In this document: piece after piece, positions 1 through 64,000 of the stretch
How positions within the stretch are numbered: position 1 is the stretch's first letter
Layout of the letters: every line of letters begins with the position of its first letter
IMG/VR virus record: IMGVR_UViG_3300017971_000278
Coordinates: 1-64,000 of that record
Direction: 5' to 3' (one strand)
Source of the DNA: a virus
Length of the DNA: 64,000 nucleotides
The notes under the pieces: generated by a model
Told to the model about the DNA's origin: nothing
The model's database searches: none
Seen by the model: the letters and a program-made list of their open reading frames with translations, nothing else
Translations under genes and position numbers: made by a program

Positions 1-1
1 C

Positions 2-3000
2 TATATTATAAAATGCGCTATAAACAGAAACTTCATAGGTAACATTACCGTTATTTTGTATCGGCTGCGCGAAATGAATAGTTCCATTATTATAATCTAC
101 AGAGTATAAGCCATTAATATCTATACCTGGATCTATATTTTTAATTCTGTAACTAACTACATGGGTCACGGGAGTACTATCTAAATAAAAAGTGACTAAT
201 CCTGTAGAGCTTACATTCCATTCTCCATTAGAACCAGGTGTTCCTGTTGATGCTATAGGTGTAAGATCAAATTGACTGGCAGTTGTGGTTGCACTAGTTG
301 TACTTCTTACAGATGCAAAAGTTAAGTTGCCAGTTAGGAATTTATTATTTGTTGGGTCAACTTGTTCTAATTGGAAAGTATATAAATTAGAACCAGCACT
401 TGTAAATGTAATTGATTCACCTGTTATATTAACTATATTAGAAAATTCTGTTTCGCCATCTATAAAATTAACTTCTATTGGTTTTGTGTTAGAAGCGAAC
501 AAACTATCGTCTGGAATAACAGTACCTCTTACAATACTGTGATTGTCCCAATCGTGAGAATTAGCATTACCACTTACGAGTGTCATGCTACGATCATCTG
601 TTCCTGTGCCGCTAGAAAATGCTTTTATTCTTGGCAGCGTAAAAACAACACGTGGATCTAATACAATTTTTTGTGTATCAATTTTACCAGTAACGAGATT
701 TCTATCGAACTCCCAGAATGATTGATCTATAACCTTAAGGTCTCTTTTCTTACAAACAAGAACAGTTCTTCTGTCTGCTGCTGGAGCGATACCCAAATAC
801 ACAGTTCCAGAATCAGGATCAAAAGTATATCTAGATGCTACTTTATCCCAATTAGAATCTCTTAGTTCGGTATCTCCATCTTGGAAAGCAACCTTGGTAG
901 TGAATATACGATCCCCACCTGTAACAACCTCGTTGTCTGAGTCATACTCTACTATATCAAAAGCACCTATACCTTCAACAAATACAGGAGGATACATCCC
1001 TTCTTGTCCGTCGCCAAAGAAAGAACCATGGTATGTAGTCATGTCTTCATTTTTGTGATTTTCTTCAAGAACTAGAGGGATAAATCTATTGCTTATATTG
1101 TTAGTTGGTAAAGGTTTATTAAAGTTTTTAACTAGTTTCTTCTTATTTCTTAAAGAAGCAAAAAGTACACTTTGAGCAGTCTCTTCATATTTTGTAGCTT
1201 TTAGATGTTTTCTAGACTTAGAAAACCTACCAGGTTTTTCGTCCCCAACACCATAAAGAAACGAGCGCACATTGTAGTCTATAGGAACATTGGTTTTCTT
1301 TAAAGTACTGGTTCTAGTAGCACCTAATACTTTAGTAAAAATACGAGGATCAATTATCTTATCAGCAGCTCTATCTTCTCTTTCTCCAATACGTAAATCA
1401 TGCCTAGGATCTACTGGTTCTACATCTGGTTCATCTTTATATTTTTCAGTACCGGGTGGAATCTCCATTTCATAACTAGTAGTCTCTGCATCACTAAGAG
1501 AGTTAAGTGCAACTATACTAACACTTTCTTTTTCGCCGTCAGAAGGAGTAGATAAATTAAGTATATATCCTCTATCTGTTAGTCTAACAAAAGGATTGTC
1601 GCCATCTAAACAAACTTTAATTTTTGACCCACCAACAGGAACATACCCTCTTTGTACACCAGTATCATCTGAATATCCAAATTGTAATTCCATACCTTTT
1701 TTGTTTAAAAAATAAACCTTGCTGTCTGCATTAATAGTACTCCCGCTGTAAGAACCTGGATGATTAGCCGTATCAAATTTAGAACACCATTCTATTTGCT
1801 CACCATTAACAAAAACTCTAATCTTTTCTTCAAGATTAGGAATGTTGGCAAACGGAAGTTTATATCTTAAAGTACCTTCTGGAAGGCTATCAGATTTTCT
1901 TATTCTTTCGCCAGGAGCATCAACAGTAAACTCAATAAAATCTAAATCCATTGGAGTAGATTCACCTTTTACAGCATCTCCATATCTTGGCCTTGGGCAA
2001 CTAAAACTTCCAAAGAAAGGAAAGATAACATTAACTGATTTTCTAATAGGCTGTTCTGTAAGAGATACACTAAACTCTCCACCAGCTGGAGCAGAAGTAA
2101 TATCAGTCTTAGTGAGACGATCTTGTTTTATAACAACGTCCCCTTTAAAAGCTTTCTTGTCTCGTTTCATAGATATCTTATGTCTAAGTGTTTTTACAGC
2201 TTCTTCTGTCTCGACAGAATTTAGAGATATATTATTAAAATTAACTACTTCTGGAACTTCTATACCATCACGTCTTTGTGGTTGTATTGGTAGCCATAGA
2301 GAGCCATCATTATAAGAAATAAAATGTTCTAGATCAGCAAGAGAAGATTCCTCGGTTGGGTTTTCAGATGCCCAAATAGAAACCTTCCTAACTTCTTCTT
2401 CGGAAGTAAAGGGAGTAGAAACAATACTGCCTTCAAGTTGGAACTTACGACCGACAATACTAACATCGCGAAGACCAATGGCATATCGAAGTCTTGGGCC
2501 ATTGTTGGTTTCAATTGTATATGGAGTGTGTTGTTCAAAAACTATATGAATATATTGTGCTTTGCGCGGCAAGAAAGAATAAAAGCCTTGACCAGAAAAC
2601 TTAGATGTTGCTGGAGATAAAGAAAATTCATCATTGTCTTGTTCTGTTACATAATCTTTTATTGGAACCTCATCTTTAATAGAACTATACTCTTTACCAT
2701 TCTTAGATGTTTCAATAGTAGTAATTCTAATAGGGGTAGGTGTACCAAAATTAATTGGGTTAATATTAATATGATTAATAACAGACAATTCTTCAAGTGT
2801 AATAATTATATCTAATACAAGAGGTGTTGAAGACTCTCCACTTAGTACACGCTCATACTCATACCAAGTATTTGGTTCGTTATCACTAATAACTTCTATA
2901 TCTTCATGGCCAAAAACATTAATTTGATAATTACTTCCAGGTTCTCCGTTACTGTTTGCATTGATAGAAATAGTCTTAACTGGAGGGATATCTGGATCGC

Positions 3001-3541
3001 CATCTAACGGGAGTAAAACTACACCCTCATCATTACTAACAAAACATTCTGCTGTGTCAACCAGAGGAGATCCTACCTCTATACGGTCGTTTGTGTTGAA
3101 ACTATCACCAAAAAAATATCCTGCGCCAAGGGATGGGTCTGCATATAACAAATAATCTCCAAGTTTATTAGATACTCTTTTGCTAACTAATAAAGCTTGG
3201 TCGTACTCAGAGATAATAGAATTAAAAGAAGACGATATTATTTTATCCAGTGCATTGATTTCAGAAAACACAGCCTGTGTGTCTTTCAGAATTGACGATG
3301 TAAAGATATTATAAAACGATGGGTCGGCAGCAGCACCAGCATAAATCTCCATTACCGCACTAACAATAGACCTGTCTAATGATTCATAGAATAGATTTAA
3401 AGCCTCATGAAATGAGAATACAATATCAGACTCTAGCACCATTTTACCCGAACTATATAAATCATTTACAGATTCTAATAGTACTTTTAATCGTGCTAGC
3501 GCGATATCACTTGGGGGAGCTGTAAGATGCTTGTTAGTCAT
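2..3541 (-). CDS. Large virion structural (baseplate/tail appendage) protein, 3'-partial, at least 1180 aa; absent from the ORF track
   Basis: Manual translation from ATG at 3541 (MTNKHLTAPPSDIALARLKV...) stays open to the window edge (...YEVSVYSAFYNI). Helical N-terminus, then a discoidin-like segment (ISDNEPNTWYE...LDIIITLEELSVINHINI) and beta-rich segments with YSVDYNNGTIHF / YTFDPDSGTVYL motifs typical of tail/baseplate proteins. Confidence 0.8.
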   Translation of the reverse strand, partial: MTNKHLTAPPSDIALARLKVLLESVNDLYSSGKMVLESDIVFSFHEALNLFYESLDRSIVSAVMEIYAGAAADPSFYNIFTSSILKDTQAVFSEINALDKIISSSFNSIISEYDQALLVSKRVSNKLGDYLLYADPSLGAGYFFGDSFNTNDRIEVGSPLVDTAECFVSNDEGVVLLPLDGDPDIPPVKTISINANSNGEPGSNYQINVFGHEDIEVISDNEPNTWYEYERVLSGESSTPLVLDIIITLEELSVINHININPINFGTPTPIRITTIETSKNGKEYSSIKDEVPIKDYVTEQDNDEFSLSPATSKFSGQGFYSFLPRKAQYIHIVFEQHTPYTIETNNGPRLRYAIGLRDVSIVGRKFQLEGSIVSTPFTSEEEVRKVSIWASENPTEESSLADLEHFISYNDGSLWLPIQPQRRDGIEVPEVVNFNNISLNSVETEEAVKTLRHKISMKRDKKAFKGDVVIKQDRLTKTDITSAPAGGEFSVSLTEQPIRKSVNVIFPFFGSFSCPRPRYGDAVKGESTPMDLDFIEFTVDAPGERIRKSDSLPEGTLRYKLPFANIPNLEEKIRVFVNGEQIEWCSKFDTANHPGSYSGSTINADSKVYFLNKKGMELQFGYSDDTGVQRGYVPVGGSKIKVCLDGDNPFVRLTDRGYILNLSTPSDGEKESVSIVALNSLSDAETTSYEMEIPPGTEKYKDEPDVEPVDPRHDLRIGEREDRAADKIIDPRIFTKVLGATRTSTLKKTNVPIDYNVRSFLYGVGDEKPGRFSKSRKHLKATKYEETAQSVLFASLRNKKKLVKNFNKPLPTNNISNRFIPLVLEENHKNEDMTTYHGSFFGDGQEGMYPPVFVEGIGAFDIVEYDSDNEVVTGGDRIFTTKVAFQDGDTELRDSNWDKVASRYTFDPDSGTVYLGIAPAADRRTVLVCKKRDLKVIDQSFWEFDRNLVTGKIDTQKIVLDPRVVFTLPRIKAFSSGTGTDDRSMTLVSGNANSHDWDNHSIVRGTVIPDDSLFASNTKPIEVNFIDGETEFSNIVNITGESITFTSAGSNLYTFQLEQVDPTNNKFLTGNLTFASVRSTTSATTTASQFDLTPIASTGTPGSNGEWNVSSTGLVTFYLDSTPVTHVVSYRIKNIDPGIDINGLYSVDYNNGTIHFAQPIQNNGNVTYEVSVYSAFYNI

Positions 3542-3549
3542 ATTGCTTC

Positions 3550-5538
3550 CTAATCATAACTGGTTGCCAATACTGCATATTCATACAATTCAGATGATGA
3601 TGACTGAGAGGCTTTGTTTCTGCGCAAAGTAATTTGCAAATATATATCAGATTCTATTGTAACATCTGGGTCTTTGCGCTGGAAATGCACTCGACCATCT
3701 TTATTGAGAAAAGCTGTTTTATCTTTATCTAACCACAATGTTTCTTCTTCGTTTGTGCCTGCTATATTAATATTATAATCACTTGTTCGTGGCGTATAAG
3801 CCACCATATAAACATCATTTAATGCAATGTTTTTAATCTTGATCCACATTTTTGGTGGTGTTAATGTGTATCCAGAAAAACTAGTACCATCAGAAAAAGC
3901 TATCTTCCAATCAAAAGTTACGTTAACACCAGATAACTCAGCAAAAGCATATTCCCAATCTGTACCGACAGTTAAAGCTTCTCCGTTTTTATATACAATT
4001 ATAGGATCGTCTTGGCCAGCAACCCAATCACTTGGAATATAAGGACAAAAACGTAACATAGCAACATCGTTAATAATAGTATCAGTTTCTCGTTTGGTAA
4101 AAATAAGTCTTTCGTTTATTTGAGTAGATTCACCAATCTTTAGAATAGGAAATCTAGTCTCTTTGTATTTAGGAGATTTGTCTATTTTGATTATTTCGTA
4201 TTCTATTGTATTTCTATCTATGTCAGTACTAGAAGATTCATCTGTTCTAATAGCAACCACACCAGGATTAACTACACTAAGCGGTTTTGATACAAAAATA
4301 CCAGTGTCTTGATATATACTATTACCGAACCAAACATTATCAAGCGTGAAAGTATACCTAAAAGCATTGATTTGTTTTGGTACTTTAACAGGAACATTGC
4401 AAAGATCGGCTAATTTCTTAGAAGCAAGTGCATCTCTTGATATAGGAGCTAAAGAATCTTTTCTTCTGAGACGATGAAATTTATTTTCGGCGAGAAAAGC
4501 CTCGTGAACATCTGATTCTTTTTGAATAACATAATCAGATTTATGGTATGTATAAACGGCAAATGTAACCTTGACGGTTTGTACAAAGCTCTGCGTAAAA
4601 TCGATTCTTGTTTTACCATTAACTTCATTAGACGAAGTGTCTAAGCTAATTCTGTTTCCATCTGGTGCAATCCCCTCTATGTCTTCAACAAAGAAAGGTT
4701 CTTGTGTTCCTCCTTCAATAATAATATAACTAACATCTTGTCCACTACCAAGGTCAAACTCCATGACTGTGGTAACTTTAGGAACTATAGAAGCAAGGTA
4801 TACGTTTCTAGACCAAAAAGTTCCGCGTTCACCATCAATAATATTACTAAGCTCATTGTCAATATCAACACTAATTTCTGTATTGTGAGAATTATTATCA
4901 CTGCTTAAAACAACACCAACCGGATACACGACAGGATCGTTATTAACATCAAGTATTAGTTTTTCGCCGCGCTCAGAAACAATAGCAGAGGGAAGTTCAA
5001 CTTCAGTTTGTTTTTTATATGTACGATTATCATAATATAAAGAGTCAGATCCAAATTCAGTTCTAGGAACTTGCAACAAAGAAGAAGAGGTAAAAGAATT
5101 AACTAATACCTGACTAAACTCATTTGCTTGGTTAGCTAACCATTCAAGTCTAAGGATATTATTCTCTTGTTCTTTTAGCCCTCTTTCAAGATCAGCTATC
5201 ATGTTTTTTACAAGAAGTTCATTATGTTCGTCTAGCTTATTACCTATCTCGTCAACTTGAAGGAAAGCAGCCTCTACGTCATTCTTGTAAGATTGCATCA
5301 TTACATTGTGAGCATCAGAAGAACAAAGATTCCACACTAAAGCCCTTATCTGCTCAAACGAAGGTTTTGGGGCAGAATCATTTACAATAACAGAAAGCTC
5401 TTGTAGTTTCTCTCTATACTCTTCAGCATTACGAACAGTACCTTTTGCTTGTAAGTCTTGTAGCAGGTCAGCAATTTGTCTAGCCTGCACAGCAGGCATA
5501 ACTCTTAATATGCTACTTAAGTATTTGCTTGTCCCCAT
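3550..5538 (-). CDS. Virion structural protein with F5/8-type-C (discoidin/galactose-binding)-like domain
   Basis: ORF track 3550..5556; start moved to ATG 5538 (GAGGT upstream). Motif IIDGERGTFW...EFDLGSGQDVSYIII fits the discoidin consensus. Architecture parallels the downstream gene. Confidence 0.65.
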   Translation of the reverse strand: MGTSKYLSSILRVMPAVQARQIADLLQDLQAKGTVRNAEEYREKLQELSVIVNDSAPKPSFEQIRALVWNLCSSDAHNVMMQSYKNDVEAAFLQVDEIGNKLDEHNELLVKNMIADLERGLKEQENNILRLEWLANQANEFSQVLVNSFTSSSLLQVPRTEFGSDSLYYDNRTYKKQTEVELPSAIVSERGEKLILDVNNDPVVYPVGVVLSSDNNSHNTEISVDIDNELSNIIDGERGTFWSRNVYLASIVPKVTTVMEFDLGSGQDVSYIIIEGGTQEPFFVEDIEGIAPDGNRISLDTSSNEVNGKTRIDFTQSFVQTVKVTFAVYTYHKSDYVIQKESDVHEAFLAENKFHRLRRKDSLAPISRDALASKKLADLCNVPVKVPKQINAFRYTFTLDNVWFGNSIYQDTGIFVSKPLSVVNPGVVAIRTDESSSTDIDRNTIEYEIIKIDKSPKYKETRFPILKIGESTQINERLIFTKRETDTIINDVAMLRFCPYIPSDWVAGQDDPIIVYKNGEALTVGTDWEYAFAELSGVNVTFDWKIAFSDGTSFSGYTLTPPKMWIKIKNIALNDVYMVAYTPRTSDYNINIAGTNEEETLWLDKDKTAFLNKDGRVHFQRKDPDVTIESDIYLQITLRRNKASQSSSSELYEYAVLATSYD

Positions 5539-5980
5539 TGAATGCACCTCTTTCACAAAATGTTATACCAGTCTCTCCATTGGCCAGTATATACAACGTG
5601 ATCCAGAGACCAACATGTTCGCTTTTAATAGGCATGGTATCTTTTGTGGATTGATTAGTAAGTTCTATTGATATGATTCCAGTAGAATTAGTAATGATAA
5701 TATTCTTACCAAGGTGTTTGGTATTTACTTTTGCCTGGATAACTCTAGCAGACCTAAAAGATTGTTGTGGGCCAACAGACAATGATGCCATGTATCGATC
5801 ATACTGATGCCATTCTGTATCAGGAATAGACATAACGCCGCATAGAGTTCTTTGAGAAATCTGTACAGAAATAATATCGTCAAGTCTACCTTTGCTCCAA
5901 GATGCTTTCTTTTCTTCTATGTCTAAATCAGAGCCTCGTTCGGTAGTACGATCTTTAAAGAATTTTACCCAAGCTCCCAT
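5513..5980 (-). CDS. Hypothetical protein (155 aa)
   Basis: ORF in operon orientation, closely packed with neighbours. Confidence 0.7.
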   Translation of the reverse strand: MGAWVKFFKDRTTERGSDLDIEEKKASWSKGRLDDIISVQISQRTLCGVMSIPDTEWHQYDRYMASLSVGPQQSFRSARVIQAKVNTKHLGKNIIITNSTGIISIELTNQSTKDTMPIKSEHVGLWITLYILANGETGITFCERGAFNGDKQILK

Positions 5981-5988
5981 GTAACGCC

Positions 5989-6318
5989 TTATACGGTTCC
6001 ACCAACAATAGGAAGGTCACTCATATTACACCTATAGGTAGTTCCAGCATTGCCGCCAGTCCACTCTACAAATGTGTAATTACCACTGACTGTTTCAATT
6101 GTGTCAGCATCTGTATATATCTCAATACTGGCAACAGTTCTATCTGTTCCATGATGAACTTGTGTAGATAACCTACGATAAAATGTTTTTGCATTAACAC
6201 CAGAGGTTAATTGGTTAGTTGTTGGCTCCATAAAAATAGTGTCAACACGTATAATAACGTTGGATGCATTTTTATAAACACGGGTTACATCAGATTCTTC
6301 TACAACAAATACTGACAT
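5989..6318 (-). CDS. Hypothetical protein (109 aa), beta-rich, probably virion-associated
   Basis: ORF with AGGAG upstream, in operon orientation. Confidence 0.7.
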   Translation of the reverse strand: MSVFVVEESDVTRVYKNASNVIIRVDTIFMEPTTNQLTSGVNAKTFYRRLSTQVHHGTDRTVASIEIYTDADTIETVSGNYTFVEWTGGNAGTTYRCNMSDLPIVGGTV

Positions 6319-6329
6319 AAAATCACTCC

Positions 6330-6827
6330 TTATTCAGTGACGAGATCGCCCAAAGCTTCAATTTGCTGGGCTGTAATATCATTAGGCAGATCATCAACTT
6401 TAATCAGATGTACCTCTACCTCAATTGATTCTTTCATAAAGTTTTGAAATTCATTATCTTTATCTTCGCGGGCTTTAATAGCAGCAGCATACACTGGCTC
6501 TTCACGCAGCTCATTAAGTGCTTTAATAAATTCAGCGTTCCTCTCAACAACTTTAAACTGATTGTTTGATGTAATCGGATTGCCATCTTCATCTTTATCT
6601 GCATATTCTTTACACAATTCAACTCTTTCTTCTTCAAATTTTCTGAGATCATCTGACATAGAACTAGCCATATGTGCTTGTTGTGCTTTCTGAATAGCAT
6701 CTTTTTCCACTTCAAGAATACGTTTGTTTTTTGCAATACCATACGCACCCTTGGCACTAGTTTTTACATTTGCCAAAGAATTTAAAGTCGCCCACATTTG
6801 AATTGAATTTTCTCGTGTTAATTCCAT
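6330..6827 (-). CDS. Acidic helical protein, possible tail-fibre assembly chaperone
   Basis: AGGAG RBS; helical/coiled-coil composition; motif LCKEYADKDEDGNP resembles small phage proteins found next to fibre genes. Function is inferred. Confidence 0.55.
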   Translation of the reverse strand: MELTRENSIQMWATLNSLANVKTSAKGAYGIAKNKRILEVEKDAIQKAQQAHMASSMSDDLRKFEEERVELCKEYADKDEDGNPITSNNQFKVVERNAEFIKALNELREEPVYAAAIKAREDKDNEFQNFMKESIEVEVHLIKVDDLPNDITAQQIEALGDLVTE

Positions 6828-6877
6828 TAGTTAACTCCTGTTGTTTGTTTAAAGGGTTATATTCACATCACCAAATA

Positions 6878-6902
6878 TTGCACATTACAGACAAAAGTGC
6901 AA
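6878..6902. promoter_or_regulatory. Inverted repeat TTGCAC-N13-GTGCAA, possible operator or -35 elements
   Basis: Perfect 6-bp inverted repeat in the largest intergenic gap of the window. Confidence 0.3.
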
Positions 6903-6922
6903 GTAAATATTAACCTTATTAT

Positions 6923-6931
6923 ATTTTAGCA
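6923..6931 (-). promoter_or_regulatory. Extended -10-like element TGCTAAAAT
   Basis: Matches TGnTAnAAT; lies in the intergenic region upstream of 6330..6827. Confidence 0.35.
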
Positions 6932-6940
6932 CAACTGGGG

Positions 6941-7024
6941 CTAGTCGGGTTTGGTTGGAAAAACCTCATATGCAGGAGAAGGAGTCGTGCCAGGAGACCT
7001 TTTATTTTTATTACTAACAGCCAT
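6941..7024 (-). CDS. Possible 27-aa small ORF MAVSNKNKRSPGTTPSPAYEVFPTKPD
   Basis: Its ATG overlaps the TAA of 7024..7548 (TAATG), the coupling pattern used by many genes here; TAG stop at 6941-6943. Confidence 0.3.
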   Translation of the reverse strand: MAVSNKNKRSPGTTPSPAYEVFPTKPD

Positions 7025-7548
7025 TATGATGTCGCCGAATATGCAAAAACTATTGCAAATGCTCTGTCACCGGCACTACCTGGAGATGCTGGTATCTTTA
7101 CATCTATTTGTACATGGGCTTCGCCACCGACAGGTATCTGTCCATCAACAGATGGAACACTACCAACGACAATAGAGTCTTTATCTAACGGTATTTGTGA
7201 ATCAACATCACCAAGACCATTTTTAAAATAACTCCAACCGGCAGCAAACTTATTACCTGTTGTCCAAGGGCTATCTGGTGTCATACTCATTTCTACACCA
7301 GCAGATCCTGTATCTCCCCATCCCATAATAGTAGTATAATCATTGTCCTCGTCAACACCAGGATAACTACTGCCAACATATCTAGTTAGGTACACCGTAC
7401 ATGATGTTATAGGATTAACTTCCGCATCATGAGATATAAATATATCTTGGTGGCCAACATAATTACTTGGTGTTACGTCTCCCAGATCAGTTGTGTCTGA
7501 AAGTGAATATCCACCTGATGTCCCTGAAAGTGTTAAATTTATTGTCAT
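7024..7548 (-). CDS. Virion structural protein (beta-sandwich-like, 174 aa)
   Basis: AGGAG RBS; Gly/Ser/Thr/Asp-rich composition typical of virion proteins. Confidence 0.65.
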   Translation of the reverse strand: MTINLTLSGTSGGYSLSDTTDLGDVTPSNYVGHQDIFISHDAEVNPITSCTVYLTRYVGSSYPGVDEDNDYTTIMGWGDTGSAGVEMSMTPDSPWTTGNKFAAGWSYFKNGLGDVDSQIPLDKDSIVVGSVPSVDGQIPVGGEAHVQIDVKIPASPGSAGDRAFAIVFAYSATS

Positions 7549-7581
7549 TATTTTATCTCCTATAAAATATTTTTACAAATA

Positions 7582-10158
7582 CTAGATTGGTGGTGTTACA
7601 TCAACGTTAAATGAAAAGTTAGCTGCATTTCCAAACGGCGAAACCGGTGCGTCTTCACTTAACCCAAGACCACCTTCTATACTATTATAGCCACTATAAC
7701 CATACCACCAGGAATAATATCTATCTTCCATAGTTATTTTTATATAGCATGATTTGTATGCATCAAGCCCAGTGACAGTAAAACTATTATATGCACCATT
7801 GCCATCAGTTAGCAAGTAGTCATTTGCTCTTGTCCATGGACCTGTTTCTGCTGATGCGTGCCATATGTCATAAGTAAATTCAGGACCTTCTTTTTGCCAT
7901 TTCACTACTGTAGACCCAATATCAAATCCAGGTGTCATACTGATAATTCTTGGCTCGTAACCATAGAACCTAATTAAAGGATACACACCATAAGTAATAT
8001 TCTCTGAAACTATTTGTCTAATGTTATCAAGAGTAAAATCATTAAGAATAGTATGTGGTAGTTTAACAACCATTACTGCATTAGATGGATATATTTGTCC
8101 GTTAAAAGATCTTTCACTATCCATCCATTGTATTTCTGGATTAAGAAGCTTAGCTTCTTCATATTTGTCAGGATCAATGCCGCCACCGTCTTCTCTAATA
8201 TCAATTACAGAAAGTTTATTTTTATCATATGGTGGGTTTACAGATAATGCGGCCAAAACAAAATACTGAGAAAATACAGATGGTAATGTAAGCCCAGATC
8301 CAAGAGCGGCAATTTCATCACTAGCAATTCTGTCAGAGTTTGTTGTACGTTCATTAATAAAATTTACCAACTCAACAGTTCTGCCGTCAGCGATATTAAT
8401 CAAACCATTTGTTGGTACTTCTGTAATACTAGATGATAATTCAAACGCAGTGTCTGTTTTGTCAACATACTTAAAGTATCTATAATGACCAGACATATCC
8501 TTAGCTCTGAGCCATCCACTTTTTGGGAATCTATCTGTTGAGGCTACAGTAAACATATGACTAGGTAAAATTTCTACAACAGTAGCTGGCGATTGAGCAC
8601 TTGCAGTGGTGGTATTATCCCATGAATAATGTAGTCCTATTACGCCATTTATAAAATATCCACTGGTACTGCTAATTACTGTATTTTGTGAAAGATTCTC
8701 ATTGCCACTAGAGCTGTCTTGGTTTGTGCTAATTATCTTACCAGAGCGAGCAACTTTAACCCACATAATAGAAGCTGTTTGTGATGTTGAGTTTCCATTT
8801 GCAGAGTTTTTAGGAACAAGATAAATTACATTTGTTTGTTTATGAACGTCCTGATTAAAGATAGGATTCATTGTTAAACCAGTTAGAAGGTAATGGTTTT
8901 CTTTATATGGATAGTCGGCATATATTTTATAAGAGTCTAAGATATCAAAATCTACATTAACAATACCAGAGGCTCTATCAAACCCAAGCAATCCAGAAGT
9001 TGACCACAGAACTTCATCCCCATTTACATCTGTCACTACACTTCCATTAAAATCATAATAATTAGTACCGTTTAAACTAGAATTTGTTGTTATTGCATGC
9101 TGAACAACACCGTCTTTTTCAAATATAATAGATATATAATTAAATGATGTTCCAGTTTGTATTTCTTGATGTGGAAACTTTAACAGTCTATCATCTATTT
9201 TTTCACATTGTACAGCAGCAATAAATTTATATGGTTCAATAGGGGTAAATGCTTGGTTGGTAAACTCTGGCATTTCATATGTGGAGGCGTATCCATTATA
9301 AGTATTTTTAAATTCACCATTAACTACACGTGGGAACCATGGTTGTGTATCAGTATAATCAGTAGGGTGTTTTACAGATATCCTTTGAGACTCAAGATAT
9401 TTAATAGCAAACTTACTAGTAGTAGGGAGTTGCACATTATAGTTTTCAAGATAATATGCATATACCCACGGCTTTAAATCGCCCGGCGTAATGTACCAAA
9501 AATCATCAGACGTTGCTGGCAAATAAGCTTTCTCATTGTTTATAATTTCTGTATATGTAGTTTCTGTACCACTTACAGATGCTGTATATTGAACAAAGTA
9601 AATTGTGTAAGTATCATTTGTTGTATCAAAAACATTAGTAAGAGAATTAAATAAATTATAGTTAGATACTGTACTTGTTGGGCTGCCAGTAGTCTCATCA
9701 TATACATATTCAGGAACAGCTTTCCATTGGTCAGAACCAACCTTATTATAATTAGAATCAAATATTTGTATTGATTCTGGAATAACAGTAGATGGTAAAT
9801 TATGCTTATAGTACAAAGGAAGATATCCAGATTCAGCTTCAACAAATTGTTGTGTAATTAAAAAATTAGAATTAGCAACGTTTACATTCTTAACACTAGT
9901 AGTTGCTATAAATTCTTGTGTTGTACTTGTTCTTGAGTTCGCTGGCAAAGAATCACTGCGATCACCAATAAATAAATTAACTTCTGGAGTTATTTCTTGT
10001 GAACCAACATATGCCAACTTAGTAGCATCTGCTGTTGGTTCTGCCAAGTAAACAATTTTAGCAATACGTTTCTTTACGTTCTGTCTAGTACTAACATTAA
10101 AAGGAGTACCAGTAACACTAGTTAATCTAAAACTAAAATTTGTAGAAATAGTTGTCAT
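7582..10158 (-). CDS. Tail/baseplate structural protein with C-terminal fibronectin-type-III-like domain
   Basis: 858 aa, S/T/N/Y-rich; C-terminal VVKW...YDIW...FTVTGL..YYIKI pattern fits FN3. Confidence 0.65.
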   Translation of the reverse strand: MTTISTNFSFRLTSVTGTPFNVSTRQNVKKRIAKIVYLAEPTADATKLAYVGSQEITPEVNLFIGDRSDSLPANSRTSTTQEFIATTSVKNVNVANSNFLITQQFVEAESGYLPLYYKHNLPSTVIPESIQIFDSNYNKVGSDQWKAVPEYVYDETTGSPTSTVSNYNLFNSLTNVFDTTNDTYTIYFVQYTASVSGTETTYTEIINNEKAYLPATSDDFWYITPGDLKPWVYAYYLENYNVQLPTTSKFAIKYLESQRISVKHPTDYTDTQPWFPRVVNGEFKNTYNGYASTYEMPEFTNQAFTPIEPYKFIAAVQCEKIDDRLLKFPHQEIQTGTSFNYISIIFEKDGVVQHAITTNSSLNGTNYYDFNGSVVTDVNGDEVLWSTSGLLGFDRASGIVNVDFDILDSYKIYADYPYKENHYLLTGLTMNPIFNQDVHKQTNVIYLVPKNSANGNSTSQTASIMWVKVARSGKIISTNQDSSSGNENLSQNTVISSTSGYFINGVIGLHYSWDNTTTASAQSPATVVEILPSHMFTVASTDRFPKSGWLRAKDMSGHYRYFKYVDKTDTAFELSSSITEVPTNGLINIADGRTVELVNFINERTTNSDRIASDEIAALGSGLTLPSVFSQYFVLAALSVNPPYDKNKLSVIDIREDGGGIDPDKYEEAKLLNPEIQWMDSERSFNGQIYPSNAVMVVKLPHTILNDFTLDNIRQIVSENITYGVYPLIRFYGYEPRIISMTPGFDIGSTVVKWQKEGPEFTYDIWHASAETGPWTRANDYLLTDGNGAYNSFTVTGLDAYKSCYIKITMEDRYYSWWYGYSGYNSIEGGLGLSEDAPVSPFGNAANFSFNVDVTPPI

Positions 10159-10168
10159 TTAACAAATC

Positions 10169-12688
10169 CTATGATGCTGTTATTTTTAAAGTGCCGCCGC
10201 TGTTCCATACAATACCAGCACCCCCACCAGTCGGATCAACAGTAGGAAGTCCACTCATGACAAGGTTTCCAGTGCTTGTTGATGTATCTAATTTAATATT
10301 GCCACTTGTAGTAGTTTTTAAATGCAGATCACCTTGAGCAACAGTAATGTTAATACTATCGCGAGTTGAAAGCCATGCGTTTTGCCACCCAAGAATAAGT
10401 GGTCTAGAATACGTGGCACCAGTTTTTGTATTAAAAATAAATCTACTATCTGTGGCTCCAGTTTTATCTGGAGAGTAAAATATACCAGTTGGTGTGTGTG
10501 TGCCAAAAGTACCAAGTCCACCAGAATCGTTTAACCAGCCCTCTCCTTCTGTAGTAAAAGAAGTTGCTTTTCCATCGCCAGTATCAGAAAAGAAAATAGC
10601 ATTAGAATATACATTAAAAAAATCAGAACCAACAATACCAGGAGAAGTAAAATACTCTTCAAGGTCTTCAACATTATTAGCAGCTCGTAATGTAGCACCA
10701 CCAACACTATCAATAGTATTTGTTGCTCCGTCAACCCATGGAACACCACGAAACCTAAACTCTCTCATTTGCTCTGGAGCAAAACGTAAAGTTGTTCCTG
10801 GTGCATTACCATCTAGATCTGGTGTGATATCTAAAACATCTGTATGATCAGTTTGACTCATTTTTGCAGGAAGATTAAAAACATCATATGTAGCACTTAC
10901 AGTCCTGCAGCCTAAAAGCATTCTAATATAATTTGGTTCATTTCTTTGACCAAGATCAAATCCTAATACAGCACCATCCCACTTCTCATATGTTCCAGGG
11001 GCAGCTTCGTCATAATAACCTCTTAAAAATAAAGGACCGCTAGTACCAGAATATATAGAAAGAGAACCACATGCTTTTTTATCGTTTGCATAATTTGATC
11101 CATATCTTGTTGTGGCAGCACCAGTGTGTCTCAGGCCAAATCCACTTCTGTACGCTCGACCACCTGTAATAAAATCACCATCGCCCCATAGTCCAGAAAG
11201 TTTTATACATGCATTTTGATCTTCACTAAACCCATCTGTATTGCCACCACCGAAACTTACAGCAAAACTATGATGTGCATATTCTGCAAAATCACTACCA
11301 GGTCTAAGAACAAAACCACCACTTCCATCACCTAAATAATCACCAGTAAGAACAAAATCGCCTCGCATAGCATTACCAGTATTACCAGTTCCGGTACCAT
11401 AGGTGTCGTTAACATCGTTATCCATATAACCACCACGATGTAAATATTGAGAATGTGGATTTACAGGATAATTAGATTCAGTGAACATATATCTTTCAAC
11501 ATCAGCAAGACTATTGTCTATATCACCAGTATACCTATCTTCTAGATTATCGTGAGACAATGGTACAGTATACCCAAGAGTTGGGTTATCAGTTAGACCG
11601 ACATGTTCATTATTCCTAGTCATCTGCATAAGATAATTAATATTTTCTGCCACGCTACTACCAGAAACAATAACTCTATATGAAGAACTACCAACTGTTA
11701 ACCAATCTAATGGAGTTTCAAGCGTAAGAGAATTAGCATCTTTATATTTAAATGTTATTTGTGGTACTACCCTGCCTGTTGATTCTGGGCCGTCCCACAA
11801 TAAACAAAAACCTTCTGGGATCGTATCTCCAGTAGAAAGACCAGCTCCTGTTATAGCAGGTGGTAATCTATATAAAGATGTGTACCCAGGTAGGTATGCC
11901 CAAGTTGAATCGTCAGCATCAGACGATGCCAAAGATCTTTGTCCATATGCATTAACATCAGATGTACGTGTTTGATTCGCGACAGAAGGAAAGGTAAGTG
12001 TGTAGGTTGTTACACTACCAACATCTCCAACTTTAGCTACAGTACAAAGTGTTGACTCTTCCCAGTTTGGTATAACATTTTGTGTACCCCATGGAACGCC
12101 AGGGCCAAACATATTAAGATTACTTATCGTAAGTGTAATAGCAACAGAAGTAACCTCGTATGCAGTGATTACACCTTTGTAATAATCAACATAAAAATCA
12201 CCATCAGCAACAACAAGTTCTGGAGATGCTTTTTCTGAATTTAATACACTGTCTGTATCTCCAGAAACAGAAACATCTGACCATGTTAACGCACTGATAC
12301 TAGAAGACTTACTTGTTTCAGTAAGAGTAGAATCTACCTTAACCAAGGGGTAACCAAGAGTCCATGAGTTTCTATCTGCGGCCAAAACAACATTTATAGA
12401 ACTTACATTCTGTTGGTTCCAACATCCACCAGCTGGAGACATCCAATCAGATGGACCAACACACCTAGCAATACTAGCTTGACTAAGATTCTTTAAGCTT
12501 AATCTATATGCTCCACCAGAACCAGTGTGGCTAGTATAGTCCCAAGGATCTCCAATACCCAATGACATGCGCGAGAATGCGCTATCTGTATGTTTGACAA
12601 GTCCTGTAAATTTTTGTGCTGTTCCCTGTTCTCCTTTTACAAAATCAAAAGGGACCGGGAAAACATCTTGCATTTTATCTTGACTCAT
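10169..12688 (-). CDS. Tail fibre / receptor-binding protein
   Basis: 839 aa, Gly/Thr-rich; NPHSQYL fibre motif; C-terminal SGLPTVDP...GIVWNSGGTLKI motif common at fibre ends; lies downstream of the baseplate genes. Confidence 0.6.
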   Translation of the reverse strand: MSQDKMQDVFPVPFDFVKGEQGTAQKFTGLVKHTDSAFSRMSLGIGDPWDYTSHTGSGGAYRLSLKNLSQASIARCVGPSDWMSPAGGCWNQQNVSSINVVLAADRNSWTLGYPLVKVDSTLTETSKSSSISALTWSDVSVSGDTDSVLNSEKASPELVVADGDFYVDYYKGVITAYEVTSVAITLTISNLNMFGPGVPWGTQNVIPNWEESTLCTVAKVGDVGSVTTYTLTFPSVANQTRTSDVNAYGQRSLASSDADDSTWAYLPGYTSLYRLPPAITGAGLSTGDTIPEGFCLLWDGPESTGRVVPQITFKYKDANSLTLETPLDWLTVGSSSYRVIVSGSSVAENINYLMQMTRNNEHVGLTDNPTLGYTVPLSHDNLEDRYTGDIDNSLADVERYMFTESNYPVNPHSQYLHRGGYMDNDVNDTYGTGTGNTGNAMRGDFVLTGDYLGDGSGGFVLRPGSDFAEYAHHSFAVSFGGGNTDGFSEDQNACIKLSGLWGDGDFITGGRAYRSGFGLRHTGAATTRYGSNYANDKKACGSLSIYSGTSGPLFLRGYYDEAAPGTYEKWDGAVLGFDLGQRNEPNYIRMLLGCRTVSATYDVFNLPAKMSQTDHTDVLDITPDLDGNAPGTTLRFAPEQMREFRFRGVPWVDGATNTIDSVGGATLRAANNVEDLEEYFTSPGIVGSDFFNVYSNAIFFSDTGDGKATSFTTEGEGWLNDSGGLGTFGTHTPTGIFYSPDKTGATDSRFIFNTKTGATYSRPLILGWQNAWLSTRDSINITVAQGDLHLKTTTSGNIKLDTSTSTGNLVMSGLPTVDPTGGGAGIVWNSGGTLKITAS

Positions 12689-12696
12689 AATACCTC

Positions 12697-15600
12697 CTAC
12701 GGAGTAGTAATCTCAAAAGTAAAACCTAATGTTCTAAAAGGAGCAGATGCCCATTCATCAGTTTCACCTGTTCCACCAACTAGATCAATTACATTGTACG
12801 GTCCAGAGTGTGGATTAATTGTAATAAAAGTTGCTCCGTCTATACCGGAAGCAACAGTGTCGTTGTCACCAACTAACTTCCATCCAAATGGAACTTTCTG
12901 GTCAGACGTATTTATATATTCACCAAGCATATATTCAGGAAGGGATATTCTTCCAATTACCGAGTCACTATATATATATTGATTATAGTATGGACTCCAG
13001 CAGTGTGCTTGGAATGTAACTAGTTTACTGGATACCAACCAGTATCCACCTATTTCATAAGAAGAACCTACTCCACAATCTGGTGCAGAACCAGCAGGAA
13101 CTACAACTCTCCAAAACCCATCATATGGGTCGCTAGCATCATCAATTTGTTCCACTAGATATGGCCGCACAGGGACATAAGCGCCTAAAGAACCAGTTAC
13201 TGGATTAACAGCTGTACTATCAAGAAGTGGACCGGTTGTTTCGTAGTTTATTAGTAGTACATCATCAAATTCTACGTATTCAGTTCCACCTGTCGCAATT
13301 GATGAAGTAAATGCAAGATAGATACCAGTAGCCGTAGCAGTAAAAGTAACATCAAATTGTTCCCAGGCTCCTGTAGTTCCACCAGTCCACAATGTTGTAG
13401 CATCATTTGTAACCAATGGTGCTTGGGTGCCATCACTTCTAGCCCAACCAGTAATTCTGTATTTTACACCAATAGTAGTTACTGCTAATTGATGAGCCTC
13501 CACTTGCACAGGAGGAGTTATGTCTATAGGAGCAGTAATCTTTAAACATTGACTTCCTTCATATGGTGTTATTGTGCTTTTTTCTATAGTTGTACTAGTA
13601 GATGTATCCCAAGCGCCGTTTTGCTCTATAACTGTTATGTTGTCGTATTCACTATATTCGCCAGCAGCATTTGCAAATGTTGCTAACGTAAAGTCTGTAG
13701 CTGTAGCAATAAAAGTAAATGATATATCTTGCCAACTAGAGGAAATTGTTCCAGTCCACATAGTTGACCCATCATGTGTAATTAATGGATACTCATTTCC
13801 AGTACCAGAACTTCTTGCTTTTCCAGAAACTTTATATGATTTTCCAATTGTTAAAACGTTTTGATATGCTGTAGCATATGTATTATGTAATCTTAAACAG
13901 TACGTACTGCCAGCTATGTCAGAAGATTCTCTAGATATCTTTTTAGAACTTAACCAAGAACCATTTTGTTCTAAAACTTCAATGTCGTCAAATTCGACAT
14001 ACTCACTTCCACCTGGGCCAGAACAGGTAAATCCAAGATCCACATCTGTACCACCAGATAAAAATGTTAGATTAAACTGCTCCCAGGTTCCTGTAGTGCC
14101 ACCTGTCCATATTAAACTGCCACTACCAACCCATATTTTTGGGGCTTCAGTCCCATCACTTCTAGCCCATCCAGTAATCCTATATGACTTACCAGAAGTT
14201 AAAACGCTTTGCGTAACAGTACATGTGCCAGCGCCAACATCAGCTGTTAATCTTAAGTGCTGTGTTCCTTCTTGTAGCGGAGGTGTTGTATCTTTTGTTG
14301 GTGTACAGTCCCATTCTGACCAAGCAGCAACTCCAACAGCCTCCATGTCTCCATCAACAATTACATCAGTTAATGTTGCTTCAAAATTACCATCCACAAT
14401 AGGATCTGTAGAGGGAACAGTTTCCATATCACCATCAGTAAGCAGGTTTACAGTACTCATTCCGTACTGTTGATAAACAACTACCTTCCTGCCATTAATA
14501 GGATCACCTTCAGAAACAGTAGCACCATCCCATGCTTCTAAGTCATGCTCAAGAATCATTTCTTGTGACCATTGTGCATAATCAGCAGCATCTTGCACCC
14601 AAGATGGAGTATCGGCTTGATACATAGAAAGTAAAAGAGCATCAAGATCTTCATGACCCATAATAGGATCGTCTTTTAAAATTTGGTATAAATATATTTC
14701 ATCTTCTTTTCCAGTAAGCCCGGTTTCAGAAACACTAAGAATAAGCTCCCTGTCATCTGGATAACTTGCATGAGTAGAATTTCTTACAATAGTTGTATAA
14801 AAACCAAGCTCATCAGAAGACACGGGTGGTTGGTATGTAGTATAAGCGTCACCAGAAGAATCAGTTACAGATATAGAAGCACTATCACCGTCTAAATAAC
14901 CCAAATCTACTGGGCTTATTGTAAATCCAACTTCCACATCACTTACAGGCACACTGCTAGCAGAAAGCACATTGGCCTTTAAAATACCGTAATCAGAACC
15001 TACAGTGATTGGACCATATTCAATTGGAGAAGCAGTCCCTAAAATCTTTTGTTTGTTTATTTCTAATGTAATAGTAGCAGCTTCAAGATCACTGTGTGAT
15101 ATACAAACAAACCCTTGATTCGTAGATTGTGTTACGGGATTAACATCAGCATCTATAGCAACAATACTCTGATCTCTATTAAGTTCTTCGTATTCTATTC
15201 TTGGCACTGTTGTGTAAGCAGCAACAATGTGTGTTCCTGAAGTTGGAACTCCACTTCCAGCGGCACTACCAAAATAAACAATACCTAAATCTTTATCTAA
15301 AAAGTATCTTTTGGTATTCGGATAAGACCAGCTTCCAGTAATTAAATCCCACCAAGAATCCATTCTAGTCCATTCTTCCCATGTTGTACTATTAGCAACA
15401 TAAAGATGAAATGAACTATCAGCAAGAACAGGAAAATTCTCTAAATAAAACACCTGATAGTCTGAGCCGGTGGACAAACCAAGATACTCACATGCAGCTA
15501 GATCATTATATTGTGTTGGTATAACACCATACTGTTCTGAGTAGTCACGATTAAACCAAAGTCTTGTTGTGCCATCTATGGTGTTGCTATCAACTACAAA

Positions 15601-16224
15601 TTCTCTTTTGGTAGTATCTACATTGGCCCATGTAATAGTGCCCAAATCAGAAACTGTTTCTAATTGAGTTCCGCTTGAGTATATCCCGGTAAATCTGTAT
15701 CGTTGATTAATGCGTGTTTTATAAGTATTCTCTTTTAAAGAATCACGCTTAAAAGTAGCAGCAAGGATTGGCGTTGTGATATCTGGGGTGGTAGAAAGTT
15801 CAATATAATTTCTACCGTCGCGATTATCGCTTGTATTGATGTACTGAACTACGCTGTTGTCGCTGTAATAAAAATAATCAACATTATAACGATAGTAAAA
15901 ACCATTACTTACAAACGGGTACCAGTGTTTTTCGCCGTCTTGCAATACCTCAGTAAAGTCACTAACATAAAGATCATCTAAATTTGCTGCGCCAACTCCA
16001 GAGCGAAAATAACTAGAAGCACTAACACCTTGTATAGATGGATCTGATAATCTCGGAAGAGATGGAAGTTTAAGATCAAAAGGACTTCCCCATCTCTTTA
16101 TATCAAATGTCCAACCTTCAGGTATATCAAGAGGGTGTTCGAATCCAACATATGGTCTCATACTGGCTTCTCTGACAACTATTTGTTCAGTAGTTACTTT
16201 AATACTTGATCTAGTAAGCGTCAT
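12697..16224 (-). CDS. Tail/baseplate appendage protein with Ig-like segment and three CBM4/9-like carbohydrate-binding modules
   Basis: 1175 aa; YFLDKDLGIVYFG baseplate motif; Big-like VPVSDVEVGF...SVTDSSGDAYTTY; three repeats with Y[RK]x[TS]G[WK]ARS...W.G...W....TF...E[FY]D. Confidence 0.7.
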   Translation of the reverse strand: MTLTRSSIKVTTEQIVVREASMRPYVGFEHPLDIPEGWTFDIKRWGSPFDLKLPSLPRLSDPSIQGVSASSYFRSGVGAANLDDLYVSDFTEVLQDGEKHWYPFVSNGFYYRYNVDYFYYSDNSVVQYINTSDNRDGRNYIELSTTPDITTPILAATFKRDSLKENTYKTRINQRYRFTGIYSSGTQLETVSDLGTITWANVDTTKREFVVDSNTIDGTTRLWFNRDYSEQYGVIPTQYNDLAACEYLGLSTGSDYQVFYLENFPVLADSSFHLYVANSTTWEEWTRMDSWWDLITGSWSYPNTKRYFLDKDLGIVYFGSAAGSGVPTSGTHIVAAYTTVPRIEYEELNRDQSIVAIDADVNPVTQSTNQGFVCISHSDLEAATITLEINKQKILGTASPIEYGPITVGSDYGILKANVLSASSVPVSDVEVGFTISPVDLGYLDGDSASISVTDSSGDAYTTYQPPVSSDELGFYTTIVRNSTHASYPDDRELILSVSETGLTGKEDEIYLYQILKDDPIMGHEDLDALLLSMYQADTPSWVQDAADYAQWSQEMILEHDLEAWDGATVSEGDPINGRKVVVYQQYGMSTVNLLTDGDMETVPSTDPIVDGNFEATLTDVIVDGDMEAVGVAAWSEWDCTPTKDTTPPLQEGTQHLRLTADVGAGTCTVTQSVLTSGKSYRITGWARSDGTEAPKIWVGSGSLIWTGGTTGTWEQFNLTFLSGGTDVDLGFTCSGPGGSEYVEFDDIEVLEQNGSWLSSKKISRESSDIAGSTYCLRLHNTYATAYQNVLTIGKSYKVSGKARSSGTGNEYPLITHDGSTMWTGTISSSWQDISFTFIATATDFTLATFANAAGEYSEYDNITVIEQNGAWDTSTSTTIEKSTITPYEGSQCLKITAPIDITPPVQVEAHQLAVTTIGVKYRITGWARSDGTQAPLVTNDATTLWTGGTTGAWEQFDVTFTATATGIYLAFTSSIATGGTEYVEFDDVLLINYETTGPLLDSTAVNPVTGSLGAYVPVRPYLVEQIDDASDPYDGFWRVVVPAGSAPDCGVGSSYEIGGYWLVSSKLVTFQAHCWSPYYNQYIYSDSVIGRISLPEYMLGEYINTSDQKVPFGWKLVGDNDTVASGIDGATFITINPHSGPYNVIDLVGGTGETDEWASAPFRTLGFTFEITTP
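13243..14448 (-). repeat. Three CBM4/9-like protein repeats in nested arrangement
   Basis: Repeated YRITGWARSDGT, WTGGTTG.WEQF and EYVEFDD segments are visible in the translation. Confidence 0.75.
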
Positions 16225-17174
16225 TATTCACCCCAAAATACCTTTGTTTCTGTAAATAGCTGATGATATGTTTCTGACCCTTCTGTGTTAAGAACAGTAT
16301 TTATTTCAGTACCAGAGTCGTCTGTCTCGTGATTAAAAAGTTCATATTGAAAATCGTCATCTTGAAAAGTATATATCTTTATTGGAGTATAGTCTACTTC
16401 AAAAGGAAAAACAGATCCATGATAAGACACAGCTAAATCTCCTTGTGGAACAGAGTATACATATATTTTTCCATTTACGCGGTCAACCATATATTCTCCT
16501 TTTGCAGAAGGAGTGCCAGTAACCTCTGTTTTAAAAGTTTCAGTCTCATCAAAAACAAGACTTGTTTCAACGATATGTTGTGCTGATAATACAGTTAGCG
16601 AGTCAGTATCAATTGGATCACCCTGTACATAAATATCAGTATTGCCGTTAATAAGATTAGTAGAGTGTGTATTTGGTCTCATTCCAGATTCTATCGTTGC
16701 AGAAAAACATTGAGACGTATTGATAGCGGCAACCAAATCATCCAGAAAATACCCAGTATCTGTTGGTTGGTATGTCCTAATTGTAGAATCTATTACTCTT
16801 GTTCCGTCTGTACGATAATCACTATACAAAACAACCTTGTTTGCAAGAATATCAACTCTTGGATTTCTGGCTATTGGATTGCCAGCACTATTTAACTTAA
16901 GAGAAATAGTCATTGCTTTTTGTCTAGAATACCCAAGCTCTCTAGTAATACCATTGATAGCACCTTCGTATGTGCCACCATCAGGATGTACAGCAACGTC
17001 CATAATCCTTTGTTTAAATTCAGCATTTGTTTCTTCATCGAGACGATTTAAAGACACTAGATCTGAAATCAAATCAAGATGACTAACTATATTTTTACTT
17101 GTAGGTGTGCCAGTATATTCATTTATACTAGTGATTCTAAAAGCAAAACTTTGAAATTTCATATTGTTGCCCAT
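16224..17174 (-). CDS. Baseplate wedge protein
   Basis: RLDEETNAEFKQRI resembles the baseplate-J E[ST]DxxxRxR motif; position in baseplate cluster. Confidence 0.55.
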   Translation of the reverse strand: MGNNMKFQSFAFRITSINEYTGTPTSKNIVSHLDLISDLVSLNRLDEETNAEFKQRIMDVAVHPDGGTYEGAINGITRELGYSRQKAMTISLKLNSAGNPIARNPRVDILANKVVLYSDYRTDGTRVIDSTIRTYQPTDTGYFLDDLVAAINTSQCFSATIESGMRPNTHSTNLINGNTDIYVQGDPIDTDSLTVLSAQHIVETSLVFDETETFKTEVTGTPSAKGEYMVDRVNGKIYVYSVPQGDLAVSYHGSVFPFEVDYTPIKIYTFQDDDFQYELFNHETDDSGTEINTVLNTEGSETYHQLFTETKVFWGE

Positions 17175-18811
17175 TAAACAGTTACCCTAAGTGATGAATA
17201 TTCTTCGTTACACCAAACTATCTTCTTCTCATAGTCTACCAGAAAGTAATCATGATATGTTTCAAGTAAATATATTCTTCCGTATTTTTTTAACCAAACA
17301 CGCAAATCAGAATCTAAACCAATATCCTCTGGTGACCTTAATGCAGTAGGCAAAGATAGTTGTATTTCTGGTGTGATAGCAGGAACGAAGAACATAAATT
17401 TTGTTTTAAGTATTTCTGTTGTTTGAAATTTGTCATCAACATATTGAGCTTCCAGTGTAACTATATATTCTCCATTCTTAAGAAAAGTAATTGGAATCTT
17501 CATTTCGTCAAATAACCCATCATACCATTTGATGTTTTCAATCCAAGCAGTTGTAGTAGTTGGAAACAATGTACCATCTTCTGCTATATAATACTCAATA
17601 CCATCAGGATCTCTTAGCGTCCACTGTGTTCTAGATGGAGGATCTAAGATAGCATTATTTCTAGTTCGTATTTCTGTAGTAGCTCCGCGTGTATATATCC
17701 ATGTCTCTGCCCATAGATCAATTTTGGTTTCAGAACTTTCTCCATCCATGTTTTGACAATTGGGAAACTCTAAAGAAGTATCATATACATAAAAGTTATT
17801 GTCATCTACACCATACATAAATTTACTATTTGGTTTTAATACAAAACCATTAAGGTTTACATTTAAGTTATTCTCATCTAAAAGTTCTATCTCATAAAAT
17901 GTATCTTTTTCGTCTACGCCAGCTCTGATAATATCAAAATTACTTACAGTAAAACTTTTACCCAATAAGGTAGAGCCCCATGATCTAGTACCAAGATCAA
18001 TATAGAGTGGTCGCTCTCCACCTTCTGCTGGAACAAAAATATTTTGTGTATCTAAATGTCCATCTTGTGCAAAGGGGAATAGTTCAATTGTGAGATAAGC
18101 AGTAGAATCAACATAGCTAACCATGAAACTTTCTACAGACTCCCATTCGTTTACTGTTTTAAAAGTGCCATTGTATCTTAAAGGAACTGCTTCGGTAAGA
18201 GTTGTACCTTTTCTTGTCGTTCCTGTTATATAACATTTGGGATAATATATTTTGTCAACTGAGCGCTTTTCCCATGTATCATTGTTAGAAATGGTTATAT
18301 ACAAGTGACCATTTATCGGCATTGAGTTAGGGGAAAGACTACTAATATTAGACACAAGAGTTGTAGGTAATACAGACGAGTAGGAATAGGATGTTTCACC
18401 GTTGCGAATCCGTGATGTAATACAATTGTAAGCCAATGTTTCAATATCGTTATTTTCAGCTTGAGTTATTTGTTGTTCTGAACCTTGTATGGTTGCATAA
18501 ACATTCGGTGGTACGTATGTTTTCTCCCCAGAAGAATCTTCTGTGTAAGAGAAAGACATGTCGTCTGGTAGCTGTAGCCAGTGTAATATATCTAAATCAT
18601 TTAAATCTACAGTAGAGGCAAACATATTAAAACGCTCTTGAGTAAGCATTTGTATTGTCTCTTGTATGTATCCAGCAATAGGATTATATAATTGTTGTCC
18701 AACAGACACTGGGCTTTTACGTATCTGTGACCACGGCGGCGCACGATTAAAAAGTCTCTGGGTGACCCATGAACGAGCATATCTATTGCTAGGATAAGTA
18801 CCTAATACCAT
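17174..18811 (-). CDS. Baseplate wedge/structural protein
   Basis: 545 aa; TAATG-coupled directly downstream of the baseplate J-like gene. Confidence 0.55.
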   Translation of the reverse strand: MVLGTYPSNRYARSWVTQRLFNRAPPWSQIRKSPVSVGQQLYNPIAGYIQETIQMLTQERFNMFASTVDLNDLDILHWLQLPDDMSFSYTEDSSGEKTYVPPNVYATIQGSEQQITQAENNDIETLAYNCITSRIRNGETSYSYSSVLPTTLVSNISSLSPNSMPINGHLYITISNNDTWEKRSVDKIYYPKCYITGTTRKGTTLTEAVPLRYNGTFKTVNEWESVESFMVSYVDSTAYLTIELFPFAQDGHLDTQNIFVPAEGGERPLYIDLGTRSWGSTLLGKSFTVSNFDIIRAGVDEKDTFYEIELLDENNLNVNLNGFVLKPNSKFMYGVDDNNFYVYDTSLEFPNCQNMDGESSETKIDLWAETWIYTRGATTEIRTRNNAILDPPSRTQWTLRDPDGIEYYIAEDGTLFPTTTTAWIENIKWYDGLFDEMKIPITFLKNGEYIVTLEAQYVDDKFQTTEILKTKFMFFVPAITPEIQLSLPTALRSPEDIGLDSDLRVWLKKYGRIYLLETYHDYFLVDYEKKIVWCNEEYSSLRVTV

Positions 18812-20070
18812 TACTGATTACCTCTTGTAAGAAATTGAATACCTCTATGCCTACCACTAGTTTCTAAAATAACTCTTTCGTTGTATAAAGGTTCTACTTC
18901 ATCACCTGTAAGTATATTCCTAACTGTTCCTTCTGATACAGGATCAGTCCTATATCCATATATTTCTTCAAACTTATTAACCGTGCTTGCTCCAATACTA
19001 AAAGCATAAGGTGTAGAGTTCAACATTTTATCTATAAGATCAGAGAATATAACAGTTTCGCCAATGTCAGTTTGATTCAAGTAACTCTCAACTGCATTCC
19101 TCATGTCTTTATATCCTTGTGCTATTTGTGTAGAAGTAGCTTTTGGATTCCAAGAAACCGAAGCTATTAATTCTATTCCTATTGGCAGCGGCGCTAAAAC
19201 AAAAGGACGTATACCATAGCCACTAACCAGTTGAATTGCACTAGCAACTTCTTGTAGTAACCTTGGGCTCGTTGTTGGAGTAAAACCTTTAACATAAATA
19301 GAGTATGTTCCAGGTCCCTGTTCACACATAACTTCAGTAATATCATTAACACCAGGAATACTAAGAGCAGCTAGTCTAATTGCAGCAAATACAGCAAGAT
19401 TCTTTGCCGCGAAAACTTGTGATAATCTATAGCGGTAAGAAGAATCACTTTCTCTATCTTCACCGTTGGAAATAGCGTATCTATTTGTGCATTTTAATTT
19501 AGACAAATCATTTAATGTATAATTGGTAAAAGAATGTTGGTTCAAAACATTCCTTGGAACGTCAGATCCAAGCCCTTCAATGACTGCCCTTACCGGGGCA
19601 TATACGAAAGACTGACCAGCGAGACAAACCACATCTGCAGTGGTGTTGTATTGTATTACAGGTTGGGACTCAATACCTGGAGTAATAACAGTGCCATCAT
19701 AGGGGACTGTTTGAACTGTAGTTCCGGAAGGTATACGTATGTCATTGGCATTGTTTATGTCACCAAACGTACCAGTAGCAACATAAAACATAAAGTTGCC
19801 ACCTTCTGATTCTGCATGTGTAGACTCATGTCTTGGCAGATTCATCATGTCGCCAAAGAAATCTAAGAATTTACCATCAGCATATTTAATAAATGCTTGC
19901 ATGAGATTGATGTCGAAGATCCTGTGTTGGCCTTCTTGCTCTTGCGCGGCAGTATCAAGTAGAAATCTTGTTTTAGATCCAGGAGCAAGTTGCGTTATAT
20001 TTGTTTCAGCGCTTAATCGCTCTAAAGAATCCGATACAATTTCTCTTCGTGTTCTTTCGAAAAATACCAT
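18811..20070 (-). CDS. Baseplate J-like wedge protein (P2 gpJ / T4 gp6 family)
   Basis: PGSKTRFLL, ADGKFLDFFG, GEDRESDSSYRYRL, ALSIPGV motifs; follows the gp25-like gene. Confidence 0.85.
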   Translation of the reverse strand: MVFFERTRREIVSDSLERLSAETNITQLAPGSKTRFLLDTAAQEQEGQHRIFDINLMQAFIKYADGKFLDFFGDMMNLPRHESTHAESEGGNFMFYVATGTFGDINNANDIRIPSGTTVQTVPYDGTVITPGIESQPVIQYNTTADVVCLAGQSFVYAPVRAVIEGLGSDVPRNVLNQHSFTNYTLNDLSKLKCTNRYAISNGEDRESDSSYRYRLSQVFAAKNLAVFAAIRLAALSIPGVNDITEVMCEQGPGTYSIYVKGFTPTTSPRLLQEVASAIQLVSGYGIRPFVLAPLPIGIELIASVSWNPKATSTQIAQGYKDMRNAVESYLNQTDIGETVIFSDLIDKMLNSTPYAFSIGASTVNKFEEIYGYRTDPVSEGTVRNILTGDEVEPLYNERVILETSGRHRGIQFLTRGNQ

Positions 20071-20080
20071 TTGTCAACTC

Positions 20081-20521
20081 CTACTGTATAAAATATGCGT
20101 GATTTTCAGAATAATTATACAAAATATTAATACCAAGATATTCACTGCCAGCGTTTTGCGCAGTAGCAATTACCTTGATAGTTATTCTCAACATAAGTTT
20201 GTCATTCTCAATTGGTGCATATCTTACTTGTACATCAGCATTATGAACAAGACCGTTTCTTGTAATAGAAGATATGATTCTAGTTTTAACAGCTTCTGCG
20301 GTAACCTTGTTGTTTGGTTCTCCAACATAATCTGACAAGCTAGCTGATATATCAGGGTACAATCTCCAATCGCCAACTTCTGATTTAATACGACTACGTA
20401 TCTCTTGATAGATAGATCTTAGTGGGTCTGCATAAGTATCCATAATATCGCCATCATGGCCAATAACTAAGTCTCCTCGTCCAGTCCACATAAGGTCTGT
20501 TCTGTCATAGATTTGTGGCAT
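20081..20521 (-). CDS. Baseplate wedge / sheath initiator (T4 gp25 / P2 gpW-like)
   Basis: 146 aa; RIKSEVGDWRLYPDISASLSDYVGEPN matches the gp25-family pattern; immediately upstream of the J-like gene. Confidence 0.8.
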   Translation of the reverse strand: MPQIYDRTDLMWTGRGDLVIGHDGDIMDTYADPLRSIYQEIRSRIKSEVGDWRLYPDISASLSDYVGEPNNKVTAEAVKTRIISSITRNGLVHNADVQVRYAPIENDKLMLRITIKVIATAQNAGSEYLGINILYNYSENHAYFIQ

Positions 20522-20523
20522 AT

Positions 20524-20871
20524 TTACGCAGCTCCAGCAGCAATCGTTCCACCAATTATAGCACCCATCATAGCAACTTGCTTAACAAGATTAACTACTT
20601 GTTTAACAGGAGGATCGATCATATACATTGCACTAGGCGTTGCCATTGTTGATGGCAAGATACCCATTACAGAAGTTTGAAATGTGAATAAACCACCTAT
20701 GCGAACCTGATTAGGACTCGAAACAATACTCATTGGTCCTGCTATAGAGGTACCACGTTCGTCTACCATTATTCCATTATCTTCAGCTGCTGTTAATCTG
20801 ACTGATTTTTCAGATACAACAATACCCGAATCAGAGGACGGATGTGATTTTATAGTTTTTGGATCTGCCAT
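20524..20871 (-). CDS. Baseplate-associated protein (possible spike component)
   Basis: 115 aa, AAGGAG RBS; lies between hub and gp25-like genes. Confidence 0.5.
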   Translation of the reverse strand: MADPKTIKSHPSSDSGIVVSEKSVRLTAAEDNGIMVDERGTSIAGPMSIVSSPNQVRIGGLFTFQTSVMGILPSTMATPSAMYMIDPPVKQVVNLVKQVAMMGAIIGGTIAAGAA

Positions 20872-20891
20872 ATTTATTTTCTCCTTCTAAT

Positions 20892-20900
20892 ATTATACCA
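20892..20900 (-). promoter_or_regulatory. Extended -10 promoter element TGGTATAAT
   Basis: Exact TGnTATAAT in a 29-bp intergenic gap, followed by AGAAGGAG RBS and ATG. Confidence 0.45.
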
Positions 20901-21341
20901 TTACATCATGCCAGAGCCTGGAGGGGCATACGCAACGCCCTTCGCAACAAGCTCATTTGCCGTAGCAACAGCTTCGTATCTACCACTTTTTAATTGTTGC
21001 AATCTTCTAGTTATCAAAGCAACACCATTACTTACACTAGTGCCGTGATAAAACACTATAACTTCCCATGACTCTGTTTCTCCACCTGTCATGTTGGCAG
21101 GAGAACCATAAAACATAGCAAGCTGATCTTCTGTACCTATAACAGGAATAGGACCAGTTTCACCAACAATATTACCATTGTTATCTAGTAGACTCATAGT
21201 GAAGACATATAAATCTTGGTATGATTTTTTAATAATAGCTCTTGCTGTTTTAAAACGATCTACATCTAAATGATCAGTCTTGCTGATTACTTGATTAATC
21301 TTTTTGCCAAATTGTGTATGTCCACCAATCTTACCAGGCAT
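20901..21341 (-). CDS. Baseplate-associated protein (possible spike OB-fold)
   Basis: 146 aa; TAATG-coupled to the hub gene; call based on position only. Confidence 0.5.
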   Translation of the reverse strand: MPGKIGGHTQFGKKINQVISKTDHLDVDRFKTARAIIKKSYQDLYVFTMSLLDNNGNIVGETGPIPVIGTEDQLAMFYGSPANMTGGETESWEVIVFYHGTSVSNGVALITRRLQQLKSGRYEAVATANELVAKGVAYAPPGSGMM

Positions 21342-24300
21342 TATGCTTCCTCCAGTCCACCAGTTGCGTCTGCGCCAAATAACTCATAAAAACCTTTTTG
21401 AGTATTAACAGAGGTTTCAAATATTTTCTCTGAAAGATCAAACCTATCCCATGCATCACTAAGATCATCCCAGTATTGATTCCATTTACCCTCGTATTGT
21501 AAGATCAATGAAGTATGATTAGGACCAAGAGAATTACTTAAGAATGGTTTACCACCAAGAGTTAATGGGGTTGCTAATACAGGAGCACCATCTTGTGTCC
21601 ACATTGCAAATTTAACGCCCGCACTCAAAGCAAGAAAACTAACAGTCTTAAGGGCATTGTATCCAGGGATTACAGCGCCAAGTGCAAAGTCTCCATAAGT
21701 ATACGACATTGCAGATGCTGCGACATCAAATACACTGGCAGTATAATAATCATTTGTTTCAACACAAAGGTCTGGTTTTATTACAGAAACATATCCTGTA
21801 TCACGATTAAATATATGGGTAACAGCTCCTACTTCGACAGGTCCAGTCATATTAATAGATGCGTCATTAATAAAACAAACATCATAAGGTTTAATATTTT
21901 CATCACCTATAACAATTAATTCACCTTTATAGGCGTCTCTTAATGTTGTTGCGAAAATACCTTGGGCATATTTTCTTGCCATATCAGTAGTAACACAAGA
22001 AGGGTATTCTGCAACATAAGATCTAATTGAAGACTCTGGTATATTCTCATCAAGCTTAACAGCAAAAACACCTGCTCCACCCCTGTGAACTTTCTCAACA
22101 TGCTCTACCACATCATCAGCATCATCATCAGTTATACTTCCTTCTTCTTCTGTGTAGTATATTTCTACTTCATTGTATGTACCATCAACAGATGTGCTAA
22201 TCTCATTCTTTAAGATATGGTGATAACTGTCAAAATAGTGATAATTTCTAAACGGTACATATCTACCAAACAACTCACCAAGTGCAAATCCAGTGTCGTA
22301 TCTAGAACCAGAGGTAAGAATATCGTTTACAAAAGCAGCTCCAAGAGTTGGAGAGCCACTAACAAATTTTTGTAAGTCATTAAGAAGACCTTTTTCTAAT
22401 AGTCCATCGCCAGTAAAAATATTCCAAACATTATTGCGTAGTTTTGTTATTTCATTTTTTGCGCCACGAGACAAAGCAACTTCCATTTCACTTGGTGGTC
22501 TACTCCAATAGTGTTGCATTTTACTACCAAAAAACATTGTCATTCTTGGTTCGTGACCATAAGGAACTGCCATAGATATATATCCAGGATGACGAAGTTC
22601 ATGTTCCTTAAATATTTCCCAAGGTGTTTGTTTTAATGGACGATACGCACAGGCGTTGTTCCAAAATGTATCCCAAGTTGAAGCATAGGTAGCAGGAGAT
22701 GGAGCATATATATTGTCATCTTGTGGATAGTTTAAGAATTGGTATCTATTAAACACACTTTCTAATCCTCTTGTAGACCATTCTGAAAGTATATTCCTTG
22801 GTGTTAATCCAGCAAGCAGACTATCTCCTCTTCCGCCTGTCCATGAGTGTCTTGCAGATGCAGGGTTTGCGCGATGATATCTATCTTGTCTACCAAAGTT
22901 TGCTATGGAATCTTGTATGATCGCGCCGGATAAAGCTTGCTGAGATGAATAGAAAACAGGACCATCCTCTAAAGGACCAAGCTGAACAGATTCTAATTCA
23001 GCACCATATCCTTGACAATGAATTTCAATAATCTTACCGTTCTCTGCGAGAGCAACTTCAACAACTTGTCCTAGAAACCTTGTTTTTAAATGGTTTGGAT
23101 TGGCTGCATACCCAAGACGAATTTGTACTTTAACACCATCTTGTAGGATCATTTTCTCAAAAGGGTGTTCTTGATCAGTGTCAGCAAAAATACCTTGTCG
23201 TTCTGCATCTTTGCCATACTTATTGACATCTTTGTCACTCTCACCAAATCTTCTTCGTAACAACAAACCACCTATATTGGTCATTCGTATTACAGCCATA
23301 GATGCAGCTATCTCTCTATCTTCGTGTATTTTGATTTCTTGTATAGCAGAGTAACTATAAAAATCATGAAAGGCTTTTAAGTGGCCACCACCAGCAAAGT
23401 CTGACTGTGCAGTGTCATCCTCTATAAAGAAGATTCTAAAAGTAGGGAAAGCCCTACGCATAGATAAGTCATTACGTTTTTTAGCTAGTGCAGTTTTAGA
23501 TGCTACTTGAGCTATACGTTTCTTTTCTTCTTTTTCTGCGTTTTCGGTAATAAAATGAGAATATTTTAACGCTCTCGTGTCTGAAAATATTGCCTCAGCA
23601 GTATTGCCTATTGCTTCTGCGTTATCAGTAATATCTGCGATAGCATTTAAGGCAGCAGTTGCTCCAGGAACAAGAAAAGCCATAGCACCCAAAGCACGTG
23701 CACCAAAGCCAAACAGATCAACTGCAGATACACCAGGAATAATATCTTTAATATCATACCTATCTTTTTCTCGTTCTTCAGCTGTAGAGCTAAAAGTAGC
23801 CCCACCATCTTTTGTAGTGGCTAAACGATTATTGCCTTTAGTAGAATCACCAGGTACAGAAGTACCTTCTAGATCATTTCTTGCTTCTATATTATTAGCA
23901 AGTCTGTCTTTTGCAGGGTCAAGTGCTTTGCCAGCATAAGCTGCATCAACAGGTTCCAGAAGTGGATTTGGACCAAATGCAAGAAGCTTATTCGCTTCAC
24001 CATACAGTGACTCTATAAGATTTGCATTGTACTTCTCGCCTACTCCTGAATCCCACTGTCTGTTTTCACGTATATATGGAGACAGTCTAGTGATAGCATC
24101 TAGGTATTTAAAGTTAGCACCTGATTTACTGTCTGCTCCATATTCTGTTGATACTTTCTTTTCCCATGAAGAGTAGCCATTGTTTACTGTATCAATGTCA
24201 TCCCTACGTGTATATATTGGTTCCCAAGCTTTTCCACCATTTTGAAAATAATTCCAATAATAACTAAGGTTTCTTTCGCCTTCTGATCTTTTGTGTTCTG

Positions 24301-27300
24301 ATGCTCTCTGTTCTAATATCTTTGGTAAGTTCTTTGACAAATAAGAACCACCAAGAAAAGATCCTTCTATGTATCTTTCTACAGATGCATAGGTATTGTT
24401 TACGTGATTCTCAAGACGCAACTCCATATTTTGACTATCTGTCATATTGGCAATTAATGGATCTTCACTAGAGTCATCATACACATAGTATTCTGGTGGC
24501 AAAGCAACTAGCGTACCAGGAAGATTTGGCATATGCATATCTTCATAGCATGAATTGATATTAGAAGCTACGAAGCCTATTGTGTCTTCTAGTACACCAG
24601 GAAAGAATCTACGCATATTCTCTTCGTCATTCATATATGTTTTAAACCTACGATAGATAGCATTCATTTCAGATGTCCATCTACGGAACACTTTACCGTG
24701 TGTTACATTTGTTTTTTGACCACCGTTATATCTAAAATCACCCCTGGTTTCTTTTAGTTTTTCTTCTGATATATTAATGGTATCTATTGGGTTTTCATGA
24801 TGATATGGATTAGAAGCATCATAATAATCACGAGCAATATTACGTTCGTCACTATGAATGTTTTCTACTCTACCATTCATAACGTGATCAGCGCCCCACT
24901 TCTTATATACGTCTTGCCACGTGAGTTCGCCTTTTGTACTTCTCTTCCATGCTATTGGTGGCATTTCTTCGTCAAGTCTTTTACAAATATCAACTGTATC
25001 AACAAGTAGTTTACCTAACCATTCTGGAGTGCCATTGACAGTCGTATAAGTTTTACCTGCAGAATCCGGATTGTATTGTACTAGGTTAGAATCCACACTA
25101 ATATTTGAAGTTATTTTATTAGAACCAATTTTAATATGTCTCATAAGCGCTCTAATGATTTTTTGCTTCTCACTTATAGTGGTGGCAAATTTATCTTCAA
25201 ACTGCTCACTAGCAAAATCTTGTGCAATAAACTCTATAATCAATTGATGTTTGTCTACACTCTCAGGAGCACTAACGTCTGCTGCATCAACAATGATTAC
25301 ATTTTTTATACCAGAAAGAGCTAGTATTGTATTTTGTCCACCGCGCCGGAAGAACGTATTAACTAATTCTATTGCACCAGATCCTTTTATAATAGAAGTG
25401 AATTGATTAGAATTATTAACAGCTTTTGAGAATAACTCTTTAAGAATATTAGCAGAGCGTTTTCCTTCTTTGCCAGCAAAGGTTAATACTATTTGACCAG
25501 TTTTATTACCCGCTCCGAGGAATTGGTAAGTATAATATGGCTGGCTTGTGAGTTTCATAGGAGCAATCCTATGTCCAAATGTTGTAGATATACTAGAACA
25601 AACTATATTTTTTAGTGCATTGCCAAAATTCTGAACTTCAGGATCACTGGAAATATTTAATTGTATATCCCTGTAAAATACATTTCTTACCTTTTGGTCG
25701 TCATAATAATAATGCCAACCATCGGCAGCCTGTTTATCTATCCATTTTTCTCTTGCTAATGGATCGTGTTTACTTGTGTTGTTTAACTTTGCTTGTAACG
25801 CTTTATACTCGGCTTCAGTTTTTGCTTCTTTGAGTATACGTTGTTTCTCTACCTGCTCAAAAACACTACCTTTATAGCTGGCAGTTTCTTCTTGTTGGGT
25901 GCGACGATCAGACTTTATATCATTTTCGTTGTGAATAGTATCAACGTCATCATCTATTTCTGTACTAGTACTTTGTTCAATGCCATATTTTTTTGTAAAG
26001 TAATTATGTAAGTAAGATTGATCACCTTTTATATATTGTGATTTCTTATTTGGGTAAGAAAGATCTATCCATATAGCATCAGTTGGGCGAGTATCAATAT
26101 GAACGAATTTAGAATTTGGATAAAAACCCTTTCCTGATCTTTTTAAGTTGTCTTTTGCCCAGGCAAAAAGATCTTCATTCGGCACGCCTTTGATAGTAAG
26201 ATCCATAGCATCCCCAATTACATGTTTGCGCACTTTGTTTGGCTTAGGGTCTTTTGTATAAAATTTATTTGTTGCAGGGTTAATTTTTCTCATCCAACCA
26301 GGGTCTCGTATACCAGAAACAAATGTAATAGTACGACCAGGATAATGATTAGCTATTTTTGCAAACAGCTTAATAAGTTCTTTTGATAAAAAGATAGACT
26401 TATTAGCTGTAAGCTTTCTTTTGTCTGCAAGCTTTGAAAGCTGATAAATTGTATCTGTCGGTATTTCTCCTTTTTCGTTTAACAAAGGAACAGAAATTGT
26501 TTTGCCAGATGCTTTATTTTTGAATCTTATTTTTCTCGTAGGGTCTACAGTGCCAGTATTTTTAGTCAAAGCTTCAATTTGTTTATCTTGCTCAGTCTGG
26601 CTATCGTGTGTTCTAAGTGTATCATCTAATGTTTTTTGGCCAATTAACTTTCTCCAATTCTTAGGAGAATAAAGTTCATCAACATCTTTGTATTTGTAGT
26701 CAATAAGATCTTGTAATGTAGCAGGGCTTTCCGCAAATTGACTATCCGGCGGCATAATTATTTTATATTCTCTGAATTTAAAACCAAGAGAATCTTTGGC
26801 GTCGTCAGTAATAGGTGCAGACATTGACTCTAAATGATTAGCAAAATACATCCAAGCGTCTGACTGTATTGGTAAATTTACAGGAACATGGTGGTTTTCT
26901 GCTGCATAAGTATTTAATATTTTATCTCTAATTTCATTATTTGCCTGATTTGATATTTTAGATAACACAAAATCAGATGACTCATACCCAGACAACTCAT
27001 CTAAATCAATCTGCTCAACTATTGCAGTAGATACTTGTGATTCATCAGATGGTTGAGTGTAACCAGGTAATTTTGCATTGTAATAAAAATGCTTACTAAA
27101 TGGTTTGTAATTAAAATAATGTAATTGTAAATCAAGCACAACCAATCCAACTGTTTCCATTGTGCTACGCAAACTACCTGCTTCTAAAATAAAGATAGTA
27201 GTTTCAAATTCATCAACACCTAATTTTTGTTTTATTGCATTGTTATGTACAAATACCAATGGATGTTTTGTTATCTCTGCCATCAAACGTCTAAGTTTAA

Positions 27301-27733
27301 CAACTTGTGATTCGCCCGGAGGAAAAGGAATGCTTAAATTCAAAGTAACATCTTGTCGGCCTTCTGAATCAATAATAGGAGCAGATGAACGTAGGGTTTC
27401 TCCAATAAATACATCAGTTTGTGTGGAAAGTGATATTCCAGTTATAGGTACATTGTACAAATGTATATCGTTTAATATTAAAAAACTATCAGGGAATGCA
27501 TAAAAGTGTGACGACGCTTTAAATATTTCTTCTGGCTTTTTGGATTTTTCAATTATCTCTTGTTGAAGGTCTGGTCTATTAGTTCCATCTGGAAAGTTTT
27601 CGCTAGACACACCATCAGACCATGGGTCAAATAAATCTTTATTGCGCTCGTAGTCTTCAAACTCGTTATTATTATTACGTTTTATAGGATCTTGTCCTTG
27701 TGTCCAATCTCCTTGCTTCCCATAATTTTTCAT
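21341..27733 (-). CDS. Baseplate hub / tail-associated lysin with peptidase M15 (YcbK/MepK-like) domain
   Basis: 2130 aa. M15 zinc motifs VSGIR...HVIGDAMD...FVHIDTR at about 26040-26540. C-terminal hub-like region (LQDGVKVQIRLGY...FLGQVVEV...IHCQGYGAEL; YKGELIVIGDENIKPYD). Confidence 0.8.
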   Translation of the reverse strand: MKNYGKQGDWTQGQDPIKRNNNNEFEDYERNKDLFDPWSDGVSSENFPDGTNRPDLQQEIIEKSKKPEEIFKASSHFYAFPDSFLILNDIHLYNVPITGISLSTQTDVFIGETLRSSAPIIDSEGRQDVTLNLSIPFPPGESQVVKLRRLMAEITKHPLVFVHNNAIKQKLGVDEFETTIFILEAGSLRSTMETVGLVVLDLQLHYFNYKPFSKHFYYNAKLPGYTQPSDESQVSTAIVEQIDLDELSGYESSDFVLSKISNQANNEIRDKILNTYAAENHHVPVNLPIQSDAWMYFANHLESMSAPITDDAKDSLGFKFREYKIIMPPDSQFAESPATLQDLIDYKYKDVDELYSPKNWRKLIGQKTLDDTLRTHDSQTEQDKQIEALTKNTGTVDPTRKIRFKNKASGKTISVPLLNEKGEIPTDTIYQLSKLADKRKLTANKSIFLSKELIKLFAKIANHYPGRTITFVSGIRDPGWMRKINPATNKFYTKDPKPNKVRKHVIGDAMDLTIKGVPNEDLFAWAKDNLKRSGKGFYPNSKFVHIDTRPTDAIWIDLSYPNKKSQYIKGDQSYLHNYFTKKYGIEQSTSTEIDDDVDTIHNENDIKSDRRTQQEETASYKGSVFEQVEKQRILKEAKTEAEYKALQAKLNNTSKHDPLAREKWIDKQAADGWHYYYDDQKVRNVFYRDIQLNISSDPEVQNFGNALKNIVCSSISTTFGHRIAPMKLTSQPYYTYQFLGAGNKTGQIVLTFAGKEGKRSANILKELFSKAVNNSNQFTSIIKGSGAIELVNTFFRRGGQNTILALSGIKNVIIVDAADVSAPESVDKHQLIIEFIAQDFASEQFEDKFATTISEKQKIIRALMRHIKIGSNKITSNISVDSNLVQYNPDSAGKTYTTVNGTPEWLGKLLVDTVDICKRLDEEMPPIAWKRSTKGELTWQDVYKKWGADHVMNGRVENIHSDERNIARDYYDASNPYHHENPIDTINISEEKLKETRGDFRYNGGQKTNVTHGKVFRRWTSEMNAIYRRFKTYMNDEENMRRFFPGVLEDTIGFVASNINSCYEDMHMPNLPGTLVALPPEYYVYDDSSEDPLIANMTDSQNMELRLENHVNNTYASVERYIEGSFLGGSYLSKNLPKILEQRASEHKRSEGERNLSYYWNYFQNGGKAWEPIYTRRDDIDTVNNGYSSWEKKVSTEYGADSKSGANFKYLDAITRLSPYIRENRQWDSGVGEKYNANLIESLYGEANKLLAFGPNPLLEPVDAAYAGKALDPAKDRLANNIEARNDLEGTSVPGDSTKGNNRLATTKDGGATFSSTAEEREKDRYDIKDIIPGVSAVDLFGFGARALGAMAFLVPGATAALNAIADITDNAEAIGNTAEAIFSDTRALKYSHFITENAEKEEKKRIAQVASKTALAKKRNDLSMRRAFPTFRIFFIEDDTAQSDFAGGGHLKAFHDFYSYSAIQEIKIHEDREIAASMAVIRMTNIGGLLLRRRFGESDKDVNKYGKDAERQGIFADTDQEHPFEKMILQDGVKVQIRLGYAANPNHLKTRFLGQVVEVALAENGKIIEIHCQGYGAELESVQLGPLEDGPVFYSSQQALSGAIIQDSIANFGRQDRYHRANPASARHSWTGGRGDSLLAGLTPRNILSEWSTRGLESVFNRYQFLNYPQDDNIYAPSPATYASTWDTFWNNACAYRPLKQTPWEIFKEHELRHPGYISMAVPYGHEPRMTMFFGSKMQHYWSRPPSEMEVALSRGAKNEITKLRNNVWNIFTGDGLLEKGLLNDLQKFVSGSPTLGAAFVNDILTSGSRYDTGFALGELFGRYVPFRNYHYFDSYHHILKNEISTSVDGTYNEVEIYYTEEEGSITDDDADDVVEHVEKVHRGGAGVFAVKLDENIPESSIRSYVAEYPSCVTTDMARKYAQGIFATTLRDAYKGELIVIGDENIKPYDVCFINDASINMTGPVEVGAVTHIFNRDTGYVSVIKPDLCVETNDYYTASVFDVAASAMSYTYGDFALGAVIPGYNALKTVSFLALSAGVKFAMWTQDGAPVLATPLTLGGKPFLSNSLGPNHTSLILQYEGKWNQYWDDLSDAWDRFDLSEKIFETSVNTQKGFYELFGADATGGLEEA

Positions 27734-27736
27734 TAA

Positions 27737-30700
27737 TTAAAGCCTCTCGTGAATTTTTCTCGCCAAAGAATTAGCATCTAATATAGATCTGTCATCTTTA
27801 GTTCTTATGTTCACACTGCCTCCGTTAGAGAGTTGTCGTGCGCTCCTCATTAGATCATCAGAGGAAGAATTCAGGTCATCAGTACGCATTCTTATATTAG
27901 CATGCGAGGTTCTTCTTCCGCCACCCATATCATATATTTTAGGTGACATATTCATACCAGGACTTGGTGGATTCATAGGATGACCGCCAACATAATCTGG
28001 ATTCTCAAAATCTACATTTCTTCCACTATTTGCGCCTTCTGGATTTCTCATAACACCAGCAGTACTAGGGGCCATAAGCATAATGCCAGCGGCAACCCCA
28101 AGTCCAGCAAGTAAAGGTTTCTTTGCTCTGCCAGCTGCACTAAGTAAACTTCTGGCTTTTACTTGCCCTCTCATAACAGCTCTTGATGCACGCATAGTGA
28201 ATTTGTTAATGTTACCAGCATTAGCTTGCATCATAGTTTTTGTAACATCTACAGATCCAGTGCGGCGAGAATGAAACATTCTAACAGCCTCTTCTAACGC
28301 AATGCCTCCACCATGTCTACCTCTAGATGCAGCATTAGCTTTCATTGCAGTATCTATTTCTTTGCTTACCGAGTCATAAGAACTAATTGCAGTCTCTGCC
28401 CATTTGCGTGGTTCATATTTTAAACTATGTTGAGTAACTCTTCCGCTAGCGTCAGTCATGGTTCCAGTAATAGTTCTTGGTTTGTCACCCATAATGGTTT
28501 TAATAACACCCTCTAGTCTGGCAGTACCTTTCTCTCCACCCTCATCAACAGCTTGTGTAATAGATTTATAAAAGTCACCTTCTAAAACACCATGTTTGCC
28601 ACCAATAGCAGCTTCTTCAAGATGCCAGAATAACTCAGCCATAGGTCTATATTGTTCAGCTTTGCTATATTGAACACCAAGTTTAAGTTTCTGTAGTGCT
28701 ATATTTACTTCACCAGTTGTGGTTTTTGCGGTAGATAATTTTCTATAGCCTTCTACCATGGGGTCTAACCCAGCACCCTTGCTAACGTTACCCTCAACCA
28801 TATCTTTCATGGCATAGTGATTAAACAAATACTGTGTATACCCTTCTCTAATATCTTTGTTCATAGCACGACGAGCTTGGTCAGAGGTTCTTCTATCTGA
28901 GATTAGCGATAATGTAAATTGATCCTTATCAAAGTCACCCTTCATACCAACCATTTCAGACACGTCAACATCTAAAACTCTGCTATCTTGAAATGATATT
29001 TTTCCAAATTTAGTAGGCGCGGCCAACATACCATCGACCATATTTGCATCTTTCTTAAAATTAACAAACTGAAATGACTCAGGCCCAGATGTAGGATGTC
29101 TCCATATGCCACCAGTAATAGATTCGCCTTTTCTAAAAGCTTCTCTTTGTTGTTGTAAGAATTGTATTTGGTCATCTGCTTGTGCGCGGCTTATTAGGTC
29201 ACCAAACATATCTTCACCAGTTGCACTTGAGATTCTGAACACACCAGGATCTTTAGCAAAAGTTTTTCTTTGGCCAGTAAGATATTTTGATCCAATAATC
29301 TTGCCTCTGGCTGAAGCTTGTGACTCTGCTTGTTGTACTACAGATGTTCTAAGTCCAGCAGCAGCCTCTTCTAGTTGCTCTGTAGTTATTTTGCCCATTT
29401 CTGCATCACGCATAGCACGTCTAAAACCACCTAGTTCTTTTACTAGTGGAGTGTCTATAAGTTCTCCTTTTGCCATTTTTGCTTGCATAAGTTCTGGAGC
29501 TTCTAATGTTCCAGGTATATACATAACATCAGACCCACCAAGAGCACCTAGTTTTCTACCAAGTTTTACGTACCTGCCTTCTGATTGTGCAATATCTCCA
29601 GACATAAAAGATTCTAATGGTCTACCTTGTCTGGCTAATTTATCAAACAACGACTCTTGACCTAATACAGTTGCAGCCATTTTGTCAGCAGCAGCAAGTT
29701 CACCTTTGCCAGCAATTCTTGTAGTTAGTTCAGCAGCATAACGCTGTCCTATTTCACCCTTCATAGACAATGCTCTAAATCCACTAGGCTCAAATGTTCC
29801 CCATTTGCCGGACCCACCTTCTGTTGCAATGTCACCAAGCATACCTTTGGTCAGCCCAACAACACCAGGTGAACGAGCAATATGACCAGCTTCTCTCCAT
29901 GACAATGTTCCAGATTTTGCAAAGTCAGACAATGTATCTCTACTCATAAGACCAAATGTAAGTTGCATTTCGTCTCTATTGAACTGCCAATTCTTTGCTA
30001 ATCCAACAAGATTTCTTTGTATTTGTGTGTGTGCTGAACTACCAGCAGACCTAACTAGTTGTTTAACATTCATAGCAGCAGTGGGGTTTTCTAAAAATGC
30101 TATTACTTCTGGTGTTGGTTGCATTGAACCAGATTGTATTTTTTGTGCAACAAACATAGAGGTAGCTTCAATTTGTTGGGTAAGTAGTGCCATTTTGTTT
30201 CTACCAACAAGCTTACCAGAGAACACAGCTTCTATTGGTTGGCCAGCTATATTAACTCTATCTCCCATTCCAGCGGCTTTAAGTACACCTCTCATTTTTG
30301 TTTCGTCGGCAGCAGAAGCCATATATTTACTTTCTTCGGAAAAATACTTCCACATCTCTGTAGAAGAAAGTTTTCTTCTTTCCCTAAGGTAAACATTTGC
30401 TTCGTTCTTGCCAGTTAATTCTGCACCAATAGCAGTAACACCAGCGTTACTATCTAATCCAGTTAAAATATCCTTACCCGTCCCTCGTTCTATACCGACA
30501 AATCCTTCTTTAGCACCTATATTTAAAGGTACTGTTTCGCCTATCTTTTTACCTTCAAGACTACTAGCAAGATTTTGGTTAACCATAAAACCTTTATCTA
30601 AAGCTACCTTCTTTTGCATGATACGTTCATATTCCATCATACCAGTAACACTCTTAGAAATAACTCCTTCTTCGGCAGCAAGCATTTGATTAAGTGCTCT

Positions 30701-32140
30701 GGACTGATAACCAATACCATATCCACTACGTGAAGGTTTTGCATAGAAAGTTGTTAATTGTGGTGCTGAATATGCCTGTCCAGACAATGGCGACTTGTCA
30801 CCATACATAAATTGCTTATACATTGGACCTTGTATTTTTCTATCTAACCTGTTGTAGTATTGTCCAAATAATCCTTTAAACCCTGTTGCTCTAGATTTTG
30901 CTTCTCCTGTAATTCCCCATTCTGGACGAACAAATTGTGTTGGTCTATCACTTGGAGATGCAAATGCACCAAGTGGACCAAAAAGATCTTCAGCTAAGTT
31001 TCTTGTTGATAATGTGCCTTTGCTCGCTGCGCCAGGAGATGTAAAAGGATATAGACCTTTCCCAAAAAGATTAATGATATCGTCCTCTTCCATTGCTCCA
31101 TACATAACAGCTTCTTGTGTTGTAAGTCTAGCTCTGGCCATTCCGCCAGAAGTCATATAAGGACTTGCCCATATTGCAGCAGCTCTATTGCCAGAGTCTC
31201 GCATATTCATATGATCAATAAGCCTTTGATTGGCATCTAAAACATTTTGTTTTAAATGTGCTTTTGTTTTCGACTGCTGTATGGCATCTATTAAACTTTC
31301 TTCGTACATTTCTGGGAAAGACATTTTTCTGCCAGTAACATCATACCCTTGTCTTGTCACATATCTTGTATTAAGGTTCTTACTACTGTATGTAACTCCA
31401 GTTTGTGCCAATGGCATAGCAGCTAATCTATCTTCACCAACTTGTCCAATCATCATAGGGGTACTTACAGGCTTCCCAGCAACAACATCATCTATATTTT
31501 GATACGACCATTCTATTGCTCCCTCAAGACCAAACGCATCGGCAGCTCTCTTTTGAATTCTAAGAGCATGTTCTCTAGCCTTTGCTGGTAATAAATTTAT
31601 ATCAGAAAAACCTTTACGAGCTGCGCCTCCAAAGCCACCTGGGGATATAGCACTCATAACACTTTGTTCAGTAGATAATTTTTGTATATTTGCTTGAAAA
31701 GAACTTATGTCTCCAGAGTATTTTTGAACAGCAGCAAGTCCAGCTTTATATGCGCCAAGAGCAGAAGTTTGTCTATTAATAGATGACATTGCACCCAGCG
31801 CTTGTTTATGTGTTAAAGCACCACCAGACATTAAAGATTGATATGTAGAAGCGTGGATGTTTGCTATTGATTCAACAGCACCAGCTCTTCTTTCAAAAGC
31901 AGATACACTAGCCTGTACCGCTTCGTCAAAAATATCAGCACCTGGCATACTATTTTTAAGAGAATTAAAACCAGTAAGACTTTGTGACTGTGCAACTGTT
32001 TGGCCGATAATATCTGTATTTGCAGTGTTCCATGCTTCTTGAAAAAGTTTTTTGTTTTTTAAAAAAGCATATCCTGCGCCGCCAGTAAAGGCAGTTCCAG
32101 CAGCTAGATTCCAAGGCATATTTTTATCATCATCAAACAT
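27737..32140 (-). CDS. Putative virion RNA polymerase, single-chain two-DPBB type, in the tape-measure locus
   Basis: 1467 aa. beta'-like motifs RHPT (R1014) and GDFDKDQ (D1069-D1073; nt 28922-28936). beta-like motifs AEEGVIS, K598-YFSEES-K605 and GQPIEAVFSG occur in collinear order upstream. Confidence 0.65.
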   Translation of the reverse strand: MFDDDKNMPWNLAAGTAFTGGAGYAFLKNKKLFQEAWNTANTDIIGQTVAQSQSLTGFNSLKNSMPGADIFDEAVQASVSAFERRAGAVESIANIHASTYQSLMSGGALTHKQALGAMSSINRQTSALGAYKAGLAAVQKYSGDISSFQANIQKLSTEQSVMSAISPGGFGGAARKGFSDINLLPAKAREHALRIQKRAADAFGLEGAIEWSYQNIDDVVAGKPVSTPMMIGQVGEDRLAAMPLAQTGVTYSSKNLNTRYVTRQGYDVTGRKMSFPEMYEESLIDAIQQSKTKAHLKQNVLDANQRLIDHMNMRDSGNRAAAIWASPYMTSGGMARARLTTQEAVMYGAMEEDDIINLFGKGLYPFTSPGAASKGTLSTRNLAEDLFGPLGAFASPSDRPTQFVRPEWGITGEAKSRATGFKGLFGQYYNRLDRKIQGPMYKQFMYGDKSPLSGQAYSAPQLTTFYAKPSRSGYGIGYQSRALNQMLAAEEGVISKSVTGMMEYERIMQKKVALDKGFMVNQNLASSLEGKKIGETVPLNIGAKEGFVGIERGTGKDILTGLDSNAGVTAIGAELTGKNEANVYLRERRKLSSTEMWKYFSEESKYMASAADETKMRGVLKAAGMGDRVNIAGQPIEAVFSGKLVGRNKMALLTQQIEATSMFVAQKIQSGSMQPTPEVIAFLENPTAAMNVKQLVRSAGSSAHTQIQRNLVGLAKNWQFNRDEMQLTFGLMSRDTLSDFAKSGTLSWREAGHIARSPGVVGLTKGMLGDIATEGGSGKWGTFEPSGFRALSMKGEIGQRYAAELTTRIAGKGELAAADKMAATVLGQESLFDKLARQGRPLESFMSGDIAQSEGRYVKLGRKLGALGGSDVMYIPGTLEAPELMQAKMAKGELIDTPLVKELGGFRRAMRDAEMGKITTEQLEEAAAGLRTSVVQQAESQASARGKIIGSKYLTGQRKTFAKDPGVFRISSATGEDMFGDLISRAQADDQIQFLQQQREAFRKGESITGGIWRHPTSGPESFQFVNFKKDANMVDGMLAAPTKFGKISFQDSRVLDVDVSEMVGMKGDFDKDQFTLSLISDRRTSDQARRAMNKDIREGYTQYLFNHYAMKDMVEGNVSKGAGLDPMVEGYRKLSTAKTTTGEVNIALQKLKLGVQYSKAEQYRPMAELFWHLEEAAIGGKHGVLEGDFYKSITQAVDEGGEKGTARLEGVIKTIMGDKPRTITGTMTDASGRVTQHSLKYEPRKWAETAISSYDSVSKEIDTAMKANAASRGRHGGGIALEEAVRMFHSRRTGSVDVTKTMMQANAGNINKFTMRASRAVMRGQVKARSLLSAAGRAKKPLLAGLGVAAGIMLMAPSTAGVMRNPEGANSGRNVDFENPDYVGGHPMNPPSPGMNMSPKIYDMGGGRRTSHANIRMRTDDLNSSSDDLMRSARQLSNGGSVNIRTKDDRSILDANSLARKIHERL

Positions 32141-32143
32141 TTG

Positions 32144-35100
32144 TTATGCTCCCACTCCCTTAATAGCTTTATCAATTAATTCTTTTCGACCGTCGTAAAT
32201 CTGCACATTATATTTATCTTTACCTAAACTCCCACCTAGTTGAGATTGAGTAATTTCTGCTTTGTATTGGCTAAACATTTTACTAAGCGCTTTAGAGTTC
32301 TGAGCAACATTACTATATGTATTGTACTCAACATCATTTTCCATTTGTGATATTAACTGATTATTTATATATGGTTTATTAGCAAGGGATCTTTTACGTT
32401 TTTCCCACAAGTCAAAATCATGAAAATCTAATCCAGCGTTCTCTACATATTTCAGTTTAACATCTTCTAGGTCAACAGATGGGTGCCATCCTAACCAATC
32501 GGCTCCGGGTAAAGAATGTGTGTCAAAATATTCAGCTGCTTTCTGTTCTCTGAGCCACTCATCAAAATCTTGATTACCACGAGTTTCTTGCTCCCATTGT
32601 TTTCTCATATCTGGTGAATAATCGTATCCTTCACCTGCACGCATTTTTGCAGTAGTCGCAATAATATCATTATCTTGTTCTGTTGCAATTTTAGCATCTC
32701 GTTTTGCGTAGGCAGCTTGTTCTTTCTGTCTCATCCATTGAGAATGATACAGTCTCTTCTCGTTATCTGGAATTAATTCTAAGATTTGTTTTCTGTCTTT
32801 CTCGGTCTTAGCATTAAGGAATTCATTAAAGAAATCCTTTTCTCTCCTTGGTAAAGCCCTCATAACTTTTGCAGGACTTTGAAATACATCCACACCGAAC
32901 ACAGTAGATTCTTTACGCTTTTTAAATTCCTTTGCAGTATCCCTATCTCCAACTTCTCTAGCTTTTGCTTCTATTCTAGATGACTTAACCCATTTGAGCA
33001 TATCGAAATATTCTTGTATATCTCTACGTTCTTGTACTTGTTCTGGGATATCAGTAAAACCAAGTTTATATTTTGCCATATCTATGGCTGGAATAATAAA
33101 ATTCTCTAATGGTTTATCCCAGAAAGAAGCACCTGTGCCAACTGCTTCTGTTGCAATATATTCTTCAATAGGAGATCTATGTCTAATTAATTTTGATGCA
33201 GGAGATACTGGTGTTAAATATTCTAACGGAGTCTCTATGCTATGTGTAATTTTTTCCCATATGCCGCCAGCCAAACGTTCTCTAAAAGAAAAATCAAGTT
33301 GTTGGAACTCGTCTTGTGCTTTTTCTGCTCGTGCAACACCAGCTTCTGCAGCCATAGAGCTATACGTTTTACCATCTAAAACAGCTGCTGCTTTCATTAC
33401 AGGACCAGCTTTGCTTTTAGAATATCTTCTAGATTCTAATGATGGAGTTTGTATTGTAATATTTTGCCCAAGTAGATTTCTTTTAGCAAATTCCATGGCA
33501 GCAGCTTCGTCTTTTGTTTCACCCATACCAGGAATTTCAATGATCATATCACCAAATTCTTTTGTACGAAACTGAGTCGGAGAAATGATATCAGATACAG
33601 TGACATTATATTGCTGCAACTGCTCTTCTTGAAACTTATAATCTACAAATGTTCTACGTTGTTTTTTCTCTCTTACTTGTCTTTCTGTTTCAAGTACTAG
33701 TTGTTTTTCAGCAGAACTCATGTTTTTAAGATTACGTTTTGCTTCAGACATTGCAGATCTATATTCATTACTATACATTGCTATGTCACCAAGTATTTTT
33801 ACTCTGTGTGCCAAAGGATACTCTTCTGGAGACAACCCAGCAACATCCCTATGTAGTGCTGCATAACCAGCACCAGGAAGACGTATTTCTGCTTCTGGTA
33901 TTTTATCAAATGGATTACCATGCTTAAGATCAATAAAATAATCATCTGGCATCCACGATGGCATAGTATTTCTCAATGGATTATACGTATCAAGATAACT
34001 TCTTGTGCGCGGAATAAATCTTCTTATTGCTTCTGTTGTTCCTGCGCCGCCACCAATGTTTAAATGCTTCCAAAGCCAATACTCAGCACCAGTTTCTTTC
34101 CCCATAACACCTAATGTTTTTTGATTAGGTAAAAACTCTTCTCTTCCAATTACTTTTTTAGTTATTGCACCTTCCATAAATCCAACAAGACCGACAGCTT
34201 CTCTACGCCTGTAGTTTAGTTCATTTATTAAAGTTGCAGGACTATCCGGATCTACTGGGTCACCAGGACCTATTCCACCAAGAGCCTTAGATATTTTTTC
34301 TTCTCCACGTGTGTCTAGGCGATGTACGTATCCGCCACCGGGACGTTTCCATTCTTCTGGTCTAATTTCTTTACGAGGCTTAAAAAGTTTACCAAATGTT
34401 GAAGCAATAAGAGGACCTATAAACGGTATTTCATCACCATAAGTACCAGTCATTGGTGCTGGTCGTTCATATTTGTATTTCTCTTCGTAATGATATTTCC
34501 ATTCGTCAGAACCAAACATTGCTTTAAGTGGATGTAGCATAGGATCATAATCCCACTTCTCTTGCTCGTCTCCATATAAACCTTTTTGATATGCTCTAGT
34601 TCTTAAACGTGCTGCAAAGTGCGGTCTAAAATATTCAATGCGTCCACCTTCGTATCCAGTCGATCGGCCAAATTCCCACCATCGCCCTTTACGTACAGCA
34701 ACTTCTTTCTCTCCAGAATATATAGCCTCTAACTCTTCTGGAGAGTCAGTTGTGCCTAATATTCCAGCAAGCAGCGCACTAGGTCTACCAGATAATGTAC
34801 TAAGGCCAAGTGCAGTTATTCCATATGCTGCTATACCTGCTGTAAACCCAAGAGCCATTGGATTTTTTATTTTAGCAAGATGCTTAAGGCCAGGTGTTTT
34901 TAACATCTTCTGCCCAATTCTAGAAGACCACATTTTATCTAGAACTTTACCAGGACCTTTTTCTCTCATATGCTCAAATACCTGAGCAAGAGGTTTCCCG
35001 GTTTTTATGCTTTCTGCAATAGATACACCAGCGAATGAAGAGTAACTTGCTAATCCACTGGCAAGCGCACCCACTCCACCAAAACCTAATGCAGTTTTCA

Positions 35101-36316
35101 TTGATATTAAGCCAGGTGTTATTTGTTCTTGTTCGCGCAAGGTTTCAGTAAACCCAAGCCCCCTAGATAATTTAGCCCTAGCAACACTTATATCAGTACC
35201 AACAGATACAACACCAGACAATATACCTTCATCAAATCTAGGCGCTACTCCAGCAACTAATCCTGCGGCAGCACCAATCGCAAGACCAGTAGTAGAGAAT
35301 TTCATACCAGCTTGTCGGCCAAGTATTGCACCTAACCCAGCGCCTCCTGCTGTAGATAAAGCAGCGGCCCAAGGTGAACCTTCAGATCTTAAATAATCTG
35401 TATATTCTATACCCTTCCATACTGCTCCAGCCAACATAGCCTTACCTGTATACCTGCCAAGAAATTGTAATGCAGTACCAGGTTTAACAGCCAAACTTCT
35501 CATTCCAGGTATTTTCTCTACATACTTACCAATACCAGGAATCTCTAGTGGTGATCTTAATAAGATATTCAGACGACTTGCAGTAGATGCAGCTTTTGCT
35601 CTAAGCAACTTACCTGTTGTTTCTGCACGGGCTACATTTTTAGCCATGCCTTCAGACAGGGCAATGTCTTTACCAAGCACACGAACCTTCTCGCGCAAAC
35701 GAGAACCAATAATCAATCTCTGTCGTCTAAGGTGTGGCTCTATTCTGTCAATCCATTCACTGTAAGGAAGTGGAGATTTGGATTGTTTCCATCTATTGCG
35801 AAGGATAGCATCATTTAAAGACTCGTATTGTGATAATTGCACTCCTTGTATACGAGCATAGAAGTCTGCAATAGCTGCGCCCTTTTGGGTTCCAGCTTCA
35901 ATATTAAGACCCATTCCAAGAAGCTTGCCGTTGGTATCACGCACTTCTCCAAAAATAGAGCCGGTTCTTGTTAATGAATACCCTTTGGCTTGGCCGAAAG
36001 AAGCCTTAAGGTGTTTACCGTAAACACCTGATCTTATATCAGCAGGATATGCACTAACTGTACTCCAACTTTCAAGTGGTGATAAAAATTCAGATGTACG
36101 AAATGTACGTAGAACTCCCCCAGGAGACCCTGCTTCTACTGCGCGGATAGTAGATAAATACTTATCCCATACTCTTCCGGTGCTTGTTGAAATAAATCCA
36201 GACGCAGCAACACCTGCAGAAGATGCTGCTAGAATAGCTAAGTTCTGTTGACGCTCACTAATACTCTCTTCGGGTACTTTTGGGCGCGTATCAAATCCAA
36301 TAAGTGGATTAACCAA
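32144..36316 (-). CDS. Tape-measure-like / ejected protein with Gly-Ala membrane segments and a degenerate SNase-fold domain
   Basis: 1390 aa, directly after the tail chaperones. Hydrophobic GxxxG segments at about aa 290-520; RKGRWWEFG...EGGRIEYFRP motif; SNase-like segment at about 33325-33610. Confidence 0.6.
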   Translation of the reverse strand: MVNPLIGFDTRPKVPEESISERQQNLAILAASSAGVAASGFISTSTGRVWDKYLSTIRAVEAGSPGGVLRTFRTSEFLSPLESWSTVSAYPADIRSGVYGKHLKASFGQAKGYSLTRTGSIFGEVRDTNGKLLGMGLNIEAGTQKGAAIADFYARIQGVQLSQYESLNDAILRNRWKQSKSPLPYSEWIDRIEPHLRRQRLIIGSRLREKVRVLGKDIALSEGMAKNVARAETTGKLLRAKAASTASRLNILLRSPLEIPGIGKYVEKIPGMRSLAVKPGTALQFLGRYTGKAMLAGAVWKGIEYTDYLRSEGSPWAAALSTAGGAGLGAILGRQAGMKFSTTGLAIGAAAGLVAGVAPRFDEGILSGVVSVGTDISVARAKLSRGLGFTETLREQEQITPGLISMKTALGFGGVGALASGLASYSSFAGVSIAESIKTGKPLAQVFEHMREKGPGKVLDKMWSSRIGQKMLKTPGLKHLAKIKNPMALGFTAGIAAYGITALGLSTLSGRPSALLAGILGTTDSPEELEAIYSGEKEVAVRKGRWWEFGRSTGYEGGRIEYFRPHFAARLRTRAYQKGLYGDEQEKWDYDPMLHPLKAMFGSDEWKYHYEEKYKYERPAPMTGTYGDEIPFIGPLIASTFGKLFKPRKEIRPEEWKRPGGGYVHRLDTRGEEKISKALGGIGPGDPVDPDSPATLINELNYRRREAVGLVGFMEGAITKKVIGREEFLPNQKTLGVMGKETGAEYWLWKHLNIGGGAGTTEAIRRFIPRTRSYLDTYNPLRNTMPSWMPDDYFIDLKHGNPFDKIPEAEIRLPGAGYAALHRDVAGLSPEEYPLAHRVKILGDIAMYSNEYRSAMSEAKRNLKNMSSAEKQLVLETERQVREKKQRRTFVDYKFQEEQLQQYNVTVSDIISPTQFRTKEFGDMIIEIPGMGETKDEAAAMEFAKRNLLGQNITIQTPSLESRRYSKSKAGPVMKAAAVLDGKTYSSMAAEAGVARAEKAQDEFQQLDFSFRERLAGGIWEKITHSIETPLEYLTPVSPASKLIRHRSPIEEYIATEAVGTGASFWDKPLENFIIPAIDMAKYKLGFTDIPEQVQERRDIQEYFDMLKWVKSSRIEAKAREVGDRDTAKEFKKRKESTVFGVDVFQSPAKVMRALPRREKDFFNEFLNAKTEKDRKQILELIPDNEKRLYHSQWMRQKEQAAYAKRDAKIATEQDNDIIATTAKMRAGEGYDYSPDMRKQWEQETRGNQDFDEWLREQKAAEYFDTHSLPGADWLGWHPSVDLEDVKLKYVENAGLDFHDFDLWEKRKRSLANKPYINNQLISQMENDVEYNTYSNVAQNSKALSKMFSQYKAEITQSQLGGSLGKDKYNVQIYDGRKELIDKAIKGVGA

Positions 36317-36321
36317 AACAC

Positions 36322-37002
36322 TTAGCCTCCTCTTTTCATCTTTTGTCTAAAAGCAAACTCTTCCATCTTTGCTTTATATGCAGGATCTTCAGTAAGTCTA
36401 GGTCCTTGTTCATCATGATCAAACATACGATAATCTTTAGCGTCTTGTTTAATAACATCTTCGACTCTAAATGGCTTAACAACTTCTGGTTCTTTGAATT
36501 TTAAGCCTTCTTCTATTATACCGTTATCTAACATGACTTTCTCTGCCTGTATATATATCTGTATTAATTGTTGGAAATTTAAATCTTCTAAATCAGACAT
36601 CTTATACCCGCCGAATACGCTACATATAGAACGCTTAACAATAGATATTATACTTTCTGTTTGAGACCTATAAACTTCCATTAAAGAATTTGTATAATCT
36701 TTAAAGTCTTGGTCTGCACCAGACATATATAATATTGTTTTTGCTATTGTTTCTGGGATACCAGCTTTAATTTCAGTGTCGTGCACAGCCATATATTCAT
36801 CAACAACAAAGTTTTGAAAAATATGTTCATATACTAATGACTGGAGGCTATAGTTATCTTCGGCGAAACCAAGTATTTGAGCGTACTGTGAAGCTTGTCT
36901 AAAAGACGGTAGGCGAAAGATTACTTCTGTACCGTCTAAATCAACAGCGAACAAATCATTGTTGATTGTTTTTACCGCCTCAAGTGCGTCAATAAGGCTC
37001 AT
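36322..37002 (-). CDS. Tail assembly chaperone (second, paralogous)
   Basis: 226 aa, between tube genes and tape-measure locus; shares motifs with 37005..37835. Confidence 0.6.
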   Translation of the reverse strand: MSLIDALEAVKTINNDLFAVDLDGTEVIFRLPSFRQASQYAQILGFAEDNYSLQSLVYEHIFQNFVVDEYMAVHDTEIKAGIPETIAKTILYMSGADQDFKDYTNSLMEVYRSQTESIISIVKRSICSVFGGYKMSDLEDLNFQQLIQIYIQAEKVMLDNGIIEEGLKFKEPEVVKPFRVEDVIKQDAKDYRMFDHDEQGPRLTEDPAYKAKMEEFAFRQKMKRGG

Positions 37003-37004
37003 TA

Positions 37005-37835
37005 TTACAGCTTAATCGTAATGCTTGCCACTGCAGATGCATCAAGAAACAAAGACTGAATCTTTACTTGTTCTGCGATAAGAGGAGCAGCTCCAGCAGG
37101 TAATCCACCTTGAGTAGTAGCTGAAAATGCTGGCCACAATGTACATTTTGTAGCAAGAAAATCTTCTCGCTTGTCTTCTGACATATTATTCCACTGCTCA
37201 TTAGCCAACAATTGTTTCCACTCTTGTCTCTTAAGGTACCTATACAGAAATACGCGTTCATCAATCCTTAAAACGAATACGTTTCCATGCATTGCTTTCC
37301 ATTGCTTCAAATGTTGCAAAGTAGGCGCATTCGCCCCAAACAATTCTTTAAGAGTATCAGCAACAGACTGCATCATCTCTTCAGGAGTAGGAGGTTTTTC
37401 TTCCTCTTTACTCTCTTCTTTGGGTTGTTCTTCTTGAACTGGTGCAGGTGGCTGTACCTGGGGGGCTGGGATAGCCGGTACTGCGTCTTGTGTAATTGGT
37501 TCAAGCGGAGGTGTACCCAACTCAGGTTGGTCCATTTGAACGGCATCTAGAGCGTTCTTGATCATGTTCTCTTTTTCTGGCATTGGTGGTAATTCTCCTT
37601 TTTGTTGTTGATCATTTTTAAGTGCTTCTGCAAAACTTCCATCAATAATATTATTTGCTTCTAATGTTTGCATTTCTTCATTAAGATCAAACTTAACAGT
37701 CTTTGGTCCATAGACAGCTTCATTAAGTTCTTTAGTCTCTGGGTTGTAACCCATCTGCGCCATCTTACCGGCTTGAGACAACTCTTCGCCGTATCTAGCC
37801 GCTACTTGCGGCTTCAAAGGTCTTTTAACTCCCAT
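37005..37835 (-). CDS. Tail assembly chaperone with Pro/Glu-rich disordered N-terminal half
   Basis: 276 aa, AAGGAG RBS; WKAMHGNVF...FLYRYLKRQEW...CTLWP pattern; canonical chaperone position. Confidence 0.65.
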   Translation of the reverse strand: MGVKRPLKPQVAARYGEELSQAGKMAQMGYNPETKELNEAVYGPKTVKFDLNEEMQTLEANNIIDGSFAEALKNDQQQKGELPPMPEKENMIKNALDAVQMDQPELGTPPLEPITQDAVPAIPAPQVQPPAPVQEEQPKEESKEEEKPPTPEEMMQSVADTLKELFGANAPTLQHLKQWKAMHGNVFVLRIDERVFLYRYLKRQEWKQLLANEQWNNMSEDKREDFLATKCTLWPAFSATTQGGLPAGAAPLIAEQVKIQSLFLDASAVASITIKL

Positions 37836-37851
37836 TTGTTTTCTCCTTGTT

Positions 37852-38769
37852 TTATACTAGGTTTCTTCCAATAAAACTATACGTTTCAAAAATTGGCTGA
37901 CCTGAAACCTCTATTGTTTGAGTTTGGCCAGTAAAGGATAGTTCTAAAATTTTCTTTACGGTATGATTTGCTGGTTGGCGGGACATATCACCGTAAACTA
38001 TCCAAACATCCATTGGTGGATATTGGTCTGCACGTCTATGACTAAAAACTTGTTCATCTGATATTGCATCTTGCCAAGGTAGATTTTTAGAAAATAGTTT
38101 ATCGCGCACTGTTGGGTTGGCTTTATCAGAACCATACCATATTGCATCTTCAAAAGCTTCTGCCCAGTCCTCAAATGCATTATCTGGTAACGCACCTAAT
38201 TCTTTCCAGAATCTATTGAAACTTTTATTTTGTCTGTTGTTATCAGCGCTTTGTTGCCAATCAAACATCTGCTCTACATTTGCCTCCAGTACCCTTTTAT
38301 TACTAGCTGCTTTTGCAGCTGCTGTCAAGGTATTTCCTGCTTTTGTAGTGTCATAGTAATTGACTTTATTGCCATTAGAATCTAAAGAGTATCTTGGAGA
38401 GGTCCATATTTCATTATGTGCCTTATTCCAATCTTCTTCTGTTTGTATACGGCTGCTACTAATGTTAGCTACTTTCTCTTGAAACCTTTGCATTGGCCAT
38501 AACAAATAACCTGCTTCTTTAAAAGCTATTGTGAGTGTGCCTTGAACTATGACATGTCCGTCAGCAACAAAACTATAATATTGACTTGAGTAACCATATA
38601 CTGGAGTTTTAGTTTGACCAACACTAAAATTTATAGCTGCGGCGCTATCAATTAAAACATCGCCCATCATGATACCGATCTGAGAACCAGAGTACCAGTC
38701 GTACTCATAGGCGTTATTACCTATATTATTAGGTGTAATAAAATTACCGTTTTGATCTCTTAGTGGCAT
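37852..38769 (-). CDS. Tail tube-like protein, paralogue 3 (tube initiator)
   Basis: YSGSQI, KTPVYGY...G..IVQGTL and ADQYPPMD motifs shared with the major tube gene. Confidence 0.7.
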   Translation of the reverse strand: MPLRDQNGNFITPNNIGNNAYEYDWYSGSQIGIMMGDVLIDSAAAINFSVGQTKTPVYGYSSQYYSFVADGHVIVQGTLTIAFKEAGYLLWPMQRFQEKVANISSSRIQTEEDWNKAHNEIWTSPRYSLDSNGNKVNYYDTTKAGNTLTAAAKAASNKRVLEANVEQMFDWQQSADNNRQNKSFNRFWKELGALPDNAFEDWAEAFEDAIWYGSDKANPTVRDKLFSKNLPWQDAISDEQVFSHRRADQYPPMDVWIVYGDMSRQPANHTVKKILELSFTGQTQTIEVSGQPIFETYSFIGRNLV

Positions 38770-39692
38770 TATATAAACTGATTCCTTCTATATATGTGAT
38801 TGTTAAGAAAGTTTTTATGTCTTGATAACTTATCTGCAGTCATTGTCCACTCTTCTTTTATACCTTGACCGTCAATTGCACGCTTGTCAACAATTCGCAT
38901 AGGATCTAAATCCCTTGCTACATACTGTACTACATTTTCAGAAAAAATGTCTTCAATTGAAAAAGTGGAACCTTCTGATACAAACTCAACGCCCCATATT
39001 CCCATATGTGATAAAGCGCCATATTCATTTGCAAAAACCAAACTTATATCAAGAGGTGGCAACTGATCAGGTAAATTAGTTGTGTAAGTATATTTATCAT
39101 GATCACTAGTGCCTGTATTATAAAATTTAAGATTAAGAGCTAATATTTCATGTAGTACATGTTGGTGGAAAACGGTAAAAATCATACTACCAGCAATTGT
39201 TCTTGGACCGCGAGTATAGGCTCTAGGATAAACAGACCCCAGTGTTCTAACTGGAGCTTTATCTCTATGTATTTGCCAGGAAATAGTTTGTAGTTCTGCG
39301 AGCACTTTAGATGTAGGTATTTTAGAAAGCTGTTCTAACTCTTCCTCCATGTTTGTTAAAGACGTGCTGTATTGTTCTAAGTTTTCTTGTAGTATTGCAA
39401 CAGTATTAGTTTTGTTTGCATATTCTTGGCTGGCCATAATACGATCAAGTTCTGCAGCAGATTCATTAAAAAGCCTTTGGTCTTCCGCTATATTACTTTT
39501 TATCATATCTAAAAAAGCTTTATCTGGATGCGGATAATGAACCACTACTTTTATATCCGCACCGGAGAAACTACCAAACCCAAGGTAGTCAGATACATTA
39601 GCATAAGACGCAACCTCATCAGGATCGCCTGCAATTTTTAATGCTTGAGTGGGTGGTATGATAGTACCAGCTTTGGTTCCAATATTCGCCAT
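38769..39692 (-). CDS. Tail tube-like protein, paralogue 2, with coiled-coil insertion
   Basis: SFSGADI, RDKAPVRTLG...RGPRTIAGSMIF and DQLPPLDISLVFANEYG motifs. Confidence 0.75.
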   Translation of the reverse strand: MANIGTKAGTIIPPTQALKIAGDPDEVASYANVSDYLGFGSFSGADIKVVVHYPHPDKAFLDMIKSNIAEDQRLFNESAAELDRIMASQEYANKTNTVAILQENLEQYSTSLTNMEEELEQLSKIPTSKVLAELQTISWQIHRDKAPVRTLGSVYPRAYTRGPRTIAGSMIFTVFHQHVLHEILALNLKFYNTGTSDHDKYTYTTNLPDQLPPLDISLVFANEYGALSHMGIWGVEFVSEGSTFSIEDIFSENVVQYVARDLDPMRIVDKRAIDGQGIKEEWTMTADKLSRHKNFLNNHIYRRNQFI

Positions 39693-39706
39693 ATCTATTC
39701 CTAACT

Positions 39707-39738
39707 GATAAAGAAAGGGCTAGATCTCTCTAGCCCTT
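39707..39738 (-). terminator. Rho-independent terminator after the major tail tube gene
   Basis: Minus strand AAGGGCTAGA-GAGA-TCTAGCCCTT (10-bp stem, GNRA loop) followed by TCTTTATC. Confidence 0.75.
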
Positions 39739-39753
39739 ATATTAGGTGTGTGA

Positions 39754-40425
39754 TTAACCTGCCATGTCTGGGTGAAGCCCCTGGCTTACCCAAGGAATGA
39801 GACCATGTGCAATATAGGTATAACTATGTTCAGATACAATATCATCAATAGAAACACCGTAGCCAGAATTCATTAATTCCAGGCCGAGAATTTTCATAAT
39901 AGCGAGTGCGCCGTATTCGTTCGCAGCAGAAAGAACAACATCAAACGGAGGAATCTGATCTGCATACCAAGGTAATGCTTTCTCTTGATCAGAGCCTGCA
40001 GAAGTAAGATTTTGTTCTTGGTTTCCTATCGCGGCTCCAGGCGTATTTTGACTAGTACCAGAAGAAGTTACAGTGGTATCAGATACGGAAATCTGTTCTC
40101 CTGCTTTGTATTCTGGACGAAGATCATCTTGGTCAGACAAGAAATATAATCTACGACTTTCTTCTTTTGGGTCTATGTTTGCCAATTCATACATAATTGG
40201 TTCATGGTCAAACTGAATAAATACTAAAGAACCTGCAATTGCACGCTTACCACGAGCAAATGCTCTAGGATCTGCACTACCCATCGTATAGATAGGAGCT
40301 TTCTCACGTGACACTTGATAACTGATGCCCTGGATACTACCAATAGTGTTAGCACCAATAACAGCAGTAATGTCTACGCCGCTGAAGCTATTATAGCCTC
40401 TTGTAAATGCGGATTGTAATGCCAT
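39754..40425 (-). CDS. Major tail tube protein
   Basis: 223 aa, directly after sheath; GGAGG RBS; followed by a terminator; SFSGVDI, REKAPIYTMG...RGKRAIAGSLVF and DQIPPFD motifs. Confidence 0.8.
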   Translation of the reverse strand: MALQSAFTRGYNSFSGVDITAVIGANTIGSIQGISYQVSREKAPIYTMGSADPRAFARGKRAIAGSLVFIQFDHEPIMYELANIDPKEESRRLYFLSDQDDLRPEYKAGEQISVSDTTVTSSGTSQNTPGAAIGNQEQNLTSAGSDQEKALPWYADQIPPFDVVLSAANEYGALAIMKILGLELMNSGYGVSIDDIVSEHSYTYIAHGLIPWVSQGLHPDMAG

Positions 40426-40440
40426 TGTTCATTAACCTCC

Positions 40441-42330
40441 TTATGAGCCAGATTTGCTTAGTGCAATTGTTATATTAATCTGACGTACTTCAAATGCTGG
40501 AATCAACGTTAAGCTGACTACAACAACGCCCTGTACTTCTTGTTGAGGAGTTTGAGTGACACTAAACCCCTTATAATCTTGCAGATAACCGTCTGTCTTT
40601 GCAGGCAGAAGGACCTGGTTTTCAACTGCAGTTTCCATCGATGTTCTTTTGGCACTACCAGTACCTTCACCAATAAATGGATCAAGAACTAAACGACAAC
40701 CATCAATAATAGCCTTAACTATACGAACAGTAGATAACCGTCTCCAGTCAGAGTTAGGCATTGTAGCAGTAGGAGCATCTGTGATTTTAACACCAGTTCC
40801 TTTTTTGCGGAGCGTAACATATCCAGCACCAGTAAGGTCATCATACACACCAAGTTTATAATTATAAATTATTGATGCGCCACTAACCGACTTGTTGGTC
40901 GGTGCAGAATCCGGTGGAAGACCTACATAAAAACCTGCATAAGATGCAGCATACGGTCCGAGATAACCAGCATTGTACCAGTTGTTTCTCAAGAAAACAG
41001 TATCAGCGACAACACTAATATACTTGCCAAGATCAACAGGAATATCATTATCGTCTACTTGCTCTGTACCATCCATGAACTCAGAATCAGTAAGAATAAA
41101 ACCTCCACCGAAAATACCAGAGCGATGAGAACTCATACCAACCATAAACTTATTACCAAGTAATCCACTACCGTCATCACCAGAAGAAGCAATAGATTCT
41201 AACCCAGTAGTTGTATCTAATGTCCACGTAGGGGCAGTTCCATACCAGCGTGCTCTGTCGCGAAGACTATTAGAAGCAGGCGGAAGAGTTCCAATGGTAC
41301 CAGTTGCATCAACAATATCAGTGCTGTAATCATAAAGAAAACGTCCAAGCTGATATGCGAAGTTAACCTCATGAAAGTCTGCAGTACTAAGACTAGTTCC
41401 ATCTATTTTTGCACTTGCAGAAGAAGAACCAACGGCTGGATTCGGAAAGATTTCAGCAACTCCGTCACCATTAATATCCCACCAAAAGTAATACTCTCCT
41501 TCGTATTCTTCTACATAAACCTTACCTAAAGAGTCAACGTCAATACCAAGCCGATAAGAACCAGCAGTCGGATATGTGTTTGTGCCAGGCAACACTGGAG
41601 TAACAGCACCAATAAAGTGTCCTTGATCTACAACATTATAGTCATCAAGAAAAGTATCCATAGGTACAATTACGTCAAATTCTTCTGCCAACAGAAACTT
41701 ATAGGCTTTATAAAGCTCTTCGTAAAGTTCCATTCTGGACAAACTAAGACCATCAGTTCCAGCGGTAAAACTAGTACCAGCATAAGTTGAAGGATCAACA
41801 GCATCCAAGTCGATAAAAGCAGACGCAGATCCAATGTCAACTCCGCCGCCAACAGCGCGATAACCACTTACGGTTACCTCAAATAATTCAATTGGTGAAG
41901 TTTGGCTGTTATCATAAACAACCAGATTGTCACTATTTCTACGCACAACAAGACGATCCTCAGAATCATCATAGTACATAGAGTAGTTGCCACCAGCGTC
42001 AGCATCTTGTTCTACTGTTTCAATAATATAACCAGCAACACCAGTAGAGTCACCAACACCAGATAGTTTAGCAGCAGTAGAACCAATCCTAAACAGAGCA
42101 ACTTCTTCTGCTCCTGTTTTGAGTGCTTCCCACATACCGCGCATTAATGTTCCTTCGTTACCAAATTCCGACCTAGCCTGTGTGGTTGTAGGCACGAGAT
42201 AAAACGAATCCCCTGCGCCTTTAGCTGACGTACCAACTATCAAAACACGGGGTGCTCTAGATCCAGCTTCTGGAGCCAAATTACCATCATTTTTATAGGC
42301 TTTTACACCTGGAAGATTAGCAAATACCAT
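40441..42330 (-). CDS. Tail sheath protein
   Basis: 629 aa; N-terminal LPGV...VLIVGTSAKG...EFG and C-terminal APTNK...LSTVRIV...LIPAFEVRQI sheath motifs. Confidence 0.88.
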   Translation of the reverse strand: MVFANLPGVKAYKNDGNLAPEAGSRAPRVLIVGTSAKGAGDSFYLVPTTTQARSEFGNEGTLMRGMWEALKTGAEEVALFRIGSTAAKLSGVGDSTGVAGYIIETVEQDADAGGNYSMYYDDSEDRLVVRRNSDNLVVYDNSQTSPIELFEVTVSGYRAVGGGVDIGSASAFIDLDAVDPSTYAGTSFTAGTDGLSLSRMELYEELYKAYKFLLAEEFDVIVPMDTFLDDYNVVDQGHFIGAVTPVLPGTNTYPTAGSYRLGIDVDSLGKVYVEEYEGEYYFWWDINGDGVAEIFPNPAVGSSSASAKIDGTSLSTADFHEVNFAYQLGRFLYDYSTDIVDATGTIGTLPPASNSLRDRARWYGTAPTWTLDTTTGLESIASSGDDGSGLLGNKFMVGMSSHRSGIFGGGFILTDSEFMDGTEQVDDNDIPVDLGKYISVVADTVFLRNNWYNAGYLGPYAASYAGFYVGLPPDSAPTNKSVSGASIIYNYKLGVYDDLTGAGYVTLRKKGTGVKITDAPTATMPNSDWRRLSTVRIVKAIIDGCRLVLDPFIGEGTGSAKRTSMETAVENQVLLPAKTDGYLQDYKGFSVTQTPQQEVQGVVVVSLTLIPAFEVRQINITIALSKSGS

Positions 42331-42345
42331 CTTATAAAACCCCTC

Positions 42346-43062
42346 CTAATTCCTTGAAAGTTCCACTTCAAGAATAATATCTTTAAGTTCTTGCGAACTA
42401 AAGTGGAACGTATCGTCTGTTCTCACCATATAGGTGATAGGGTATTTAGTTGTTTTTAATTCATCTATTATTGGCCTTTCGCGATCTTCTGTTTGTATTT
42501 CTACAACTACAAAACCGAAAAGTTTAAAGTACCAATTATAAATATCCATTGTTCTCTCAAACCATAAAAGTCTCTCTCTAGCTACTTTGTTAGTTCGAGC
42601 ATAAATATTAAAAGTAATCCAGTTATCATAAAATCTACCCATAGTAGTTAATTTTTGCCCAGGTGCTTCTGGGTGGTCTATAGTAGCTCTATGATGTGGA
42701 CTAAGTTCTCTTACTTGTGCTTTCCCTGGAGCGCCCTGGCCAAAAGCACCAGGAAGCCTTGATTTAAGGAAAAACGTTATACACTCAGTATCAATTGTTT
42801 CAGGAGGATCTTCTTCTACAACTAAAATCCTCATTTCTTCTGGGACACCTTCGTATGCTTGTTTAGAAAAAATAGCTTTTTGCACTAATGCAAAAAAATC
42901 GTCTAGTTCAGCACCAGAAGCTGGAGTTCGTTTATCTGTATGTAAAGTCTCTAAATATCTATCAACAAGTAACTCTACCTGTGATTCGTTATAACGAACA
43001 CGGGTACCGGTCGATTCTATCGACGGTATTTTAGTTATGTTGTCAAGTTTAGTTGTCATCAT
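42346..43062 (-). CDS. Tail completion / terminator protein
   Basis: 238 aa directly upstream of sheath; DNWITFNIYARTNKVA pattern of tail-terminator folds. Confidence 0.55.
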   Translation of the reverse strand: MMTTKLDNITKIPSIESTGTRVRYNESQVELLVDRYLETLHTDKRTPASGAELDDFFALVQKAIFSKQAYEGVPEEMRILVVEEDPPETIDTECITFFLKSRLPGAFGQGAPGKAQVRELSPHHRATIDHPEAPGQKLTTMGRFYDNWITFNIYARTNKVARERLLWFERTMDIYNWYFKLFGFVVVEIQTEDRERPIIDELKTTKYPITYMVRTDDTFHFSSQELKDIILEVELSRN

Positions 43063-43633
43063 ACATTCCTAATTGCCTATTTTGAACGCCATAGTGTACA
43101 CTCCACTTACGTTCTTCTACAGCACGAATACTCCAGAATTCAATTCTACCATTATCTGACCTAAAAGACGTCGCATCTACTATCTTAAAATAAATATCTC
43201 TAGCAACAGGAACAGCAGGAGTACCATCTGGATTAAGTTTTACTGTAATAATATAATCATCGTCTGTTATTATATTGTCATATTCTATATAAAAATTATC
43301 TCCAACAAACTCGTTATTGTTACCTTGTTTTTTTCTAAAAGATGTTTTATCTCTATAGTGCAAAACAGTAACTTCGTCCCAGTAATATCCCATACCAAGA
43401 CAATATCTACAGTAATAATCTTTATCTGGTTCGTCTGTTACATCGCTTCTACATGCACATCTTACTCTATTGCCATTAGAGTCTCTTCTCATTCTGCGGA
43501 TTAAACCATAACGTCCTTTTGCTTCTTCATCTATTGCACCATGTAACAGACGATAAATCTCAACACGCAAATCTAATTCTTTTCCACTTGTAGTAGTTGG
43601 ATAAAGATTAGTATATGGATTAGTTCCGCCCAT
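43049..43633 (-). CDS. Head-closure / neck protein with Cys cluster
   Basis: CAC...CRYCLGMGY zinc-like motif; position between adaptor and terminator genes. Confidence 0.55.
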   Translation of the reverse strand: MGGTNPYTNLYPTTTSGKELDLRVEIYRLLHGAIDEEAKGRYGLIRRMRRDSNGNRVRCACRSDVTDEPDKDYYCRYCLGMGYYWDEVTVLHYRDKTSFRKKQGNNNEFVGDNFYIEYDNIITDDDYIITVKLNPDGTPAVPVARDIYFKIVDATSFRSDNGRIEFWSIRAVEERKWSVHYGVQNRQLGMYDDN

Positions 43634-45435
43634 TATTTATTTCTCCAACTGGTATTTCTCCATGTTTTTAACTTCTTACGACTACTATATGTGTTTACTT
43701 TTGTATTTGCAGCCGGGCGATAATATCCCAACCCATTTGTTGGCTCCCATTGTCTACCAACAACAATAGCATCTTCTGAATATTTACCTTTTACAGCGTA
43801 AGTTGGTTTTAAAGATGCATCAGGTGTAATTTCTCCACCTGTTTGTACTGCTATTTTCCAATATTCCATACATGCCAGAAGATCATCTATTAGACCATCA
43901 ATTGCTTCTCGTCCGCCAGCTCTATAAACTTTTAAGTCACCAAGCTGTTTAGACATTCTGTCTGTAAACTGACCGTCAGATGATATACCTTTTACTAGAA
44001 TTAACTCAGCTTTACATGTCGTAAATTCGCGCCGAGCTAGATCATAATATGTAGCATCACTTATTGTATTTGTAAAAGAGATTCCATCTGTAAAAATAGA
44101 AGCCTCTAATATAGCAAACATAATAGTCTCATCGTTTACATCAGCAACCAAAGAACCAAGATCAAGCCTAATCCTTCTCATGCTTGTATAAATTGGAGTA
44201 TATTCTGTTGAAAAATATGTTACATAATCAGAACCTAATGTGTTGCCACTTGTATCTGCTATATCTTGATCTAAGGTGATTATGACTATATTGTTTACAT
44301 ATAGTTGCGCCGGATCTAAATCTATATATATTTGATGGTCACCAACAGCAGATACTGTAAAATCTAAATCTCCCGTGTATGTAATTTGATTTAAAGAATC
44401 AATACCAATAGCAGGTTCAGACCTAACAGCGATATTGTCAACAAGAGTAGTAGTGTCAAGAGCAACCGTATCACTAAAAGTAACAATTATTCTTTCACCC
44501 ACATAGGCACTCGTAGAAATAGCAACACCATATTCTCCACCGGCAGGATCAACTTCAGAAACAGAGAAAGAAGAGGTAGCTACACTTGTAGAAGAAGCAG
44601 CTGTGAGTGTATCAATTCCACTTGCACTAGAAGTAGATGGCGGTGTAACAATAGATCCACTGCCAGTAGAAAATGACCATCTATATGTACTTGCCATAGA
44701 AACAAATGGAATACATTTTATACTCCATTTATCGCCAGTTACAAATGTTCCATCTGGATCACAAGTAATATAAACACCATTTTCAAGTTCTCTTTTGCCA
44801 GTTACAGTAATACCAGTATAAGTAGTAAGTGGATCTGTTTGTCTCCACCAACTATAAGTTGCACTGCCTGTCTGACCACCGTTAGTTATCTCAATAATAT
44901 AAGTGACTTCAGAGTCACCGGTATATCCGCCGCCAGGATAAATAACACCAGTGCCAGATACAGATACCGGCAAGGCGTCAAATACAGTTCTAGAGCGAAC
45001 ACCAGAATCAAAAGCATTAGTGGTGTCTTCATCACCAGCAACTAAAGCTTGATATTCTTTGTTGGGAGCAAGTGGGGCTTCAGGAACAAGTGTAGCTACT
45101 GTACGCCATAATGTTCCATCGCCAGTATAATCAACTGCAGAATCAGATACAGTAGCACCAGAAGCGTCTACTCTGCTAAAGGTAATACTGCACTGTACAA
45201 ATCCAGGGAAGTATGGTGAGTCTAATATATCGTCTGCATTAAGACCAGGTTCTTCAAACGGATTCATTTCGCCGCCAAAGAAAACACCCTGATCAGGACC
45301 GGTTAATATAAATGTACCAGTATTGATAGAATCTTCATCCATCTCCTGGTCAAATGTTACGGTGAAGTTATCACCAATTGGTATACCTATTGAACCATTA
45401 GCTGGATATACATTTACTACAGTCGGTGCAGCCAC
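43633..45435 (-). CDS. Head-tail adaptor fused to N-terminal Ig-like (Big_5/SbsA-type) domains
   Basis: GTG start. PTVVNVYPANG...VTFDQEMD...PLAPNKEY and a second VSEVDPA...DTSGNTL..DYVTYFST Ig repeat; helical C-terminus with SKQLGDLKV typical of adaptors. Confidence 0.6.
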   Translation of the reverse strand: MAAPTVVNVYPANGSIGIPIGDNFTVTFDQEMDEDSINTGTFILTGPDQGVFFGGEMNPFEEPGLNADDILDSPYFPGFVQCSITFSRVDASGATVSDSAVDYTGDGTLWRTVATLVPEAPLAPNKEYQALVAGDEDTTNAFDSGVRSRTVFDALPVSVSGTGVIYPGGGYTGDSEVTYIIEITNGGQTGSATYSWWRQTDPLTTYTGITVTGKRELENGVYITCDPDGTFVTGDKWSIKCIPFVSMASTYRWSFSTGSGSIVTPPSTSSASGIDTLTAASSTSVATSSFSVSEVDPAGGEYGVAISTSAYVGERIIVTFSDTVALDTTTLVDNIAVRSEPAIGIDSLNQITYTGDLDFTVSAVGDHQIYIDLDPAQLYVNNIVIITLDQDIADTSGNTLGSDYVTYFSTEYTPIYTSMRRIRLDLGSLVADVNDETIMFAILEASIFTDGISFTNTISDATYYDLARREFTTCKAELILVKGISSDGQFTDRMSKQLGDLKVYRAGGREAIDGLIDDLLACMEYWKIAVQTGGEITPDASLKPTYAVKGKYSEDAIVVGRQWEPTNGLGYYRPAANTKVNTYSSRKKLKTWRNTSWRNK

Positions 45436-45442
45436 TTAGAAT

Positions 45443-45700
45443 CTACTCCTCTTCGATGTCAAATTCAAATTCATCAGCTAGTCTGTTTATTTCACATTGT
45501 TCAGCTGTTGGTTTTGGTACATCTAAACCATTATTGCCAAGAATCTCAGCTAAACCCTTAGCGGAACTTTGTGCTTTTTGTAGCTTTGCTAATGCTTTAA
45601 ATTCATTTATCAATTTATGTGATGCTTTAAATTCTTTTTCTTCTTCTTCAAATTCAAACTTAATTTCTACTTTTGTTTTTACTTCTACTTTTTCGCTCAT
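45443..45700 (-). CDS. Hypothetical acidic protein (85 aa)
   Basis: ORF in operon, abutting neighbours. Confidence 0.6.
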   Translation of the reverse strand: MSEKVEVKTKVEIKFEFEEEEKEFKASHKLINEFKALAKLQKAQSSAKGLAEILGNNGLDVPKPTAEQCEINRLADEFEFDIEEE

Positions 45701-46240
45701 TTAAAACTCCGCAATTTTATTTTGTATAGTTTGTATAACACCAGATCTATTTAGTTTTTCTTCTTCTATCATTAAACATGCATGTAAAAAAACTAATTGT
45801 TCATTACTTGCCTTCATTTGTTTAATGGTTTTCTTTATGGTATTACCATTTTTACTTAAGAATATTTTAGCATTTTCTATATCAGATTCGCTAGGAGTAT
45901 TATCTTCTTCTAGCTCATCTTCTTCATCTTCATCATTGTCAATAGTAACAGAAAACACTTCTGGCATAAGACTAGATTCATCTTCTTTTACATCTTCTGT
46001 ATTTACAGAAAAGTTACCATTAAAATATCCAAGTTCATTTAGATTTTTAACTCTATTGTTTTCAGAATCAAATATTTTAATTTCTATTCTACTCGCAGAT
46101 TTGTTAATGGTTTCAATTTCTTCGAAAGACAAAGACTCAATATCTAAAAGACCACTAACAGTATCATTCATAGTTAAATTTATAATATTATTTAAAAACC
46201 AAAAAGGACTGTCTCCTAATTTGACTTTAAACAGTTTCAT
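45701..46240 (-). CDS. Hypothetical protein with acidic linker (179 aa)
   Basis: AAGGAG RBS; directly after the capsid terminator. Confidence 0.7.
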   Translation of the reverse strand: MKLFKVKLGDSPFWFLNNIINLTMNDTVSGLLDIESLSFEEIETINKSASRIEIKIFDSENNRVKNLNELGYFNGNFSVNTEDVKEDESSLMPEVFSVTIDNDEDEEDELEEDNTPSESDIENAKIFLSKNGNTIKKTIKQMKASNEQLVFLHACLMIEEEKLNRSGVIQTIQNKIAEF

Positions 46241-46260
46241 TTTGTTTTCTCCTTGTTAAA

Positions 46261-46298
46261 GAAAAAAGGGAGAAGGAGACCGACTGCTCCTTCTCCCT
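46261..46298 (-). terminator. Rho-independent terminator after the major capsid gene
   Basis: Minus strand AGGGAGAAGGAG-8 nt-CTCCTTCTCCCT (12-bp stem) followed by a T tract. Confidence 0.85.
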
Positions 46299-46330
46299 AT
46301 GAAACATTACGCCTTAAAAGACGCTACGAT

Positions 46331-47584
46331 TTACAGACCAGAGATTGCCGTAGTAGTATCAAGCTCGCTGATACTTCCGCTAGAAGAAATAGTTGCAGTA
46401 AGTGGCATAGCAATTTCATTAGCTTTAACAGGCACATTACGAAGAACACCAATGCCAAGACCGTCTTCATAAATAGCAAAACCATAACGCTCTTTGAGCT
46501 TCATCTTGCTACTATCAGTAGACATATCTTCCCATTTGTCCATCACTACGTCGTGGTCAACAACAAGCGCACCGAGGTTATTAGAATCAAAGATCATAAT
46601 ATCAGCAGTGTTATTGTTAACGTTAAACGGAGCAAAAGGAGTAACGAGAACGTTCAGCGGGTGCGGAAAGTAATCCGGAATAACTGCGGCAGAATTCAGA
46701 TTCTGATCAAGTTCAGAAACAGAAGTAGGAGTCTCAGTTGCAGCATTTCCACTAGGAGTAAACTGTCCATATCCACTTGGCAGACCTTGGCCATTCTGCG
46801 AAGAAGCAGACCATGGGTTACCAGACTTAGGCATATTATGCCTCTGGAACCATTGACCGTTGCCAGTGTTTTTAACGATAGTCTGAAGCAGAGGATCAGC
46901 CATCCACATAGACCAGGTTAAGGGGTGCATCATAAGAGTGTTAGGAATAAAACCCTGCATCATAATATGAGCATACGCCTTCAAAAGGTCTTCCATCCGA
47001 CAAGAACCGTTTCCGGCACCAGAGAGGGAGCGACCAGTGCATGTACCATACACAGAAGATGTTGGGGTAATATTATCAAAAAGGGTAACACCCATGGCAG
47101 TAATAAACTGCATACCTTTTTGTTCTTTTTTACGAGCAAGCGCCGTTCTTGCGGCCCGGATGTGCATATTGATAACGTCAAACTGAGAGTAGCGTTGCAT
47201 CTCTTCAGTAATTTTAAAAGCAAGACCAGTCTTTGCTACGTTAATCGTCACGGTTCCAGGTGCAATCTGCAGTTGCTGTTCTGGGTAGGTTTGGTTTTCA
47301 CCAAGGTCATAGGCGACCAATGAACCAATTGTCGGGAAAGTAATTCTAGCAGCAGCAGAGTACTGTACCCTATCCAAGAGAGCGGGGATGATCATCATAG
47401 GCTCTACAGGTTCGCGCATAATATCTTCAACAACTTTTGGCATCCAAGCAGCTGCATTAGGTGTAGCAATTGCATCATCATAAGTCAATTGTTTTTGAGA
47501 AGCCGAATTAAAGCCGTTATTCATCCAAGTGTCTCGGAATAGTTCATAACTGTCGCCGAAGGTTGTTTTGTTCTTAGTATTCAT
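46331..47584 (-). CDS. Major capsid protein (HK97 fold)
   Basis: 417 aa; AAGGAGG RBS; downstream terminator; E..TYPE...KTGLAFKITEEM..SQFD, PNTLMMHP and KLKERYG motifs. Confidence 0.88.
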   Translation of the reverse strand: MNTKNKTTFGDSYELFRDTWMNNGFNSASQKQLTYDDAIATPNAAAWMPKVVEDIMREPVEPMMIIPALLDRVQYSAAARITFPTIGSLVAYDLGENQTYPEQQLQIAPGTVTINVAKTGLAFKITEEMQRYSQFDVINMHIRAARTALARKKEQKGMQFITAMGVTLFDNITPTSSVYGTCTGRSLSGAGNGSCRMEDLLKAYAHIMMQGFIPNTLMMHPLTWSMWMADPLLQTIVKNTGNGQWFQRHNMPKSGNPWSASSQNGQGLPSGYGQFTPSGNAATETPTSVSELDQNLNSAAVIPDYFPHPLNVLVTPFAPFNVNNNTADIMIFDSNNLGALVVDHDVVMDKWEDMSTDSSKMKLKERYGFAIYEDGLGIGVLRNVPVKANEIAMPLTATISSSGSISELDTTTAISGL

Positions 47585-47606
47585 TATATTATCCTCCTTC
47601 GACTTT

Positions 47607-49028
47607 TTATCGTAAGATCAGGTTAACGATGATCATTCGCTCTGCAGCGTTAGCATACGTCAACTGATCGGTTCGTCCACCAGTAGCAGTACCAGGAGTC
47701 TGCAAGTTAGCAGCAGTCTGGCCCATATAACTAGTATGAACTCTATCTAAATAATCTTTGGACCAACGACCTTCTCCAAAGGTGAAAGTTCCAATGACCT
47801 GACCAACTACGCCAAAGACGTGGTTGTCAACAATTTGCTCAATCTGATTAGAGATAATGCTATTATCAGTTTGAGTGTCATACTCCGGATCGGCAGCCCA
47901 TGGATCTCCAGAAGCGTCGTATCCGTCTCCACCAGCCAAATTAAGTTCAGCCTTAATAAGGTTACTGTGATCATCAAACGTAACAAAGTCACCATAGTCG
48001 AGATTACCAGTAGCACAAGCATACGTACTAAGAGTGTTAGTAGCGCTACCTTCTGCCATGTAATGGTAATAGGTGATCGTTCCAAGTACCGTAAACGGAC
48101 TAGGAATAGCGTCTCCACCATCTTCATACACGAAAAGCATTCCAACTTCATAATCCATGAAGAAGTCACCAGCAGCACTAAGGCTACTAATAGAATCAAC
48201 TTCGCGGGTCAATCCGCCGAGAGACGAAGTGATCGGGCTATCTTCAGTAATGTGAGCTACTGGGTAATTCACAAACATATAACCTACAACACTGTCGCCA
48301 GCAGTAACACCAGAATAACGGGTTACTTCTGCAATCTGAGTAGAATTAAACCAACCAGCAACACGAGGAGTAGTAGTTCCGTCGAAGAAATCTTCAAGCG
48401 CACCATTAGCTCCAGCAGTATTATCATTGGCCATTGTTTCGGTAGTTGCCAGAGCCGGAAGCACTGGGAAAGTACCTACATAGTCACAAGTAACGGCGCA
48501 AAGAGCTTGCGGGCGAAAGTTGTGTTCAATGAGATTTGCCGGATTGTAATGATCTGTTCCAGCAGCTTTGTAATAATTGTAAGACGCGAAACCAATCGGC
48601 CTGGAAATAAAATCCATGGCGTGCTCAGTATGGCGAATCAAACCACGTTCACGAAGACCAGCTGTAAGTTCTGCCCTTGTATAAGATACACCAGCAGCAA
48701 CAACGGTTGTACCAGTAACAAGATCAATTACGCCTTCGCTGGCATCTGTAGTAGTATAAGTAAGAGCAGTAGCGCCAGAAGCGATATTCCAAGCTTTTCG
48801 CAGACCAGCAGGAACTAACTTACCTTCGCGGTCTTCTGCAACAACCTTACCCGAAGAAACCACGTAATAAGTTTCATATTCTTGCTCGTAACGAACAGTT
48901 GGCAGCCACGATGCAGGCGTGCTCTCAAAGTGCGGACGATGAGATTCAGACCACTCGAAATTAGGAGTGATTCGTCCCATACGATCCCAAAATTTGTGAT
49001 TACTAACATATCCTCTAGGAATTGTCAT
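47607..49028 (-). CDS. Head decoration / cement-like structural protein
   Basis: 473 aa between scaffold and MCP; GGAGG RBS; Gly/Ala/Thr-rich. Confidence 0.6.
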   Translation of the reverse strand: MTIPRGYVSNHKFWDRMGRITPNFEWSESHRPHFESTPASWLPTVRYEQEYETYYVVSSGKVVAEDREGKLVPAGLRKAWNIASGATALTYTTTDASEGVIDLVTGTTVVAAGVSYTRAELTAGLRERGLIRHTEHAMDFISRPIGFASYNYYKAAGTDHYNPANLIEHNFRPQALCAVTCDYVGTFPVLPALATTETMANDNTAGANGALEDFFDGTTTPRVAGWFNSTQIAEVTRYSGVTAGDSVVGYMFVNYPVAHITEDSPITSSLGGLTREVDSISSLSAAGDFFMDYEVGMLFVYEDGGDAIPSPFTVLGTITYYHYMAEGSATNTLSTYACATGNLDYGDFVTFDDHSNLIKAELNLAGGDGYDASGDPWAADPEYDTQTDNSIISNQIEQIVDNHVFGVVGQVIGTFTFGEGRWSKDYLDRVHTSYMGQTAANLQTPGTATGGRTDQLTYANAAERMIIVNLILR

Positions 49029-49048
49029 ATTTATTTACCTCCCTTAAT

Positions 49049-50143
49049 CTATTCAGCAGTTTTATCTTCTTTTTTTGCTGAAAGACTATCAAATGGTACG
49101 ATTTTTGGATCAATAACTTTTAGCCCTACCATTTTACCATAAAGTCTTTTTGCGTTTAGTATTTTATCGTCATTGATAAAATCACGAATATTTTCAATAG
49201 CCGAGATAGCAGATTGAGACAGACCATCAGCAAGTTGCTTATTATCGATATCATTATTATCGGTAGGGTCATCTACTGTTTCGCTCGGGTCTGGAGTGTT
49301 TGGCATGCCATCATTCATTTTAGACATAACATCTTCGATTTTAAAATCTGCCATAATAACAGGTTTCTGTTCTTCAATATTAGCATCTTTCAAAGAATCA
49401 TTAGCAATTTCAACACTTTCAAACTTACCATTAAGTACTCCAACTAACGCCAAATGATCTTTTTGGGCGGCAGTCAAAGATGCTCCAAGTTCTACATATT
49501 TGTCAACTTGTGCCATGTAATCAGCAATTTGAAATCTAAGTTCTTCACGCAATACATTTAGTTGATTATTAAGTTCTTCATTTTGTTTAATAGAGTCATC
49601 TAAAGCTTGTTTGTTCTTTTTAGCTTCGTCTTCATGTGCAGCGCATTTACCACAAGGTCTATCTAATTTCAAGTTTCTTGAAATCATTTCTGCTTCTGCC
49701 ATGTTAAACAACTCTTTAGTTTCGTCGTCATTCAATTTACCAACCAGTTCACATGTAGGTAATTCAAACTTATCTTCTTGTGGGTCTTCTACAACAGCTT
49801 TATCTTCTTTTTTACTGTCGCAACCAAGAGCTTTAGCCTTGCGATCAACACAAGCAAGAATTTCGTCTTTATTACCAGGTCCTTCGTAACGACCAATTAA
49901 ACGACGTGCCGCAGTAACATGTGCACAATCAGGAACCGGAAAAGAACGATCAGGACCACAAAAAGTTGATTTAGACAGTTTTTTACGCTGTTCTGTACTC
50001 AATTTTGCATCTGCCGCTTCCCACTCTTCCGAGGTAATAAGCTCTTCATCAAGCATTGCTTTAAGCTCAACTTGCATCTCATCACATATAAGATCTGAAT
50101 CAATTTCCTGATTGGCAGGTTTTTCTACTTTAGGATCTGCCAT
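49049..50143 (-). CDS. Probable nested in-frame scaffold protein (364 aa) from an internal start
   Basis: AAGGAGG (50152-50158), 8-nt spacer, then ATG at 50143 (M292), at the protease/scaffold boundary. Confidence 0.6.
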   Translation of the reverse strand: MADPKVEKPANQEIDSDLICDEMQVELKAMLDEELITSEEWEAADAKLSTEQRKKLSKSTFCGPDRSFPVPDCAHVTAARRLIGRYEGPGNKDEILACVDRKAKALGCDSKKEDKAVVEDPQEDKFELPTCELVGKLNDDETKELFNMAEAEMISRNLKLDRPCGKCAAHEDEAKKNKQALDDSIKQNEELNNQLNVLREELRFQIADYMAQVDKYVELGASLTAAQKDHLALVGVLNGKFESVEIANDSLKDANIEEQKPVIMADFKIEDVMSKMNDGMPNTPDPSETVDDPTDNNDIDNKQLADGLSQSAISAIENIRDFINDDKILNAKRLYGKMVGLKVIDPKIVPFDSLSAKKEDKTAE

Positions 50144-51016
50144 ATTTTCTTCCTCCTTAAAGTCTCTAAAAGAATAAGCAATATTACTTGGTCGTTCTTC
50201 AGAGGTTTTATTCCAATTGTCCATTGAAATTTTAAATTCTTTGTTTGAGTCTTGGTGTCCAATAGCAATCTGAGTGAGTGGATCGCCATCAAAAACAACA
50301 AGACTTACTTCGTCATAATTATGGACACCTGGAATGATGCCACAAATTACTCCATTGTCATCTTCTTCTCCGTCAGTATATTTGCCGCCAGGAGAGTGAT
50401 CACAAAATCCTTCTTTCGCAAGATTTTGACGACATTCAGAACAATAGGCTTCGCCAGGAGACCTAAAAGAAGTAGACACTGCGTCAAATCTTCCGTCTTG
50501 GATCTGTTCTATTGTTTCTTTGTCATATATAATACCTTTAAGTTTAATATAACCGAGTCCTCTCCAGTTATCCTCAAAAGGTATACCAGATTTTAATAGT
50601 TTTCTAGATGCTTTGATTTGGTCATTGATAGAATTAGAACTATCAAGCAAAGTAAGAACATCTTTGTTGTTAGCTAAACCCTCAGGAATGGTAGATATAT
50701 ATTCTGCACCTATGATAACACCAACAGGATCAGCACTTGAGTCGTGATGTTTTAATATTTTTGCTGGTTTATTGCGTTGTATAAAAGTTTTAGCGCCATC
50801 TTCCATTCGAGACGGAAGATAAAAACGCAAATTGTCATTAAACAAAGCAGAGTGTGTAGCTTCAAAAGTAACTTCTAATCCTTGCCGAACCCGACCTTGC
50901 GAAGAAAGATCATCGCTAGAAGTTTCAATTAAAGAGTCTTTCCATTCTGTGATTTCTTTATCTGTAGGCTTTACAACCTTAAAATAATCTCTAAAGAGAC
51001 TAAGATCTTTAGGCAT
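49049..51016 (-). CDS. Prohead protease-scaffold fusion
   Basis: N-terminal protease-like region (EATHS, KILKHHD..DPVG, DGRFDAVSTS, CSEC...CDH, EVSLV) and acidic coiled-coil C-terminus; between portal and capsid genes. Confidence 0.8.
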   Translation of the reverse strand: MPKDLSLFRDYFKVVKPTDKEITEWKDSLIETSSDDLSSQGRVRQGLEVTFEATHSALFNDNLRFYLPSRMEDGAKTFIQRNKPAKILKHHDSSADPVGVIIGAEYISTIPEGLANNKDVLTLLDSSNSINDQIKASRKLLKSGIPFEDNWRGLGYIKLKGIIYDKETIEQIQDGRFDAVSTSFRSPGEAYCSECRQNLAKEGFCDHSPGGKYTDGEEDDNGVICGIIPGVHNYDEVSLVVFDGDPLTQIAIGHQDSNKEFKISMDNWNKTSEERPSNIAYSFRDFKEEENMADPKVEKPANQEIDSDLICDEMQVELKAMLDEELITSEEWEAADAKLSTEQRKKLSKSTFCGPDRSFPVPDCAHVTAARRLIGRYEGPGNKDEILACVDRKAKALGCDSKKEDKAVVEDPQEDKFELPTCELVGKLNDDETKELFNMAEAEMISRNLKLDRPCGKCAAHEDEAKKNKQALDDSIKQNEELNNQLNVLREELRFQIADYMAQVDKYVELGASLTAAQKDHLALVGVLNGKFESVEIANDSLKDANIEEQKPVIMADFKIEDVMSKMNDGMPNTPDPSETVDDPTDNNDIDNKQLADGLSQSAISAIENIRDFINDDKILNAKRLYGKMVGLKVIDPKIVPFDSLSAKKEDKTAE

Positions 51017-51036
51017 AATTGTACAATCCTCCTATT

Positions 51037-53208
51037 TTATTTAGTTACCTGCATAGTACAAGTACAATGTGGATGCAATGGTGGCAACTCTTCGTAAATT
51101 ATAGCATCAGTAGATTTGTATTTCAAAGCGCCGCCATCACAAATATTACATGGATGGTCACTATTTCTAATAGAACTAATCTCTTCGAAGTTATTTAATC
51201 TATATCCACTACATAGTCCATAGTTATATGCGCGCATTATTTCACTATTGTCAATCATATGAGTTCTGTGTTCTAATGCATCAAAAACCAGACCAACAAA
51301 TACTGCATCTTCGGCTTTTAAATTCTTGTTTTTTGTAGTATGTGATTTTATATTTTTAATTAAATGGTCTCTAAGTTTGTATGTGTATTTTTCAACATGA
51401 TCTTGAATTCTGCCATCAATCTTACTTATGTTTACCTCATAAACAATATGACCAGTCTCTCTTAAGCCAGCCCTGTATGCCTGTTTACATAAACTAAAAA
51501 GCCTGTCTCTTGCTTCTAAGAACGACATATTTATAGAAAGAATAAGGTTATCCAAAGACACCCCATTAGTACGTACAGTATCTACTATATCTGTTTTAAT
51601 ACTTGAATATATAGATCCAAGTGGAGATTGTTGTTTATAGACAAAATCCAGTGCATCTTTGTTAACTTTGGCAGTTGGTCTTTTCCCGTGTTGGTTTGCC
51701 GGTTGGCTTTTATTGCTTATAGAATTACCACCAGAAGATGTATTTTGTTTTGCACGAGAAGCAGATTCTGCTTTTGCAACTTCTGTATGTGGCTCATCAA
51801 CAGCTTGAATAAGAGCTTTGTCTCTTTCTATTAGGCCATAGTTGGTATTTGCCCAGTCGCCATCACCTGCTGTAAACATAGTGCTTTTGTCTTTGCTAGT
51901 TGGCCAACCATCTCCTTGAAAAGGTTCTCTTCCAAGTTCTTGTCTAAGTTCAGAATGCGTAATTGCGTTTTTAAGGAATAAATCTACATAATGATTTTCT
52001 TTAGCTTGTCTAGCCTCAAAATCTATCTCTTTAAATTTAAGGGTAACTTTAAATTCTTTGTCAAACAAAGTAGATTCTGGAAACGAAGACTCAAGTAATA
52101 ACTCTTGTAATACATGAGAGTAAAACTGAGAGCCAAATTCTTTTTGATTAGCCTTTGTGTCGTCAATAAGGTTTCTTGACATTGTTTGAGCAGTAGAACG
52201 ATTAGCTGTTCCACCCTCTCCCATGTCTACAGAAGAAACACCAAGACCAGTAAAAATTCTTTGTTTAAAATGCTCAATTACTTTATCAACAGCAATAGGT
52301 GGAGATGAACCCTGTAGCGGAGTAATAGCGTGTCTTTCTGGAGTCACCCAACAGCCATCAGATGGCATAGCCTGAACAGCAGCTTTTACTATATCAATTT
52401 CACTCTGGCCATCTGAAAACATAGCAGCAGGTGCATCAGATGTACCAACCTGATAATGAAACAAAGGGAAAAGGTGTTGGTATACAAGAAGCTCAACATT
52501 TTCTTCTATTCTGCGCAATGCACGAATATCATCTTTAACAGGGACAACATCTGGAGTTCCAACAGAATAACCTGGACGTTTTTCAAAGTGAAAATGAACA
52601 ACATCTTCTGGCTTGAACTCTTTTGTTACTTTTCCATATACTTCTTGTTGGTACTTATGTATTTTGCCATACTCATCTCTTTTAAACCTTACAGTTTCAG
52701 ACGGCATTAAGAAATATCCAGCAATTGGATTAAGTTTCTTGCCAGACGGAAGCACACGAACTTTTCCACCAGAAGCAGATTGTTTACGTACTTTTACCCA
52801 AAAAGCGTTGTTAGTTCTTATCAAAGAAGCTACAGTATCGGAAATTAACATAGGAAATGGAACACCAGTTGCGTGCTCCATTTGTTGAAATCTTTGTTTA
52901 ATATATCTAATTCTATTAATATCAGAACTAGAAAAAGAATAACCCTCTTTAAGGAATAGGTTCTTTTTTACTTTGAGTGCACGTTTATAATAAGATTCAG
53001 TATCTAAAATACGACCAGTTTCAACTAAGTCCCATTCTGAATTTTCCCATCTTAAAGTAGGTGCTCTTCCTCTTCCAATATTTGAGGTGTATACTTTTGT
53101 TGGTGGCGGCAAAGCCACTGGAATAATAGATCTTTTCTCTGGAACCTTAAAACCATTATTTTCACTCTTGGGAGCGTCCTGGTTTTGTTCAGGTTTGTTG
53201 TTATCCAT
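51037..53208 (-). CDS. Portal protein with C-terminal MuF (SPP1 gp7-like) domain
   Basis: Start moved to ATG 53208 (AGGAG upstream). Portal motifs (NAFWVK, F..EDVVHF, TANRSTA); C-terminal RAYNYG...CNIC...PPLHPHCTC is the MuF signature. Confidence 0.8.
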   Translation of the reverse strand: MDNNKPEQNQDAPKSENNGFKVPEKRSIIPVALPPPTKVYTSNIGRGRAPTLRWENSEWDLVETGRILDTESYYKRALKVKKNLFLKEGYSFSSSDINRIRYIKQRFQQMEHATGVPFPMLISDTVASLIRTNNAFWVKVRKQSASGGKVRVLPSGKKLNPIAGYFLMPSETVRFKRDEYGKIHKYQQEVYGKVTKEFKPEDVVHFHFEKRPGYSVGTPDVVPVKDDIRALRRIEENVELLVYQHLFPLFHYQVGTSDAPAAMFSDGQSEIDIVKAAVQAMPSDGCWVTPERHAITPLQGSSPPIAVDKVIEHFKQRIFTGLGVSSVDMGEGGTANRSTAQTMSRNLIDDTKANQKEFGSQFYSHVLQELLLESSFPESTLFDKEFKVTLKFKEIDFEARQAKENHYVDLFLKNAITHSELRQELGREPFQGDGWPTSKDKSTMFTAGDGDWANTNYGLIERDKALIQAVDEPHTEVAKAESASRAKQNTSSGGNSISNKSQPANQHGKRPTAKVNKDALDFVYKQQSPLGSIYSSIKTDIVDTVRTNGVSLDNLILSINMSFLEARDRLFSLCKQAYRAGLRETGHIVYEVNISKIDGRIQDHVEKYTYKLRDHLIKNIKSHTTKNKNLKAEDAVFVGLVFDALEHRTHMIDNSEIMRAYNYGLCSGYRLNNFEEISSIRNSDHPCNICDGGALKYKSTDAIIYEELPPLHPHCTCTMQVTK

Positions 53209-55186
53209 TACCGCCAGTTCTCCTCTCATATTCAGCTATAAATTCTCTGGCACTTGACAAGTCTTCAGCTGTCATATCTTGCAAACAATTCTTAATAATA
53301 ATACCTGATTCGACAGTTTTTTGCTTAACTTCATTTGTTTTTGCGCTGTTATCAATAGTTCCAATCCCACTATTAATTCCACTGTTACTGTTTTCTTTTG
53401 AGCCAACTGTTTGTTTTGTATCTATTTTCTTATTACCGTTGGGTGGAATAACTCTTATATCACCATTATCTAGTACTTCAAATTGTGTAGCGCTTTGTTT
53501 GTTCATCGTGTCTTCTAGGATAAATTTCATTTGTTGCACATCTAAATTACTATTAGTGCCACACTTTAGGCCATTTTTAGAAATTGCTTTAAGGATAGAT
53601 TTTATTACTAAAATCAACTGAATAATGCGAGACCTAATAACAGAACTATCTGATTTTTTGCTCATCCACCCAAAGTCAGTACCTAAAAGGTCATAGATCA
53701 TTTGAATAGCATAATCAAACCAATCTTGAACATACCTAATAGCACCCTGAGAAATGTTGCGCATCTGAACTATAGAATTAACAAGTGGTTCTGGATCAAA
53801 ATATCTTTTAGCTTCTTTTACAGTGCTTTGTTTTTCTGGAGGATTGTTCTCATTGCCTATAGAAAATTCTTTGCTCCATTTTTCTGATTGTGGAATATCA
53901 TCTTTACTCCACCTTGTGCCGTCACGTGGATTACCACGCTTTAAAGGCGGTGGAACTTTGTTTCTTTTGTTTCTATCTTTTCGTTTAAGATCGGCCCACT
54001 TCTGATCTCTTTGTTCTCTTTCTGCTGTAGATATAGATGGTTTCACAGATTCTTTCATTTCATCAACAGCAAGATCTGTTTCTTCTTCTGGCCACTCTGG
54101 TATTGTTGGATTATATTTTTGACCATCAGGAGTATTGAATCGCTCCATCTCACCATTGGCCCATTGTCTTTCTGTGGGTTCTACGCCAGCGCCAACATCA
54201 CTAGAAAAGTTTTTATGTGTTGGAAGTGCAACACCAATATCTGCTTCTGCAGAAACAGATGCCTGGCTGAATGGGATCTTTGCGTTTTGTGCTAGTATAA
54301 TAACTTCATTAATATGATCTACAACACAAAGCATTGGAGCAATAAGCATTTGTACTAGTTTATCTAACCATTGTGCTAGAGCATCTAAAAATGGGCTTAA
54401 TATTGCGCCGACAAGATTAATAATGAAATCAACATTAAATTTAACATCTAAGTTTAATTTTGCTAGATAATTTGTTAATAGCGCTAACATTGCAAGAAGA
54501 TCTTGTGGACACAATCCAGACAACAAATTCAATAGTTCACAAATATCTAAATACATTCCAGGATCTTTAAAAAGATCACGTATCTGATCTAGGATATCTG
54601 TGCGCATTTTAATATTTAAAAGATGAACCTCTAAAAGATCACCATCTGGAAGCAACCCATCAAGATCCAATAATCTATCAAAACAAGGTATACATTCTGT
54701 AAGAAGCTTTCCTACTTGCTCACCTTTTGTTTTTGCAGATGTGTCAGACCCAAAAATCTTTCTATAGTCAAAATCTTGTTCTCTAGATCGTAATCCATTC
54801 ATAAAAGCGTCTGGATTATCCATAGAGTTATTCCAGAAGTTCAATCTATCATTTGCTTTATTATTGGCTGTTGTGTATGCAGGGTCTTCTTTCTTAACTC
54901 CAGAAGCCTGATGCATACCTGGATAATACCCCATCTGCTCTCTTACTCGTGTAGAAAAATTCCTAGTGGAGTAAACATCTTTATAGTGATAAGCAAGGGC
55001 GTAATCTTCTTCTGCCCAATTGGCAGCTTCTACTTCAAAAGCCCTAACTATTAAAGCATAATCTTGTTGTGCCAACGGATTCTTTTTGTTAACTCTAAGT
55101 TTAACTTTTACTGTTTGACCATCAGAAGAAGCAATAACTTTCTTCTCGTTGGTGCGCACAACATTTTTATCATCAGTAAAACCCAT
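53201..55186 (-). CDS. Hypothetical protein (661 aa) with Cys-containing helical core
   Basis: Long ORF, TAATG-coupled; CIPC and DIC...LCP motifs with amphipathic helices. Confidence 0.7.
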   Translation of the reverse strand: MGFTDDKNVVRTNEKKVIASSDGQTVKVKLRVNKKNPLAQQDYALIVRAFEVEAANWAEEDYALAYHYKDVYSTRNFSTRVREQMGYYPGMHQASGVKKEDPAYTTANNKANDRLNFWNNSMDNPDAFMNGLRSREQDFDYRKIFGSDTSAKTKGEQVGKLLTECIPCFDRLLDLDGLLPDGDLLEVHLLNIKMRTDILDQIRDLFKDPGMYLDICELLNLLSGLCPQDLLAMLALLTNYLAKLNLDVKFNVDFIINLVGAILSPFLDALAQWLDKLVQMLIAPMLCVVDHINEVIILAQNAKIPFSQASVSAEADIGVALPTHKNFSSDVGAGVEPTERQWANGEMERFNTPDGQKYNPTIPEWPEEETDLAVDEMKESVKPSISTAEREQRDQKWADLKRKDRNKRNKVPPPLKRGNPRDGTRWSKDDIPQSEKWSKEFSIGNENNPPEKQSTVKEAKRYFDPEPLVNSIVQMRNISQGAIRYVQDWFDYAIQMIYDLLGTDFGWMSKKSDSSVIRSRIIQLILVIKSILKAISKNGLKCGTNSNLDVQQMKFILEDTMNKQSATQFEVLDNGDIRVIPPNGNKKIDTKQTVGSKENSNSGINSGIGTIDNSAKTNEVKQKTVESGIIIKNCLQDMTAEDLSSAREFIAEYERRTGGNG

Positions 55187-55569
55187 TATTCGGTAGCTTT
55201 CTTAACTGGTTCTGTAAGGCTATCTACTGCTACTCCACCAGCACGTTTTTTAGCTTCTATCTCAGCTTTTAAAACTTGAGATTCAGCATGAGGTGTACTT
55301 CCATTATATGTAGGCTGTACGGTACCCTGTCCATTCCCAGCAGCAGGAGAGGTGGTTGACCCGGTTCCAGCAGGAACGGCAACCTGGACAGCCTGACCTG
55401 GATTAACAGTTACTGAGGTCTGTACTGGTAAGTTACTAGGCAACATCATTTGCTTTGCGTCTTTACGTGTGACAAAATCACCAAGCAACAAAGGAAACAA
55501 TTTATAGTAGCCTATTTCTACCTGATAGGTATCATACGCCTCTTGGTTAATTTCATCTATTACCATCAT
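55186..55569 (-). CDS. Hypothetical protein, possibly virion-associated
   Basis: ORF track 55186..55596; start moved to ATG 55569 with AGGAG 9 nt upstream. Confidence 0.65.
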   Translation of the reverse strand: MMVIDEINQEAYDTYQVEIGYYKLFPLLLGDFVTRKDAKQMMLPSNLPVQTSVTVNPGQAVQVAVPAGTGSTTSPAAGNGQGTVQPTYNGSTPHAESQVLKAEIEAKKRAGGVAVDSLTEPVKKATE

Positions 55570-55966
55570 TATTAGGTTCTCCTGTGTTATTTGCAATTTT
55601 ACCTAATTCTTTAACACATATTTTATACATATCAAAAGTAACTTCTTCGGACCGTATGCCAAATACTCTACCTATTGCTTCTATAACGCTTAAATGTTGC
55701 CCTGTATTAAGAGGTACTTTTACATTTTTACATCTTTCTTCTATTTCACCCTCAAGTACTTTTGAGTCTTCAATTATTTTAGTATAACCATCAACAACTT
55801 CTTTTGCTTTTCTTCTCCTAGTGTCCAAACCCTCTTCTTCTTCGTTGGGAACATTAGACATATAAGGTAATAATACTTCACGTGGATTCTCTGGAACCCA
55901 CTGAACACCAGCATTTTCACTTAATAGATTTTGATCATCTGTATTCAATAATTTTTTAATATCCAT
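55553..55966 (-). CDS. Hypothetical protein
   Basis: ORF track 55553..55996; ATG 55966 lies just after the upstream stop codon. Confidence 0.65.
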   Translation of the reverse strand: MDIKKLLNTDDQNLLSENAGVQWVPENPREVLLPYMSNVPNEEEEGLDTRRRKAKEVVDGYTKIIEDSKVLEGEIEERCKNVKVPLNTGQHLSVIEAIGRVFGIRSEEVTFDMYKICVKELGKIANNTGEPNNDGNR

Positions 55967-55970
55967 TAGA

Positions 55971-56432
55971 TTATACCGCGTTCTCTGTAAACTCAACCTT
56001 AAGAACTATATCGCTTTTGTTTTGTGCTGGGCTATTCGGCGGGCAAGAAATTAAATACCAAAACGGATAATAAGTAGCATTATCACCAGCAACACTAGAT
56101 CCGATGTTATCCATATGAATATGATCTCCCCAGTCAACATCTCCCCATTCAGCATCTGTAGGTTGATCTCCACCTTTATTTATCTTTACGCCCCATCCAG
56201 TTTCTGTGTATCCAACATCACCATAAGGATTAGCATCTACCAAATCAACAGGAGTAATAACAATATTTGAATACCATTTGGTTAAATCATCATTACGCAA
56301 ATACAACGTGACAGTCTTTTCGTCTCCATCTTTACCATCGTGCGTTGTTGTTATGGGATTTGTAGTGTCTCCATCAGCTGTAGCTAATGACATATTTCCA
56401 TCGGAATCTCTAAAATATATTCCCAAGCTCAT
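55971..56432 (-). CDS. Virion structural protein (beta-sandwich-like, 153 aa)
   Basis: GGAGG RBS; Asp/Gly/Thr-rich composition. Confidence 0.6.
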   Translation of the reverse strand: MSLGIYFRDSDGNMSLATADGDTTNPITTTHDGKDGDEKTVTLYLRNDDLTKWYSNIVITPVDLVDANPYGDVGYTETGWGVKINKGGDQPTDAEWGDVDWGDHIHMDNIGSSVAGDNATYYPFWYLISCPPNSPAQNKSDIVLKVEFTENAV

Positions 56433-56441
56433 GTTATCCTC

Positions 56442-58376
56442 CTAGATATTAGAACGTGTAGGTCTATTACTGTGTATTTTTCTTCTGCTTTTTCTACGCT
56501 GTAAATATTCTTTCATTCTCTCTTCTTCTTGGTCAGTGTCCCAACCTAAACGGTTTGTATTCATTCCTAAATGATTATCCACTCTTCTGGCTTGATTTGC
56601 AAGTATATGTTTTTCTAAATCTGTTTGTTCTACTCCACCATCAAGTCTTCTTTCTTCTGGTCTGGATAATCTTTCTTTTCTTTCCTCCGCAGTAGAGGCT
56701 TTTTGGTTTCTCTTTGTACGCGGATCAAGAACTGCACCAACCTGTGTATTGACAACAGTAGCATGTAAGTCACTAAATTCCAACTGAAAAGCAACAATTG
56801 CCAAGTTAAGAGCGTCAAGCCTATGATCCATAACTTTTGGATCTTCAGTGGCATAAACAGGATTACCATTTGGAGAAATACGATCAACAATATAACTTCT
56901 AAGTTGTTTTTCTAATTTGTTGTCATATGATGATATTCTAATTAGGTTTTGTTCAAACAACCTAACAGAGCAGTTAACCATAAAAGGTTTAGCTGGTTTT
57001 TTGGTTTTTTCGTGTGTGATAGGATCTTTGATTTCAAGGGCAGCACCAGCATCATATTTCTTTAATATTCTTAATAAGTTAGCAGTATTTCTATCACCGT
57101 TTTTATGTGTGTGTGTCCATGCTGTTTTTCTAAGTAACTCATAATTAGTGCTTCCGTTGCCAGCATCGATATAAATATAATTGGGCATCCACTTTTTGTT
57201 CATCTCTAAAAGTTTAGAAATACCAGAAAGCTGTGTAAACTCTGACTTTTCAATATGTTGTGATTCAACAACTTGATATGTGTTTGTAAATGGATTAAAC
57301 CCAAGTACTATAATTTCAGTACCATATTTTTCATTCCAATCAGTGCCAATAGTATATTTCCAAGAAGCATTTCTTTTTATTGAGTCATATTCATATTTAA
57401 CAAGCGCACGATCAATATAAGAAGGTTTATAAACACCACCTTCAGATGTTCCCCATTCGGCTAAATATTCATGCTTCCAATCTTCTTCTGTAAACTGTGG
57501 CTTCTCTGCCTCTACTTGTTTCCAATGAGGAAGCACCTTGTAAGTAAAATGAAACTCTTTATATCCAGGACTTTCTTCACAAAGAGTATAATATGGTGTT
57601 TTAAATCCAGTAGGAGTAGAAAACCCACAAAGACTAGTATTTGGTGTTGTATGTAGAATAGGAAAAATACCACCTCGAAGAGCGGTACCATCTACATAAT
57701 CCATTTCCTCCACATAAATATCATCAGCGTCCTGACCTCGACCAGCGAGACCTTCCTTCTTGCCTTTCGCTCCTGCGGGCACACCACGAACACGAGAACC
57801 ATTGCGAATCTTTATTTCATAATAAGGAGCTTTTACGTCTCTTACAACAGAATCTCTTAACATTGGATGTGCAGCAATAAAAGACCTAAGTCTAATAAAT
57901 ATTTCTTCTACGTGAATCTTTTGAGGACCAGTAACAAAAATCTTTTTATCTTTATTAGTAAAAAGCTTATATAGAATTTCAACACACACGCTGTCAGTTT
58001 TTCCTGTCCTTCGACCAATACGCAAAACTTTCCTACGTGAAGTGCAACGTAAAACATTCTCTTGGTACCAGCGTGCAATCCAAGGTATATCACCAGGTAA
58101 CCTAATGAATTGTTTAGCGAATTCTACTTTGTCACGGGTAGCCTTTAACATGTCAAGCTGCTCGTCTGTCATAGTAGCTTCCTCCATAGGAGAAACTAAG
58201 CTCTTTTTAATGCCTTTACAAAGTACCATAAACTTTTCGCCAACAGCCTTACCATCAAAAACAAACTTTTCATATTTTTTTAATTGCGTGCGAACACACT
58301 CGTGACACTGAGGGATTACCTCATCTACATTAAAGGGTAGTTCTAATTTTCTAAGATCTGATAATTCATCAACCAT
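56442..58376 (-). CDS. terL: Terminase large subunit
   Basis: Walker A GRRTGKT, Walker B DIYVEEMD, coupling motif FSTP, RNase H-like nuclease IGTDWN, YIDAG and DHRLDAL. Confidence 0.92.
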   Translation of the reverse strand: MVDELSDLRKLELPFNVDEVIPQCHECVRTQLKKYEKFVFDGKAVGEKFMVLCKGIKKSLVSPMEEATMTDEQLDMLKATRDKVEFAKQFIRLPGDIPWIARWYQENVLRCTSRRKVLRIGRRTGKTDSVCVEILYKLFTNKDKKIFVTGPQKIHVEEIFIRLRSFIAAHPMLRDSVVRDVKAPYYEIKIRNGSRVRGVPAGAKGKKEGLAGRGQDADDIYVEEMDYVDGTALRGGIFPILHTTPNTSLCGFSTPTGFKTPYYTLCEESPGYKEFHFTYKVLPHWKQVEAEKPQFTEEDWKHEYLAEWGTSEGGVYKPSYIDRALVKYEYDSIKRNASWKYTIGTDWNEKYGTEIIVLGFNPFTNTYQVVESQHIEKSEFTQLSGISKLLEMNKKWMPNYIYIDAGNGSTNYELLRKTAWTHTHKNGDRNTANLLRILKKYDAGAALEIKDPITHEKTKKPAKPFMVNCSVRLFEQNLIRISSYDNKLEKQLRSYIVDRISPNGNPVYATEDPKVMDHRLDALNLAIVAFQLEFSDLHATVVNTQVGAVLDPRTKRNQKASTAEERKERLSRPEERRLDGGVEQTDLEKHILANQARRVDNHLGMNTNRLGWDTDQEEERMKEYLQRRKSRRKIHSNRPTRSNI

Positions 58377-58383
58377 AAATCAC

Positions 58384-59178
58384 CTATTGGTGCAACATCA
58401 TACCTTCTTTACCAAGCATAGATCTAGCACTCATCATGCCTCTATTCATTGCTTGTAAAGATTGTTGTCTCATTGTATGTGCACCTTCCGTCATAAATGC
58501 AGTTTGATCTCCAACCCAACCAAGTTGTCTTCTATTTCGTTCGTTTTGTACTGCCTGATCAGCAGTAGCAAATGTTGCATCTGTAGCACCACTAAGTGCA
58601 GCACTACCAGCAAGACCACCACCGAAAAACCCAACTGCTCCACCAATAAGTCCACCTGCTACTGCCCCTACTGGGCCTAAGAAAGCACCAAGAGCAGCAC
58701 CAGCTGCAGCACCAGCTCCAAGTCCTGCCTTACTACCTATTTCAAATCCAACAAGCCCAGCAGCGCCAGAAATCATTGCTTTGCCTTTCTCGTAAGGGCC
58801 ACCAGGTGTTGTAAAGGCAGGGGCCACTACAAATGCGGCACTCATTGCTGGGCCTGCAACTTTACCAAGTTTTCCAAGCATTCCGGCTTTTGCGGCACCT
58901 TGTTCTGCTGATACAAGTGCTTTGGCTATTTTCTTATTGCCAGGATATTGCATTTGCATTTTTCTTAAGTTGGCAATATGTTGTGTGCTTCCAGGTTTAT
59001 GTGTTCTGCGCCAAGGAGACTTTAATGCCTCTCCAGTAGTAGGAGCAAATATAGTTGCAGCGAGCCCGCCTCTAGCGTAACTAGACGAAAAATGTCGCTT
59101 TCCAAAATCTTGTGCCTTATATCTAGGATCAACTAAACCAGAAGGACTTGAGCCAAAATTTTCTTTAAACCATTGCAT
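58384..59178 (-). CDS. Gly-zipper membrane-type protein, possible ejection protein
   Basis: 264 aa with a long GxxxG hydrophobic stretch (GLGAGAAAGAALGAFLGPVGAVAGGLIGGAVGFFGG). Confidence 0.6.
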   Translation of the reverse strand: MQWFKENFGSSPSGLVDPRYKAQDFGKRHFSSSYARGGLAATIFAPTTGEALKSPWRRTHKPGSTQHIANLRKMQMQYPGNKKIAKALVSAEQGAAKAGMLGKLGKVAGPAMSAAFVVAPAFTTPGGPYEKGKAMISGAAGLVGFEIGSKAGLGAGAAAGAALGAFLGPVGAVAGGLIGGAVGFFGGGLAGSAALSGATDATFATADQAVQNERNRRQLGWVGDQTAFMTEGAHTMRQQSLQAMNRGMMSARSMLGKEGMMLHQ

Positions 59179-59180
59179 AA

Positions 59181-59699
59181 TTATTTATTCCTGTTGCTTC
59201 GTAGCATAGAGCCACCTATATATGCAGCAGAACCAGCGCCAATTGCACCCATTGCATATCCACCATATTTATTAACAGCTGCTACGTTATTTCCAATAAA
59301 TCTATTAGTTGCTACCAGTCCAGCACCGACAGCATTACTTGCTCTAAAGATAGAACCTCCACCAACACCACCAGCAGCATATCTTCTTGCTCCCATACGA
59401 GATCCAGCGCTAGCCATTCTAATTCCGGCTCCGGTTGCTTTACGTGCCAAATGAGCAATGCTAGTTCTTTGGTTAGCAGTACGTGCAGTATTTCGAATAC
59501 CGCGACCAGCAGAAACAGTAGCACTGCGAGCAGCAGAAGCACCACGTCTTGCTAGTTTTCCAGCGTAATAACCGCCTACTCCACCAGCAAGAGCACCAGC
59601 TGTGGCACCACCAAGGATATCTCTCATATCCCCGCCTTCCCAGGCTTTATAGGCACCTCCAGCAGTACCACCGATCATCATTCTTCTCATAAAACCCAT
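59181..59699 (-). CDS. Gly/Ala/Arg-rich basic protein with Gly-zipper ends
   Basis: 172 aa; hydrophobic GxxxG segments flank an Arg-rich middle. Confidence 0.6.
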   Translation of the reverse strand: MGFMRRMMIGGTAGGAYKAWEGGDMRDILGGATAGALAGGVGGYYAGKLARRGASAARSATVSAGRGIRNTARTANQRTSIAHLARKATGAGIRMASAGSRMGARRYAAGGVGGGSIFRASNAVGAGLVATNRFIGNNVAAVNKYGGYAMGAIGAGSAAYIGGSMLRSNRNK

Positions 59700-59747
59700 A
59701 TATAAACACCCCTTATTTAAAGATACATATACATATTGTATTATACA

Positions 59748-62700
59748 CTATTTTGTAGTAGCACTAAATCTACGGTGTTTTCTACCACCGTTATGGGCAG
59801 TACGGTAGCCAATACCAACAGCCTCTGTGCTAATCTTACGGAATTTTTTTATCCTTGCTGTGCGGCGAGGATCTTTAATATGTTTACCAACTGCTGTCTT
59901 CTGAGATATCATCTCAGCAGCTTGTGGTTTAATATTACCAGCTACCTTTGTTTTTGCAAAAGCATCAGCGATTACTTCTGTCCTAGCAGTAGCATTAATA
60001 GCAAAATCTGTTTTTGCCATAGAACTAGCGGCCAGTTCAGTTTTACCAACAAGATTAAAATCTATTTCAGTTTTTCCAGCTATGTTGAAATCAGGTTTTG
60101 TTCTAGCAAAATTCAGTGCATCACTTTTGGCCACGCCGGGATTATTTTTATTATAGTGGCTTATGGCATCTCGTCTTACTTGAATAAGTTTATCAAACTG
60201 ATTATCTACAGATTGCATTGCATTTTTAACCCATTCAGTATTGGGATTTTTAACAACATCAGAAACACCAAGGTCGATAATAGCAACTCTTCCTTTGCCT
60301 TTGTCCCACATGATATTTCTATGCGCTATATCTTTATGCAGCACACCTTTCTTAGCCATCTCTTTTGCTTCTCGACGCGCTTCTGCAATAGCAGAATCAG
60401 GTAAACTTATACCTTGTTTATTAATTAACTGAAACGCATCTTTGCCAGACATTAGCTCCATGTATAATATATCTTTATCAGAACCATACGCTGTAGGAGT
60501 AATACCATGTCTACCAGTTTGTTTTAATGCCTTAACTTCTGTTATGAAACTTTTTTCAATCGGTTCCATAATCATTGGTATGTCCCCAAAATTCTTTCTT
60601 GTACTTTCTAGTATTTCTTTTCGGGCATATGAAAACTTCTGACCACCTACAACTGTTTCATATTGCCAAGTCTCTCCAAAACCACCTTCACCAAGTTTTT
60701 TGACTCTTTTGCCTTGTCTAAGAGATTCTTGAAACATTTTGCTTTTAATAAGATCGTCTGTATTTTGCCCAAGAGCTTTGGCTAATCCTTTGACGGCATC
60801 ATATTTAGAACCAAAATCGCTTATGTCTTTTATTGATCTAGCACCAAGGCTATTTTTTGCTCCAGGATGTAATCCAGGTTTAGAATTATAACTATCGCCT
60901 TTCTTTAATCCTTTGTTAATAGACTTGTTGGATTTTAATTTAACATTGTTAAATACTTCACCATAGATCATAGCTGTTTTCTGTTGGTAATATTGTTTTT
61001 TTAAAGCACGTTGTTGTTCAACAAGAACACCACCGCCACCTTTACGTATTTTACTTTGTACTCTCCGCAATTCTTTCACGGTATTCATCATTTGTTCTGG
61101 TCTTACAGGTCCATAAACATCAATACCTTCACTCTTGCGAAGCAATGCAGCTACTTCCATTCCTTCTTTGCCAAGCTGTTTCGCGTATTTAGCTTCTTCT
61201 TTGATTACTTGTGGCGACCAGTGTGAACCAAATTTCATCTTTGCTAACTCTGCAGGATCAGAGCCGAATGCTTTCTTGACACGAGTACCATATTTTACTT
61301 CTGCAATTTCATGATAGAGACCTATTTCTTCAAGCGTTTTAGTATATCTACTATATTTCTTGCTGCCATATTTAATTCCGCCTTCCTTAAGGACATCGAA
61401 CGCAAACATTTTTACATTACCAGGATATACAGTTCTGCCTTCGACAAAAGACAATGGTCCAGCTAATCTCAAACGCTCGGCGTGTGTGGCGATAGCTTCT
61501 TTAGAGGCTCCTTTACCAGCAACAGCCGAAACATACTCTTCAATTGTTTTAACGACAGTAATATCCTCTTGTTTGATAATATTTTTTAAAGAAGGTTTTT
61601 TCTTTCTAAATACTTTTCCTACTGTATTAAGCAGTCTACGCCAACCAGAACCAAACTCAGTTAATTTTTTCCTTGTGTTTTCAGCCATCCCTCCATGGCG
61701 AAGACCTTCAATAGTATTGTGCTCATCGTCAGATCCAGAAAATATATTATATCCGAGTACTGCTGCAACACCAGCTGTTAGTCCTGCTACTGCCATACTT
61801 AGTTTGCTCTTTTTATTTGTTAGTGCATATTTAAGCCTGCTTCCAACAAGAGGATTTGAAATATTCCCAAATGATCTTTGGGCTTCAACTATTTTTAATT
61901 CTCCTTGTTTTGTAAGTGCAATGTCCAATGCGCTGATTTCATATGGCAAATATACGGAAGCTTTTGAGGCGAATTTCTCTAGTCTTTGTTTCATTTTTTT
62001 ATCAAAGACAGGTTCTATAATTTCAAAAGGATTACCTTTAAATTCACCTTTGTCGGCCAAATCTTTCATTGCAGTATAGCCAAACTTCTTTATTGTTTCT
62101 CGTGTTTTTGGACTGCCGAATCTATATGTTGTATGTATGGGTAGGCCACCCGCTGTAACTACACGATACTCTTCAGCAATATCTATTTTTGGTTGAACTA
62201 AATATTTTGTTGGGTTCCAGGCAACCTCTTCTTGGATGTCCATAGGAACTTTATCCATGTTAAGCCATACACCTTTTCCAAGTGCAGCATAATTTTTCTT
62301 TAAGACTATATTCTCTAGGCTACCCCCAGCTCTTTCTAAAAATTCCTCTGCCGCTTCGTCTCCTATAAAAAATTCACCAGCTGGCATTGTTTCTATATGT
62401 AGATTGCTAATTCCACGTTTTTTTAACAGTTCCCAGGTAGCTAACTTGTCATTGCCAATATCCCAGTTACCAACGTTTAATCCATGTTTTGCAATCTCTT
62501 CTATTTTTTCAGATCCAGAATGGACGTATGTAAGACCCTTGAATCCCTTAACATCACCTAAAGAAGAAGTTGGGTTGATTGGTCCGAAAAGAAGATTCAT
62601 TGTGCCCCTGGCAACTGGTTTAAGTTTTTTCCTATTTATTCCGGTAAAATCTTTAAATGCAAATGGGTCGTATGTCCTAAGTCCATGTTTCGTTCCAATC

Positions 62701-63617
62701 TTTCTCATTCTTTTAAGTTCTGGATACCGTGACATCTCTTTCTTGCTAAATGGATATATTAACTTTGAAATGCCTTTGTATGCGCCAAAACCACTAATAC
62801 CTGCGGCACCCGCACCAACAAAAGAAAACTGTTTAGTTTTTTCTTTATTTTCTCCTTGATACCCAGAACCAAAATCAGTTAGCTTTTTCCTAGTGTGTTC
62901 AGCCATCCCTCCGTGGCGCAAACCCTCTATAGTATTATATATATTGTCAAATCCAGTTTTTGCGACTTTTACTGTAGAGTCATATCTGTCTTTTAAAGTA
63001 TTTTGTACTTCTGTAGAATACTCATCTATATAATCTAAATATTCATATGGAAGTTCGCCCATGAGACGTTCTTCCATTGTAGCTGTCTTTCCTTGAATTT
63101 TTCCTTTTGCGTAGTAATAAAGCCCAGGTATGCCTTCTGTAATAACATGTGGTAAGCCTGCAATAAATTTACCAGCAGTATCGACAAAATCAGATTTTTG
63201 TCTTTTGGCTTTTTCAACAAGCATAGTAGAAGAATGATGCTCATCTTCGTGTATTGTCCAGTTCTCTTTAAATTCATGAAGATGATGTTTTAAATCTAAA
63301 TGCCTAAAACTTTCTGAAGAAAGCTGGCCAGTTTCTGGGATTGCTATTTGTACAGGAAGAAAACCTAATTGACCAAGTTCTTCTTTGTTTATTATTTTTT
63401 TAGGTATTAAAATACGTTTGTGGCCGGTACCACTATATACACCATATTTATCTAGTGCTTCAGTAAACCATTCAAATTGTTTTTCTAATTTTGCTTTTTT
63501 GTCTTCGGCGCTGGCAAATACTGAATCTTCTTCGAATAGACCAGAAGATACAGGTTCACTGAATTTATTGGAATAAGATCTTATTGAAGATTTGACTAGG
63601 CTTGCAATTGTTGCCAC
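59748..63617 (-). CDS. Multidomain polyprotein: His-rich domain + ATP-grasp + HExxE domain + Ser/Thr protein kinase, separated by repeated linkers
   Basis: GTG start overlapping the upstream TAG. ATP-grasp motifs NDKL, VLK....GKGV, YLVQ, EYRV, ALDI, IVEAQ; kinase motifs LGEGGFG, ARKE, HKDIAHRN, DLG. Confidence 0.85.
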   Translation of the reverse strand: MATIASLVKSSIRSYSNKFSEPVSSGLFEEDSVFASAEDKKAKLEKQFEWFTEALDKYGVYSGTGHKRILIPKKIINKEELGQLGFLPVQIAIPETGQLSSESFRHLDLKHHLHEFKENWTIHEDEHHSSTMLVEKAKRQKSDFVDTAGKFIAGLPHVITEGIPGLYYYAKGKIQGKTATMEERLMGELPYEYLDYIDEYSTEVQNTLKDRYDSTVKVAKTGFDNIYNTIEGLRHGGMAEHTRKKLTDFGSGYQGENKEKTKQFSFVGAGAAGISGFGAYKGISKLIYPFSKKEMSRYPELKRMRKIGTKHGLRTYDPFAFKDFTGINRKKLKPVARGTMNLLFGPINPTSSLGDVKGFKGLTYVHSGSEKIEEIAKHGLNVGNWDIGNDKLATWELLKKRGISNLHIETMPAGEFFIGDEAAEEFLERAGGSLENIVLKKNYAALGKGVWLNMDKVPMDIQEEVAWNPTKYLVQPKIDIAEEYRVVTAGGLPIHTTYRFGSPKTRETIKKFGYTAMKDLADKGEFKGNPFEIIEPVFDKKMKQRLEKFASKASVYLPYEISALDIALTKQGELKIVEAQRSFGNISNPLVGSRLKYALTNKKSKLSMAVAGLTAGVAAVLGYNIFSGSDDEHNTIEGLRHGGMAENTRKKLTEFGSGWRRLLNTVGKVFRKKKPSLKNIIKQEDITVVKTIEEYVSAVAGKGASKEAIATHAERLRLAGPLSFVEGRTVYPGNVKMFAFDVLKEGGIKYGSKKYSRYTKTLEEIGLYHEIAEVKYGTRVKKAFGSDPAELAKMKFGSHWSPQVIKEEAKYAKQLGKEGMEVAALLRKSEGIDVYGPVRPEQMMNTVKELRRVQSKIRKGGGGVLVEQQRALKKQYYQQKTAMIYGEVFNNVKLKSNKSINKGLKKGDSYNSKPGLHPGAKNSLGARSIKDISDFGSKYDAVKGLAKALGQNTDDLIKSKMFQESLRQGKRVKKLGEGGFGETWQYETVVGGQKFSYARKEILESTRKNFGDIPMIMEPIEKSFITEVKALKQTGRHGITPTAYGSDKDILYMELMSGKDAFQLINKQGISLPDSAIAEARREAKEMAKKGVLHKDIAHRNIMWDKGKGRVAIIDLGVSDVVKNPNTEWVKNAMQSVDNQFDKLIQVRRDAISHYNKNNPGVAKSDALNFARTKPDFNIAGKTEIDFNLVGKTELAASSMAKTDFAINATARTEVIADAFAKTKVAGNIKPQAAEMISQKTAVGKHIKDPRRTARIKKFRKISTEAVGIGYRTAHNGGRKHRRFSATTK
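59940..60107 (-). repeat. Six 10-aa-period [AG][KR]T repeats after the kinase domain
   Basis: ARTKPDFNIA GKTEIDFNLV GKTELAASSM AKTDFAINAT ARTEVIADAF AKTK. Confidence 0.7.
60804..60887 (-). repeat. Linker repeat copy 3 (diverged)
   Basis: NSKPGLHPGAKNSLGARSIKDISDFGSK; retains N...GL..G.....DFGS. Confidence 0.6.
61644..61718 (-). repeat. Linker repeat copy 2
   Basis: NTIEGLRHGGMAENTRKKLTEFGSG. Confidence 0.92.
62862..62936 (-). repeat. Linker repeat copy 1
   Basis: NTIEGLRHGGMAEHTRKKLTDFGSG; 23/25 aa and 64/75 nt identical to copy 2. Confidence 0.92.
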
Positions 63618-64000
63618 TATTCATCACTGGTCCAATCAGCGTCTATAATTGAAAGGTCTTCTGATACTTTTTCTGCATCAGCTTTAATTTTATCAAGTGA
63701 TGAGGTATTTTGCGGGAGTTGTTCGTCGCTAAACTTGTCTTTTAGGTCTGCCAAGAAGGTGGAAGCATCTGTTTCTTCTGACTTTTTAAGGGCTGCAGCT
63801 TTTTTCCATTTTTCTCTTCTAGTGGCAGACATTGCTTCTAGAATTGACATTCTGTTACGATGGGCTGTTTCTTTTGCGGCCAGCAAAGGATGGAGACTTA
63901 CTGTCTCTGTGATATTACCATCGCGCTCAATTATGGTACTAGCCAACAATGAGGCGTCTTCTGGGTCTCTCGCGCCAGACAAACCAAGATTAGCTCTATA
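63617..64000 (-). CDS. 5'-partial helical protein, possibly terminase small subunit
   Basis: Frame is open to the window edge (YRANLGLSGARDP...), so the track start at 63982 is not the true start. HPLL...R..ILE.M.ATR pattern resembles small terminase C-termini; call is tentative. Confidence 0.45.
   Translation of the reverse strand, partial: YRANLGLSGARDPEDASLLASTIIERDGNITETVSLHPLLAAKETAHRNRMSILEAMSATRREKWKKAAALKKSEETDASTFLADLKDKFSDEQLPQNTSSLDKIKADAEKVSEDLSIIDADWTSDE

Follow-up and report, generated by a model that had tools for sequence, protein, structure and literature searches.

To our knowledge, virion-borne RNA polymerases of the two-barrel type have been shown for a few phage groups only (PhiKZ-like, crAss-like and P23-45-like), and a polymerase in the tape-measure position for just one group of long-tailed Thermus phages. 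In P23-45, gp96 is a virion two-barrel RNA polymerase fused to the tape measure, which is injected with the DNA and transcribes the first genes (PMC10770324; PDB 8h2m/8h2n). The polymerase occupies the first ~1200 residues of a ruler 5002 residues long, which also has a metallopeptidase, in a phage with a long, non-contractile tail. The gp66 protein of the crAss-like, podovirus-like phage phi14:2 has 2180 residues and is described as a single-chain two-barrel enzyme packaged in the virion; it has a DFDxD motif, and its neighbours are other giant virion proteins (10.1101/2020.03.07.982082). YonO-like single-chain enzymes have also been published (PMC7824862). The preliminary description of the locus studied here cited these three systems as precedents, and all three are indeed in the literature. 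QDE-1, plant RDR2 and YonO-type proteins act in cellular RNA interference or belong to prophages, and have no role in the virion; the relative of this family described in Bacillus phage 0305phi8-36 is orf99 (PMC2147016), a different gene from the tape-measure candidate gp146 considered below. The PhiKZ nvRNAP (7ogp/8que), the AR9 nvRNAP (7s00/7s01) and the cellular and poxviral enzymes consist of beta-like and beta-prime-like subunits.

The window, the whole 64,000-nucleotide stretch of viral DNA analysed here, contains an unannotated gene for a 1467-aa protein that is a very diverged one-chain relative of cellular RNA polymerase. It is located among tail genes, as follows:

21341..27733, minus strand: giant gene (2130 aa), downstream; baseplate hub with Peptidase_M15 and endolysin-like domains
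27737..32140, minus strand: 1467-aa single-chain two-barrel RNA polymerase homologue; ATG start, open reading frame with no internal stop
32144..36316, minus strand: giant gene (1390 aa), upstream; homologue of 0305phi8-36 virion protein gp145 and of ME3_35
36322..37835, minus strand: two chaperone-slot genes (276 aa and 226 aa)
37852-38769, minus strand: gp142 homologue
38769-39692, minus strand: tail tube paralogue
39754-40425, minus strand: tail tube
40441-42330, minus strand: tail sheath

The identification of sheath, tube and baseplate J genes bears out the initial assignment to a contractile-tailed phage. Homologues of the hub are 0305phi8-36 gp147 and ME3_37, and those of the 276-aa protein are the tail chaperonin gp143 and ME3_33; in the 1390-aa giant, the N-terminal third is hydrophobic, whereas the C-terminal part is globular and includes an SNase-like domain. 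As sheath, tube, chaperonin, giant A (the 1390-aa gene) and hub all have homologues in 0305phi8-36 and ME3, the polymerase-like gene occupies the slot of gp146, in agreement with the tape-measure locus proposed earlier. Gene by gene, the tail module is orthologous to those of phages 0305phi8-36 (Bacillus) and ME3 (Acinetobacter), which is a new observation. The gene had been placed between chaperones and hub; the hub is adjacent, but the gp145 homologue intervenes on the chaperonin side. Gene order is constant in 11 of 11 related loci, as far as the contigs reach: tube paralogues, two chaperone-slot genes, giant A, polymerase-like gene, hub, three small genes and baseplate J. Only 3 nt separate the gene from its neighbour on either side and no promoter or terminator signals were seen around it, so it would be co-transcribed with the late tail genes.

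The fold was predicted for residues 230-1330 with AF2, without templates (pLDDT 82.5, pTM 0.74), and three modules were delimited:

29813..31003, minus strand: beta-like module (residues 380-776; model 151-547)
28220..29662, minus strand: beta-prime-like module (residues 827-1307; model 598-1078)
28859..29296, minus strand: double-psi beta-barrel (DPBB) of the beta-prime-like module (residues 949-1094)

The model and the fold searches agree on a single chain in which the beta-like half precedes the beta-prime-like half, the two-barrel architecture that had been proposed, and the two DPBB modules are predicted to lie in one arrangement forming an active site. Comparison of a predicted structure with known folds, suggested in the preliminary description, gave RNA polymerase large subunits in 44 of the 44 PDB matches listed by Foldseek, with 15 matches at E <=0.001. 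Among 48,161 chains searched independently of Foldseek, two-barrel polymerases made up all 18 of the best matches, which covered one half of the protein (beta-like or beta-prime-like) or both, with 451 residues aligned for QDE-1 and 450 for RDR2; no sequence relationship to the QDE-1/RDR2/YonO-type enzymes was detected. The phi14:2 gp66 protein was absent from the fold matches listed, including the best 50 of that search. Stand-alone DPBB domains match model positions 720-865, the stretch containing R1014 and the DxDxD motif; the latter lies at model 840-844, in a poorly modelled loop (pLDDT <50 at 840-842) surrounded by the predicted barrel of the beta-prime-like module. In terms of fold and enzyme class alone, we regard the protein with high confidence as a single-chain two-barrel nucleotide polymerase, most likely a DNA-dependent RNA polymerase. 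Its two halves form one chain of 1467 residues, far smaller than beta plus beta-prime of the multisubunit enzymes, and a compact, single-chain beta/beta-prime-like core of 1100 residues is relevant to the evolution of minimal RNA polymerases.

Seven motifs had been claimed for this chain, and each occurs once, in the claimed order:

30656-30676, minus strand: AEEGVIS (residues 489-495)
30326-30349, minus strand: KYFSEESK, two-lysine hairpin K598...K605 (residues 598-605; model strands 367-372 and 376-382)
30215-30244, minus strand: GQPIEAVFSG (residues 633-642)
29288-29311, minus strand: ARGKIIGS (residues 944-951)
29204-29236, minus strand: RISSATGEDMF (residues 969-979)
29090-29104, minus strand: WRHPT (residues 1013-1017), counterpart of the NRxP motif
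28919-28939, minus strand: GDFDKDQ (residues 1068-1074)
28922-28936, minus strand: DFDKD, putative metal-binding catalytic triad D1069/D1071/D1073

In a protein of this length and Asp content, chance would produce an average of 0.18 DxDxD motifs; the motif alone is therefore weak proof, and conservation decides. Across 139 full-length family members, D1069, D1071, D1073, R1014 and P876 are each present in 139/139, K598 in 138, P1016 in 137 and K605 in 133 (Arg in 2 more), and P876, R1014 and the three aspartates are the only invariant positions when the comparison is confined to the 56 members that diverge most (15-43% identical to the query). At 15-20% identity, hardly any positions other than the catalytic ones are invariant. 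The aspartates are thus conserved and the model contains DPBBs, the opposite of what the preliminary description had named as grounds for abandoning a polymerase. Its beta-like motif set survives in part: the lysine hairpin (model 367-382) is conserved and falls within the beta-like match (model 151-547), whereas the acidic pair of AEEGVIS, likened to an ED pair, is poorly kept (E490 in 64/139, with Gly in 69; E491 in 85/139) and Q634 of GQPIEAVFSG is found in just 50/139.

Sequence searches against known polymerases returned little. Pfam, PHROGs and PDB sequence searches with the 1467-aa protein gave no matches, and neither this protein nor any of 26 relatives matched Pfam. RNA_pol_Rpb2_6 (PF00562) and RNA_pol_Rpb1_2 (PF00623), the models for the multisubunit enzymes, matched nowhere in the whole record, whereas 14 of 14 control genomes were positive. 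A family profile matched E. coli beta-prime with an E value of 4.9e-4, but an hhalign probability of only 32%, in an alignment that pairs RGKIIGS and FRISSATGEDMF with the regions named in the preliminary description; comparison with E. coli beta yielded nothing. Against P23-45, hhalign places DFDKD on DFDGD of gp96 (E 0.14, 12 columns) and on DYDGD of gp64, in each case as the best local match, although neither alignment is significant. When the ME3, Ma-LMM01 and P23-45 records were searched with an HMM in six frames, no match appeared at E values up to 1. The family comprises 178 representative clusters at 50% identity, nearly all of ~1450-1700 residues, and no paper describing it was found in the literature. 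It is, as had been suspected, a distinct lineage overlooked by annotation.

It is extremely improbable that chance motif resemblance and a model artefact account for these results. Such an explanation would fit the failure of the known-family searches and the random expectation for DxDxD, but the model was template-free, the search of 48,161 chains was blind to motifs and the catalytic residues are invariant.

The ends of the protein lie outside the modelled core and consist of the following:

32060..32113, minus strand: N-terminal Gly/Ala-rich, moderately hydrophobic segment (residues 10-27)
28055..28114, minus strand: hydrophobic, transmembrane-like segment (residues 1343-1362)
27740..27943, minus strand: conserved C-terminal domain (residues ~1400-1467)

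The Gly/Ala-rich hydrophobic termini of the earlier account are thus present in the query, and 91 of 139 relatives have a 19-residue window with a Kyte-Doolittle mean >=1.0 within the first ~80 residues; the family median of the hydrophobic maximum lies 128 residues before the C-terminus. The C-terminal domain belongs to a C-terminal module common to the tape-measure-slot proteins of cultured relatives. An HMM of residues 1335-1467 matched 0305phi8-36 gp146 (29.0 bits) and KLEB27-3 gp034 (27.4 bits), both at the C-terminus, with decoys at <=6 bits. The gp146 protein (2537 residues), which lies between the gp145 homologue and a gp27-like hub, is annotated in its record as a 'hypothetical tape measure', was identified as a virion protein by mass spectrometry, and its end is described as the sole part of the tape-measure candidate conserved across the 0305phi8-36 lineage (PMC2147016). 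An hhalign comparison also relates the C-terminal module to gp146 (E 4.7e-4), and no similarity between gp146 and the 1467-aa protein was found beyond the C-terminal ~130 residues. Since gp146 has neither DxDxD nor the lysine hairpin, its presence in the virion supports the C-terminal module only, not the polymerase. Two other occupants of the slot do carry polymerase hallmarks. ME3_36 (hhalign E 2.6e-4; BFVD fold match 3.3e-8) has DHDQD at 1217 and KFFSVGSK at 632, the latter aligned with the two-lysine hairpin, and KLEB27-3 gp034, annotated as a 'structural protein', has DYDGD at 1933. Acinetobacter phage ME3 and Bacillus phage KLEB27-3 are cultured, which makes the idea testable at the bench.

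The protein could alternatively be a structural tape-measure or tail-lumen protein with an inactive relic of the polymerase fold. This would be in keeping with the slot, with the tape-measure-type C-terminus and with the lack of DxDxD in the slot-mates gp146 and MTATph1 CDS0027. Relics, however, lose catalytic residues, whereas here conservation peaks at the three aspartates, R1014 and K598, across 139 sequences and down to ~15% identity, and we consider this reading very unlikely. The long, mostly helical ruler of the 0305phi8-36-lineage tape measure is absent: residues 230-1330 are modelled as a globular mixed alpha/beta structure, and length is near-constant among 26 relatives (1447-1504 aa). 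Polymerase and tape-measure parts are found in one polypeptide at the tape-measure locus. In this respect the protein resembles P23-45 gp96, with which it has in common the single-chain two-barrel polymerase, DxDxD, the tape-measure position and the junction to tape-measure-type parts (membrane segment and C-terminal end). Unlike gp96, it belongs to a contractile-tailed phage, has no long ruler part and no significant sequence similarity to gp96, and the peptidase is encoded in the separate hub gene.

The phage probably carries this polymerase in its particle and injects it to start its own transcription. The complete proposal, of a single-chain two-barrel polymerase that is packaged in the virion, injected and transcribes the first phage genes, appears to us somewhat more plausible than all other readings together. 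The gene would be expressed late, with the tail genes, and the product would be incorporated in the particle by means of its ends of the tape-measure type, beside the hub and either within the tail tube or beneath it. The beta-like module (~380-776) would contribute the conserved lysines K598 and K605, and the beta-prime-like barrel (949-1094) would supply R1014 together with the D1069-x-D1071-x-D1073 loop for binding of the catalytic Mg2+. This putative core would be framed by the Gly/Ala-rich hydrophobic N-terminus and, at the other end, by the 1343-1362 segment and the ~70-residue end domain homologous to the slot-protein C-termini of 0305phi8-36 and KLEB27-3. Upon infection, the polymerase would be expelled with the DNA and would transcribe the first phage genes without the host enzyme, on the model of P23-45 gp96.

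An active two-barrel polymerase made late and acting in the cell rather than delivered by the virion, such as a late or middle transcriptase or a QDE-1/RDR2-like RNA-dependent or primer-synthesising enzyme, is unlikely given the fixed tail-operon position in 11 of 11 loci, the hydrophobic ends and the C-terminal module in common with the virion protein gp146; an enzyme made only with the late structural genes could not start the cycle unless borne by the particle. Slightly less likely still is a virion polymerase stored in the head as ejected cargo, like phi14:2 gp66 or the enzymes of N4 and PhiKZ, with a tail-gene position that is merely historical. Apart from gp96, the virion polymerases described in the published accounts are head cargo (PMC13282480; 10.1101/2020.03.07.982082), and crAss-like giant proteins are among the weak BFVD fold matches (E 5.6e-3 and 1.6e-2), but both the slot and the C-terminal module match the tape-measure candidate of this lineage.

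If the polymerase is indeed tail-borne, the tape-measure slot throughout the 0305phi8-36/ME3 lineage might hold an exchangeable cargo-plus-anchor protein, in which the load on a conserved C-terminal tail-docking module would be a ruler, as in gp146, or else an entire beta/beta-prime-like RNA polymerase, and the tail lumen would deliver the first transcriptase. We advance this only tentatively. The enzyme could then also act as a motor pulling the 170-200 kb genome into the cell, and it would be built from an enzyme of cellular type, not of gp96 type, a second invention of tail-borne polymerases independent of P23-45. The 178 clusters extend the idea of a tail polymerase to large contractile-tailed phages in many metagenomes. 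Tail-operon genes labelled 'tape measure', 'structural protein' or 'hypothetical' can conceal phage transcription machinery, which bears on the prediction of host independence, of resistance to rifampicin-type inhibition and of early gene control. A complete relative of 197.7 kb had no Pfam match to RNA_pol_Rpb1_2, Rpb2_6 or Sigma70_r2, a search of it for a repeated promoter-like motif found none, and it carries the polymerase-like gene in exactly one copy.

The window is one long minus-strand block of phage structural genes, and the record from which it comes is a 72-kb fragment judged to be 38% complete. The open reading frame under study (P0001, hereafter the target) lies between two other very large genes, with a gap of 3 nt on either side:

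27737-32140, minus strand, target ORF, 1467 residues
32144-36316, minus strand, giant A ORF, upstream neighbour of the target, 1390 aa
21341-27733, minus strand, hub ORF, downstream neighbour of the target, 2130 aa

Upstream of giant A there are, in order, two chaperone-slot genes, three tube-family genes, the tail sheath gene and, further up, the major capsid protein gene; the hub is followed by three small genes, including a gp25-like one, and then by a Baseplate_J gene. The sheath, tube-family and Baseplate_J genes at this locus imply a contractile tail, in agreement with the preliminary description. Gene order is kept in 11/11 related IMG/VR loci, as far as the contigs reach: tube paralogues, two chaperone-slot genes, giant A, a homologue of the target (1461-1509 aa), a gene of 2034-2158 aa, three small genes and baseplate J.

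Searches with the target sequence were largely silent. Pfam and PHROGs gave no match to the target, Pfam gave nothing significant for any of the 26 close members of its family, and the Pfam Rpb1_2 and Rpb2_6 models had zero matches in the whole record, although they detected their targets in 14/14 control genomes. PDB sequences, searched with the single sequence and with a profile, yielded nothing beyond one coiled-coil adhesin at E 1, and the best ESM Atlas score for the target (0.77, 'tape measure') was under the useful range. tblastn of P0001, P0065, P0083 and P0054 against 50,697 GenBank phage records was also negative, and the family profile, run as an HMM over six-frame translations of the ME3, Ma-LMM01 and P23-45 records, had no match at E up to 1. 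Among 185,579 prokaryote species, each represented by one genome, 173 pattern matches and zero relatives came up, and a cluster look-up yielded no names for three NCBI-sourced relatives.

The target is nonetheless one of a large family. A word-indexed search found 25 full-length relatives (38-66% identity, 1447-1504 aa), and an exhaustive profile search found 178 representative clusters at E <= 0.001, 160 of them at <= 1e-10, nearly all with 1430-1700 aa. The seven motifs that had been read as those of a two-barrel polymerase each occur once in the target, and their coordinates and order proved correct. A lone DxDxD is not rare in a protein of this kind (chance expectation in the target 0.18), and conservation is therefore the test. 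It was assessed in an alignment of the 139/171 proteins with at least 1200 residues, the 32 shorter, fragmentary ones having been left out. D1069, D1071 and D1073 are each present in 139/139 sequences, as are R1014 and P876; the two lysines of the proposed active site are also conserved (K598 in 138/139; K605 in 133/139, with Arg in 2 more), and P1016 (137/139), Q655 (136/139), E1175 (136/139) and K1182 (137/139) are nearly invariant. P876, R1014 and the three aspartates are the sole invariant columns in 56 diverse members with 15-43% identity to the query, and the residues between the aspartates are variable (DFDRD 23, DYDAD 11, DFDKD 10, DFDAD 10, and others). Two of the seven motifs are weakly kept, at E490/E491 (position 490 is Glu in 64/139 and Gly in 69/139; E491 is kept in 85/139) and at Q634 (50/139).

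An AlphaFold2 model of residues 230-1330, built from a 31-row family alignment with no templates, had a mean pLDDT of 82.5 and a pTM of 0.74; the Asp loop itself was modelled poorly (pLDDT < 50 at model 840-842). With Foldseek against the PDB, all 44 matches listed were RNA polymerase large subunits, 15 of them at E <= 0.001. In a search independent of Foldseek, covering 48,161 representative chains, the first 18 rows were all two-barrel polymerases.

Structural matches to the parts of the model (part; matched chain; values)
N part (151-547); PhiKZ nvRNAP 7ogp_C; 12.4; 280, rmsd 4.9
N part (151-547); AR9 7s00_C; 11.5
N part (151-547); vaccinia Rpo132 6rfl_B; 10.7; 403
C part (598-1078); human Pol I A 7ob9_A; 9.3
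C part (598-1078); Pol II Rpb1; 9.2
C part (598-1078); archaeal A'; 8.9
C part (598-1078); M. tuberculosis beta-prime; 8.0
Both halves; RDR2 7w84_A; 10.7; 450
Both halves; QDE-1 7y7p_A; 10.2; 451

With the predicted structure as the decisive evidence, the target is very probably, by fold and enzyme class, a conserved, previously unannotated single-chain two-barrel polymerase of a large myovirus lineage. It resembles a fused, minimal version of the cellular beta and beta-prime subunits, yet fails Pfam's definitions of both families, and it has its overall one-chain architecture in common with QDE-1, RDR2 and YonO. Profile comparisons added some links at the sequence level. The family profile matched E. 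coli beta-prime by hhalign (E 4.9e-4, probability 32%), residues 884-982 falling on beta-prime 249-380, with RGKIIGS and FRISSATGEDMF paired with the segments named for them beforehand. Nothing sensible was obtained against E. coli beta, and with gp96 and gp64 of phage P23-45 the best local alignment placed DxDxD on DxDxD at E values that are not significant (0.14 and 0.2). Literature searches over the text of papers turned up no prior description of the family, no paper containing 'KLEB27-3', and no naming of ME3_36 or KLEB27-3 gp034 as a polymerase. The family is unmentioned in passages of PMC13282480, PMC7824862 and PMC5795418, among which are a jumbo-phage review of 2026 and a comparative study of 2021; the 23 polymerase family alignments in Supplementary Data 3 of PMC10770324 could include it.

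The position of the gene can be compared with that in cultured phages. The sheath and the 2130-aa protein, each used as a tblastn query, hit the same eight records, representing six cultured phages: Bacillus phages 0305phi8-36, WH1, Edson and KLEB27-3, Moorella phage MTATph1 and Acinetobacter phage ME3. In three of them (0305phi8-36, KLEB27-3 and ME3) the protein matched by the 2130-aa query carries a baseplate hub annotation. The three tube-family genes, which lie in a row (37852-40425, minus strand; 223, 307 and 305 aa), are homologues of 0305phi8-36 gp140 (the tube; E 3e-36), gp141 (the tube paralogue) and gp142 (the 305-aa gene); their PHROGs label, 'major head protein', looks like a mislabel. 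The 276-aa gene is a homologue of chaperonin gp143/ME3_33, and giant A is homologous by hhalign to gp145 (E 2e-75), ME3_35 (5e-73) and MTATph1 CDS0026 (2e-74). Between gp145 and the hub, 0305phi8-36 has gp146 (2537 aa), annotated 'hypothetical tape measure protein; identified as virion protein by mass spectrometry'. According to passages of Hardies et al. (PMC2147016), gp146 was assigned as tape measure from tail length, and only its last 60 residues are conserved in relatives. Given this gene-by-gene homology and the position of gp146, the target corresponds in position to the candidate tape measure of the lineage, and its placement in a tape-measure locus is thus upheld.

The occupants of this slot differ. 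In ME3_36 (1603 aa, annotated 'hypothetical protein') DHDQD occurs once, at 1217, and KFFSVGSK is found at 632; the protein matches the family profile over 193 columns including the lysine hairpin (E 2.6e-4). The best viral fold matches to the target model include fragments of an ME3 protein that is probably ME3_36 (E 3.3e-8). The evidence linking ME3_36 to the family consists of hhalign, the motifs and this fold hit. DYDGD stands at 1933 of KLEB27-3 gp034 (2434 aa, annotated as a 'structural protein'), in a segment that aligns with the RxP...DxDxD segment of the family (E 0.0016). No DxDxD occurs in gp146, and neither DxDxD nor a family-segment match was found in MTATph1 CDS0027. Within one tail-module lineage, the slot gene thus has polymerase hallmarks in the window, ME3 and KLEB27-3 and none in 0305phi8-36 (L017:14624-22237) and MTATph1 (L019:8904-12833). 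The YonO/RdRP-like enzyme of 0305phi8-36 is encoded by a separate gene, orf99, in the passages of PMC2147016 that describe it; together with the absence of the hallmarks from gp146, this suggests that the two solutions, a slot polymerase and an orf99-type enzyme, may replace one another.

About 280 proteins, comprising cultured giants, all ORFs of a complete 197.7-kb relative (G001) and flanking giants, were searched with an HMM built from 139 sequences of the C-terminal module (residues 1335-1467). The HMM scored 29.0 bits with gp146, at the very C-terminus (2410-2519), 27.4 bits with KLEB27-3 gp034 (2340-2428) and 11.6 bits with ME3_36 (1477-1581), every decoy remaining at <= 6 bits; hhalign concurs for gp146 (E 4.7e-4). 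Since the end is common and DxDxD is found only in some slot-mates, the slot holds varying bodies on a related C-terminal end, the body being a polymerase in many members. Hydrophobic ends like those of the target recur across the family: in the 139 members the C-terminal hydrophobic peak is a median of 128 residues from the end, with a 19-residue Kyte-Doolittle mean of at least 1.5 in 67/139, and an N-terminal Gly/Ala-rich segment is present in 91/139. The C-termini of giant A and the polymerase (window 32147-32230 and 27740-27820, minus strand) show a similar pattern, hydrophobic-x-I/V-x-I/T-x-D-x-R-x-x-L followed by a short helix, roughly equally far from the end. The likeness is at most suggestive (hhalign E 0.05) and could reflect a common docking signal or mere coincidence. 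A complex prediction for the C-terminal 93 residues of the polymerase with hub 1400-2070 scored 0.00 ('no answer'), which is evidence neither way.

On top of the demonstrated fold, catalytic-site conservation, slot position and common end module, a mode of action can be proposed. Two-metal nucleotide addition would be carried out by the Asp triad of the beta-prime-like barrel together with the lysine pair of the beta-like barrel. The polymerase would be made late, together with the tail genes, because no promoter or terminator signal was found near its gene. It would be built into the particle near the hub via its tape-measure-type ends, exit with the DNA and transcribe the earliest genes, as has been proposed for gp96 in the relevant passages of PMC10770324. 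Virion delivery and early transcription by the target have somewhat better than even chances. The complete relative has one polymerase copy and no match to Rpb1_2, Rpb2_6 or Sigma70_r2, which fits a phage that has to supply its own enzyme but is no proof of one. No convincing promoter motif recurred ahead of the relative's genes, where the repeated words were all tRNA-like; a search for a T7-like polymerase (PF00940) gave no match, with controls likewise silent, and was thus uninformative. The target may or may not also set tail length; its modelled core is globular and its length constant.

Giant A was considered as the true tape measure because its length ranges from 1379 to 2610 aa among relatives. 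This was ruled out, as inteins at three sites account for the variation and the model of the C-terminal 891 residues is globular. The inteins (Hint plus LAGLIDADG homing endonuclease, Cys start, His-Asn end) occur in homologues from six related loci (L001:4651-9990, L003:4644-9953, L004:4662-9998, L009:2052-9884, L010:5319-9983 and L011:2956-9726), at three highly conserved sites after window giant A residues 551, 759 and 1277. One relative holds all three, the window's copy is without an intein, and the exteins keep a constant length of about 1380-1393 aa; 'intein/homing endonuclease' is the label of many of the 211 database relatives. In KLEB27-3 the homologue is split into gp031 and gp033, with a small gene between (L020:878-8031), the break lying near a conserved YNP-x-RN-x-MP motif. 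The hub (21341-27733, minus strand) has a Peptidase_M15 domain at residues 399-550, a hydrophobic segment at 1337-1366, a very conserved region at 1420-2000 homologous to the gp27-like hub gp147 of 0305phi8-36, and an endolysin-family PHROG match at 1824-1996.

The gap directly behind the tail tube gene contains a terminator-like hairpin (39715-39738, minus strand), a 10-bp stem followed by a T-rich stretch, which is the only strong one seen around the target's block. This hairpin looks like an attenuator, which would reduce expression of the downstream genes, the three giants included. The complete relative (197,730 bp) probably carries several tRNA genes, because its most repeated intergenic words are tRNA-arm sequences; its structural block lies at about 62-130 kb on one strand, with most other genes on the opposite strand.
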